From: Octopus vulgaris
Lineage: Eukaryota
DNA: 64,000 nucleotides
Direction: 5' to 3'
Assembly (NCBI GenBank): GCA_951406725.2
Contig: OX597818.1
Coordinates: forward strand, 23,126,001 to 23,190,000
In this document: positions 1 through 64,000 of the stretch, one piece after another
Layout: each line of letters begins with the position of its first letter
Numbering within the stretch: the first letter of the stretch is position 1
Notes under the pieces: generated by a model
Told to the model about the DNA's origin: nothing
The model's input: the letters and a program-made list of their open reading frames with translations, nothing else
Databases searched by the model: none
Translations under genes and position numbers: made by a program

Positions 1-1171
1 GTCGATTCAGCTGAAAATATGCACACCTATGTTAAAAGTGCTGGCAAGTTTGCATGACAACTATTTTTTTCCTCAAATGAAAGGCGTCACCTCTAGGACA
101 AAATTCCTCATCTTATAAAATGTGGCCCCAGTAGACCCGAATGAAATCGGGTTATATTAACCAAAATGTGAAAAGTGGTCTAAATGGTGCTGGAAGGGGA
201 TTAAAATTTCAAGGAGCGGGTGTTTAGGAATTCTCTGTTACATCAAGCTAAAAAATTTGTGCCAGCCTTTTAATCGTCAATGTGTTGCCGTCCATGATAA
301 AGAAGTTTTGAATGCTTGCCATGGTGAGTCTACTGTCATGAGAAAGAATCACTTCAAAACTTGGTGTTTACGAATTTTCTTTTACATCAAGTTCAAATTT
401 TTACGCCAGCCGTTAAACTGTCAATACGTTGCTGTCCGTCGTTAAGAAATGCCGGCCATGGTGACTCTACTATCCTCAGATTCTATCCCTTCAAACTTTG
501 GTTTCCAATATTTTATTATTTTTATTCAGCTCGCAAGTTCGTCTGTCCCTTTTAAATGTTAGCGTTTTGCTGTCTGCCTTGAAGCAGACCTTTCCGTTGC
601 CACTGCCTGATATTTATGATTGATCTTTCTAAATATTTTATTTCTCAACTTACTCAAGATCTTCTGTTGTTTATAAATGGGAGAGAGATAGATAAAGATA
701 GAGAGTAAGAGAAAGCGAGGGAGAGTCCGAGAGAAAAGAAAAGTAAGAGAGTGGGAAAGTGAGAGAGAAAGGAGAGAGAAACAAAGACGGAGAATCATCA
801 TCATCATCATCGTTTAACGTCCGTTTTCTGTGCTAGCACGGGTTGGACAGTGTGACCGGGGTCTGGGAAGCCAGGAGGCTGCACCAGGCTCCAGTCTGAT
901 CTGGCAGTGTTTCTACAGGTGGATGACCTTCCTAACGCCAACCACTCTGTGATTGTAGCGGGTGCTTTTTTCGTGCTGCCGGCACAGGTGCCAGGGGGGC
1001 TCGTAGAGGCAACGATCGGTTGGTGCTTTTTACGTGTCACCGGCACAGAAGCACGTCAAGGTGGCGCAGCAATTGGCCACGTTCGGATGGTGCTTTTTAT
1101 GTGCTGAAAAGAAGCAACAGAAAGTAACAACCACACTCTTACCCGCGCATAGAGCGGGTCACCTTCAGCTA

Positions 1172-1172
<1 letters not shown>
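1..1172 (+). mobile_element. Non-autonomous Helitron-like element, 3' part (two ~144-bp internal repeats at ~219-506; SINE inserted at ~796-1110)
   Basis: Ends in hairpin ACCCGCgcatagaGCGGGT (1141-1159), then CTAG (1169-1172) followed by T, the canonical Helitron 3' terminus. No 5' end is visible in the window. Confidence 0.55.
796..1110 (-). mobile_element. SINE 3' portion with (GAT)n tail and internal GGTGCTTTTTACGTG repeats
   Basis: Reverse-complement homologue of 14121-14491 (GGAAGGGCATCCAGCTGTAGAAAC...CCCATGCTAGCA...GACGTTAAACGATGATG). Confidence 0.75.
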
Positions 1173-1211
<39 letters not shown>

Positions 1212-1402
1212 TTGTGTTTTTGTGTGTGTGTTTATACCCCCACTATTGATTGGCAACTGATGTTGCAGTGTTTACATTCCCATAGATTTCGTCAAAATAC
1301 ACTGTTAGAATAGGTACTAGGCTTACAAAGAATAAATCCTGTAGTTGAATTTTTTCACATGACTGAAACAAGTAAAACAATAAAAAAACTATGCCATTTT
1401 AA

Positions 1403-1431
1403 TCCCGAGCAAGGCCGGGTATCTCTACTAG
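1403..1431 (+). mobile_element. Helitron 3' terminus
   Basis: CCCGagcaaggcCGGG hairpin, then CTAG|T; same motif as at 10055, 13216 and 50867. Confidence 0.65.
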
Positions 1432-2994
1432 TAAACAATAACTGGTTTTGCTGAAATGGCTTGGGTGGGATTATAAATAGCCTTATGTAAACTATATTTA
1501 GTCACATAGAAATCTACTGTAAACATATTGTCAAAAATGAAAAAGGAAAAAAAGAAAACTAAATGAATAAGTTAAATATTACTAAATTGTATTGACAATT
1601 ATTTGGTCAGTTGCATATTCAAAATATCTTTGTAGGTTTAACAAAATAATATTTGACAAAATCTCTTTTAAGCAGCTGAATTATAACAAAACAACTTTAA
1701 AAACGAATTTATTTGTTGTTGATTTAGGAAACAATGCTATCTTTTTGTTAACATTGCTAGATTTACCTGTTAAAAGAAGATTGTTTATAGCTTTAGCATC
1801 AAATTATAAAACAACAAATTCAAGGCTAAATTTGTTTTAAATAATAATGATGATAGTGGTAGTGTTGATGGCAGTGGTAGTGGCTATGAAGTGGAGAAGT
1901 GTGGTGGTGATAGTTCAGTTGGTGATGATCAGATAAATGAACCTTTGTCAAATTCCTTTAACCAGGCATAAAACTGATTTTAGCAGAGTATTTGGTTAAT
2001 AAGATCAATTGACACATGTTTCCTTTTCCCTTTGCCATTTAATATTCTACTTGTTTTATGTTTAAACTGACCAGATCCAACCTCTCACACTTACCCTACA
2101 ATGTCATTCACAAAATATACAAACACACCATTGAAACCTTGAAGCTACCAGATAATGTGTGATTAATTAAAAAATATGTGAATAAATAAGTATTACATTT
2201 GAAAGAGTAATCTGAATGCTAAAGGGCTAAACACAGAGGGCTGAAATACTCAAACAACCATAGCAAGATTTAAGTTCTCCATCCATTCATCCAAGTCAAG
2301 CAACTTTCCTGGAACCAAGGTAACTCTTCCACACCAGATGGCCAATCAATCCCTAAGGCATGAACGTTTAGCCTGAGTTATAGTCACATTGATCTTTTGC
2401 TAGTGTAAATATCTCATCTGAACATACCACAACTACAGATAACTGAACTGGTTAATCCTGCTGTCTGTTCATCCATTCAGCATGTAGTGATATTTGCCAT
2501 TGATTCAATAAGTGCATTTGTTGAAATAGTTCACATCCACCATGCTGCATCCCATAATTTCAATGTACACTGACTCAAGTCATTACATGTTATTTAACCC
2601 ATGGCTGGAACCTGACAAGTGTTGTTACTCCGGGGTCAGAGTAGACTGGGAACAAGTAGTAGCTAAGAGGTGGTTTCACACTCCTCAAAACCCAAGAAAT
2701 CCTGAACCAGGATCCCACTACAGGATGCAGTTCAAAGTCTGCTCTTCTTGTTGCCAACTCCCATCTGCTTCTATGCAAGGTAACATTTTCCCACCATAGT
2801 CTGAATGTCTTCATGGAAGACTGCAAACAAATATTACCATTTTATGTTGGTTGTATGAAGTCTGTTTAGAGTTTGCAAGTGCACGTGTGCACACACACAC
2901 ACATGCACGCACGCACGCACGCATACACACACACACACACACACACACATACACACACACATTTCCATCAACAGTTTTGATACTTGCTGAGTGG

Positions 2995-3252
2995 AAGGTA
3001 TTCATAAGCCATTTAAGATATGCACAAAATCCGTTAGATTCACTTCAACATTTGAATTTAATTTGTCAAAATATTTTTACCACTTTGAGACCGTGACCTG
3101 TTCACTGACAAAATTCCAAGATGCAGCATGGAATTTTGTGAGTGAACAGGTCGCAGTCTCAAAGCAACAAAAATTTTTTTTGCAAATTAAATTTAAATGT
3201 TGAAGTGAATTTAACAAATTTTGTGTGTTTCTTAAATGGCTTATAAACACCT
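2995..3252. repeat. Imperfect ~260-bp palindrome (fold-back/MITE-like)
   Basis: Arms are reverse complements around ~3124, so ORFs 2991+ and 3077- give near-identical peptides. Confidence 0.8.
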
Positions 3253-3332
3253 TTGACGCTGCAATTGTTTTCGTTCCAGCACACAATCTCAGATCAGGTC
3301 ACTTGCTATGCAAGTACATCTCCATAGTTTTG

Positions 3333-3466
3333 ATACTATTGTGACTCAATCCTATTGTGACTACAACACTATAGTGACTACAATACTATTGTGACTATTG
3401 TGACTACAATAATATTTCAAAACTATAGTGACTACAATACTATTGTGACTATTGTGACTACAATAT
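3333..3466. repeat. Minisatellite of ACTATTGTGACTACAAT-type units
   Basis: Directly visible tandem units. Confidence 0.85.
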
Positions 3467-4788
3467 TTTCGAATACAAGCACAAGGACACACACTTGAAG
3501 GAAGGAAACTGCCCATTGTAATGACAGTATCATTCAAGTACTTGAATGGTACTTTATTTCATTGATCCCAGAAGGATGAAAGACAAAATTGATTTTGGTG
3601 GGATTTGAACTCAGTATTGAAAGAACTGAAACAAATCAAATAATAACAACAACAATCATAGTAATGACATGATGGTTGTGTTGGTGGCAGATGTTTAAAT
3701 GAATCCTTATTAATACACTACATAGGCATGACAGTGTGGTTTAGAATTTTACTTAGCAATCATGTAGTTTTGGGTTCAGTCCCACTGCAAAGCAGTTCAG
3801 GCAAGTATTTTCTACAATAGCCCTGGTTTACCTGAATTTGGTGAATGGAAATTGGAAACAAGCCCATTGTGTGTGTGTGGGGGGGGGGGGTGCAGATTGT
3901 AAACAAACCTCACCATCATATATGCAGTAATGTTTGTCTGCAATCTTCAAGGAAAGCATCAAGACTCTGGCAAGAATATTATCTTGTTTGGAAAAAGATG
4001 AGAGTTGGCAACAGGCAGATCAGAAGAGCATCCATCCACAGAAATTCTATATCAATGAATTTTGTTTGACCCATGCAAGCATAGAAAAGTAGGCATTAGC
4101 ATGATGATGATGATGATGATGACAACTGATAGTAGTTTCATAAGCTTATCTTGTTACATGATGACAAGACAGGTGCTATGGCTCCAAAGCATTCTCCAAA
4201 GGTGCTTATTTTATCTTTCACTCATTACAGATTGAGCAGATATCAAAGTGTTTATATCAATGACTATTATATTTTAACAAAAATATTTAAGTCTGTGTTT
4301 GTTCTTGGCTTTGAGTAAAATACAATACAGGAGGATCAGTTAATTATGATTTTATTCAACATATTCCCCTTTCAGATTCACACACTTATTGCAGTGGTCC
4401 TTAAGTTTTTCTAAACCTTTTAAAAGAACTCGGAAGGTTGGGCCTCCAACAAGGCCTTATGCAATACTCATAAAGCCAGGAACTTTTCAGCACCCCCTCG
4501 TACATACACACACATATCCACATTTGCACATAAGTAATTATACATATCTACATGAACATAAGCATGTGTTGGTAAGATAAGAATGTAACAGTGAAACTTA
4601 ACAAGATGTCTCAATTGTTATTTAATTTTTTAGTCAGGGTGATTTGACACCTCTTATATTTGCAGTGTTATCTTCATATTTCAGCAGTAAAAAAAAAATG
4701 ATTAATCCTAAAAGACCAAACTGTAGTTAAAGGAAAACATTAGAAATTAATCGATATTATTCCATAAACATTTTTGCATTGTACAGAC

Positions 4789-5077
4789 CAGTGCTACTCA
4801 AAGTGGTGGTCTGCGGACTGGTGCCAGTCTGTGAGCCATCAACTGTCAGAATGCAGCGTATTTCCAGAAAAGAAAGAAGCATTACAAAATACTTATGTAA
4901 TATTGTATTATTTGTTTAAAATAAATATAAGATAAAAAAAATTGTCAGCTTTTATTATATTCATTATATATATTGTTTCTGGTATAAATTAATATTACTA
5001 AGAAATATTACTGGTCCCTGGAACATTCGAAAAAAAAACTGCTGATATGCCACATCAGGTAGTTTGAAAAAGCACTG
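4789..5077. mobile_element. hAT (Charlie-like) MITE
   Basis: CAGTGCT...AGCACTG termini; degenerate 8-bp TSD GTACAGAC/GTGTAGAT. Confidence 0.65.
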
Positions 5078-5199
5078 GTGTAGATGACAGTTTATTCACT
5101 GCACCCTCTGTATATACATATATATGAACATATATATATATATATATATATTATACGTATATATATGTGCACACACACATACACACACACACATATATA

Positions 5200-5587
5200 T
5201 TCTTTTATTCTTTTATTTATTTCAGTTATTTCACTGTGGCCATGCTGGAGCACCACCTTTAGTCAAACAAATCGACCCTAGGACTTATTCTTTGTAAGCA
5301 TAATACTTATCCTATTGGTCTCTTTTGCAGAACTGCCAAGTTACAGGCACATAAACACACCAGCATCAGTTGTCAAGCGATGGTGGGGGGGGGGGGGACA
5401 AACACAGACACACAAATATACATACATATATATAAATACGATGAGCTGCTTTCAGTTTCCATCTACCAAATCCACTCACAAGGCTTTGGTTAGCCCGAGG
5501 CTATAGTAGAAGACACTTTCCCAAGGTGTCACGCAGTGGGACAGATCATGGAACTATGTGATTGGTAAGCAAGCTACTTATCACACA

Positions 5588-5592
<5 letters not shown>
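5200..5592 (-). mobile_element. tRNA-derived SINE, family A (internal microsatellite)
   Basis: Homologous to the intact copy at 34114-34527. Confidence 0.85.
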
Positions 5593-5640
<48 letters not shown>

Positions 5641-5659
5641 ACATACACACACACACATA

Positions 5660-6583
5660 TTGGGTCATCCTATAAATAATGTGGTTTTTTTATACTTCTT
5701 TTAATTTTCAAAATTGAGATAAATGAAGTTCTTTTTTAATCTAAAATATACTCTCCTTCATTTTCTACAAGGCCCTTCAATCTATCTGGTAGACTTGTAA
5801 GGCCCCTCTTCCAAAATTCACTTGTCTGTGATGAAAAATACTCCTCCAGTACTGTTCTGACCCCATCTACAGAGTTCATATTTTTCCCGTCCATATGAGT
5901 TTGTAGACTGCAGAATAAAGGATAATCAGATGGAGCAATGTCTGCCGAATATGGCAGGTGGGGCATCGTTTTCCAGTCAAACTGCTCCAGCCTTTTGAAT
6001 GCTATCCTCATTTCATGTGGCCAAGCATTATCCTGAAGGAAGAACACCTTTCATCTCGAAACCAAAGATGGTCATTTTTCTTTTAGCGCTGACTTGAATG
6101 ACTGGTTGAATGACCAAATCCAAGCTTCTCAGCTCATTCCTCAACAGATACGATGGTATAGTGTTCCACCAAGGTTTGCAGAACGTCCTCATCAAGCTCT
6201 ACAGACTTCCAGGACAATGCTCATCTTCTAGGCTGTAGTTTCCGGCTTGGCATTTCTGGAACCACTGTTGACATTGCATATATACTTATTGTCTGATTTA
6301 CATATACTGCATTGATATTCCTCACATTTTCTATTGCATTGTTGCTTTTATTGAACTCATAAAGCAAAACATGCTGAATATACTCCTTTGTCACTTCCAT
6401 TATAACTTTGAAAAAATAACTGTTAAAATCAAACAGCACTCTTCAAAACTTGCACTAAGAATAAGTACAAGGTAAAACTACTACCTGCTTTTATAACAAG
6501 TAGATGCAGGTACTTTATCCCATTCTCTTCTGACTTTTAGTTCATGCAATTGAAAAGACTGCATTATTTATGGTATGACCCAA
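5660..6583 (-). mobile_element. Internally deleted mariner DNA transposon with transposase pseudogene
   Basis: TIRs TTGGGTCATCCTATAAATAATGTGGTTTTT / AAAGACTGCATTATTTATGGTATGACCCAA, with TA on both sides. ORF 6221-6439 matches the mariner N-terminus (HVLLYEFNK). ORF 5736-6047 has QDNAWPH and PYSADIAPSDYPLF (D34D / YSPDLAP region). The central part is missing. Confidence 0.93.
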
Positions 6584-6834
6584 TATATATGATGGAGTTC
6601 TTTCAGTTTCCATCTACCAAATACATTCACAAAATTTTGGCCGGCCCAAGACTATAGTAGAAGACCTTTAACCCTTTAGTGTTTAAACTGGCCATATCCA
6701 TCCTAAAATATTCTACATGTCTTATATTCAAATAAACAATCATTGAAACCTCAAAGCTGTAAGATAATGCATGATTAATTAAAAACAATTTGAGCGAAAA
6801 ATTATTACATTTAACAGAGTAATCTGAACAATAA

Positions 6835-7046
6835 AGGCGGCAAGCTGGCAGAAATGTCAGCATGCCGGGTGAAATGCTTAACGATATTTTGTCTGTCTTT
6901 ACATTCTGACTTCAAATTCTGCTGAGGTCGACTTTGCCTTCCATCCTTTCGGGGTCGATAAATTAAGTACCACTTGCGTACTGGGGTCAATCTAATCGAC
7001 TGGCCCCTTACCCAACATTTCGGGCCTTGTGTCTAGAGAAGAAAAG
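6835..7046 (+). mobile_element. tRNA-derived SINE, family B
   Basis: GGCGGCAAGCTGGCAGAA head, TTCAAATTC B-box, GTCGACTTTGCCTTCCATCCTTTCGGGGTCGATAAA core. Confidence 0.85.
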
Positions 7047-7593
7047 AATCTGAACACTAAAGGTGCCACACAGGGCAACAGAAACAAGAACCATGTGGTT
7101 TGGAAGCAAACTTCTCACCACAATGCCATGCTTGTACCTGTGTGTGTGTGTGTGTGTGTATTTATTTTAAATGTATGTATATGTATATGTGCGTTTGTCT
7201 TTGTGTTTGTCCCCATCACTAACCATTTGACAGTGATTGATTTGTTTACAGTTACATAACTTAGTGGTTCAGCAAAAGAGACTCAACAAAAACATAAGTA
7301 CTGGGGTTGGTTTGTTTCATTAAAATTCTTTGAGACAATGCCCCAGCATGGCCACAGTCCACTGACAGAAGCAAGTAATAGAAGATAAAAGATATAAGCA
7401 TTCTAAAAACATATGGAAAATTTCACATAATAAGGATAATTCAATGTATTTTTATTTTCACATTAAATCTATTTTTTCTTTCATTTTTAAAGTCATTGAC
7501 ATGTGATGCCATGCAGTCTTATATCTTTTAATACATTATAATGATAAGTAAATGATAAATTTATAATGAATTTAAAAATAAATGTTCTTCTCT

Positions 7594-8010
7594 TTTACTT
7601 GCATGCAGTCATGCTGGAGCAACACCTTGAAGGGTTTTTAGTCAAACATGTCAACCTCAGGATTTATTGTTTTTAAGCCTAGTACTTATTCAATCAGTTT
7701 CTTTTGCTAAACTGCTAATTTCAGGGACGTAAACACACCAACACCAGATGTCAAACATATAGATACATATGCACATGTGCGCATGCACACACACATACAT
7801 ACATACATACATACATACTTACACACACACACACACACACATTTATATATATACACAACAGGCTTCTTTCAGTTTCCATATACTAAATCCACTCACAAGA
7901 CTTTGGTCAGTCTGAGGCTATAGTAGAAGACACTTGTGCTTGGTGCCATACAGTGGGACTGAACCTGGAACCATGTGGGAAGCAAGCTTCTCACCACACA
8001 GCCATACCTG
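7594..8010 (-). mobile_element. SINE family A
   Basis: Homology to 34114-34527; head-to-head with the copy at 8056. Confidence 0.8.
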
Positions 8011-8055
8011 CACTTAATAGTATATATTTTTTGCAATGTTTCCATCATACTATAT

Positions 8056-8163
8056 TTGGCTGTGTGGTAAGTAGCTTGCTTACTAACCACATGGTTCCGG
8101 GTTCAGTTCCACTACATGGCACCTTGAGCAAGTATCTTCTGAAAGAAGCCCGTCGTATATATG

Positions 8164-8235
<72 letters not shown>

Positions 8236-8449
8236 TGTGTGTGTGTGCATGCGCGTTTGTATCTCTGTGTTTGTCCCCCCAACATCACTTGACAACCAAT
8301 GCTGGTGTGTTTAACTTAGCAGTTCGGCAAAAGAGACCATTAGAATAAGTACTAGGCTTACAAAGAATAAGTCCTGGGGTCAATTTGCTTGACTAAAGGC
8401 GGTGCTCCAGCATGGCCACAGTCAAATGACTGAAACAAGTAAAAGAGTA
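8056..8449 (+). mobile_element. SINE family A
   Basis: GGCTGTGTGGTAAG head ... GACTGAAACAAGTAAAAGAG tail. Confidence 0.85.
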
Positions 8450-8802
8450 AGCCAATCAAAATGAAATTTTTTTTATATAAATCAAGAATAGACATTCATC
8501 CTTGAGAATGTGTTGGGGTAGAGTTTTCTACAACTTGATGTCCTTCTTGATATGAACCCCATCTGTTTCCAAATGAAGTAATAATTTCCTTTCCAGTCTA
8601 CAGAAAAACAAACAGCCCAGATATGCTTTCATGATGGACTGCAAGCAAATGACACTGTCTGCTTGACCAACAAGGCCATTTGCAACCAGTGATTACACGT
8701 GAAGATGAAACAAAATATGAACTCACACAAACACACACACACACATGCATGCATGCACACACACACACACACACACATGCACACACACACACACACACAC
8801 AT

Positions 8803-8878
<76 letters not shown>

Positions 8879-9626
8879 GCACCACATATATGTTCTTTTT
8901 TTTCTTTTATTCTTTTAGTGGTTTCAGTCATTGGACTGTAGCCATGCTGGAGCACCACCTTAACTTATTTTCTATTAGTTTTGTTGTCACTCTACGGCAG
9001 GAAATTGGTCTATGATTGAGTTTGTATTGGCTGATCTTCCCTGAGTGAATCCTTGAAAGTTTGGCTGGTGCAGTCTCATCATTAGGCATTTATATTTCAG
9101 TAGAGGTTCCTTTTATATTTCTGATTTCTTTAGGATAGCAGTTGAAGTAAGTTTTGGTAAGCTTATTCTTCATTCTATAGCATATAGTCAAAATGTTCAT
9201 ATGTGCTTTAAAAAGGTTATGATGCTTTTATTCCTTACTCTACTTTGATAAAGAGTTCACCTGGAACACGAGTCTACCTCTTTCCTTTTTTGGTATATAA
9301 TTCACAGTGCACCACTTTTCATATTAATATTTTTCATTGTGTTCACATTTTGTCTCCCACGTTTGAATTTTTATCAATCTGTTGTTACCTCTAATGTTGT
9401 CTAACTGTTGACCCCTGTCGCTTCTGTTGACATCAGTTCCCTCTTCCATTTTGCTTTGCCATGTCCATCAACAAGTCCCAAGGCCAAACACTAACAACAA
9501 CAGGCCTCCATTTCGGCCAACCATACTTCTCACACAGCCAATTATACGTCGGATGCTGAAGAGACAGATGCAAAAAAATAAATTTCCGTGTTCGCCAAAA
9601 GCCAAAACAAAAAATGTTGTCTGCCG

Positions 9627-10795
9627 TGAGGTGCTCTAGGCCATCCAACATACCACAGCTTCCCTACTGAACAGGTTTATAGTCAGTAAGTACTATTGTT
9701 GCCATTCTTTCAAAATTACCTTTTTTTATTTTGTCTGCTATAGTTTCTCAGTCTCCTTGCAGATGGCTTGAGTTTTGGCATCATTGTACCCACTGCTTTA
9801 CATATGAATGAAAAAGAATTTTTATACCTGTGAATGGTTAACAATCCTTTTCAGGGCTACTGTGAGAATGATAACATGGCCCTTGTCCATGGCTTTTCAC
9901 CCTATTGTTACTACTTTATTTATGTTCTATGGGAAAAATCACTTCTTCCTCAATGTCAATGTTTGCAACTTAATGCAAAAAATATTCACAGAGATGTACA
10001 ACAACAACAAAAAAAAAAGGGAGAGCCTATTAAGACCATTGCCGACTATTTAATACCTGAGCAACGCCAGGTACTCCTGCTAGTGTCATACTAAAATTTG
10101 AAACTTTAAGAATCTATTACACAGCTTCGTCTTCTTCTTCTTCTTCTTTTCCTCCTTCTCCTTCCCTCCTCCTTACATTAATTTGTATGCATGTGTGTGT
10201 GTCTGGTGTAGGGTTCAGGCAGAGTCTGTCTAAGACAACATTTATCTATTGTGTCATTTTTTTTTTGAGATTTGACTGCTTTTTCTTGCAGTTTGAATGA
10301 TCATGTAGAAATTCACTCACGTTAAAAACTATCTCTATGTAAAAATTCCCTTCTCTAATATAACAAGTATAACAAAGAAACTTTCATTTTTTTTAAAAGC
10401 AACATTTATCTATTCTGTCATCTTTTAAAGCAATGGTTTTAGTGAGATTTGACTGCTATTTCTTGCAGTCTGAATGATCATGTAGAAATTCACTAATTGT
10501 TAAACAATCATTATGTAAAAATTCCATTTTCTAATTCTATATATCAAAGAAACTTTCAATGAATAATTGCTCATCTGACACACAGCTGTTGTTAATAAAT
10601 TACATGTGAATGAGATATGGTCTCCTGATGGGTGACAATTGTGACTAAGATCTAACTTACAATTCCATTACATTTCCGAATCATACCAGCATAGGATAAT
10701 GAGGAAAATGAATATATATCACATTTGCCACTAAAAATCTCTGGAAAATTACTGGAGCTTTACATTACTATGAAATTGAGTTTAACCAACAGCTG
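9627..10795 (+). repeat. Source copy of a ~1.2-kb local duplication (second copy 12790-13986)
   Basis: Near-identical sequence; ORFs 9834+ and 13016+ translate almost identically. Confidence 0.95.
10055..10083 (+). mobile_element. Helitron 3' terminus
   Basis: ACCTGagcaacgcCAGGT hairpin, then CTAG|T. Confidence 0.65.
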
Positions 10796-10996
10796 CAAGA
10801 TGAGCAATTATTTATAGAGAGGTTCTTTTTTGCATAGAATTAGAGAAGGGAATTTCTACACAGAGATAGTTTAATGTAAGTGAATTTCTCCATGATCATT
10901 CAAACTGCAAGAAATAGCAACCAAATCTCACTAAAACCACATCGTATCACTTAAAAAAACAATGACACAATAGATAAATGTTGTCTTAGACAGACT
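10223..10996. repeat. Inverted repeat (arms ~10223-10590, with an internal tandem duplication, and ~10787-10996)
   Basis: AGTCTGTCTAAGACAACATTTATCTATTGTGTCATT at 10223 is the reverse complement of the sequence ending at 10996. Confidence 0.85.
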
Positions 10997-11087
10997 GTAC
11001 CTCAATCATCCCCCCACACACACACACACATGGGGGCACAGAAATCAAAGCAATAACAAAAACATAAGATAAAGTGAAATGTGGCTA

Positions 11088-11295
11088 GAAGAAGAAGAAG
11101 AAGAAGAAGAAGAAGAAGAAGAAGAAGAAGAAGAAGAAGAAGAAGAAGAAGAAGAAGAAGAAGAAGAAGAAGAAGAAGAAGAAGAAGAAGAAGAAGAAGA
11201 AGAAGAAGAAGAAGAAGAAGAACAAGAAGAACAAGAAGAACAAGAACAAGAAGAAGAAGGAGAAGAAGAAGAAGAAGAAGAAGAAGAAAAAGAAG
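11088..11295. repeat. (GAA)n microsatellite
   Basis: Long GAA tract; source of the poly-E and poly-R pseudo-ORFs. Confidence 0.98.
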
Positions 11296-11545
11296 GAGGA
11301 GGAGGGGGACGGAGGGGAGGGGACGGAGGAGGAGGGGAGGAGGAGGAGACGTGTAACTGAGTCTTTTACAAAATTTGAAATGTTGATTGCTCAGCCTTAA
11401 GTTTCAAGTTTTAGTATAACCTGTAGTCATAGTTTACATGGTTTGTCATCCTTCTACTCACCAACTGAGTAATACTTAGTGGTTGCCATGATAAAATATA
11501 CTGGGTATATTTTATCCAGGCAAAAAAAACATGAGAGAGTTTCCA

Positions 11546-11893
11546 GGCATAGGAGTGGCTGTGTGGTAAGAAGTTTACTTCCCAACCACACGGTTTGGTG
11601 TTCAGTCCCACTGCATGGTACCTTGAGCAAGTGTCTTCTACAATAACCTTGAGTGGATTTGGTAGATGGAAACTGAAAGAAGCCCCTCATATATATGAGG
11701 GTGTGCTGAAAAGTTCCTGGTTTTAAGAGTACCATGAAAGACCTGGTTGGAGACCCAGCCTTCTGAGTGACCAATAGAATAAGTAGAAGGCTTAAAATAA
11801 AACATACTGGGGACAATTCATTCAACTAAAATTCAGCAAGGTGGTGCCCCAGCATGGCCACTGTATAATGACTGAAACAAGTAAGATGAAAGA
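11546..11893 (+). mobile_element. SINE family A with an inserted mariner-MITE fragment (~11696-11765)
   Basis: Family A head and tail; GAGGGTGTGCTGAAAAGTTCCTGG matches the TIR of 18636-18851. Confidence 0.75.
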
Positions 11894-11895
11894 AA

Positions 11896-12126
11896 AGGCG
11901 GTGAGCAGGCAGAAATATTAGCATGCTGGGTGAAATGCTTAGCAGTATTTCGGCTGCCGTTACATTCTGAGTTCAAATTCAGCCGGGTCGACCATGCCTT
12001 TCATCCTTTCGAGGTCGATAAATTAAGTACCAGTTATGCACTGGGGTTGATGTAATCGACTTAATCCGTTTGTCTGTCCTTGTTTGTCCCCTCTGTGTAG
12101 CCCCTTGTGGGCAGTAAAGAAATAAG
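11896..12126 (+). mobile_element. SINE family B
   Basis: Homology to the 6835 and 46159 copies. Confidence 0.85.
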
Positions 12127-12287
12127 CCAAACGAAAAGATAAGGAGGCAGAGTGATGGGTGAGGCATGAGAGATAAGTGAAATAGCAGCATAACCTTCAC
12201 CTCCATCTTAGCATTAAGAATATGTGAAGTGAAAGAGCTGCAAACAGCGACATCCAGTCCAAAAATTGTTTCTGGACAATCCAAATA

Positions 12288-12428
12288 TAAGGTTGTCCCA
12301 AAAGTTCGTAGAAAGTCTTGGAAAATAATGGTCTTTATTTTGAGGAATAATTTTTGTTGTTTTTGTTAGTACTTGGCGAGTAAAAATTCAATTTTCGCAA
12401 GTGTTTACGAACTTTTGGGACAACCTAA
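12288..12428. mobile_element. Tc1/mariner MITE
   Basis: TIR AGGTTGTCCCAAAAGTTCGTA / TACGAACTTTTGGGACAACCT, with TA flanks. Confidence 0.85.
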
Positions 12429-12789
12429 TAGCTCCAGGAATCAGCGAATATTCAAGTTTATCTCATAACAAGCGAAACAATCTGCATTCAGGATAATTCT
12501 CAGTTACAACTATGATGTTGTTGGTAAAACATGTTCTTTGTCTATCTTCTTATCCTCTTGGAGATTTTTGGGTAAAATTATACTAATGTGTCCTTCTAAT
12601 TTAATTAAATTCTATGTCTTTGTGCAGCTGAAGATTGCTCTACATTTTAAATTGATATAATGAAATGATTGCATTGTACAATTAAATGGAGTCGCATGAA
12701 ACGATCGTACTGCATTACCTCTGGATATCCTTCTGGCTTATTTTGATATATATATATATATGTGTTGGTGGCATGTAAAAAGCACCATT

Positions 12790-13986
12790 TGAGGTGCTGT
12801 AGGCCATCCAACATACCACAGCTTCCCTACAGAACAGGTTTATGGTGAGTGATTACTATTGTTGCCATTCTTTCAAAATTACCTGTTTTTCTTAAATCTT
12901 TTTTTTTATATTTTGTCTGCTATAGTTTCTCAATCTCCTTGCAGATGGCTTGAGTTTTGGCATCACTGCACCCACTGCTTTACATATGAACGAAAAAGGA
13001 CTTTTATACCTGTGAATGGTTAACAATCCTTTTCAGGGCTATTGTGAGAATGATAACATGGCCCTTGTCCATGGCTTTTCACCCTATTGTTACTACTTTA
13101 TTTATGGTCTATGGGAAAAATCACTTCTTCCTCAATGTCAATGTTTGCAACTTAACACAAAAAATATTCAAAGAGATGTACAACAACAAAAAAAAAAAAA
13201 TGGGAGAGCCTATTAAGCAACGCCGGGTACTCCTGCTAGTGTCATACTAAAATTTGAAACTTTAAGAATCTATTACACAGCTTCTTCTTCTTCTTCTTCT
13301 CCTCCTCTACCTCCTCTTCCTCTTTCTTTCACCCCCCCATTCCCCTTCTCCCCTTCCCCCCTCCTTACATTAATTTGTATGCATGTGTGTGTGTGGTGTA
13401 GGTTTCAGGCAGAGACTGTCTAAGACAACATTTATCTATTGTGTCATTTTTTTTTTTGAGATTTGACTGCTTTTTCTTGCAGTTTGAATGATCATGTAGA
13501 AATTCACTCTCGTTAAAAACTATCTCTATGTAAAAATTCCCTTCTCTTATATAACAAGTATAACAAAGAAACTTTCATTTTTTTTTAAAGCAACATTTAT
13601 CTATTCTGTCATCTTTTAAAGCAATGGTTTTAGTGAGATTTGACTGCTATTTCTTGCAGTTTGAATGATCATGTAGAAATTCACTAATTGTTAAACAATC
13701 ATTATGTAAAAATTCCATTTTCTAATTCTATACATCAAAGAAACTTTCAATGAATAATTGCTCATCCGACACACAGCTTTTGCTAATAAATTACACATGA
13801 AAGAGATATTGTCTTCTGATGGGTGACAATTGTGACTAAGATCTAACTTACAATTCCATTACATTTCCGAATCATACCAGCATAGGATAATGAGGAAAAT
13901 GAATATATGTCACATTTGCCACTAAAAATCTCTTGAAAATTACTGGAGCATTACATTACAATGAAATTGAGTTTAACCAACAGCTG
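12790..13986 (+). repeat. Duplicated copy of 9627-10795, flanked by a ~168-bp direct repeat (12626-12793 / 13981-14153)
   Basis: Direct comparison; junction microhomologies TGAG and CAGCTG. Confidence 0.92.
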
Positions 13987-14120
13987 AAGATTGCTCTATA
14001 TTTTAAATTGATGTAATGAAATGATTGCATTGTACAATTAAATGGAGTCGCATGAAAGGATCGCACTGCATTACCTTTGGATATCCTTGTTGCTTATTTT
14101 GATATATATATAAATATATA

Positions 14121-14489
14121 TGTGCCAGTGACACGTAAAAAGCACCATTTGAGCATGATCATTACCAGCGTCGCCTTACTGGCACGTGAAAAAACATTCG
14201 AGCGAGGTCGTTGCCAGTGCTGCTGGACTGACTCCTGTGCAGGTGGCACATAAAAGACACCATTTCGAGCGTGACTATTGCCAGTAGTCCCAGAGTGACT
14301 CTCGTGCCGGTGGCACGTAAAAGCACCCACTACACTCTCAGAGTAGTTGGCATTAGGAAGGGCATCCAGCTGTAGAAACTCTGCCAGATCAGATTGGAGC
14401 CTGGCGCAGCCATCTGATTTGCCAGTCCTCAGTTAAATTGTCCAACCCATGCTAGCATGGAAAGCAGACGTTAAATGATGATGATGATG

Positions 14490-14491
<2 letters not shown>
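14121..14491 (+). mobile_element. SINE 3' portion with (GAT)n tail
   Basis: Same family as 796-1110. Confidence 0.75.
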
Positions 14492-14540
<49 letters not shown>

Positions 14541-15462
14541 TACACACACATATATATTATGATAAGTAGAAAAATATATATATATATATATACATACACA
14601 CACATATGCATGGCCAAGTGGTTAGGATATTGCATGTGAGGTTGCATGGCTTAGTGGTTAGGGTGTAGCACACATGATCTAGTGATCGTGATTTCGTTGA
14701 CCAGGTGTTGCATTGTATTCTTGAGCAAAACACTTCATCTCACATTGCCCTATAATCACTTCAACACTTGACATGTGGTACACTGTGTACCTCTTCAGAC
14801 AATCTTGATTTGATGGATGGAGTGAACTAATGTGCACCACAAACATTTGATTACTATAAACAAATCATTTGTGCAAGTCTTTAGGCAAAAGCCGTGTTCA
14901 TATGTCATCTTTGACAGGAAAGTCTCTCATACACACACACTACACACACACACACTCACACACACACACATGTACACACACACACATGCACACATATATG
15001 GCTTCTTTCATTTTTATCTACCAGATATACTTACAAGGCTTTGCTCAATACACAAAAGAACCTTGAGTATGGTTTCAGAAGTATGATAAACTAGTTCTTT
15101 TATTTTTTTCCTCATTTATTCAGCCATTTGACTGTGGTCATGCTGGAGCACCACCATAAAGGATTTTTAGTCAAACAAATCAACCCCAGGACTTATTCTT
15201 TGTAAGCCTAATACTTATTCTATCTATTAACATTGGTTGTCAAGTGATGGTGGGTGATGGGACATAGACACACACACACACACACATAAATACATATATA
15301 TGTGATGGGCTTTTTTCAGTTTCCGTCTACCAAATTCACCCACAAGGCTTTGGTCAGCCCAAATCTATAGTAAAAGACACTTGGCCAAGGTTCCACACAG
15401 TGGGACTGAACCCAGAGTAATATGGTTTGGAAGCAAGCTTCTTACCACACAGCCACACCTGT

Positions 15463-17666
15463 TATATAAATGCTTACAAAAATATAAAAAGAAAACATTT
15501 TCAGTCAAAACATGCTTGGTCTGATGAAATATGTTACAATTTTATCAAAACCCTCCTTTTAGAAAAATCACAATCGACTAATATAATTACAATTGATAAG
15601 GTATAATTTTAAAATGAACTGTTATCATAATATTGTACTTTTAAAAAATAAAATTTGTTAATAACAATATATATATCTTATCTGCCTGAATTACATAGTA
15701 AAATAAAGTACTTTTTATCAAATATGATAACATGACCTGCATTTTACAAAATGTTATCAAAAGTAATCTTTCAATACAAGTAGTGTGGATTGTTTTTAAA
15801 ATCAGCTCCAAATAAAAAAGAAAATGGTAATAGCAATCATTAGATCAATTTTATTTAATTTACTATATCTTATCTTTTTCTTTATACTTGTTCTAGTCAT
15901 TGGACTATGGCCATCCTGGGGCAACACTTTGACGGGTTTAGTCAAACAAATCAACTTCAGTACTAACTTTTTAAAGTCATGTACTTAACCCCTCAGTCTC
16001 TTTTGCTGAACTGCTAAGTTGCAGTGATTCAAACAACCCAGCACTAGTTGTTTGCAATGGTGGGAACAAGCACAAACCCAAAGGCATACTTACATCCATA
16101 TATGTACAATGGGCTTCCACACAGTTTCTGTCTACCAATCCATCACAAGGCATTGATCAGGCCACAGCTATCATAGAAGACACTTGCTCTTTGCCATCTT
16201 CTATTTTCATTTATACTTCCAAAGTCATTTTGCAATAGGAGCTTAGTAAACATCTCGCTCACGTTTTCCTTCCCATAACTACTTTTCTCTAGAATCCACA
16301 GGAATTCAAAATGAACTACACAAGCTTCATCTAATTGTACTTTCCCCCAAACTGTATAAATCAAAGAATTTTTCACCATGGCTTTCTTTTCCTCACATTT
16401 ATAATACCATTTTCATTATTCCAGTTGCCAACAAGATGGTGAGCTGGCAGAATTTGTTAGCATATGGGACAAAAATGCTAAGAAGCATTCTTCTGATTTT
16501 CACAACCAGAAAAATGGAATTTTGGGGTATTATTTATTCTCCATAACATATATTTCATTTGCTAATAGGAACGACAATGATCTATGTGTTAGATAGACAT
16601 GTAAGAAATTTTATATTAGAAAATCTTCAGACCTGTCTGTAAATCTTTATTGTACATACATACTTACATACATACTCTTTTACTTGTTTCAGTCATTTGA
16701 CTGTAGCCATGCTGGAGCACCACCTTTAGTTGAGCAAATCGACCCCAGGATTATTCTTGGTAAGCCTAGTACTTATTCTATCGGTCTATTTTGTTGAAAA
16801 CGTAACTTGTCGTTAATTGCTCGAAATACGAAGTAGAAAAACAGCCGGCAACTGATGAAGGGTAGTTTTTTATGTTGCTTGTCTTGTTTTCCATTTGTTT
16901 ATTTCGTTGTTCGCAAAAAAAGGTTCGTATTTCATGTTGTTTATGTTTTGTGGTGTCCTGTGCCCATATATTCATGTGTGTATTCATATATATATGTATG
17001 TGTGGAAGCCCATTGTACATATATGGATGTAAGTATGCCTTTGGGTTTGTGCTTGTTCCCACCATTGCAAACAACTAGTGCTGGGTTGTTTGAATCACTG
17101 TAACTTAGCAGTTCAGCAAAAGAGACCGATGGGTTAAGTACATGACTTTAAAAAATAAGTACTGAAGTTGATTTGTTTGACTAAACCCGTCAAAGTGGTG
17201 CCCAAGGATGGCCATAGTCCAATGACTAGAACAAGTATAAAGAAAAAGATAAGATATAGTAAATTAAATAAAATTGATCTAATGATTGCTATTACCATTT
17301 TCTTTTTTATTTGGAGCTGATTTTAAAAACAATCCACACTACTTCTCGTATTGAAAGATCGCTTTTGATAACATTTTGTAAAATGCAGGTCATGTTATCA
17401 TATTTGATAAAAAATACTTTATTTTACTATGTAATTCAGGCTGATAAGATATATATTGTTATTAACAAATTTTATTTTTTAAAAGTACAATATTATGATA
17501 ACAGTTCATTTTAAAATTATACCTTATCAATTGTAATTATATTAGACGATTGTGATTTTTCTAAAAGGAGGGTTTTGATAAAATTGTAACATATTTCATC
17601 GGACTGAACCCAAGCATGTTTTGACTGAAAATGTTTTCTTTTTATATTTTTGTAAGTATTCATATA
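15463..17666. repeat. Inverted duplication, ~660-bp arms (15463-16123 and 16999-17666)
   Basis: Arms are reverse complements with scattered substitutions and one small indel. Confidence 0.95.
16801..16867 (+). ncRNA. Hammerhead-like ribozyme, non-circularly permuted, copy A (U16.1 mutated)
   Basis: CGUA(A)C-UUGUCG ... UUGCUC-GAA-AUACG ... CGGCAA-CUGAUGA-A-GGGUAG. Stem I UUGUCG/CGGCAA, stem II GGGUAG/UUGCUC, stem III CGUA/UACG. Confidence 0.6.
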
Positions 17667-17676
17667 TATATATATA

Positions 17677-18440
17677 TGGAAATAGAACTACTCAAGCTGA
17701 GAGCTAAGACGAATGAAGAAAAAGTAAAAACCATAGACGAGGAAATCAACGAAGAAGTCATCAAACTAATAGACGACATCAATACTGAAATATTACCAGC
17801 ACTATGGAATGAAGAATGTAATAAAGAGGAACTTAAGTCCCTCCAACGATGGGAAAAGAGCGCCATCTGGTTTTTAGATTATGAAACCAACTTCAAAAAT
17901 GAACACATATCCAACAACCCCTTCATAAAATTAAGTAAATCAAAACCAAATACCAACAGAACGGAACAACCACCAAGAAATCCTAACACACTCTACACCA
18001 GAAAAGTACACCTAAAACACACCCCACACTACCTACACCAACCCCAAAACACATACAGAGCCTCACCACACCAGTTCGAAAATAGACATACCAACAGAGC
18101 AGAACAACCACCAAGAAATCCAAACACACTCTACACCAGTAAAATACATTTAAAACGCACCCCACACTACCTACACCAACCCCAAAACACTTACAGGGTC
18201 CCACCACACCATTCCACGAACCCAAGAGCCACAACATACAATACTATAAAATACAATCGACATAACCAAACCAAAACGCTACTACCAAACATCCACCCCA
18301 GGAACCTTTTTGATAAGGTTCATTTCAGGAACTGAAACATGTTATAATGTATATATAAAAATTAAAAATTGTATAATATAGCAGCATTTTCGAACTTCAT
18401 TTTTTACAAATATATACCTACTCGTATACGAGCTAATCCT
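17677..18440 (+). mobile_element. Penelope-like element fragment: ORF piece with a 120-bp tandem duplication, joined to a PLE 3' terminus
   Basis: 18306-18415 is near-identical to 23426-23535, the end of the GIY-YIG element. The ORF repeats TNRTEQPPRNPNTLYT...HQPQNTYR twice. Flanked by (TA)n. Confidence 0.65.
18306..18360 (+). ncRNA. Short-stem-III type I hammerhead (U3:A8 variant), stem I 5' strand truncated
   Basis: UUGAUAA-GGUUC-auuucag-GAACU-GAA-ACAUGU-U. Confidence 0.55.
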
Positions 18441-18447
18441 ATTATAA

Positions 18448-18531
<84 letters not shown>

Positions 18532-18635
18532 TATGTAGGTATGTATGTATATTTATTTATTATTTATACATATATATACGTGTATAATGTATATATACAC
18601 ATGTGTATGTGTCCATGCATACACACACACATGTA

Positions 18636-18851
18636 CGGGGGCGCTGAAAAGTTCTTGGCTTTGGGTAAAAGAAAATACAGGAGGTTCAGTTAATTATGAT
18701 TTCATTTAACATATTTCCATCTCAGATTCAAACACTTATTGCAGCAATCTTTCATTTTTTCTAAGCCCTGTAAAAGAACTCGGAAGGTTGGGTCTCCAGT
18801 CATGGCTTTCGTGTATACCCTTAAGCCCAGGTACTTTTTTGCACCCCTTCA
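18636..18851. mobile_element. Mariner-type MITE (related pieces at ~4305-4500, ~11696-11765, ~34712-34928)
   Basis: TIR CGGGGGCGCTGAAAAGTTCTTGGCTT / AAGCCCAGGTACTTTTTTGCACCCCTTCA, with TA flanks. Confidence 0.75.
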
Positions 18852-18974
18852 TATATATATGGATGTGTTTTCGTTTCTGGTTAAAATCAGTTTGACGATA
18901 TAGAGTGTTGTTTGTAGAAAATATGAATTGATCTTGCAAAAAGCTAAAATTATTCATCTAACATGATATGAATA

Positions 18975-19751
18975 TGTAGTGAATCTTGCATGCATGAAGT
19001 GGATTCGATCCACCACAGCCAAATTTAAATTAACACAGCTACAGAACTTTTCCCACGATGGAACAATGGTTTTTCTCTTGCGGCAGTTTTACATCTTCCA
19101 GATACCTTTAGCTAGGCCGAAATAATGTCTTCACCACTTGACCCTTTCTAACCTCTTCTACTTCACCAAAAGGTAGAATAGATAACAAGACCACCAACTA
19201 AATCTATTGTTCTCAATGATATATGTATCCTTCTAGATAGTTATATAAACCAGCACATCCCAAGCAAAAATCAGTTTTAGTCACCAGCCAGTGACGACGA
19301 CTCAACCAAGTTCGTCACAGTCGTGACAAACTCGTGATTTGAGAGAGCTAACACCAGTTGGTGAACTGACCACTAGAATCATGGAAGCAGGCAGACAAAA
19401 CGGCCAGAGGGAAAAGAAAGACAATGTCCCACACACTCTCACTAGCCCCAATTCTGTTCTCTCACAACATCATTCTATCTGTCTCAGCAATTACTCCTAA
19501 ACAATGAAGAGAACTCAAACTTTACTTCGCAACCTGCCTGTCGAAGCAAGGTATTGTAACGTAACGGTAAATAAACTCTTCCTTAAAACTTCATGCATTG
19601 TTCATCTTTCACATTCTACAACCTGCAATTATAATAACACATTTCTATCGTCACAACTGCTGACCATAACATCATCATAATAATGTTTACCAATCAAATT
19701 TCACACGTTACAATTGGTAACCATACCAAAATCAAAATAAAACCCGTTACA
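18975..19751 (+). mobile_element. Solo LTR, Gypsy-type family 1
   Basis: TGTAGT...GTTACA termini, 4-bp TSD AATA, TATA-like TATATAAA and AATAAA; four homologues elsewhere in the window. Confidence 0.88.
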
Positions 19752-20395
19752 AATAAATATCTACATTAGGTTAGCAAGCACCGTACTTAAAGCAGTAAAC
19801 TATCAACAAGTGTAGTAACCACTTACAGCTAAGTAGGTGAGACTCTTAAAAGGTAAGTGTTTTGGTTGTCATTACATTGTAACAATAGTGACATAAACTA
19901 GTAATTTTTTGGCTGAATATCTAGTATCACATAAACTTAACTGATAACAGGTCTGTCACGTGTTCAAATATTATTAATAATTCATGCATAGATACATACA
20001 GAGTTGACATGAACTCTTGTATGTTATCATGAGTTTTTTGCAGACATTAAGGAAGGAATGGAGTAGAAAGTAAAATAGGCTACAACCCAGCACCGAAATG
20101 GAATCGAAATAATTTTTTTCTTAGACACGAGGATGCTGATTTACAGGGATGGGACAGTGGGATTATATATCGTCATCACTATCCTCCTCATCATCATCTT
20201 CATTGTCACCATCATCATCATTGTTATCATCGTCATCATTTTATGCCTGCCTTCCACGTGGGCATCAGTTGGATAGTTCATCAAGATTCAGCATTTTAGA
20301 GGGTCATATTATGCTCCAGCACCTCAATGTTGGCATAGTCTCTATGACTGGGTAGCCTTTCATTGTGTATGTATGTGTGTGTGTTGATATATATA

Positions 20396-21307
20396 TATAA
20401 TAACAAAATAATAAATAAAACATATGCATATATACATACATATATGTACGTACCTACATCTATATGTATATATACATGCATATATAGGTACAGGACACAA
20501 AAAAAAAAAACGTCGAACACAATGAGAAACGAAAACAAAAACAGAACTATGGGAACGGACATTTTTTTAAACAACGTAAAAACAGGGTACAAGACATACA
20601 ACACAAGGAAAATTCCCCTTCTTCAGCCGCACCGTTTCATCTACTCCGTGTTTCGAAGGTAAAGGCGAGACACGACTTCAGTGAAGCGGTCCTTCCCGCA
20701 AATCAAATTAAATAAAATTTGAGATTTTTTGCGGAGGGGTAAAAGTGGTAACAAAAACAGGACAGTAGAAACAATATAAGACAGTAAAAATACAAATAAA
20801 AATAAAAACAGTAAACGACAGGACAAGTAGAATAACAGTAATACGAACGTTAGGGGCTGTTAAGCCGAACGAAAGAAAAATGTTTTGAACGCATGAGAAC
20901 AACGGCATAAGAAAGGGATAGGATGCCGTCTATACTTGTTGAAGGCTGTGGTCAAAAAGACAGAAGGACTCTGGTCACATGTCAGCGACGAGAGAGAGGA
21001 GGAGGAGGAGGAGGAGTAAGAGAAAGGGAACGGTAAAAGCGAGAGAATAGTAGAGAAAACCAGAAAGAATGAAGAATGAGCGAGAGGGGGACAGTAAGGT
21101 TAGAAAAATAGAGACAGTAAGGTTAAGAGTGCGCATCATAATTATTAAGATAAAACTTACTTGGAAGAGGATGCGTGGTGTTTCATCATATAATAACAAA
21201 ATAATAAATGAAACATATGCATATGTACATACATATATGTACGTACCTACATCTATATGTATATATACATGCATATATAGGTACAGGACACCCCAAAAAC
21301 GTCGAAC

Positions 21308-21312
<5 letters not shown>
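20396..21312 (-). mobile_element. Non-coding PLE-type terminal element with partial tandem repeat (20396-20523 repeated at 21189-21312)
   Basis: Tail shared with 16798-16998, 24283-24602 and 30900-31505. Inserted in (TA)n. Contains a hammerhead motif and a CAA|GTAAGT donor-like site (minus strand, 21160). Confidence 0.6.
20615..20690 (-). ncRNA. Hammerhead-like ribozyme, non-circularly permuted, copy B (intact core)
   Basis: CGUGU-C-UCGC-cuuuac-CUUC-GAA-ACACG-(16 nt)-GCGG-CUGAAGA-A-GGGG; predicted cleavage after GUC at 20669. Confidence 0.7.
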
Positions 21313-21374
<62 letters not shown>

Positions 21375-21492
21375 ATTATTATTAATTTAATGTATTAATT
21401 GCCTATAAATTTTTATAGCATGCTGACTAGATAAAAATCATTAACGTGATTTTCATCCTTACATTCTTTTATCTTTTATGTATTGATAAATA

Positions 21493-21587
<95 letters not shown>

Positions 21588-21637
21588 GAAATACCTGTAC
21601 AACATCTCCAAACCTTCCAATATATATATATATATAT

Positions 21638-21703
<66 letters not shown>

Positions 21704-21715
21704 CGACACACTAGA

Positions 21716-22546
21716 ATGAATGTCCCTTTTTGTTTAGCTAGAAGGATTTGCACCATAATATCAGACACAAACACCCGACACACACGTCTCCAGGAACTTA
21801 GAACCACACTCACAAATAGAAACTATCCACAGCCCCTAATAGACAGTGCAATCCAACGGGTACTTAAATTAAGTATAGAAGACCTGAGACAAACAAAACC
21901 AAAAAAGAAAGAACAATTAAAAACCCTTCCCTACATCTCTACACACAACCCACTCAACAATGAGGCCTTCAACACCATACTACAAAGCACAGCCCTACTA
22001 AAGGGAGACCCAAAGATGAACCGGATCCTCGAAACACACACGATCATTAAAAGTAAACGGCAACCAAAATCCTTGAAAAGGATTTTAACCCAAGCTACAC
22101 TGCACTCAACATCAACCACAAAACCAGCAGTTAGAAAATGTGGAAGGCCCAACTGCGGAATCTGTGTCATCTTGAAAGAAGGATCAGAATTTATACTGGA
22201 ACAAGGCCACCAGTTCACCATTAGAACAAACTTCACCTGCGCATCAGAAAACTTAATTTACGTCATAACATGCGCAGGCTGCAATAGGCAGTATATAGGC
22301 CATACAAAAAATAGCTTACGTAACAGGATGGCGGTGCATAAATCACAAATTAGAAACCCTGATTACCGCAAAATACCGGTCAGCGGACACATAGATAGAT
22401 GTGCTGGAAATGTAAATCCGAAATTTACAACCAACCCGCTCTATAAATTCAGTGACAACGCAACCTTCACACAACGCCAAAATAAAGAACTATATTTCAT
22501 AAAAAAATTTAGACCAAGTTTAAACACCCTGGGCCAGGAATACTAA
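21716..22546 (+). CDS. Penelope-like retroelement ORF, 5'-truncated: end of the RT thumb, Cys linker and GIY-YIG endonuclease
   Basis: LARRICTI...L.NRNYPQ (PLE RT C-terminus); CGRPNCGIC; NLIYVITC..C..QYIGHT...LRNRMAVH (GIY-YIG); ELYFIKKF.PSLN. Confidence 0.92.
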   Translation: MNVPFCLARRICTIISDTNTRHTRLQELRTTLTNRNYPQPLIDSAIQRVLKLSIEDLRQTKPKKKEQLKTLPYISTHNPLNNEAFNTILQSTALLKGDPKMNRILETHTIIKSKRQPKSLKRILTQATLHSTSTTKPAVRKCGRPNCGICVILKEGSEFILEQGHQFTIRTNFTCASENLIYVITCAGCNRQYIGHTKNSLRNRMAVHKSQIRNPDYRKIPVSGHIDRCAGNVNPKFTTNPLYKFSDNATFTQRQNKELYFIKKFRPSLNTLGQEY

Positions 22547-22714
22547 AACAAAAGATAAGTCCTCCGAAAAGGAGAACCAAATTTCACCACGGCCGCTACT
22601 TCAAACAGACACTCACTCTGACGGAAATATGCCTTAGTAAAAAAAGGGAAAAAAATTCTTTCGTGCAAATCTGACCCTGATACATACGATACAGCTAAGG
22701 GTCAGACCCGATTC

Positions 22715-23090
22715 TGATTGGTCAACAAGTTGATGACGTCTAGCTCTGCTAGAATGGACAGGATACAAACAGGGGACAGTCATTAGTCAGAATATTGATG
22801 ACGTCCTTTTCTGCTTGAATAGTCACCTAACAAGTACAGACAGGGGACAGATCTAATGTAGCTATAAGTCGTGATTGGGCAGAATCTGAATGACATCCCG
22901 CTATGCTTGACTAACGAAGCGACTGGTCAAGACAGGAAACAAACAAGAGGGAGTTATAATGCACCGATTGGTCAAAATAATGATGACGTCCCGTTCCACT
23001 TGATTAAAGCCAACTAACGAAACGATTGGTCAAAACATTGATGACGTCACGCTACGCTAGATTGACCACCTAACAGGCATTATAAAACCA
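22715..23090 (+). promoter_or_regulatory. Array of five ATTGG-N12-TGACGTC modules followed by a TATA box
   Basis: Modules at ~22717, 22782, 22874, 22967 and 23025 (two carry one mismatch); TATAAAA at ~23082. Confidence 0.55.
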
Positions 23091-23409
23091 AGCATTTCAC
23101 AAAAAATCACTAGAACCACCCAGCGAACTTCCACCATGGGTCATCACAATTGCTTAAGGTAAAAATGAATTCCTCGCTCTTTCGGAAACATCAATCTTCT
23201 GTATTGACCGCTTTCCACCACTTTGATCTGTTTTTTGTATTGAATACGTATCGCCACCGTGGGCCACTGCATCGAACACTTTGAAATATACTTCAAACTA
23301 TATATCAACTATACATGAACTATATATCAACTATACATGAACTCTAAGATGTCTGACTCCGTTGTGTATTATAAATGAATTTCTTGTGTTTGACGGCATG
23401 AGCTGTCTC

Positions 23410-23480
23410 TTTTTATATATAACTTTTTTTGATAAGGTTCATTTCAGTAACTGAAACATGTTATAATGTATATATAAAAA
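23410..23480 (+). ncRNA. Short-stem-III type I hammerhead ribozyme (U3:A8 variant)
   Basis: Stem I UUUUUAUAUAUAACUUUUU / AUAAUGUAUAUAUAAAAA (two U-U mismatches, one bulge); core UUGAUAA; stem II GGUU/AACU; GAA; palindromic ACAUGU; predicted cleavage after 23462. Confidence 0.62.
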
Positions 23481-23569
23481 TTAAAAATTGTATAATACAG
23501 CAGCATTTTCGAACTTCATTTTTTACAAATATATATATATATATATATATACATATATACATATATATC

Positions 23570-23845
23570 GTCTGTCGTTAGATGACGTATGAAAGTTCGG
23601 CAATTTCTTGCCAAACAACCACACAGATGATTTGTTTGTAGTAATCAAATGTTTGTGTTCCCATAAGCTCACTTCCTCCTGTACAGGAGGACCATGTGCC
23701 GCATGTCAGATGACGAAATGATCACAAAGCAATCTGAAATGCAATGTTTTGCTCAAGAACGCAACGCAACACACGGTCAGGGAATCGAAATCACGATCTC
23801 GCAATCGTGAGTTCAACACCCTATTCGCTAAGCTATGTACCTCCA
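23570..23845 (-). mobile_element. tRNA-derived SINE, older family (relatives at ~14608-14915 and ~58085-58370)
   Basis: A/B-box-like head (GATTTCGATTCC) and CTTGAGCAAAACAYTTCATTTCA body shared among copies. Confidence 0.6.
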
Positions 23846-23852
23846 CATTATG

Positions 23853-23938
<86 letters not shown>

Positions 23939-23982
23939 TGTATGTATGTATGTATGTGTGTATGTGTATGTATGTTTGTATG

Positions 23983-24037
<55 letters not shown>

Positions 24038-24243
24038 TTTCACTACCAGTGACCTAGCATGTATAAAAAGTCAATAGACAACATATTTTCCATATGAAAT
24101 TAGTGTACATTTAAGCACAAAAGAGGCGACCCTTAACAGGCAGCCTTACATGCTAGAAGAATTTTGGACGTTTTGACTGCTCCTTCTAGCATGCAAGGTT
24201 GCCTGTTAAGGGTTGTCTCTTTTGTGTTTAAATGTACACTTAT

Positions 24244-24288
<45 letters not shown>

Positions 24289-24502
24289 TATAATATAAAT
24301 AATATATAAATATATGCATACATATATGTACATAGCTACATATATATATATATATATACATGCATATATGGGTACAGGACATCAATAAAACATGGAACAC
24401 AATGAGAAACGAAAACATAAAAACAAGAACATAGAAACGAACTTTTTTTCGAACAACGAAAAAAACAAACGGAGAAACGAGACATACAACATAAAGAATT
24501 TT

Positions 24503-24578
24503 CCCTTCTTCAGTTGTCCCTGTTTCAGCTACTCCGCTTTTTCGAAGGCAAAGACAAGACGCAACTTCAATGAAACAA
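24503..24578 (-). ncRNA. Hammerhead-like ribozyme, non-circularly permuted, copy C (stem III damaged)
   Basis: UUGCGU-C-UUGUCUU ... CUUC-GAA-AAAGCGG ... GGGACAA-CUGAAGA-A-GGG; 7-bp stem I. Confidence 0.55.
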
Positions 24579-24621
24579 TCCTTCCCGCAAATCAAATTAA
24601 AGAACGTAAAGATGGATGAAA

Positions 24622-24798
24622 TACCTATTTCTTTACTACCCACAAGGGGCTAAACACAGAGAGGACAAACAAGGACAGACAAACGGATTAAGTCGATTAC
24701 ATCGACCCCAGTGCGTAACTCGTACTTAATTTATCGACCCCGAAAGGATGAAAGGCAAAGTCGAACTCGGCAGAATTTGAACTCAGACTGTAACGGCA
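24622..24798 (-). mobile_element. SINE family B, 5'-truncated
   Basis: Reverse complement of 46390-46600. Confidence 0.85.
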
Positions 24799-25414
24799 GT
24801 ACCCGTGGAAATTCCACGGTAAATACGAAATTTTTTAGGTGGTTATAAGTTTATACAGTCATAAAAATTAGTTCCTTTATAAACTGTATATTCTGTATTA
24901 TTTTCATTTAAAAACACTTTTCACTTGGATAAAGTTGTAATTGAAGGAGCATGATTTTTCTCTCACCATTTCAGAGATTCATTTATAAATCTAAGAGCTT
25001 CACGATAATTACAGAGAATATTCATGTCATTCACATTGTAACATTCGACCATATGTTTATAGTTTTTTTGATGTTCTCTCTCATTTTCATTTTACATTCT
25101 GTCTTGAATACGTTCTCTTATCTGTTGTAAATATTCACTCTATACTCTTTGATGCTCCCGTGCTTGTTCTAATGATTTGTCCCACTGCTTCTCTTTATGT
25201 TGTTGCTAATACCATCTCATTCTTTCTCTTGTTAGGTTACATCGTCTGTCATCCATAATGTATAAACAAATTTCGTTTTTCAAGCGAGCAGACGATAAAT
25301 AATTGCACTTGTGCACATGCGTTAAGTGACAGGCGATATATAAAAAAATTAGTTTAATTTTAAAAATGCAAGGGAGATAACGATTTAGATATACTTATGT
25401 CACCTCAACATAGA
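24797..25414 (-). mobile_element. Putative non-autonomous Helitron
   Basis: 3' hairpin CCGTGGAAATTCCACGG (~24802-24819) with the CTAG replaced by the adjacent SINE; candidate A|TC 5' end at 25414. Confidence 0.45.
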
Positions 25415-25584
25415 TCTTTGTATTTATTTTGAAATTCCATATAGTATCGCGTAATCTTCTGGATTCTCATCCAAAACAGAGATTAGTACCAACATTCCCA
25501 AGTGGTTCGCGTGAATAAATGTGGAGATCTCTTCTATACGAAACCATTTGTTGCCTTGATAATCCACAAATAAAGCATATATAC

Positions 25585-25616
<32 letters not shown>

Positions 25617-25636
25617 TTGTGTGTGTGTGTGTATGC

Positions 25637-25669
<33 letters not shown>

Positions 25670-26104
25670 TGTATGTATGTATGTATGTATGTATGTGGCG
25701 ATCCTTCGGTATACGTACCGTAAGTACCGGCAGTGGCTTTGTTTACATTTCTGAAGATAACAGAAACCCTTTTCTCCCACCCCTAACCCTAACACAAACC
25801 CTAACCCCCTCCCCCATATATATATATAAAAAAAAACTTCCAAACACTGCTGCTAACAGACAACTGAATGTCATAAACACAGCGACCTATATTGCCCGAT
25901 TGCACATAGAATGGCGAAAGTGAACGGATAACTGAAACTAACAGCTTGTTGTCTGACTGACAATGAAAAATATTGCTCAAGGCAAAAGAGATTTGCACAA
26001 ATTGTCAACTTGTACAAATAAAACCTACAATATCAGCTACGCATAAACGAATATTTTCTCTAGCGAAACAATCAGACATATCTTTCGATATATATATATA
26101 TATA

Positions 26105-26421
26105 TCACCGTGATCACCGTGATCACCGTGACCGACCAGGTTATCAGATGTTGTTACACATCGCTGGTCACAATGCGCTTCGCATTGTTTTAGCCTTCAA
26201 ATGACGCCACCCCGCTGGCTAAGCGAGCAGGCCAACAGAAGAAAGAGTGAGAGAAAGTTGTGGCGAAAGAGTACAGCAGGGGTCGCCACCACCCTCTGCC
26301 GGAGCCTCGTGGAGCTTTAGGTGTTTTCGCTCAATAAACACTCACAACGCTCGGTCTGGGAATCGAAACCGCGATCCTACGACCGCGAGTCCGCTGCCCT
26401 AACCACTAGGCCATTGCGCCT

Positions 26422-26424
<3 letters not shown>
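26105..26424 (-). mobile_element. tRNA-derived SINE family C, tail type 1 (CACGGTGAT repeats)
   Basis: GGAGGCGCAATGGCCTAGTGG A-box and GGTTTCGATTCC B-box; partial plus-strand copy at ~39228-39390. Confidence 0.85.
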
Positions 26425-26495
<71 letters not shown>

Positions 26496-26619
26496 TGTAT
26501 ATTGAAGAGTTACAAAAAACGTCCGCAAGTAAAATAACTTCAGTTAAAAAGCCTTTACTCCTGTGAATATCTGAAAGCTCTGTGTCTCTAATCTCTTAAA
26601 CGGTGAAGAGAAAGATATG

Positions 26620-27060
26620 CTATCATATGCGTATGGAAACATATTGTTGAAGGCCGATAGGCGCTCGCTATGAAAAAACTCAAGTGACAATGCTGAATAG
26701 GAGTTGCTTTATTTATATAGTATCATAGAATGGAAGAGTCAAGGTTCCCACGCCTAGTCTTATTCAGTGAGTTCCCTTCAAGGAAAACAACATCTTCGAA
26801 GATGCAAGGACCATCTCAAAGCAACCCTGAAAGACCCAGGGATTAAATCTAAATTGTTTGAAACATAAGTCCGAGAGCGTAGCAAGTGGCGATGTTCCAT
26901 CACAATTAGAACCAAAAACTTCGAAGCCACCAGAAGAGAAAAAAAGAAATCAAACGACAAGAGAGAAAGGCTCGACAAAATAAACATCGTCCTCCACCAA
27001 CATTACCATGTAGTCAATGCCATCGACTTTTCTATGCAAGAATTGCTCTACTTAGTTATC
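26620..27060 (+). mobile_element. Degenerate RTE-clade LINE 3' fragment
   Basis: Broken frames read RMEESRFPRLVLFSE...CKDHLKATLK...RERSKWR, typical of the RTE ORF C-terminus. Confidence 0.65.
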
Positions 27061-27880
27061 AATAAAGCGTTCAGCAAAGAAGTTGAATTCTTGGATACGA
27101 GATAAAGCCGACGTCGGATCATATGTTGTCAAATAAGTTCAGAGACTGAGAAAAAGCTATATATACGTTCAATGCCTCGTTTTCATGATATATAAATATA
27201 ATGAAATTATGGAATTTCACTTTCATCACAGTTTTCTATCGCCTTTTCAGGCCACTAAACTACATATTTAACCTCTTTTGTATTTTTAGCGAAAGATATG
27301 TCTGATTGTTTCCCTAGAGAAAATATTCGTTTATGCGTAGCAGATATTGTAGGTTTTATTTGTACAAGTTGACAATTTGTGCAAATCTCTTTTGCCTTGA
27401 GCAATATTTTTCATTGTCAGTCAGACAACAAACTGTTAGTTTCAGTTATCCGTTCACTTTCGCCATTCTATGTGCAATCGGGCAATATAGGTCGCTGTGT
27501 TTATGACATTCAGTTGTCTGTTAGCAGCAGTGTTTGGAAGTTTTATTTGTCATTGCCTCATTTCTATATCGTGTCCAGCTTGACTTCAATTGTCAGAAAT
27601 TGAGCTATGAAAGAACTGATATTGTTATTTAGCCGCAGGTCAAATCTGATCGAAGCACACCCAGTTTTGATAAGAGTATCTAGGACTATAATATTTAATG
27701 TCCTGGATAGACTTTAAACTGCGTCAGATAGTTGGACCCTGGTTCGAGAGTTCCAGAGTTTTGAAGCGTGTGGAACCATTGTTAGTTACTGTTGTCTCTA
27801 GGTGAACTCTATCTGGGAGTAACAGCTCGTATCAGGAGTAACAGCACGTATCAGAGTCCTAGATTTGGGTTAAATAGCAT

Positions 27881-28110
27881 GTTAAGTTAAGTTAAGTTAA
27901 GTTAATTTTTTTGGCTCAAAAAGCAAAAGCAAGGCCATGTAGGGGGACATGGAGTTCTGTACAGGGAGGGTGTTCATGCAAAGAGTTCAGGCCATTTCTG
28001 GTCAAGAGAGTCTTTGAACCGAGCGGTCGTCGGCATCTTCACTACCTCGTCCGGCAGCTTATTCCACGGATCCGCAACCCGGACGGAGAAAGCCCCTCTC
28101 CTTCGATTGT
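27881..28110 (-). mobile_element. CR1-clade LINE 3' end with (TTAAC)n tail
   Basis: Minus frame reads AFSVRVADPWNKLPDEVVKMPTTARFKDSLDQKW*. Confidence 0.8.
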
Positions 28111-29278
28111 AACTACCCGAACCTGGGTATGTTGAAATCATGGGATGCAGTATGGGGGATGTGAACTATTTCAGCAAATGAGCGGATAGACAAACAACTG
28201 CCAACGGCCAGGATCAACAAGCTCAGTAACCGAACTACTGATATTATCTGTTGTCGTGGCGTGCGCAGACGAGATGTTCAGCTAGAAAAAGACCGAAGTG
28301 ACACTAATCCTGGCCAGACGTTCATGCCGCATCGATCGATCGGGACATCTAACGTGGAAGAGTTTCATTGGTCACCAACAGAGTTGATTTGAGGGAGATT
28401 TGTTAGTTAATTGTAGCAGAGTCATCATTGATTCGAAAGAGTTAATGTCAATGCCAATGTCATTGATATATCTTTCGTCAATAATATTGATTTCTGATGA
28501 GATGTTAACTTTGCTGATAGCTATTAAAAGTTATATCTCCTGAAATAAATTTACCTAGTAACTTGACTGATAAAATATTGGTTGATAGAAGAGATTATTG
28601 TGTCTACGACCAGTGGTTAGAAAGTGTACCGCCTGGGGAGCTCCTAAGTTTTTTACCCTCCTTGGGCCTTCAAGTCTTCACAGACTTATACAATAGACCA
28701 AAAAGTTCCTCACTCCTACTAAAAAAAAAAGCGTCGCCCAGGGTGGATCTCTCCTCTCACCAACTTCGCTACTATCTACAACTTCAAAACGTACATATCA
28801 GTAACGGTATATGCTAATGGTGGATGAGGGAAATAAATCTTCATCAAACTCCATTTCAAAGTTATTTTCCTCCTTAGTTGTTTTTCGAAATGGTTTCTTC
28901 CAATCTTCCGCACAATATAGTCGAAGACAATATCAAAATGTATGTTCATTATTCTTATCTTTCGAACTTTGTTTAGTTATGTCCCAGTTCCCAGTTCATG
29001 TGTTGGCAACATTCTAATTGTTTTCAGGAAGTTTGACAAATTATTTGCATGCAAGAACAAAAATAGGCAAACCATTTCTCAAATAAAAAAAATTAGAAAT
29101 TCAACATCTCCATTTGAGAGAATAGCATCCACGTATACAACTCCGAGTATAAGCATACAACTGTGACAGCAAGTACTTTTACCAAAATTCGAGTAGAACT
29201 GAATATTAACAAGAATTCGTTGAAGCCAAGCAAAACATGCTGATCATCTAGTTGCACAAAATGTTATTATACAACTTG

Positions 29279-29828
29279 GGGAAAGACATCCGTCCCCACC
29301 CCATTTTCTCCCAAATTTGCTTATTCAAAATTGTTTTGTCAAAAATCCCTGTTTTCGGATACGGAGGTTCCGGAAAATTGCCCAAAATCGGCATTGTGAA
29401 AATCCCCCCTTCCTCCAACTTCTTCAATTTTGACTTTTTTCCGCAACACTAACCCTAAAACCCCAACCCTAATCCTAAAACCGTAACCATAAGTACAGAA
29501 ATGTTTTGAAATGTTTGTTCGAATCCTGATGTCCGTATTTTCCCCCATATTTAGAAAAGAAAAAATTCTTTTTAAAAAATTTTACAAAGATTTTTGGAAA
29601 TTTATTCAGAATCATAATCTCCGTAATTTTCCGCATATTTTGAAGAAAAAAAAATTCTGAAAAAAGTTTAAAATGAAGGAAATGGGGGTGAGAGGATGGT
29701 AATTTAGAAATGTTGATTTTTGCCAATTTTTTTCGAGATTCGTATTCCCCGTAGCCGAAAGGGGGAGGGTGACAAAAAAATTTTTTTTTAAAGGGTGGTT
29801 TTTGCTGGGGACGGGCGGAAGTCTTGCC
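29279..29828. mobile_element. TIR MITE with internal CCCTAA-like repeats
   Basis: Imperfect TIRs GGAAAGACATCCGTCC / GGGCGGAAGTCTTGCC; degenerate TSD CAACTTG/CTACTTG. Confidence 0.55.
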
Positions 29829-30578
29829 CTACTTGGCATCAGCTTTTATTTAAGACGCATGATTTTTTTCTTCGTTTTTCAACTTAATAAAATTCTCTCT
29901 ATTTGGTGAATTCTTCTTGGTACTCGTAGCTTACTTAGCGCTCAACCATAAGGAATGTACTTAACAGTGTTACTAAAGCTTCCGGTTTCAGTCCTTCCAA
30001 ACGTTTGGCTCCTACGGGTTTTCTCCAAGCTTAATGTTCACTCCATCAAAGAAACATTCCTCTACCTTTCCATGAATATATTTGTAATCTTATGAATGCA
30101 TCTTGTACATCTTATACCTGACAAGCAATAAAAACTTTTAAAAAAGTTTCTCATTGTCTATCAAGCATTTATTGACTTACCGTACACATAAATTAAATTG
30201 TTCTTAGTTAGACTCAGCGGTATTTTCTGACTGTATCTTGCTGTTCACAGCGTGAGCTCTTTTACATCATGTAAATATTCTTTCCGCATAAAGAAATAAC
30301 TCATATCTGAAAGAGTTAAACTAATAAGCTAAAACAGATGATAGTTCTTAGGAATAAAGGCAATCTTATTACGTTCCATAAAAAAATTAATTCAAAACGA
30401 AAATTACTTGACCTACTTAATTTCTACAAATATGTGTAATACGCACAAATGGAATGTAAAACAACAACTGATTTAAAATATACTTCTTTGCGATGATTTA
30501 CTATTATTTTTTATGTGTAGTTGTGAAATAGAGGTGTATGCACTCTCCCGATCTCTACGCCTCTGGAGTCCCTTATAT

Positions 30579-30670
30579 TTGTCTTCAGCTTTAGAATCTG
30601 ACGAGCCGTCCATGGGGTTAGGCCCTTCATGAATGTGAAACCATTGGTCACTCTACGACTGGACAGAGAC
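30579..30670 (+). ncRNA. Type I hammerhead ribozyme with intact core
   Basis: UAGAAU-CUGACGA-G-(long stem II including CAUGGGG/CUUCAUG)-U-GAA-ACC-auu-GGU-C-ACUCUA; predicted cleavage after 30649; ~100 bp upstream of a (TA)n tract. Confidence 0.72.
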
Positions 30671-30748
30671 TTAACTGCGTATAAATACATTACTGCTGTA
30701 TGCATTAGAGTGTGCTTTTTTTTGGAGGGGGGGGATATGACACATTGA

Positions 30749-30808
<60 letters not shown>

Positions 30809-31160
30809 TAAAAAACAAACATGGCGGAAAGGGACGGAACGAAGTGAAAATTCGAAAAATCGAAAATCTAAACGAACCCGACGCGAAGCGCTGTCAGACA
30901 ATAGTGTAATAAATAAAATATATGCATACATACAAACATATATGTACGTACCGACATCTACATGTATATATACATGCATATATAAATATATATACGTACA
31001 GGACACCACAAAAAGACGTAAAAATCAACAGAAACGGAAACGGAAAAGCCATTTTGTTACAACAGAAGGACAGAGACGTGGAACAGGACGAAAACGAAAA
31101 CGGGAAAAACATTATATACAGCAGAAAAATGAGGTACAGGACATGCTACACAAGGAAAAA

Positions 31161-31224
31161 TCCCATTCATCAGCTGCCACTATCAGACATAGCGTGTTTC
31201 GAAGGCAAGACAGGACACGTCTGG
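31161..31224 (-). ncRNA. Hammerhead-like ribozyme, non-circularly permuted, copy D
   Basis: CGUGU-C-CUGUC-uugc-CUUC-GAA-ACACG-(14 nt)-GGCAG-CUGAUGA-AUGGG; predicted cleavage after 31214; stem II weak. Confidence 0.65.
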
Positions 31225-31542
31225 TCATGCTACGAGATAATTAAAATAAAATAACCTCGCAGAGGGGTAAAACGAGCAAGAAAAAAATGTAACACAAAAA
31301 AGGACGTAACAAAGAACTGCACAAAAAAAAAATACAAGAAAAAAAAATACAAAAATAAAAGATACATGTACAAGAAAATACAAAACGAGAAATAAATTAC
31401 AATACGAGAAATCAAAATAAACAAGAAAACAAACGAAAAAGACGAACGAAGGCCTTTGTGCTGGCAGGGACGAGAGAGGTAACAGGCGAGCGCTGGGAAA
31501 CAATATATATATATATATCTGTAGCGTAGACTCTCTCCCATT

Positions 31543-31596
<54 letters not shown>

Positions 31597-31607
31597 GTTC
31601 ATTCGAC

Positions 31608-32348
31608 CGTAGCAGGGAACAGCTAGCCTTTGGTCGCTATTTGGATCCCGTTGTGTCCACTACACTGATTGGTTGGTATTGACGCAATTTATCTCTTACT
31701 TGATTGCGCCAGTTTGTCGCGTATAACCAGTCGGAGGCTCTAAATAGAATCGTGTGGGACAACCTATTTACTACCCTGTTTTTGAGCCTACAGTTCCTTA
31801 TAAAAACCCAGCTTCTTGTTTGGAAGTCTTTGGTTCCAGACCTTTAAAGGTCTAGCCACTGATCACAAAGACACAGCCAGTTCCAGCGACAACGCCAGAC
31901 AACCACCACCACAGCAGCTAGTTGAGACTCATCAACTTCGTCCAACAGCATTACGGCAACCTCCTTCTTCGTCGCCACCATCAAGTCCTTAACGTTGTCA
32001 ACATCATCTCCTTACGTACACAGCTCAGCAAGCAATTCACCCAGGTTTCAACACTTCACTGTTTGTGAATTACTTCACCATGGATCAGCAGCGAATATAC
32101 AACCTGCATGAACTCCTGTACCAAGTGATCCAGACTGCAGCATCCACAGCCATGACTTCATGTACAACATGTACCTGTAACCGGCTCAGCATCATGGCCG
32201 CGACTTCTTGATACAGTACTTCAGCTATCATGTACGACTAACTGCGAACTGGTATTATTCATCTTTCTTGTGTCTATGAACTTACTTCGATGGTTATAGA
32301 CTCTTTCATTGTCATTATCTTCATTGCCATCCTTAAATGTTCTTAACA
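31608..32348 (+). mobile_element. LTR-like interspersed repeat, family 2 (homologue ~54938-55389)
   Basis: Shared CGTAGCAGG start, TATAAAA and AGACCTT(T/C)AAAGGTCT hairpin; no TSD found. Confidence 0.45.
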
Positions 32349-32634
32349 CGCGCATACATCTATGCTTACATACACATACATTTTGTCCTCATGACGATCT
32401 GTCTATTATTCGGTATACATGACGCGCACACAGACACATGTAAACATATCGATAAATGTTCTTCTTAATCTTTCTTACGCGGTTGTGTCTTCTTTTTCCA
32501 TCTGGCAAGTAAATGGTTCTATCAATTTCTCTTTTATTGTAACAGCCGTGTGATGTACTGAAGAGCCATTCTCGTCACCTCATATCGCATGGCCTTACAA
32601 ATCTGTGTGTGTGCGTGCGTGCGTGCGTGCGTGC

Positions 32635-32730
<96 letters not shown>

Positions 32731-33049
32731 AAACTAGTGTAATACGGCGCACTGAGTTGCGCCCATTTACTCCAAAGGGTAATTTCACCGTTTGATAAAT
32801 AGGATTTGATAAAACTGGTAGACTCTGAAATAAGTATTGGGATTAATATAATCGAAAGTTATGCTACACCACAGCTGCAGTCCGATGACAGGAAACTAGT
32901 GAAATATTAAAGAAAGTAAATGTAAAAGACCTTGATTTTGCGTTTGAATCGATATTTTTCAGTGGTTCATTCTCAAAGAAATTCAGTTTTCGATGTATAT
33001 CTTTTCGTGTACCTAAACATTACAAGTGTGTCCTCGTTTCGCTCTTCTT

Positions 33050-34080
33050 CAGTCAACTCTCTGCAGGGTTAACAGTGTAACACGAAGCTTGGTCGAGATC
33101 CAATCAACCTAATTTTTGATACGCATGTAGTAGGTCATTGGGTATTATCCCGTTCATCTTATTGCTATTAACCTTGTTATCAACTTTTCATCTGCGATCA
33201 AGACAGAAAACATGGCTTTCAATGTTCTACCCGAGCTTCTTGACTAGCTACTTTATTAAATCACTTTCATAACTCTACAATTTAAGTAGACACAGAAAGT
33301 TCATCCTGGCAGTTAGTGTCCTATAACTTCACATTGATACAACTACAAAGGAGATGACATTTGAATTCCAGGCTAATTTTACCTAAGGTTATATATCTCT
33401 TCAACCGGAAATGACAAGGCCATCGTTCAGACAAGGTTACCTTATTCTCCTCTTTATATCCGTCATCACTATCACACAGCAGCCACATCACCAACTACTA
33501 CTACAAAGCTAATCGGTTAGCAACCTCTCTCACTAACATTCATACAAAGCTAATAAATATCTTGAGACGGATATGGTAGGTAGCATGAAACATCAGAAAT
33601 CTACATCCGCCGTACTTTTATGCGCCAAAGATGCAGATACAACATTTTAGATTTTTTCGCAAAACGAGCAGCCAGCATCATAAGGTGGGCCGCACTACTG
33701 AAAAAAATTCAAGGTAATTTTTAGATTTGAGAAAGCAGTATTATGTCATCTCATTCATCTTTCAACAGCCATGGAAAAATAATAAAGGAATAATAATAAT
33801 AGATAAAAACCGTTGCTCGTTATATTTGGTGTCCGAACATTCTTATTCCTTTATAAATATATTGGTCAATGTAGACTTAGATATACAAAAAAAAAACAGG
33901 ATGGTCATGACCTAGTGGTAGACCTAGAGCGAGGTGATTAGATAATATCCATACTCTAAGTTGGTCGAGTAGGAAAATGCAATGGAAATTGCTTCTTAGA
34001 ACTCTATAGACGAAGTACCTGAGGGCCCTACTCCAAAGACTCTATCAGGAATAGTGGGAAGAGAAGATGGATGAATGGAT
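33050..34080 (+). mobile_element. Highly degenerate RTE-like LINE RT fragment
   Basis: Remnant of the RQG..SP motif near 33428 and RTE-type 3' motifs; many frameshifts. Confidence 0.45.
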
Positions 34081-34113
34081 AAAAACTGGTAACGGTTTAA
34101 ACTGAATGTTATA

Positions 34114-34527
34114 TTTACTCTTTACTCTTTTTACTCTTTTACTTGTTTCAGTCATTTTGACTGCGGCCATGCTGGAGCACCGCCTTTAATCGAGCAACTC
34201 GACCCCGGGACTTATTCTTTTTGTAAGCCCAGTACTTATTCTATCGGTCTCTTTTGCCGAACCGCTAAGTAACGGGGACATAAACACACCAGCATCGGTT
34301 GTCAAGCGATTTTGGGGGGACAAACACAGACACACAAACAAACACACATACATACATATATATACGACAGGCTTCTTTCAGTTTCCGCCTACCAAATCCA
34401 CTCACAAGGCATTGGTCGGCCCGGGGCTATAGCAGAGGACACTTGCCCAAGATGCCACGCAGTGGGACTGAACCCGGAACCATGTGGTTGGTTAGCAAGC
34501 TACTTACCACACAGCCACTCCTGCGCC
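34114..34527 (-). mobile_element. SINE family A, best-preserved copy
   Basis: GGCGCAGGAGTGGCTGTGTGG A-box, GGTTCAGTCCC B-box, (AAAGAGT)n tail. Confidence 0.92.
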
Positions 34528-35206
34528 TATTATTCATATATCCAGAGTCAAACCAATATTTCCTTTTGGCAACTCGAGCTGAACTAAACAAACGAGTGAA
34601 TTTTGTGGTTAGAAGATCCGAAATTGGTTTAAGCCCTAAAAAAGAATGATGCTCAGAAATTGGGAATATTAAATATAAGCAGAAATGGAGGGACTGATGA
34701 ACATTTTTTTTTGTGCTGGGAAGTTTCTCGCTTTAGGTAAAAGAAAATACAGGAGAATCAGTTAACTATTACTTTATTCAACAAACTCCCCTCTCACATA
34801 CGTATTCACCTACTTATTGCAGCGCTTCTTCAGTTTTTCTAAGCCCCGTAGAAGAACTCGGAAGATTAGGCCTCCAGCCAGGCCTTTTGCGACACCCTTA
34901 AAGCCAGAAAATTTTCAGCACTCGCTCGTAAAATTCAACATCAGTGATAAACAATATTTTATTTATTCTGTGTAGAAATTTTCGTGCGAATCAATATTAG
35001 ATTTACTTCCATTTATACAGAAATCTATTCCCTCTATTTTTCACAACTGGTAAACATTACAGCGATTTGGGTATAAAGAGTGAAATCATATAACTAAAAT
35101 CTCATATTACAAGATCAACAGAAAATACTCTGGGAACAGGAATTTTAATGAATGTGTGTGTATGGCACACACACACACACATATATATTATACATATATA
35201 CATATA

Positions 35207-35910
35207 AGTAAAGGTTAGTTCTTCGTTGCTGTCAAGGGTCACCAGTTGTAACGGTTGTTGTTAAGATGTTGGTTGCCAGTATGCAAGATGGAAGAACAGT
35301 GATTGAAGTTGTAAAGAGATATTTATTTACCGTTACTTTGTATATGTCCAAAACCACGACGGGTTGGTATGTATAACTAGTAAATGGAAAAGCATGCGAG
35401 GTAAAAAGAGTTAATTTCGACCGGTATATGTACACGATCTCATAGTAGTTTATATAGAGATATGGTAATGTTACAGAGAAAAGAGAGTGAGTCGGTGAAA
35501 GTGAGGGTGGTGGGACGAAACAACTGCTTCGTTGGTGAGCTAACATAGTTGTCCCTTTGTGCCTTTTCCTTTAGTGGCGGCGTTTTGTTCAGCCGGTCAG
35601 GCAGACTCGGTTCTCACTAACTGACTTTGACGGAGTTCTTGCTTTTATAACTATCCAAAACCAGCCAGAAAAATAGACATATTGTTGAGAATCACAGATT
35701 TTGTTGGCGGTCCGTTATCTCTATCTAGAAGAGGTTAGAAGGGTCAAGTGGTAAAGACATCGCTCTGCTTAGCGAAGGCATCTGGCAAATGTAACTGCTG
35801 TCACTCACAGAAACACTATTGTTTTACCGCGAGAAAAGTGCTGTTGAAATGTTAAGTGAAATTTGGAAATCAAGGATCGAATCCACGCTATGTCTGCATG
35901 AACCACTACA
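35207..35910 (-). mobile_element. Solo LTR family 1
   Basis: Homology to 18975-19751; TSD TATA. Confidence 0.8.
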
Positions 35911-36119
35911 TATATATAATGTATGTATACACATATATATATAATATATGTATGTGTATGTACTACGTATGTATGTATGTATGTATGTATGTATGTATGT
36001 ATGTATGTATGTATGCATGCATGCGTGTATGTATGTATGTATGTATGTATGCATGCATGCATGTATGCATGCATGCATGTATGTATGTATGAATATATGT
36101 ATGTTTGTATGTACGTATG

Positions 36120-36872
36120 TGTTGCGGTTAAGATTGATTAGTAAACAATATTATGATTTGTCGGAGTCAGCAGCTGTGACGATAAAAATTTGTTGTTATA
36201 ACGACATGTTGTAGGATGTGAAAAATGAACAATGCATGAAGTTTTAAGAAAATATTTATTTATCGTTACGTTACAATACCTCGTCTCGATGGGCAGGTTA
36301 TGATAAATCCAAAAGCATGCGAAATAAAGTTTGTGTTTTTGTTCTCTTCATTGTTTAGTAGTAATTACAGAGAGAGTTAGAATGATGTTGTAAGAGAACA
36401 GAATTAGAGCCAATGAGAGTTGTAGGGTTGTGTGGGACGTTGTTTCACAGTTGATGACAGTAAACTTCATTTCTCTCTCTGACTAAGGTTCTAGCTGGTC
36501 AGCCAGATTTTGTGCTCACTGAGTTGTCACAGAAGTGACTAACTGGTTGAGTCATCACCGAAGTGACTGAACTATCTTTTTGCTTGGGGTTTATGCTTTT
36601 ATAACTATCCAGAAGGATAGAGATATCGTTGAGAACAATAGATTTAGTTGGTGATCTTGTTATCTCTATTCTAGCTTTTGGTTAAGTAGAAGAGGTTAGA
36701 AGGGTCAAGTGGTGAAGACATTATTTCTGCTTAACTAAAGGCAATCTGGCGAATGTAAAACTGCTGTTAAATAAAAAACATTGTTCCAACGTAAGAAAAG
36801 TTCTGTTGAAGTGTTAATTTAAATTTGGCTATGGTGGATCGAATCCACTTCGTGCTTGCAAGATTTGCTACA
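36120..36872 (-). mobile_element. Solo LTR family 1
   Basis: TG...CA termini; TSD TATG. Confidence 0.88.
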
Positions 36873-36926
36873 TATGTATGTTTAGGGGTTGTAAGCAGGA
36901 TAAATAGAACTCAAAACATGAGTGTG

Positions 36927-36963
<37 letters not shown>

Positions 36964-37253
36964 GCCTTTGATTAACAATCGGCAGACGTTTTACAGTGAC
37001 TCAAGAGTGGAAACTTTCGAGTTTTGGCACTTACCTTTTCTCTTTTTCTTGTTTCACTTATTAGACTGTGGCCATGCTGGGGCACCTCGAAGAATTTTAG
37101 TTGAACGAATCAACCCCAGTATTCATTTTTTTACAGTCTGCTACTTATTCTATCGATTTTTGGCCGAACCACTAAGTTACGTGGACATAAACACACAAAA
37201 ACTGGTTATCAAGTGGAATTGAGGGGACAATGACAGACAGAATGATGTACACA

Positions 37254-37332
<79 letters not shown>

Positions 37333-37637
37333 TTATCAATCTATCTATTTATCTATCTATCTAATATAACACACACACACACACATATGGGGAGAGAGAG
37401 AGGGAGAGAGAAGGGGAGAAAGAGATTAGTTACAGGATTCTTTTATTTGTTTCAGTCATTTGACTGCGGCCATGCTGGAGCACCACCTTTAGTCGAACAA
37501 ATCAATCTCAGGACTTATTCTTTGTAAGCCTAGTACTTATTTTATCGGTCTCTTTTGTTGAACCGCTAAGTGACGGGGACGTAAACACACCAGCATCAGT
37601 TGTCATACGATAGTGTATGTACGTGTTTATATATATA

Positions 37638-39227
37638 TTTAACGGTTGAAATTAATTAGGGTACAATAGTATGAGTTTGGTACACATTAGGATGGAACGT
37701 CGGAGTCGTAACCAGTTTGTAAGGATGGGTTCTTCGTTGATTGCCTTGTAAAGATGGAAGAATAGTGAATGAAGTTGTGAAGGAAATATTTACTTTACCG
37801 TTACATTATAAAATACCTTGCCTCGACGGGCAGGTGATAAAATCAAAACGCATGCGAAGTAAAGATAGATGTTGTAGATTTTTCATGTGTAGTTTGTGTT
37901 TATGTTCTCGTCATTGTGTAGTAGTAATTGCAGATGGAGATAGAATGATGTAAGAGAAAATAAAGTGACCCAGTGAGAGTCGGAACAAGTTGTCTCGTAT
38001 TGTCGCTGATTGTAAACTTTTTTTCTTCCTCTGGCCGTTTGTCTTTAGTGGTTGCCTGCTTGTGGCCATGATTCTAGCAGTCCGTTCACTACTAATGGTA
38101 GCTCTCTCTAACTCGAGTTGTCACTAACTGACTAACTGCTTTTTACTTGCGGGTCCTTGTTTTTATAACCATTCAGAACGATAGACATATCGTTGAGGAC
38201 AATGACTTCGTTGGTGGTCTATGATATCTTAATTCTAGCTTTTGGTGAAGTAGAAGAAGCTAGAAGTGTCAAGTGGTGAAGATATTATTTTGCTTAGCTA
38301 AGGCATCTGGCAAATGCAAAACTGCTGTCACAGAAAAACTATTGTTTTACCGTGAGAAAAGTTCTGTTGAAGTATTAATTTAAATTTGGCTATGGTGGAT
38401 CGAATCCACTTCATGCCTGCAATAATTCACTACATCACTCCTCTCCCCAATGAGGTTCCTGGAAAGGAAACGAACGATTGAAGGAGAGAAAAAAATGCAT
38501 GGTTGACGAAAAAGTTTGCATATCAGGAGAGAGGATCGTCGAAATGTATAGGGACAGTTTTCTCTTCGGATTAGTTCGAATAGTGGTGACGCTTTGCGTG
38601 CTAAAATGTGTGCAGTCGGTGAATGGGCAGTTCAGTAAATGAGCGCGTGTGTGCGCGTGAGGGCGTATACACGAGTGTAGGTGCACGTTTCGAAATTGAC
38701 TGTAAAATAAGCTCAGGTGAGCGAGTGAATGTATTCTCAATCCATGATATGAAAGATCTTCTTGCAGGGTTGCAGTGTATGAAATGCCTTGAAAGTTTTT
38801 CAGAAATGAAATGTGCCTGATACTGTTGTCGTGGTTAATTGCTGAGGTTAACAAGGAGGACAGTGTAAGCATGCTGGAGTGATGTGCGAGACAGGTAATT
38901 TTCTCTGTTAATAACGTGACGAAACAGGCGTCTAACAGGGGGGAATTATGTCTAAACATGAGCGCAGAGCATGTGAACGTCCGACGAGCTTTGAGTCGGG
39001 AAAAGAATTCAACTGGCACAGAATTGTTGCAAAACAAGGCAGTAGATGCATAACAGAGGTGCGTGTGCATGTGTGCAAAAGGGCTTGCAAGGCTGAGGCA
39101 GAAATGCTTGTGCATTGATTACAAATACAGTGTACAGTATTGAATATGCCACTGATTAAGGCAGTAAAGCTGAGACAGTAATGCTAGTGGACTGATTACA
39201 AATACAGTGTACAGTATTGAATATTCC
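37638..39227 (-). mobile_element. Truncated Gypsy-type element: 3' LTR (37638-38434), polypurine tract and decayed internal region
   Basis: On the minus strand GGGGAGAGGAGTGA directly precedes the LTR start. ORF 38435-39115 contains PVEFFSRL, reminiscent of the RNase H P(I/V)AFFSRKL motif. No TSD. Confidence 0.72.
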
Positions 39228-39955
39228 AGGCGAAAACACCTAAAGCTCCACGATGTTCCGGCAGCGGGTGGTGGCGATCCCTGCTGTACTCTTTCGCCAC
39301 AACTTTCTCTCATTCTTCCTTCTGTTGGCCTGCTCGCTTAGCCAGCGGGGTGGCGTCATTTGAAGCGCATTCTGACCAGCGATGTGGGGAGAATAAATAC
39401 TCTTGGTTGATGTCAGGATGCACTCTAAAACCACTGAGAGTGAGGGGGCCCTAACTGTCGTCGCAGCGTCCTTTTAGGGATACACTGATGCAAAACCTGT
39501 GGTTTCACATGATTACTGGTCATCTCGCTTCGGCCTGTCACGAGGCACTAATCATGAAAACTCAGAGAGTGATTCTCTTGGTGTACAGATGTTTACACTA
39601 TAATCCAGATGTCTCTTTATGTTGATCTCATTCGTCAACCCATCTGCTGAAAGTTCTATGGCAATGAAAGAGTGGCTGTGTATGCAAACCTGATCAATCG
39701 GAAGTGCACAATAAGTTACAACTTTCGTCCGTCACCTATGCTTTCAAACCATGTGGATCTGCAACAAGACTGAATAGTCATCTGGGAGATCATGGGCGGA
39801 CAATGACAAGACCATTGACAATGAGGATGTACAAAGAGATGGCAGTCCTCTTTCAAGATGGAGAAATCAGCAGTATGTGTGTGTGTATGTATGTATGTAT
39901 GTATGTATGTATGTATGTATGTATGTATGTATGTATGTATGTATGTATGTATGTA

Positions 39956-40015
<60 letters not shown>

Positions 40016-40355
40016 AACGAGTATATACTTGCACATCTAGACATGTTCATATATATTTAAATGATAAACTTACTTCTGGAAAGTTTTATAGATTTTTACA
40101 GTTCCACTGATGGGTATGTATGTATGTATGTATTTTATGTATGTATTTGTGCATTTATGCATGTGTCTATGTATTATGTATGTGTGTGTGTGGTCACTAA
40201 AAGTAACTGCAAGATCTTGAAAGTATTCTAAACTAGAGCAAAATTGTTTTCCTTTTAGTGGTGAGGGGACCTATATCATTTGACTCAGTATCTGGTAACA
40301 AGGAATCAGTAAACAATGTTATCAAACTTAATTCAGTTGATATGTTGTTTTCTTT

Positions 40356-41687
40356 GGAATCCGGACAGAAGACCCCTAGGACAAAACCCCCTCGGACAAA
40401 TCCCACCTTAGTTAAAGTGCGAAAGCGGACAACCCCCCCCCCCCGGTTATATTTTCTGATTATTTTTCGTTTTTTCTTTATTTTTTTCGAAATATTTTTT
40501 TACTTGTTTCAACTATTGGACTGCGGCCATACTGGAACACCGCCTTGAGGAATTTTTAGTCGAATGTATCGACCTCTGAATTTGTTTTTTCACTTGTTTC
40601 AGTCACTGGACTGCGACCATGCTGAGGTGCTACCTTGAAGAAGTTTTAATCGACCCCAGGATTTTTAATTTTCTAACTTGTTTCACCCATTAAACTACGG
40701 CCATGCTAGAGCACCGCCTTGAAGAATTTTTAGTCGCAGAAAAATCAGCATTTTAAAATTTAAAAGTCTTTTGTTTTCTTCTCACTGCACTTAGAGATTA
40801 ATGAGAATGAGCTGACCTTTTGAACTTTCTCCGGTTGTTAAAGGTCTAACAGAATTACGGTGCCGAAGGCTAGTCGTTCATACTTCTTATCGGTTCTATC
40901 TTTGTACACATTTCTTGAAGTAAATACTTTCCCTTTTATTAGAATTCAGACAATATGTACATTGAGTAGTAAAGAGTTTTGTGTTCTGTTATTCTATTCT
41001 ACTTATTTATGTTCGATTGAATATATTTTTGTTGCTTAAAAATTGGAATTTTGGAAAATAAAGTTATTTTTTTTACAACTGTGATTTCCGTTTTTGTTTA
41101 TATGAAATTATAAAGAAAAAAAAAATTCGCGAGATTTGACTAAAAAGATATTCTGGGGTCGATACATTCGACAAAAAATTCTCCAAGGCGGGGCCCAACA
41201 TTGGCTGCAGTCTAATGATTTAACAAATACAAAGGTGGGAGGGAGGATAAAATATATCACGGAGGTGATTTTGACCAGGCTTTTAAAAATTCTGGGTTCC
41301 ATGCAGTCATCTAAAAGTTCTTCTAAGTGTGCCCAGTATGGCCGCAGTCTAATAACTGCAACAATTAAAAAGGAAAAAATTCTGGCGTCGATATATTCGA
41401 CTAAAAATTCTTCAAGATGAGGCCCCAGCATGGCCGCAATCTAATGACTGAAACAAGTAAAAAAGAAAAAATTCTGGTGTCGATACGTTCAACTAAAAAT
41501 TCTTCAAGGCGGTACTCCAGCATGACCACAATCTAATGAGTGAAACAGGTGAAAGAAGAAAAAAACGAAAAATAACCGGAAAATATAAGCGAGAGGGTTT
41601 TCTCCACTTTCACACTTTAACTATGGGGGTTTTGTCTGAGGGACTTTTGTCCTAGTGTTTTACTCTAGGGGCTTTTGTCTTATACTC
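40356..41687. mobile_element. Mutator-like (MULE) non-autonomous fold-back element
   Basis: Perfect 9-bp TSD GTTTTCTTT (40347-40355 / 41688-41696); G...C termini; long imperfect TIRs with subterminal arrays of SINE-A tail units. Confidence 0.85.
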
Positions 41688-41999
41688 GTTTTCTTTAGCT
41701 CTTGCTTATCGTAGATGTGATTTTAGAAGTTTAAGAACCGATTTGCTGTCAGTTCAACGACGCCAGCTTCAGTTATCCAATATTATAAGGCAACCAGCAA
41801 ACCTATACGTGTTGTTTGGCCTGCTAGAAATATTAACCAAATCTCGTCAAAGCATTTATGTTATCTAAAGAAAAGAAAAGGCAATTTGAAAAAAAACGAG
41901 GTTAAGAATTGCAAAGTGCCAAAGTTTCTCTGATATAAAGACAACACAACCAATTTACTAGGAAATGTATTGATTTCTTTTTTCTTGGTCATTGGATTA

Positions 42000-42385
42000 A
42001 TGGAAGCACTCCGTCGGTTACGACGACGAGGGTTCCGGTTGATCCGAATCAACGGTACAGCCTGCTCGTGAAATTAACGTGTAAGTGGCTGAGCACTCCA
42101 CAGACACGTGTACCCTTAACGTAGTTCTCGGGGATATTCAGCGTGACACAGAGAGTGACAAGGCCGGCCCTTTGAAATACAGGTACAACAGAAACAGGAA
42201 GTAAGAGTGAGAGAAAGTTGTGGTGAAAGAGTACAGCAGGGATCACCACCATCCCCTGCCGGAGCCTCGTGGAGCTTTAGGTGTTTTCGCTCAATAAACA
42301 CTCACAACGCCCGATCTGGGAATCGAAACCGCGATCCTATGACCGCGAGTCCGTTGCCCTAACCACTGGGCCATTGCGCCTCCAC
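42000..42385 (-). mobile_element. SINE family C, tail type 2
   Basis: Family C head; 14-bp TSD TGGTCATTGGATTA (41986-41999 / 42386-42399). Confidence 0.92.
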
Positions 42386-42925
42386 TGGTCATTGGATTAT
42401 CTATTATGGCAGAGAAAAAGTATGAATGATTGGGCAATCTCACTATATTGCTAGTACATATTTTGTAAATTCTGAACAGGTAACATACAGAGTTTATCTC
42501 GTTGAGATTCGAGCTCCGTATTTAGATCAGCAGTTTCTATCTTTTATCCTCACTTTTATCTGTGACTTACCAATGGAACGTACATGACATTTCAGAACTT
42601 TTCTCCCAGGAATATATTCCTAAGTTACGTACATAATAAAAGTGTTGGAGATTTGTATGTCCCCCGTGGTTTATTATCGTTTATTTTTTGCTTGTTTCAG
42701 TCATTGGAGTGCGGCTATGCCGGGGCACCACTTTGAAGGGTTTTAGTCGAACAAACTGACTCCAGGATATGCTTTTAAAGCTTGGTGCTTATCCTATCGA
42801 ACTCTTTTGCCGAATCGCAATGTTACCGAGAGGTAAACAAACCGACACCGGTTGTCAAGCGGAGTGAGATGGACAAACACAGACACAAATACACACGTGT
42901 GTACATACATACATACATACATACA

Positions 42926-42990
<65 letters not shown>

Positions 42991-43033
42991 CATACATAGA
43001 TACATACATATATATTAATATATATATAAACAC

Positions 43034-43066
<33 letters not shown>

Positions 43067-43070
43067 AAGA

Positions 43071-43950
43071 GCTATGGCCGATTCATAGGGTTACCCAAGG
43101 TTTCACATCCATAAAGCGCTTAACTTTACTTACAAATGTCTCGTTAGACCCTCATGACCGGTGGCCTATAACGTCTCTTCAAAATGGAGGAGAAAAGACC
43201 TCGAGGCTAATTTTCTAACACACAAAGAAGAAAGTTCAAGCCCAATAGATTACTCCCTTAGACCACAATCCGGAATCCATCCTGTCAGCTTGCAGATCCC
43301 AGGTCAAGGGAGTTCTTTAATATCCTCGCCCGTTCCGCTATGCACATCTTACAACATTTGTTCCCGTTGGTGTAGGGACCCGGTTTTTCTAGGATCTTCC
43401 ATGTGATTACATGTGGTGTCCCTTCGTCTTTCAGGCGCCGCGTGGCTGGCCAAGGACATGGCGTAACGTCTTTCCGGGATCCTAAACGAGAATTTGTGTT
43501 TGGAGAAGCGCTACTTGAAGGTGTTTCTGAAACATCCGATATATTTTCGTATGCTGCCGTTAGCGTTGCTACTTCTGCTAATGTTGTTGACGCTGTTATT
43601 TTCGTTGTTGTTGGTGCTGGTGTTGGCATCATTAATGCTGGCGTCGGGGACATCATCGGAGTTGATGTTGACGTTATTGTTGTTGTCGTTGTTGGTGCCT
43701 CCGTTGGTTCTGCTATAACATCGTCGTTGTTGGAGGTGTTGGCAGCGCTATAGTGGTTGTTGTTGTTATTATTTTTAGCATTATCATTAGCGATGGTGGC
43801 GTTGTTATTTATGCTGATGTTGCTGCCGTTACTATTATTACTGCTATTCCTGTTCCTGCCATCGCTGCTGCTTTTAGGGCCAGATACTCCCTAAGCCTCG
43901 TATACGATCTCTTTGTTCTGTTTCTTCAATTCAATTTGTTTTGATGCTCC
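43071..43950 (-). mobile_element. Internally deleted Penelope-like element (C-terminal part of the GIY-YIG domain)
   Basis: ORF 43285-43656 ends LKDEGTPHVITWKILEKPGPYTNGNKCCKMCIAERARIL, matching the PLE W.IL....PY......C.LC..E motif; terminal hammerhead present. Confidence 0.75.
43076..43166 (-). ncRNA. Type I hammerhead ribozyme with G5-to-A substitution (probably inactive)
   Basis: UCAUGAGGGU-CUAACGA-G-ACAUUUGUAAG/UUUAUGGAUGU-GAA-ACC-uug-GGU-A-ACCCUAUGA. Confidence 0.7.
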
Positions 43951-44315
43951 GTGACACATTTTCGCCATGCAGATCGATCTAGGCAATGACTTTCCCAAGA
44001 TGTCAAATTATACTGTAAAGATTTTAGTGATTGCTTCAACTTATCCTTAAGTCTAAGAAATGGTCTTCCTTTACTTGTTGGTCTTACTATAGAATTTTCA
44101 GAATGTGATCGTCATTCATTCGAACAACACGTCCTGTACTGAATTCTCAGTAGCATTCTTTTAAGATTGGAAATATCACATTTTTCTAAGATTTTGATAT
44201 TTCGTAGCTTATCTTGCCTTTTTATGTTGTAGATATTGCGCAGACAGCACATGTGGAAGGGTCGAAGTTCTTTTATATGTCTGTGGTGGAAAGTCCATGC
44301 TTCTGTCCTATACAA
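43950..44315 (-). mobile_element. Degenerate RTE-clade LINE fragment
   Basis: LYRTEAWT...LRPFHMCCLRNI.NIKRQDK..N..ILEKC is an RTE post-RT motif. Confidence 0.75.
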
Positions 44316-45326
44316 ATGTATAATAATGATAACAACAATAACAACAACAACAATAATAATGTTTTCAAATTTTGACACAAAGCCAGCAACTTCGGGGAGG
44401 GGTAAGTCAATTACAACGACCCAGTGTCCAACTATCATTCTATCGACTCAGAAAGGATTAAAGGTAAAGTCGACCTCAGAAGAATATGAACTCAGAACAC
44501 AAGGACGGACGAAATGCCCCTAAGCATTCTGCCAGCTCGCTGCCTTGATGATGATGATGATGATGATGATGATCCTTTCTACTATGGCAAAAGGCCTGAA
44601 ATTTTGTGAGCGGGGACTAGTCAATTACATCGTCTCCAGTGCGTAACTGGTACTTTATTTATCGACTCCAAAAGGATGAAGGACAAAGGTGACCTTTGCG
44701 GAACTTTCCGCCGAGTTCGACTTTGTCTTTCATCTTTTCGAGGTCGATAAATAAAGTACCAGTGAAACTATTGCATTTTAATCTATGGTACAACAGAAAT
44801 ATTAGTCATCTAAAGTTTTGTAAAGATATAGGGTTTGGTGACTAAGTTCATTGAATAATTAATTAGATCGTGTAATTACTTTGTGTTGAACGTACAATCA
44901 ATCGGCCTCTTTATTTTGAGATTTTTGTTTACGTTATTGTTGACTTGCTTATTTGTTCGTATGATGAGAGTAATTATGTAATCAGGAACAATTATCTGAC
45001 GCTGATATGTTTATATCGGAAAATTCTCTGCTACTTGCTTCCGACATTTACGCTATATTTAGTTTTAAAATAAATTGATAAATTGATAGCTAACTTTTTT
45101 CGTTTTTATTTTCGTTTTTTATTTTTATATCCTTTTGATATTTTTAATTCCCCAAAGTAAAAGCAGTTTTCACTCTGAGAACCAGCTTTTAACAATTTGA
45201 CATTTTCATATGCACACACATTGCTTTTTTCGTTTTCTAAACAAAATTCTGAAAAGTGACCTTGACCATGTAGCAATTAAAACCAGCTTAGTGAGTTAAA
45301 CGAATGAAGATATGTTAGTTGTCTAC

Positions 45327-45485
45327 GAGTGGCTGCGTGGTAAGTAGCTTGCTTACCAACCACATGATTCCGGATTCAGTCCCACTGCGTGGCACCTAGG
45401 GTTAGTGTCTTCTACTATAGCCTCGGGCCGAACAATGCCTTGTGAGTGGATTTGGTAGACGGAAACTGAAAGAAGCCCGTCGTAC

Positions 45486-45557
<72 letters not shown>

Positions 45558-45771
45558 GTGTGTGTGTGTGTTTGTGTGTCTGTGTTTGTTCCTCAACATC
45601 GCTTGACAACCGATGCTGGTGTGTTTACGACCCTGTAACTTAGCGGTTCAGCAAGTGGGACCTATAGAATAAGTACTAGGCTTACAAAGAATAAGTCCTG
45701 AGTTTGATTTGCTCGACTAAAGGCGGTGCTCCAGTATGGCCGCAGTCAAATGACTGAAACAAATAAAAGAA
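45327..45771 (+). mobile_element. SINE family A with internal (TATC)n
   Basis: Full head-to-tail homology to 34114-34527. Confidence 0.9.
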
Positions 45772-46158
45772 TATATGGGTGCTTTTACATGGGTATTTAT
45801 TCGTTTTCGATACCCTCATGAGAATTTCTGCTGGCCGAATAGTTAGGGTTGTTGGCAAGAAGCAGTTAGCAATCCAGCATCATGGTTTCACAGTATTCCA
45901 GGCAGAGTCTAAACGGTCCAGGCAATCGATATGCGAATATAAAACGCAGGAAGGCGTAGTTCATCAGTGTATGTGTGTGTGCGTGTGAAGGGCTTTCATT
46001 CAGTTTCCGTCTACTAAAACCGCAAGGTATTTGTTGGCCCGGGACAATAGTAGGCATAAGTGCAGGAAGGAAATTTGCTATTGGGTGCAAACTCAAGTCC
46101 AAAACTTTTTGCAAACATGGTCAATTTTTTTTCAATCTTAATATCTAAGCCAACACTA

Positions 46159-46757
46159 AGGCGGCGAGCTGGCAGATTCGTTATCGCACTGGACAAAATG
46201 CATAGCGGCTTTTCATCAGTCTCTATGTTCTGAGTTCAAATTCCGCCGAGGTCGACTTTACCTTTCATCCTTTCGGGGTCGAAAAATAAGTTCCAGTTGA
46301 ACACTGGGGATCGATGTAATCGACTTATCATCTTCCTGAAATTCCTGGCCTTGTGCCAAAATTTGAAATCAATATCTTAACAAAACACGCCGGGTGAAAT
46401 GCTTAGTGGTATTTCGTCTACCGCTACGTTCTGAGTTCAAATTCCGCCGAGGTTGACTTTGCCTTTCATCCTTTCGGGGTCGATTAAATAAGTACCAGTT
46501 ATGCACTGGTGTCGATATAATCGACTTAATCCGTCTGTCTGTCCTTGTTTGTCCCCTCTATGTTTAGCCCCTTGTGGGTAGTAAAGAAATAGGTATTTCG
46601 TCAGTCTTTATGTTCTGAGTTCGAATTCCGCCGGGGTCAACGTTGCTTTTCATCTTTTCGAGGTCGATAAAATAAGTACTAGTTGAACACTTGGGTTGAT
46701 ATGCTCGACTTTCCTCCTCCCACGAAGTTGTTGGCCTTGCGCCAAAATTTGAAACCT
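46159..46757 (+). mobile_element. Three tandem or nested SINE family B units
   Basis: GTTCTGAGTTC(A/G)AATTCCGCCG core repeated at ~46227, 46428 and 46612. Confidence 0.85.
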
Positions 46758-46776
46758 ATTGTAAAAGAAATACATG

Positions 46777-47611
46777 TGTAACGGTTAAGCTTTTAGTTGA
46801 AGTCGAGGGTCACGAATTGTAACGGGAGATATTAATTAGTAAACAATAACATGAAATGTCGAAGTCAGCAGTTGTTGTGATAAAAAATTTGTTGTTATAA
46901 CGGCATGTTGTAGGATGTGAAAGATAAACAATGCATGAAGTTTTTAGAAAGTATTTATTAACCGTTACGTTGAAAAATACCTTACCTCGACGGGCAGGTT
47001 ATAACATCCGAGAACATGCGAAAGAAAGTTAGATGTGGTAGTATTGTATTTTTGTATAGTTTTGTGTATACGTTGTTAGCAGTAATCCACAGATAGCGAT
47101 AGAATGCTGTTGCAAGAGAACAGAATTAGAGCTAGTGAAAGTTGTAGGGTTGTGAGACGTTGTCTCACAGTTTGCTGACAGTAAATTTCATTTCTCTCGC
47201 TGACCATTGTCTTTAGTAGCTGCCTTCCTTGCGATCATGATTCTAGCAGTCCGTTCCCTAACTAATTGAGATGTCACGAGCCGCCTCGCTCAGTTGTCAC
47301 CAAGTGACTACTTAGTTTTTGCTTAGGGGTTCTTGCTTTTATAACTATCCAGAAGAATAGACATATCGTTGAGAACATGGGCCTCGTTGATGGTACTGTG
47401 ATATCTCTATTCTAGCTTTTGGTGAAGTAGAAGTTATAAGGGTCAAGTGGTGAAGACATTATTTCGGCCTAGCTAAAGGCAATCTGACAAATGTTAAACT
47501 GCCGTCACCGCAAAAACTATTGTTCCACCTTGAGAAAAGTTCTGTTAAACTGTTAATTTAAATTTGACTATGGTGGATCGAATCCACTTCATGCTTGCAA
47601 GATTCACTACT
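46777..47611 (-). mobile_element. Solo LTR family 1
   Basis: TSD CATG on both sides; homology to 18975-19751. Confidence 0.88.
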
Positions 47612-47627
47612 CATGTATAATAATAAC

Positions 47628-47685
<58 letters not shown>

Positions 47686-47687
<2 letters not shown>

Positions 47688-48147
47688 CATACTCTGGGAT
47701 ATGCCGATACACACAGATAGAGAAATTAAGGCCAACAGACCAGATATAGTTGTCAGAGAAAATGAAGAAAAAAATGCTTTCTAATTGATGTATCAATACC
47801 GGCAGATGACAACGTGTCTCTAAAAGAAATGGAGAAACTCTCAAAATATAAAGACCTGGAAATAGAGGTAACCAGAATGTGGAATCTAAAAACAGAAACA
47901 ATTCCTATCATAATAGGTGCATTAGGCATGGTAAAAAAATATTCAGACAAATACATAACAAAAACACCAGGACTTACAAACACATATAACATACAGAAAA
48001 TTGCACTACTAGGCACTGCACACATCCTACGCAGAACACTTTCCATACAATAACCATCAGAGCATCACAACAAATCACAGCACATACCCAAGGCACACAG
48101 AGCTGCGCTCGGTAGTGAAGTGAAAGCACGCTATAAAAATAAAACTA

Positions 48148-48150
<3 letters not shown>
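47686..48150 (+). mobile_element. 5'-truncated Dong/R4-clade non-LTR retrotransposon (restriction-like endonuclease domain) in (TAA)n
   Basis: ILWDMPIHTDREIKANRPDIV...LIDVSIP...EKLSKYKDL...PIIIGALG...QKIALLGTAHILRR (PD..D RLE), with one frameshift; (TAA)n on both sides. Confidence 0.9.
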
Positions 48151-48208
<58 letters not shown>

Positions 48209-48215
48209 GTTGTTG

Positions 48216-48250
<35 letters not shown>

Positions 48251-48269
48251 ATTATTATTACATAAAAGA

Positions 48270-48337
<68 letters not shown>

Positions 48338-49314
48338 TTGTAACGTACGGATTTAATTCATACGTCGGGGTTACCTATCGTAGCGTACGGATGTAAAGTT
48401 TACTTGATGTAGAAATAGCGATTCTTATTCTGCGTCGGAGTCGCTGTACGTAGATAGTCGAAAGTAGGATGAGACAGCGTAGTGACAACATCGAAGATAA
48501 AAGAACCTGTTGGGGATGTTCGAGAACAAAAGAACGAATATCCTTTATCTAGCTTAAACTTAAAATGACCTGTCCGATTCTACTTACACAAAGAAACTAA
48601 GATAAAAGAGATAGGTGACCTCGTAAATCTCCAAGTCCTGAAGGCGGAAAAAGAAAAAAATATATATTAAAATCTAGGTCACAGTTTAGATTCTTAACTA
48701 TGAATCCAGCAAACCATGTCTTAAATATTTGTACATCAATAAAATCAGATAAATCCAAATGTAATGTTTGAAATCAGTTCAATAATGGTTCTACGCTCGA
48801 TTGTTTTGGCGATGAAATTTTTCAGGAAGATGTCCAAAGCGGTTTTCATTGCCTCTAAAATATTTCTGAGGTGTGCTTTTAGCCCCTGTGCCCCCTGTTC
48901 TCGAGCTCATGATAGTAGAAGACCCTTGCCCAAGGTGCTATACAGTGGGGCTGAACCTGCAACATGGTTGCAATGCGGGCTTCATAACTACACAATCATA
49001 TCGGTGCCTCCACTTTGTGGAATTTTCTTGGACAAGAATAGGAGTAACTATCAGAGACGATTTTCTTGTAGTTTTTTCTCTCAAAATTTATATCTAATGC
49101 CATATGATTACCCCCCTCGAATAGATTGTTTTGATTTGTACGTCAAAAAACAGTCTACATAAGTTTATAGTTAAATCACCGACAAGCTAACAACCTGCAA
49201 CATCTTAAGTGATTCAAACAACACTTGACTCTTTCCACACAATAGGGTGATTTTGTCTGCAATGTTATTGATATGTGTATGAAAATTTAACCAGAAGGTT
49301 ACAATGGGGAGTTC

Positions 49315-49729
49315 GGATCTTTTCGGTTTGAACGGTAGTTTTTTAAAATGATTTCCACGAAACTAAACACTTATAAACTTCGAATACTGGTAGAGTGTGT
49401 TTATAAAACATCTTTTCCTCTTGGCTTTATTGAGAAAATTCTATAGTTTGTAAGATATTTGTTGTTGTTTTTCTTTAATTTCTGCAATTTCAACCAATCA
49501 ATGACGTCTATTGAGGTAAAAAAAACATTCTGTGCCATATGAATGTCCCTCGTTTAAGAAACAGATTGGGTTTATTTACATTTGTGAAGAAAAAAAAGAT
49601 ACCCTTCCCCCACCCTAACCCTAGCCCTAAAACAGATTGAAATGCAATAGATCGATACTAGGGTCATAATTATGGGTGACAATTTCATGACACCGCTAGA
49701 AAAAACTGCCGTTCAAATCGAAAAGATCC
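49315..49729. mobile_element. Merlin-like MITE
   Basis: ~30-bp TIR GGATCTTTTCGGTTTGAACGGTAGTTTTTT; perfect 8-bp TSD GGGAGTTC; internal CCCTAACCCTA. Confidence 0.85.
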
Positions 49730-50866
49730 GGGAGTTCTTTTTAATTACTTTCTTTCGGGTTTTTTCATGGGTAAATAACACGTTGCGGTGTCATTACTTT
49801 ATCTTTCAATATTCTCATACGTAGATTTATGTGGATCTATTCCATCTCAATTACAGATTTTTTAATTAATTTTTTTTTAACTAAACAGTTTGAAACTTCG
49901 TGATTGAGATTGAATAGATCCTATGTGGATCATAGATCCATTTATGTTTTCATGAATATGCTATTTGAATTCATGACCCTAATCATTTCATTTATATGAA
50001 TATATATCCTTAAGCTGGATTTACCAATGAGCTATTGTGATTTGAAGATTGTTGCTCTATCCAGTAAACAACCCAGAGCTAATAAAACCTGAAAGACAGA
50101 CGTTTTTAACACCTTTCAGTGTGTTTAAAATCACAGACATAATCTTTCATACACGAACAAGCACACGCACACATGCACAGTGTAAGGAAAGTAGTTTAAT
50201 CTGGGTATAATAAGTAAAAATTAAGTCAAGAAATAAAAGAAGAGATTTATTATACTAATAACCGTATAGTATAACGTACTAAACAACCTTATTACTTCTA
50301 CAACGAAAAAAATATAAAAAGAAATGATACAAAGGTAAATACATACTTCCGAAATCTTTTATGCTAATTTAAAGCATAAATGAATATATATAGTATAGAT
50401 GGAGATAACGTGACAGGGGTTGGCTCGCCCCAGGTGACAATTCTGTGAGTACGGCTTTCTTATGTATGTTGTATTAGCCTGTATAAGTTCGGAGGCCTGG
50501 GTGCGTGGACTACAAATTGAAGGACTGCGCCAGGTGGTACGCACACCTAACTAAGCCACTGGGTTTATTCAGAGGGTCAGGAGAGAGGAGAAAGCAACTG
50601 AAATGTGAGTGCAAATAGGCCAACAGAAATGAGTATCACAGGTTTTGTGTCACTTGTTTAAAGGAAGTAAAGCACAAATTGTAAAAACAGAAATCGCGTC
50701 GACGTCCATGACTAACATACTCTGAATACACGCAATTTCTAATATTTTTGGACCAACTAGGAAGAACAGCCAAATCTCCATTAAAACTACACCCTACTAT
50801 GAAAAGGGAAGGACACACTGAACAATATAGTGTCTGTGTGTGTATATATATATATACACACACACA

Positions 50867-53200
50867 CTAGCGGAAGTACCCGGCGTTGCCCGGTTTAAAG
50901 ATTACAATAAGATTTCATTCAAAAATTTAAACGAGTTTTTCTTAATAATTATTGTGATTAGTGATTCTAATATGACTAGTATAACAAATTAAGTGAGATC
51001 AACAACAACAATAATATACTTGAAATAGAAGACACATAAAAGCAAATTATCAAAATTATCATAAAACATAAGTTTTTTCCCAGTGGAGTACAAATGAAAA
51101 GATTTTTGGAACTTCCAACACGTGAGCATCCAACATACAATTGTCCATGAGAGAAGCAAGGCTCCTCTAATTGCAAACCAGTTATTGATAATATCTGTCC
51201 TTGCAATTTGTTGATGGACATTGCAAAATTTAGTCTAATTGGAAACTGTACTCTTTTAAATTGTACTGGTAAATCAGTAGGTGTTAATGGAATTCTAGTA
51301 ATGAATGCATTATCGCCTGCTCCACAGTAGTTCCTATAACATGTGGTATAATTTTCTTCACAATAAGTCTTACCCCATTGCACGATTTTGGAGGATCCAA
51401 ATTACTTAGGAGCATTATAGGTGCTCCAAGTTTCAAGTCAAGCTTATGAGGAAGTAAACCTGGTGGTTCCAGTGAGTTTAAAAACTCAACTGGATAATCT
51501 GCTATTTCTAATTGGTCAACAACAGTATCAATAAATCTGTATGAGTGACAATTTCTAGTAGGGCACATTAAGAGATCAAAGTTTATTCTGTTCACTGTTA
51601 TATTTTTCGGGGCAAGAATTGCCCTTTCACTCAACCATTTGTGATCCTTATGTTGTGTACTGAGATTTGAGAAGACTTTGTTAATAAGTTCTTTCTCTGA
51701 TTTCACCACTGTACAAATAGGTGGTGGATCATTGTCTACAGGTACTCTTCCTTCTCCCAGTATTAATCAGACTTGAGCAAACTGCTCAGATAATCTGTCA
51801 CCATGGAGATATGCTCGCATGTTTGTTTCAAGCTTCAATACTTTTAGGCGGTGCTACATGTGCGATGATTTAAAACATGCGCGAATTTCATCAGCTCTCG
51901 TTCCCTTTGGAATAACTGGAAGGATTTATCTAAAATCACCAGATAGAACCACTGTAACACCTTCCATTTGGGAATCATTATTTTGAATATCTTGCAATGA
52001 CCTGTCAACAGTATCAACGGTTCTCTTATGTACCATTGTACATTCATCCCATATTATCAATTGGCATCTTCTGAGAACTTCAGCTATTCTTGAATTCTTG
52101 CTGATATTGCATACAGGACTTTCATTAGACCGTCTATCCAATGGAAGTTTGAAAATTGAATAGGCTGTACGGCCTCCAGGTAGAAGGGTTGCAGCAATGC
52201 CCGAGGGCGCAACTGTAATGACAATTTTTCTTTGCTGTCTAACATTTGCCAAAAGTAGGTTTATAACAAATGTCTTTCTAGTTCCTCCTGGTGCATCTAG
52301 AAAGAACAGTCCATCCTTCTCGTGCCCAATGTTGTCAACAACTGCTTCATATGCTTCTCTTTGATGTGGAAGTAACTTTTCGTCATATTCTTTCACAGAT
52401 TTTGCCAAATTAACAATGTCATAATTTGTTTCTCTGAGGATTTCAGATGTTAGTCTGTTTCCATTGATTTTCGTACAGCTGATTTCTTTTGACGAATACT
52501 TGCTTTCATTGTCCTATTATCAGCAAGTCTTTTTAAGTTTTGTTCTTCTGATTCATTTTGCCTATATTCCGCTGTTCTTTTCTTTTGTTTTTGGAGTCTT
52601 TCTTGTTGCTGCTTTGTTTGTTTGTTGAGCGAAGCGGTCTTCGTCCCAGAATGGGAGAAGTCCGAAACGTGGTCCTTTGTGCTATTCGTAAGACCCGTAG
52701 AAGAGAAAGCAGGTCAACCCCCGACACCGAGAGCATCGAAGGATGGGTGAATGCGCATCCAGGCTCAGCGGTTGCGTAGGAAGTCGGGGACAAGAAACAG
52801 GAAGAAAGAGTGAGAGAAAGTTGGAGCGAAAGAGTACAACAGGGATCGCCCCCCCCCCCCCTGCCGGAGCCTCGTGGAGCTTTTAGGTGTTTTCGCTTAA
52901 TAAACATACAGAACGCCCGGTCTGGGAATCGAAACCGCGATCCTCCGACCGCGAGTCCGCTGCCCTAACCATTGGACCATTGCACCTCCACTCTTGTTGC
53001 TGCTCTGCATTTTCGTTCTTCCTTTCTAGCTGCATCGCCTTAGCTTAACGAGACTTTCTTCCAAATAAAGGTCTATTCTTCGGTGGAATTTTTTGCTTGT
53101 GGTTTTCAATGTCACTATTTACAAATTTAAAATTCTTCTGTACAAAACTTCACTTCAGAAAATGAAAATACGATTGCTTTGGGACGTAACATATGTAACA
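50867..53200 (-). mobile_element. Decayed Helitron with a PIF1-family helicase pseudogene; Rep domain apparently deleted; 5' boundary uncertain
   Basis: LFFLDAPGGTRKTF, APSGIAATLLPGGRTA, IIWDECTM, LSGDFR, YPVEFLNSLEPPGL, QFPIRLNFAMSINK.QGQ, FSHGQLYVGCSRV across broken frames; 3' hairpin CCGGGCAACGCCGG, then CTAG|T at 50867. Confidence 0.93.
52614..52991 (-). mobile_element. SINE family C, tail type 3, inserted into the Helitron
   Basis: Family C head; 13-bp TSD TCTTGTTGCTGCT (52601-52613 / 52992-53004); (AAAC)n tail. Confidence 0.92.
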
Positions 53201-54382
53201 CCTCTGTACCGAACTTTACAAAACGAAAATAATATTAATTTGAATCGTATTGAGAACAAATTATCTTTTTTTTCTTCTTGAGCTCCCTGGGATACTCGGA
53301 GGAGTACATTTGCTATGGAGACATCCGGCTACAGTCTCAGTGGTAAAAAGAAAGGTTGGATATCTTAAAGGTTAACGAGTGTTTATTCCCGAAACAATAT
53401 TTCGGTTGACAGTACGGCACGTTCTATTTTGGATGTCCATAGGGTTGTCAGCTTGTGGACGAGATCACATCGTGGTACTGCACAGGTTGTAGTAGGAACG
53501 CTGTTCACTTAAGTGAACGAGCGACTACGAAATGATGGGAGGTAGAGTAATGACTGGATATTTTGATTATTGATAGCAATACATTGAAAAGGAAGTTTAT
53601 TAGACTAATAAACTAACCACAAAGAGAGGGGGAGAGGGGGAGGAGGAGATGACAATATACTAACAATAGTGAGGGGAAGAGGAGGAGGGAGAGATGAGAG
53701 GGGGAGGGACAGAGGAAAGGAGGAGGGACAGAGGAGGGGGGAGAAGAGACGAATCTAGTAGTGGATTGGTACTTTATCAACTCCTAAAAGGATTAAATGC
53801 AAAGTGGACCTTGACAGGAATTGAACTGAAATCGCAGACAACAAGAGAATTCGATGGCATTGTAGTTCCGAGAAGACATTGTGGGAAATAATTAGAGTAA
53901 AGTTTATGGGTGATAGAGAAAGAGAGATAGGGGGGGGGGAATACAAAGAGAGAGGGTGAGGGAGGAACAGAGAACTGTGAGAACGCACATTTATAAACCA
54001 TTGCCTGGTGAGTCTTCGACAATCAAGTAGGTGGCTTGGGTGGTTCGCAGTCTAAAATGTTCGTGTTGCTAGCGCTGTTCCAGATATGTGAATAATACTC
54101 CAATTACTCATCATTTGTACCTTATAGTGGATCAGTAACTGATTAGCGCTCAAATATCCTCTGATCCTGAAAAAGGAAGCCTGGTTGCTGTTATTAAGTT
54201 TGGTAATGTTATGTATACGAAATACGAGTCATGCGCGACCATCTGATATTGTCAGAGGCTTAGCATTTTGTCTTGTGTACATATTTGTCCATGCAAACTG
54301 TGCGCTGTGAAATGTTGTTACTTGATATATGTAGCAATTGCGTGTCATTGTTTTATTGAAGGAGGCTAATAATTCTTTAGAG

Positions 54383-54636
54383 CAGTGGTTTTCAACCGGG
54401 GTTCATATGATCTTTGGGGGTCCAAATAAGATTTCGTTGTTAAAATTTATGTGTAATGTCTTGCTTATACTTCTACAGTACTTAAAATATTTCAACGATT
54501 TTTAAAATACAATTCCTACTCATATTTAATTATAAAAATATTTATCTAAACATTGAATGGCTGTGTGGATCAAGTAAAGTAAAATAGGAATCAAAGATGT
54601 CCATAGGCAAAAAAAAAAAATGGTTGATAATCACTG
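54383..54636. mobile_element. hAT (Charlie-like) MITE
   Basis: CAGTGGTTTTCAACC / GGTTGATAATCACTG TIRs; perfect 8-bp TSD CTTTAGAG. Confidence 0.9.
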
Positions 54637-56713
54637 CTTTAGAGGATGTTACTGAGATCTCTCTTCATGAAAGCCTGACACAAAAAATTTAAGTTATGTG
54701 TGTAGAAGATTAAGGAAGAGTGAAATGTATCAGAGCGTATATTGATAGATATTGCGTTCTGCTCTAAAGTGTGTCTGCAGGTAGCCGTGACTTGAGCGGT
54801 TTCTAGGTAGATATATAGGTTAAATGTTATTAAATCTGCTAATAAGTAGTTGTGGACTAGTGAATTACTGAATCTATAAAAGCTTGTAGCGAACTCTAGT
54901 GAATTTCCTCTCTATATTATATAAACATACATACGAACGTAGCAGGCAACAGCTAATCTTTGGACGCTGTTTTGGACCCCGTTGTGTCTACCACTCTAAT
55001 TGATTGATATTGGCGCAATTTGTCTTTTACTCTGTCGCACGCCAATATGCAACCTAACCAGTCACAGCCTCCAAATAAATCACGTGAGACAGTCTGTTCT
55101 AAACTACATTTGAGCCTACCGTTACGTATAAAATCTCACCTCCGCCTAGTCTCGAAGTCTGTTGGTTTCAGACCTTCAAAGGTCTAACCACTGACCACAT
55201 TACAGCGACCTCCATCTTCGTCACCACCATCATGTCTCTCACCAACGTCGTCAACAATATCTCTACACAGCACCAACACACTGCACAGGTTCTAATATAT
55301 CGCTGTTCGTGAGTTCCTCACCAGGGTTAACAGCAAACATACAACCCACGCAGATGCATGTAGATATATGATTAAATGTCCATCAAACACATCCATTTAT
55401 CATTCAACTTCTGTATATATACGTGTGGCCGGCATAAAAAACATTTAAAGTTACTACCTTGTTCCATGTATTTCTTTATACCGTGTTCCTGTTAAGTGAT
55501 ATTACAGCCTTCTGAGTAGAGTCACGCTAGATGGAATACAAACTTTCCATTCTGTAAGCTGTATATATTTTATAATGGTGATAAAATGGATAGAGGTCGC
55601 CTTCAAATAAACCTCGCTTCTACAGGTTAGATAAAAGCAGCCTTCTCTCCCTCCAGCTACATTTTTGATGTTCCGCTAGGGTTAGTAGTCTGGAGGTCGA
55701 GACAGTGTCTAAATCTGATCCCGACTACAACAGAAGCGCTTAAAACAGAAGTGGAGGCTATGAATATATCACCAATATGTTGTTGATTTGCTATAATAGA
55801 CAAAAGATGGAAGATTGCTAGCAGTCGAGTCGAAATTAGGCTGCGTGTAATGAATGCACAACACTCGTGATAACATAACATGATTCATTTAACCGCACAA
55901 GTAATTTTCATGCTGGTTATGAATTATAAATTGAAACAATATAGACGTTACAATGGACAGAATAATTCTGTAGTTTTTACAAATGGTTTATTAAAAACGC
56001 TCTGTAATTAAGCTTGCCGTAACAGGAGAAAAAAATACACACTGGATTGATATCGGTCAACTAGGACAGCATATCAAAATTGAGGAAGAGAGTACGTGGA
56101 GTTGAGCTGCGGGTTGCCACACACTAAAGATAGGCGCTCAAAAAGGTGCCAATTTATAGGCCTTGTTAGGGGAATATTCTGGAAGCTTCTATTATGATAT
56201 ATCACGTGATGGGTTCATAACTCGGCCGCTCACACGAACAAGCTGTTGCTAAGCTGTGATTTTAATTTGGTAATTTGACATCTCGGTTTCGACTCTTGCT
56301 ACAAATATAAGAACGAAAGTATTTTCTGCTACCAAGACGAGTTTAAATGATAAGCAAAAGGAGTAGACATTGTAGCAAACATTAGAAAAGAAATAATGTA
56401 CACACACCTGGAGGGACCATTTCAGTAGAAGCTAGAAAGTCCCTATGGTAGACACAGTCAAAATGTTGTTAATATCAAATATAAACAGCTTTGCTTCGTC
56501 ATCTGCTAGATCTGAATGTATAGAAGCCGGACTGATTTTTGAAAGAAAGCAACTCATACATCTTTTCCCACCAGCTTTGGATTTGGAAATGAAGGCAATA
56601 GATACGTAGTCGGCAGTGTCAGGAAGGTTTCTGTTTTTAGGAATAGAGACACATTGTAGCCTATTTCCATAAATTTGAATAGTCCGTAGTCAATATTGAA
56701 TAATATTGATTTC

Positions 56714-56921
56714 AAATTTTGGCACAAGGTCAGCAATTTTGGGTAAGGAATAAGTTGATTACGTCGACCTCAGTAATCAGCTGGCACTTATTTTATTGAT
56801 CCCCGAAAGGATGAAAGGCAAAGTCGGCCTCGGTGGAATTTGAACTCGAAATGTAAAGGCGGACGATATGCCGTTAAGCATTTCGCCCGGTGTGCTAACG
56901 ATTCTGCCATCTCATCACCTT
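56714..56921 (-). mobile_element. SINE family B
   Basis: Homology to the 46159 copy. Confidence 0.85.
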
Positions 56922-59157
56922 AGAGACAATTGGTAATACTAAGAGCTACTTCAGGATAGCCGAAGGTAAACTTCTTGTTTTGGTGTGATTATAGAAGCTC
57001 TTACACTTAGCTATTGCATGCTTACGGTGGTGAAATAGGTGTCATAGAGAAGGGCATTTCTGGAAGCTTTTTGCTGCGAATTTGAAGCTTTTCTTAGCGT
57101 TTAAGAAATTGAACAGTAACTAAGGTGGCTTTTATGCACATGAGTACTGTTAAGAGCCATTTTGTGGGAGAAACTTTTTTGATGATAAGGGACAAGCTAC
57201 AAAATCAGAAGTGAGAGTGCTTGTAGACCGCGCGTAACTTGCGGTGCTTTTTGCTTCTCCGATTGTCGTACTTGTCGGTTGTAGGAAAACGCATTCTAGT
57301 TGGTGATAATGATCGACTTCCATCAAACGTCGATAGTAGAGTTGCTTAACCTATTCAACTACAAGGACTCTACAAGCTAACTTGGATTTGAAAGTGACGA
57401 ATTTGGGCGTGGTATATGAAGGTGTCACGAGTAGTCAGCGTAGAACTAATAGAGCAATGGTTAAAAGTACCTGAGGAATTTTATAGAAAAAGATTGTATA
57501 GCAATATATGTCAGACAGGTTGTATTGAACAGATAACGATCAACGAATTCGATAGAGAACATGATGACGGTAATGGCTGGGTTAAAGGCTTGGCTTATAT
57601 CTGGGGGAAATAATTTCGGGAACCGGTGCGTCTGTAACGTGTACAGTTGAAGATGGAAAACTTTATTTACACACAAGCAATGTGGGAGAAATACAGAAAT
57701 AAGAAGAAGGCTGTGTGCATGCAAGTTACCGGAGATGATAACGACGAGACGAAGGGATTAGAACGTTGTTGCTCGATCTGCTACAAATAGCAGCCAAATC
57801 CCCTTCAAATTAGACCATATTCTCGCAAAAGCATCAACGAAAAGAAGATACTTCACTGTTTGCAAATTAGGCGGAATGGTTACGGTTGGAATGTCTTTGA
57901 TCATAAATCTATCTGATCAGCACTAATTTAGGGTTGCAACAGCTTCAAAGAACTATCAGTCAAGATAGAGATTCTAAGTGAACTTAGAGAAACGATGCTT
58001 TATTAAAGCAAGTGATAAGGAGAGTAGATTTTTAGAAAATTACAGATATACCACCTTTCAGAAAGAAATTGAAATATAGTGTGACCCGTCCATTCTCAGA
58101 CCGGGCTGTGTCTTGTGTCCTTAAGCAAGACACTTTATTTCACGTTGCTCCAGTTCACTCAACTGTAAAACTGAGTTGCGACATCACTGGCGCTAAGCTG
58201 TATCGACCTTTGCCTTTCCCTTAGATAACATCAGCGGCATGGCGAGGGGAGGCCGGTATGCATGGGCGGCTATTGGTCTTCCATAAACAACCTTACCTGG
58301 ACTTGAGCCTTGGAGAGGGACTTTCTAAGTACAATCCCATGGTCATTCGTAACCGAAGGAGGTCTTTACCGTTCGACCTTTAGACAATGAAAGATATTTT
58401 TACATGACTTAGAGGAGGAAGAACAGCATACATTACGCTTTTTTTAGCACCTCAGATAACATTTTTTTATCCTCAGATAACATTGCTGGTCCTAATACTT
58501 GAAACAGAGTGTACTCTACTGAAAATACCCAGGTACCAAATAGTAATTTTAAACCGAGCATTTAAGTGTAGGAATGGTTGCTCTGAAGGAATTCTACACA
58601 GTTTTCATTAACCCAATTTCACTCACAAGGCTGTGGTTGAAAACACTTAAGTTTCCACACACTGGGATCGACCCTAAAACAACGTAGTTGCGAAGCAAAC
58701 TTCTTGACTACACAACATTGTCTAAACTCTGAACGGGAAAGAAACACAGCTCGTGTGAGTGAGTTGTGACTGTTAGCTTTAACTGAATAGATTTATAATC
58801 AAAAACGTTCCAGCTATGACCAACCCATCTTTTTGCTTGTCGGGAATTACATTGTTTGTACCCTCTTTATTTGGACTGAGGGAGATTTTGCTAATATTTT
58901 TGCAGATCCAGAAGCCCGTGAATAGACTCTCTTGCTGATATTGGATATAATCAAGGCAGGACTCAAGGAAACGTACAGAATAAAGGGTTTTACAGTGTAA
59001 AGTTGCCAACTGAATTGGTTTGAAAGGAAAGCATTTTTGTCTCCTTAAGACTTGTATGAAGATTGTGGATACTTAAGCTTTAATAACCCCTACCACCAGT
59101 GAGTCATCATTTTTAGCCACAGAACATGTAATAAAGGACTTGTGCTTTTAAAATACC

Positions 59158-59850
59158 TGTAGAGATCTAGCTTCACCCTGCCTGAGATTTGAAACCAAAT
59201 CCACCCGTTTATTGCTTGTCAAAACAAGCAGGAAATCCTCTCCACAACAGATGATTGATGAGGAAACACTCGACCCCCTAGGAACTGTGCTTATCAAGGA
59301 ATGGTCAGCTTTTTGTTTAGGGTTTTACCTACATTACTGACCATACCCTTTACAACAGAGAACACTTCCTATCTCTTCCTCTTTTTTGTGTCAACAGACC
59401 ATGGAGCAACATGCTCTTCTGCATCAGCCATGACCAAGAGCAACACTTTCCTTCTCCCTTAGCTCGACGTACGAACAGAAGCTTTCGGCCGCAAGAAAGA
59501 CGATGTCACCTTTATCCTTTCTAGTCAGCACTGTGCATTCTTTACTCTTTCACTCTCTACTGACAGACTACCAGACAACTCTACTGACAGACTACTTCTA
59601 CGCACTACCAACTGCTAACCAGCGAGCCAACCTTTTTCTACACTATCACTACAATTACTACTGTCTTTTTACCTGTTGGGCAAACGAATAAACATAAGTA
59701 AATAATATTTCTTCCTTCTTGGTGTTGATTCTTCGCTGTTCACTGGTTACTGCGAAGCGAGAACCTTGAAGCGTTACATCTACACGCTACATTTAGTAGT
59801 GGGCTACATCATGTCGACGTGAATTGGCATCTCACATTAAGCCCGCTACA
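59158..59850 (+). mobile_element. Solo LTR, family 3
   Basis: TGTAG...CTACA termini; 4-bp TSD TACC; AATAAA near 59687. Confidence 0.75.
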
Positions 59851-59931
59851 TACCTGTGTAATTATTGCTATAATTGGGACACTGAAAAGACAACGAAATT
59901 GATAAAACTGCAGATACAGAAGAACTATATA

Positions 59932-60404
59932 CCGTAAATCCCCGAGTATAGTCCGCCCTTGAGTATAATACGCAGGGGATTTTTATGGGGCTGTACCTCT
60001 GAAAAACCTAAACTTTGTGTATAATACGCACCCTTTCTCTAACTTGAGTCGTGCGTAATTAAGCCAGCAGCACTTAGTCGAACAAACACTTCCGCACATG
60101 CGTAATACAATAATGGTGATGTTCTTAACTGTTATATGGGAAAGTAAATATGTTTGCAAGTTGTTTTTGTTACTGCAAGTTATGGATGATTCTTTCATGA
60201 CTTCATTGCTTTCAGGCTTAGCTTAAGGTATTTTCGCGCCCGACATCACGAAATGCGTCTGAATAAACATTGCCGGACAGTAAATAGTGACTGGGACATT
60301 ACTTAGAAAATATTTTTCATTTCTGACCTCGTATATAGTATGCACTAGAGATTTTGACCTTTAAATTTGGGGGGAAAATGCGGATTATACCCAAGGATTT
60401 ACAG
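59932..60404. mobile_element. pogo/Tigger-like MITE
   Basis: TIR CCGTAAATCCCCGAGTATAGTCCGC / GCGGATTATACCCAAGGATTTACAG; TA flanks. Confidence 0.8.
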
Positions 60405-60607
60405 TATACATAATTTTTGGTGCTCTAGCATGGCCACAGCCTTAGGGCTGAAAATTATAAAAGAATGAAAATAATTTAACTCTTTCACCTTCCGAGAGAG
60501 TGGAGATACTCTTTCATTTGATATTTGTTTTGATATACTTACCACAATGCATCATATTCCGTTTCCCTGAATAGCTGACTGTAGTTCCACTCACTGTTTG
60601 TTTAAAC

Positions 60608-61087
60608 CAGGGGTTCTCAACCTTTCATTACTATTTTGTTCTAATGAACCCCCATAGCCATTCGATGTTTAAAAACTAGTTTTATAGATGCTTCTTTCAG
60701 AATTCCTATTTTGTTTATCACACATTCCCTTGAGTAGGCTGAACTATGTAAAACGTGGTTCTCAACCATTTTTTATTATCTATGAACCCCTTTGATTATT
60801 GTTTCGTTCAAGGAAACCCCATAGCCATTCGCTGTTTAAAGACCACTTTTATAGACACTTTCAAAATTCCTATTTTAGTTATCACACATCAACTTGAGTA
60901 AGCTTAGCTATATAAAACTTCAGAGAAACTCAGCTGTTTCTAGCAATAAATATATCTAAAGCAAAAATTTTTCATGGACACATAAAATACTGTCGTGGAT
61001 TCCAAATTTACTATTTTGCTTGTGTGGAAGCCCAGAAATCTTATACGGACTCCAAGGGGCCATATGGACCCCAGTTGAGAACCACTA
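60608..61087. mobile_element. hAT MITE with an internal ~150-bp tandem duplication
   Basis: CAGGGGTTCTCAAC / GTTGAGAACCACTA TIRs; perfect 8-bp TSD GTTTAAAC. Confidence 0.88.
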
Positions 61088-64000
61088 GTTTAAACCTTCT
61101 CCGAACACGCTGCGATTCCCTGTCACACTGGGATGAGGACGTCTTGCCTGGAGAAAGAACCTCTCGCCACGCCGCCAACATCTTGTGTGTTAGAGTAGTT
61201 GCTGTAGCGGCTATCACTGGCTGGTTCTTTACAGCAACACTTTTACAATACTATCTACGGAGCATAGGTGAACAAATTATTCAACAGATAATGCGGCATT
61301 TGTTTATTTCAATAAACATATGGTATATTTGTTAGAAAAATTAATGAAAGAAAAATAATGAGCATCTAAATCTTTGCAAGACTTCGTTTCAACGGGAAAT
61401 CAATATCATTTTTCTATACTTAAAAATAAAGTGATTATCATCAACATTATTGGTGTCGCAGACAGGTAGGTTTTCATGTCGAAACGACTTTCTTGAGTAG
61501 CAGACGACTATTGTATAAGTCATGTGGTAAGGAACGAGATTACACGAGAGTGAGAAATAACATTAATATTCTTACTTTTTGTCATCGATGTGGCTAGGTA
61601 AGTAATCAATTAAACATTTGTATATATAACACTTGCTCGTGTGCCTGTAGTAGTCTGCTTATTTTCTCTTTTTCTGCCAGCATCGAAGCATTATTTTGAA
61701 CTACAGCCTGATATATTTCACATAATGCTCCTTTGTTTATTTCGATTCTATGACAATTATTTCTACGTCCTTGTTTTCTCTTAGCCCCGCCTCTTTCCAT
61801 TATTTTGTTTGGATCGTGCTGAGTTTTATGTTTACACATGTACGCGTTAGTATATTGAACATAGACATGTTTAAAAAATTTTTTTTTTAATATTCATGTT
61901 TTCTTATGCATACAATTCAATATGATATGTTAACAGAATAGTTTCATATTTACTTGAACACCCTTTTGCATGTTTATAATTAAAAAAAAAAAAAAACCGC
62001 TTGTAGGGGTTAGCGTACTGTTGTTATGTTCGTGGTTACAAAATTTAATCTAGTTAAGTTTAGCATCTTTTACTCTGTTAGATGTAATAAACTTGCTGAC
62101 GTCCGCAGTGTGAAAAAAAAAAATGCACCACCTGTCACTCTGGAAACCTGTGCCGTACCACTGTGCGAAAACCAACACCTATTAGTGGACATAATTCTAA
62201 GCTTAAAAGAAATTCATATCTTAGCGTTCTGAACCGTTGCATTAATCTGATATCATCAGATTATCGTATTCTTTATAAATACTAGTTTCTTCTGCTTTAA
62301 ATACTGAAATAAATGATAGGGAAAAATTCCTAATTGAATTAATAAGGATATCCGAACCCGGCAATAATGCAGCCATTTTAGCTACTTGAGCTGCGATATT
62401 GCCTCTCAAAGAAAAGAAATGACAACACTTCCTTTGAAGAGAAATTGCTGAGGGGTTTCATTTATTATGATTATGAGTGTTTATGAATTAAAAGATTGAG
62501 TGTGCAATTCCTCTTTATGCCATGTGACTGTTGAAAGTAATGAATAAAGAAGGTTAAAATTGCTGATTAAGATGTGGAAATACTGTGGGTAAGTAAAACC
62601 TGATTTTCCCGGGACGGAAAAGAGAAAGTACTAAAGTATGCAATTTTATTTTATGATTTTGGCGAGGTGGGGTGGGGGTAATTTTAAATGTAATATTTTC
62701 ATTGAAGGGTCTCTCTCTCAATTATCATCTTGTTGAATGATAAAATAGCGTGTTTATATTCAATATTTTCAACATCAAATATGTTATAAGCAATAGGGTC
62801 GAATGAGGTGATTACAAAAATGTAGGGACTAGCTATAGCGTTATTCTTTAGTCGAGCAAGCAAGAATTGTGAAATATTTTTGCATTCGATCCTTGTTCTG
62901 GAGATCTCTTATTACAAAATCCCTTCACTCAGCGTGTGTTTGTGTGTGTATACACGTGTGTGATAGTTCGTAAACAAATCTAACGAAACAATTCACCAGT
63001 TTATTTGTGTATTGATGGAAGTAAGAATGATGCATATTCTTTTGCAAACTATTTTGTATTAAGGTTTAGATTCTGCTATTGAATAAATAGTCTGTACCTC
63101 TATAAGAGTCGAAATCACTCAACAAATAATGTTTTAACTGTCATTTTTCACCATCTTGAAATGAAGTAATCGCTGTTTAGTGAAAACGTCTTCTAGTTGT
63201 AAACAAAAATAATATTTTTACATAGACAGTAAAGCCAACAAAGTGTTGTCGTTGTTACACCCCAGTGCTGCCCCTATCTGGCAAACCCATGAGGACTACA
63301 TTATCCAATGTGTTCTTCCTTTTTAAGAAGCTAGTATTTTGTTTGAGGTCTTTTGGCTGCTGTTTCTAGCAGGGTGAGCTTTTGCATAGAGGCACCCTGG
63401 TTGACTCAAGGCTCTCTCAGTAGGTGGAAAATGTGGGAGAATGTGACATTTATGTCTTTTCGTAAACTCATCACTGTTTATGAAGTTTGTATCTTCAACC
63501 CGGGGTGGGATGTATTTACATTCAGTTTACTGGGAATGGATGGGAAGAACCATTGATTCTAGTCCATCTTGTCGAGGTGAGGCCCTACTTTTTTTTCCTA
63601 CTTTTTACTAGAATGGATATTTTAGTATACAGAACTTCATTAATCATTAAACGAAGAATACTTTTTTCCTGTGTATTTTCTTTTACTTTCGGGGGTCTTT
63701 TTATATATGTATCTTTACTGTACGTTATCCTGTGGTACAAAAAGTACCCGAAAAGATACACACAAAGTAGACAAAAATACAAAGGATTAAATTAAATCTT
63801 ATTATTTTATGAGGTAGACATTTATTATTCGTCACTAGTGTCTACAATGATTCGTCTACCATCAGTTGAGACGATTCACACTTCTCATTTGAAATATTTT
63901 CATATTTACACCTTAAACGAGCTATAAAAAGCAACACAGAAATTAGTTTTAAAAATTCATTTTCTGTACCATATAGGAAAGAAATGAAGGAAGATTAGGA

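Follow-up and report, generated by a model that had tools for sequence, protein, structure and literature searches.

A putative hammerhead ribozyme opened between A9 and G10.1, carried by non-coding Penelope-type repeats of Octopus vulgaris

Within a 64,000-nt stretch of the Octopus vulgaris genome (contig OX597818.1, positions 23,126,001 to 23,190,000; hereafter the window), a first-pass annotation had marked four diverged copies, A to D, of what it took to be a permuted hammerhead, raising the question of how the strands of this motif are wired, and what carries it. All four motifs were present where that annotation had placed them, and its quoted details agreed with our reading: N7 is U, A, A and U in A to D, stem I pairs as UUGUCG/CGGCAA, UCGC/GCGG, UUGUCUU/GGGACAA and CUGUC/GGCAG, and stem III pair 15.2-16.2 is C-G in B and D and U-A in A. 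The coordinates given for B and C were too short, leaving outside an upstream leader strand at 20695-20691 and 24584-24580, respectively. Each of the four represents a different subfamily of one non-coding retroelement and is a decayed copy, with the following features.

16786 to 17001, plus strand: copy A (subfamily A), a fragment of the non-coding unit that has lost its 5' part
16805 to 16858, plus strand: copy A features, U16.1 changed to A at 16805, GAAA at 16823-16826 (G12 at 16823), CUGAUGA at 16852-16858 (C3 at 16852)
20395 to 21299, minus strand: copy B element, a whole unit of ~793 nt plus a partial tandem
20691 to 20695, minus strand: copy B leader GAAGG, the proposed stem II 5' strand, with G10.1 at 20695
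20683 to 20689, minus strand: copy B, I-II joining helix, 5' strand, pairing with 20638-20632 save for one private mismatch
20665 to 20674, minus strand: copy B block S, comprising stem III 5' strand, GUC triplet and stem I 5' strand
20647 to 20659, minus strand: copy B block G, comprising proposed stem II 3' strand CCUUC, GAAA at 20654-20651 (G12 at 20654) and stem III 3' strand
20620 to 20630, minus strand: copy B block C, comprising stem I 3' strand and CUGAAGA at 20626-20620 (C3 at 20626) but no strand of stem II
24290 to 24604, minus strand: copy C, a 5'-truncated unit
24584 to 24507, minus strand: copy C features, leader at 24584-24580, GAAA at 24543-24540 (G12 at 24543), CUGAAGA at 24513-24507 (C3 at 24513), stem III damaged
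30799 to 31502, minus strand: copy D, a 5'-truncated unit that overruns the usual 3' end by ~100 nt
31214 to 31167, minus strand: copy D features, C17 at 31214, GAAA at 31200-31197 (G12 at 31200), CUGAUGA at 31173-31167 (C3 at 31173)

In copy B, where ~110 nt of the element's own 3' end precede the whole unit and the terminus lies in (TA)n, C17 is at 20669 and the predicted cut falls between 20669 and 20668. Each copy carries private damage. The U16.1 to A change reported for A stands, and A additionally lacks the leader through 5' truncation; the stem III damage reported for C was likewise found. For D the lesion had been seen in a G to U change after the core, whereas the decisive damage is a 10-nt deletion near 31232 that took out the leader, and B too has a private indel, which cuts stem I down to 4 bp. 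The reading of the four as decaying insertions of once-active subfamilies held, with "once-active" applying to mobility alone and ribozyme activity being predicted.

The blocks run in the order cleavage site (S), GAAA (G), CUGANGA (C), not in the circularly permuted order of hammerhead types I-III, in agreement with the X-Z-Y order (equivalent to type SGC) and the non-circular permutation first proposed. With 30 loci per subfamily, the subfamily majorities keep all core bases (CUGANGA, GAAA and the NUH triplet, mostly GUC, GUU, GUA, AUC or AUA) and Watson-Crick stems I and III, so the annotation survived the outcome it had named as refuting it, namely consensus sequences that lack the pairings. 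The compensatory change claimed for stems I and III was also apparent in pair tables as covariation over 13 variant groups, whose unit families are ~57–71% identical and which keep the core bases, U16.1-A15.1, G10.1-C11.1 and a non-G at 17. A strict descriptor matched twice in the window versus 0 times in 10 shuffles; its count of intact copies across 400 kb taken from arbitrary parts of the genome was 0, a point against the reading. An Rfam scan returned 84 matches at E-values up to 1, none to a hammerhead family, and the alignments shown were microsatellite matches.

Genome-wide, the GAAA...CUGANGA pattern had 9,356 exact matches versus 43 for the reversed control, with 8 of the first 100 listed matches appearing unrelated by eye; the exact combination of leader, GAAA and core had 3,583 matches (control 0), and a second, unrelated family with the same layout had 10,722 (control 12). 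The predicted high abundance is confirmed by thousands of copies. Four copies in 15 kb is more than the local density to be expected: at the genome-wide average of 3.3 pattern matches per Mb, 64 kb should hold 0.21, and the window has 3. Copies of one unit subfamily are identical at 7 of the places listed. The unit family is also present in contigs from four runs and four organisms.

The first-pass annotation implied a stem II between the tail following CUGANGA and the strand preceding GAAA, which was not upheld, as the latter strand covaries with the upstream leader. Among 183 copies examined, 44 were dropped for lack of an intact cleavage block, and of the remaining 139, 99 had five of five Watson-Crick pairs between the leader and the strand before GAAA (shuffled mean 3.7, maximum 10). 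When leaders and GAAA strands were swapped across families, own-family combinations paired in 68/79, 15/25, 4/6 and 9/15 cases, and off-diagonal combinations gave 2 matches. The leader helix begins with G10.1-C11.1, a conserved hammerhead pair (PMC4209133); 13 of 13 variant groups have G-C at this pair, while positions 2-5 vary on both strands across groups. We therefore consider it highly probable that the leader forms stem II and that, with the 5' strand of this stem coming from the leader, the chain is interrupted at the A9/G10.1 step. This four-strand layout falls outside the published six hammerhead orders, and a literature search found neither a description of a part order with a leader-supplied helix nor a tested precedent for breaking the chain at that step. 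In favour of the opened reading, PLE (Penelope-like element) hammerheads are already known with one additional base at the 9/10.1 step (PMC4209133), and a viroid tolerates such a base.

A further helix connects stem I with stem II on their free sides, as in types SGC and CSG, for which an interaction helix at the equivalent place is required (Eckert et al. 2023, PMC10085705). Its 5' strand begins 0–3 nt past the leader (the range searched) and its partner ends mostly 6–8 nt ahead of C3; its sequences are family-specific, and 91 of 104 copies scored ≥5 versus 44 when shuffled.

The carrier, which the annotation had not described, is a Penelope-type non-coding unit; the link to Naiad elements discussed below was likewise absent there. 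It is a repeat of 750–920 nt with a 3' end that is fixed and mostly lies in (TA)n, ragged 5' ends, partial tandems and wrap-around copies; most copies are 5'-truncated monomers. Tandem pairs include one 811 nt apart (L055) and further listed pairs 700–855 nt apart. No convincing coding-like frame was seen in the 6 long copies read. All-against-all BLAST was done with masking, and a whole-unit junction profile (681 kb of flanks plus arbitrary stretches) yielded too few informative copies and many microsatellite matches. A canonical GIY-YIG Penelope-like element (PLE) is also present in the window. The window's GIY-YIG PLE fragment was considered as a source of the motif and rejected, being on the opposite strand with a type-I-like motif of its own.

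The motif probably self-cleaves after NUH. The 5' junctions of 25 copies bear on this: immediately 3' of the predicted cut, 5' ends occurred at 4.9 times the density seen immediately 5' of it (20/25; p = 4e-4), with no peak at the scissile bond itself (3/25 within 1 nt, a by-eye reading agreeing), and 11/25 fell 5–7 nt downstream, a position that TA microhomology or a halt at the folded RNA could account for. As a sign of site-specific cleavage this bias is suggestive only. It counts, together with the retention of the core, U16.1-A15.1, G10.1-C11.1 and a non-G at 17 across groups and, by eye, five phyla, against the alternative that the hammerhead-derived fold cuts itself hardly or not at all and is kept because the retroelement protein recognises or processes it. 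In favour of that alternative, most copies extend through the cut site (41/66 keep the leader), and it would accord with the poor cleavage of animal PLE hammerheads (PMC4209133) and with the lizard PLE, for which hammerhead cleavage is dispensable and hammerhead mutants do not impair insertion in vitro; on balance we consider it unlikely.

Quite improbable, in our assessment, is a plain type SGC in which the tail, one base of it bulged, makes stem II, and pairing of the leader is an alternative state that may be inhibitory. A bulged base at that site is usual in PLE hammerheads (PMC4209133); G8-A9-tail is also identical to the leader in B, C and D. In families with an AGGG tail the extra-A register gives G-C, G-U, then G-U or G-C, then G-C or U-G, that is, a G-C and mostly wobble pairs, which would allow the tail to form stem II in these families. 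But nearly all unit copies share the AGGG tail even though the strand it should pair with varies, leaving a tail-made stem II unsupported by covariation; its first pair fails in the CAGCC family, pairing is poor in the Naiad family, and by eye the tail is unable to pair in Naiad_Amil, Naiad-3_Chem and Naiad-2_Movir. The helix joining stems I and II, moreover, comes after the leader and not after the tail, and the stem II strand is not contiguous with CUGAnGA as in the uninterrupted block C of type SGC. Tail-made stems were tried in five registers, none common to all families, and the idea of an additional A following A9, the arrangement of CChMVd, was abandoned when leader covariation was seen.

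Still harder to sustain is a dimer or trans fold, in which the blocks work only between two tandem units in ordinary topology: animal PLE hammerheads are proposed to be dimeric (PMC4209133) and tandem pairs exist here, but every partner strand lies within ~80 nt of one unit with short, conserved linkers, stem III has 4–5 non-palindromic pairs unlike dimer-type motifs, and cleavage by the published SGC and CSG RNAs is in cis (PMC10085705). Chance likeness inside a decayed repeat, to which lesions in every window copy and the Rfam result might point, has a negligible claim given the conserved core, four covarying helices, independent families and near-zero controls, and was already refuted by the subfamily majorities.

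The same layout recurs in Naiad PLEs. A Naiad-type motif had 411 matches in the genome (control 0), and at 7 listed loci, the query among them, a by-eye comparison placed reverse transcriptase (RT) tail matches ~0.8–1.9 kb upstream of it and on its strand; an ORF tail ahead of a related motif was seen only in this separate 411-match family. Two Naiad-like tail fragments were identified by by-eye agreement with the published Naiad_Obim consensus, and Pfam found no significant family in either. Read by eye, the leader form occurs at the 3' ends of 11 of 54 published Naiad consensi, in five phyla, and intact type CSG in 6 nematode Naiad consensi. BLAST of the units against the Naiad 3' UTR found no similarity, so the case for Naiad as helper draws on shared architecture and target only, and the canonical GIY-YIG PLE in the window also counts against it; we regard its role in unit mobilisation as fairly likely. 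Naiads were reported without a canonical hammerhead, with only core or half-core words, and those of cephalopods are said to have been inactivated long ago (Craig et al. 2021, PMC8557442). That reported early inactivation contrasts with the unit subfamily that is identical at 7 listed places.

Taken as a whole, we think it reasonably likely that the core is opened, likely self-cleaving, and likely copied into (TA)n by Naiad-type enzymes. The leader, as 5' strand of stem II, comes first, followed by the cleavage block, then GAAA, then CUGANGA, and the RNA would fold as a monomeric pseudoknot, equivalent to type CSG opened at A9/G10.1. Acting on long tandem transcripts, the ribozyme would release RNAs of unit length, perhaps in circular form, which enzymes of Naiad-type PLEs would likely copy into (TA)n; reverse transcriptase would begin ~250–300 nt downstream and halt at variable points, giving 5'-truncated and more-than-unit copies.

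We lean towards reading the motif as a seventh natural hammerhead wiring, active, with tens of thousands of octopus copies, and as an overlooked Naiad 3'-end ribozyme in at least five phyla, with nematodes keeping CSG. If true, non-circularly permuted hammerheads are common in animal retroelements rather than a metatranscriptome rarity, and are placed in animal genomes, where the discovering paper (PMC10085705) found none. The assumption behind the six published orders, that CUGAnGA is inseparable from its stem II strand, would be broken, and natural covarying examples would be at hand for asking whether the core tolerates the A9/G10.1 break. It would also explain the 'HHR_core' and 'HHR_half_core' notes on Naiads, reopen the conclusion that Naiads spread ribozyme-free, and bear on the role of PLE hammerheads. 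Because standard descriptors and Rfam miss the motif, invertebrate ribozyme counts are probably too low.

Among known systems, type SGC (HRIMA-1 and variants, PMC10085705) shares the S-G-C order and full core, with few bases linking stems I and II and a helix joining the other sides of both. Its stem II strand directly follows CUGAnGA, whereas that of the octopus motif lies 5' of the cleavage block; it was not found in the genome of any known organism (Eckert et al. 2023, PMC10085705), unlike the octopus motif with its thousands of copies in an animal genome. Type CSG, known from two metagenome examples (CSG-1 and CSG-2; PMC10085705), becomes the octopus layout when its stem I/CUGANGA strand is moved to the 3' end, but keeps the A9-G10.1 link at which the window motifs are opened. 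Canonical PLE type I/minimal hammerheads (Cervera and de la Pena 2014, PMC4209133) share the location near element ends, G10.1-C11.1, a variable 9/10.1 step and proposed processing of tandem precursors into circles; they are circularly permuted and dimeric with a weak palindromic stem III, whereas the octopus order is pseudoknotted with a full stem III. Non-LTR retrozymes (Li, Clavereau and Pollet 2026, 10.64898/2026.07.22.740005) resemble the unit in being non-coding, at most ~1 kb long, with one hammerhead, present as monomers and tandems, and of proposed Penelope-type origin, but are defined by a type I hammerhead, which the unit motif is not, and the octopus copies are mostly 5'-truncated monomers; that survey used type I models and did not sample cephalopods. 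Naiad PLEs (PMC8557442) share with the units (TA)n targets, 5' truncation, partial tandems, occurrence in octopus and the ribozyme layout near the 3' end, and differ in encoding an N-terminal GIY-YIG and a C-terminal RT, where the window units encode nothing.

The first-pass annotation had placed four diverged permuted hammerhead motifs in the window, A (16801-16867, +), B (20615-20690, -), C (24503-24578, -) and D (31161-31224, -), and we found all four at these positions. It had further noted that all four keep CGAAA, CUGANGA and a paired stem I, and majority sequences of 30 loci per subfamily extend this to the subfamilies: CUGANGA, GAAA and Watson-Crick stems I and III are all retained, with GUC or AUC as the cleavage triplet. 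Two of the private lesions it described also stand (U16.1 to A in copy A and a stem III change in C); for D, where the lesion was ascribed to stem II, the decisive change is a 10-nt deletion that removed the leader, a short strand 5' of the cleavage block. In addition, stem I of copy B is shortened by an indel, and copy A is truncated ahead of the leader position.

That the motif might be very abundant genome-wide proved right, as exact GAAA-then-CUGANGA patterns numbered 9,356 in the genome versus 43 in a reversed control, although 8 of the first 100 matches listed appeared unrelated when judged by eye. Several unrelated matches come from another repeat family (locus L164 and similar rows), whose type I-like hammerhead has its blocks in the standard order and an additional A following CUGAUGA. 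First-look searches of the 2.8-Gb genome gave 3,164 candidates for subfamily A, 3,676 for B, 3,419 for C and 1,766 for D. The repeat content and the agreement with published Octopus Naiad consensi indicate that the genome is that of an octopus. A profile search of 40 arbitrary 10-kb stretches returned five matches (one whole motif, three partial and one flank only) versus none in the reversed control, which extrapolates to ~35,000 fragments in the genome (95% range 11,000-82,000); motif density in the window is ~14 times the genome average.

The order of the cleavage-site, GAAA and CUGANGA blocks (X-Z-Y) is the one that Eckert et al. 2023 (PMC10085705) describe as type SGC. To assign stem II we gathered 183 distinct GAAA...CUGANGA instances from the loci, of which 139 had an intact cleavage block and were retained. 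Among these 139 there are 99 in which a 5-mer upstream of the cut (the leader, most often 21-26 nt from it) forms five of five Watson-Crick pairs with the five bases before GAAA, compared with 3.7 in shuffles (maximum 10). Pairing was family-specific, with matches on the diagonal in 68/79, 15/25, 4/6 and 9/15 cases and only two off it. Across 13 variant groups the first pair of the leader helix is always G-C and positions 2-5 vary on both strands; in each of three tabulated registers the tail after CUGANGA mismatches or wobbles against the strand before GAAA. Because related copies do not count independently, the independent evidence for stem II lies in the four different helix sequences found here and in those of other phyla.

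In 91 of 104 cases, versus 44 when shuffled, the strand directly 3' of the leader is complementary to the bases that immediately precede the core-side strand of stem I. A helix joining stems I and II lies at the same position in SGC and CSG RNAs, where it is reported as required for cleavage (PMC10085705). Together with the leader-made stem II, this joining helix identifies the layout predicted from the sequences as type CSG with the chain open at the A9/G10.1 step. Such a break would be expected to leave the metal-binding groups of A9 and G10.1 intact. An extra base at the 9/10.1 step is described as usual in hammerheads of Penelope-like elements (PLEs; PMC4209133) and as tolerated by the CChMVd ribozyme (PMC3705267). 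All helix tests were passed by 28 of the 42 cleavage-block copies in the pattern sample, and 3,583 genome matches, versus none in the control, retain the CCUUC-class leader, GAAA and core exactly. An unrelated family, recognized in the flanks of loci L036, L046, L071, L123, L168 and L169, has the same opened core with leader GGCUG and partner CAGCC; it had 10,722 genome matches versus 12 in the control, and several of its motifs occur in pairs spaced 700-855 nt.

The motifs are carried by a retroelement unit whose downstream end is constant among copies, at ~250-340 nt from the motif and mostly abutting (TA)n, whereas the upstream ends are ragged. The six long copies we read contain no coding-like frame; the sense strand is pyrimidine-rich, and unit families A-D share ~57-71% pairwise identity. 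The longest copies run back into the 3' end of the unit itself, the period being mostly 753-918 nt. In the dimer L055 the two motifs are separated by 811 nt, and copy B comprises a whole unit plus ~110 nt of the next. Since this insertion signature matches that described for PLEs (PMC8557442), we infer that the unit is reverse-transcribed from ribozyme-sense RNA. Among the matches listed, identical motif copies of a young subfamily (G000:C1:19839076, 19839912, 24719928, 30632978, 33566654, 58716088 and 62957213, the first two 836 nt apart) suggest recent mobility.

Evidence bearing on cleavage came from 66 unit copies chosen by pattern with no cleavage-block requirement, of which 41 retain the leader and the other 25 are truncated. 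Of the 5' junctions, 20 lie within the 16 positions that begin at the cut and run downstream, compared with 5 within the 26 positions on its upstream side, a 4.9-fold step (p = 4e-4) that would be expected had some of the templates already been cut. Only 3 of the 25 junctions lie within 1 nt of the predicted bond, however, and 11 lie 5-7 nt downstream (reading by eye agrees), so that stalling or TA microhomology could explain the step instead. A lizard PLE is reported to insert in vitro with no need for hammerhead cleavage (PMC11167929). If templates are indeed cut, the leader of a tandem or read-through transcript would fold first, and the pseudoknotted core would assemble in cis and cut after NUH, yielding RNA of unit length. 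This RNA may become circular, a step proposed also for PLE hammerheads (PMC4209133). A protein of the type encoded by Naiads, the PLE group of Craig et al. 2021 (PMC8557442), would then nick (TA)n and start to copy this RNA at a constant site 3' of the ribozyme, mostly halting early and in a few cases exceeding one unit length. In copies B, C and D the G8-A9-tail strand is able to replace the leader, and we speculate that such replacement after cutting might switch the core off.

Other features of the window are as follows.
21710-22546 and 23396-23530, +: remnant of a canonical PLE, GIY-YIG at the C terminus (Pfam E 7e-7), then a type-I-like hammerhead
17625-18335, +: frame containing an internal duplication of 138 nt and joined to a second type-I-like motif; we take it to resemble the PLE N-terminal region (no Pfam match)
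15519-16123 / 16999-17604: inverted duplication with copy A and a SINE between its arms; two blocks are 98-99% complementary
50976-52513, -: probable Helitron remnant, with disrupted frames of a PIF1-like helicase (Pfam E 3e-43 for 51926-52510)
5736-6050, -: fragment presumably resembling a mariner transposase C-terminus (no Pfam match)
9721-10556 / 12903-13747: direct duplication ~3.19 kb apart, 95-98% identity in the blocks reported
16674-16790, 37437-37611 and 45598-45772, for example: SINE-like repeat, many copies in the window

The 5' junction of copy A is fused into one such SINE-like copy. Hammerhead positions 3 and 8 pair, and in the UUGAUAA core of the motif after the PLE remnant C3 and G8 are both changed, giving a U-A pair; most of this motif, core included, recurs at 18307-18411, and a diverged version is present in locus L212.

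Eckert et al. assumed that CUGAnGA is inseparable from its adjacent paired strands and therefore arrived at six block orders; Octopus, Eukaryota and Metazoa are absent from their supplement text, alignment figures aside (PMC10085705). In the literature on permuted, octopus, Naiad, PLE and retrozyme hammerheads, taken mostly from outside subscription journals, we found no report of the opened layout or of permuted hammerheads in animals. In their available text, a 2026 preprint on non-LTR retrozymes (10.64898/2026.07.22.740005) searched with type I models only, PMC13725137 cites Eckert et al. and goes no further, and the hammerhead entries of the giant squid paper are Rfam hammerhead-1 matches only.

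Naiads were reported to be without canonical hammerheads, some consensi being tagged HHR_core or HHR_half_core (PMC8557442). We searched File S5 of that paper for four core words; because such a search overlooks any word that runs over a line end, and the CTGACGA matches cover the first 15 of 23, our by-eye counts are minimums. At least 11 of the 54 published consensi have the leader layout with G as the first base of the leader (Naiad_Bfor, Naiad-3_Chem, Amil, Aacu, Anas, Naiad-2_Movir, Plae, Obim, Ovul, an element in part 19 and, probably, Esco), the helix being 4-6 bp with one mismatch each in Aacu and Esco. By eye, an arthropod Naiad (part 17) is seemingly S-G-C with a long insert, its stem II being made by the tail once three additional bases are passed, and several others (parts 16-19) contain the word CCCCUGANGA within another structured context. 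The Naiad-type motif had 411 matches in this genome and none in the control, and lies within ~100 nt of a 3' end that is often followed by TA repeats; at L213 it is 3' of a frame matching the published Naiad C-terminus, and at seven or more places, including the query, a match to this frame precedes a listed motif on the same strand. BLAST of the units against the Naiad 3' UTR found no similarity, and we therefore infer Naiad as helper of the unit from their shared wiring and target. Naiads of cephalopods reportedly lost their activity long ago (PMC8557442), in contrast to the young unit subfamily. At least six nematode Naiads (Naiad-1, -2 and -3_Nbra and one each in parts 13, 15 and 16, by eye) carry type CSG intact.
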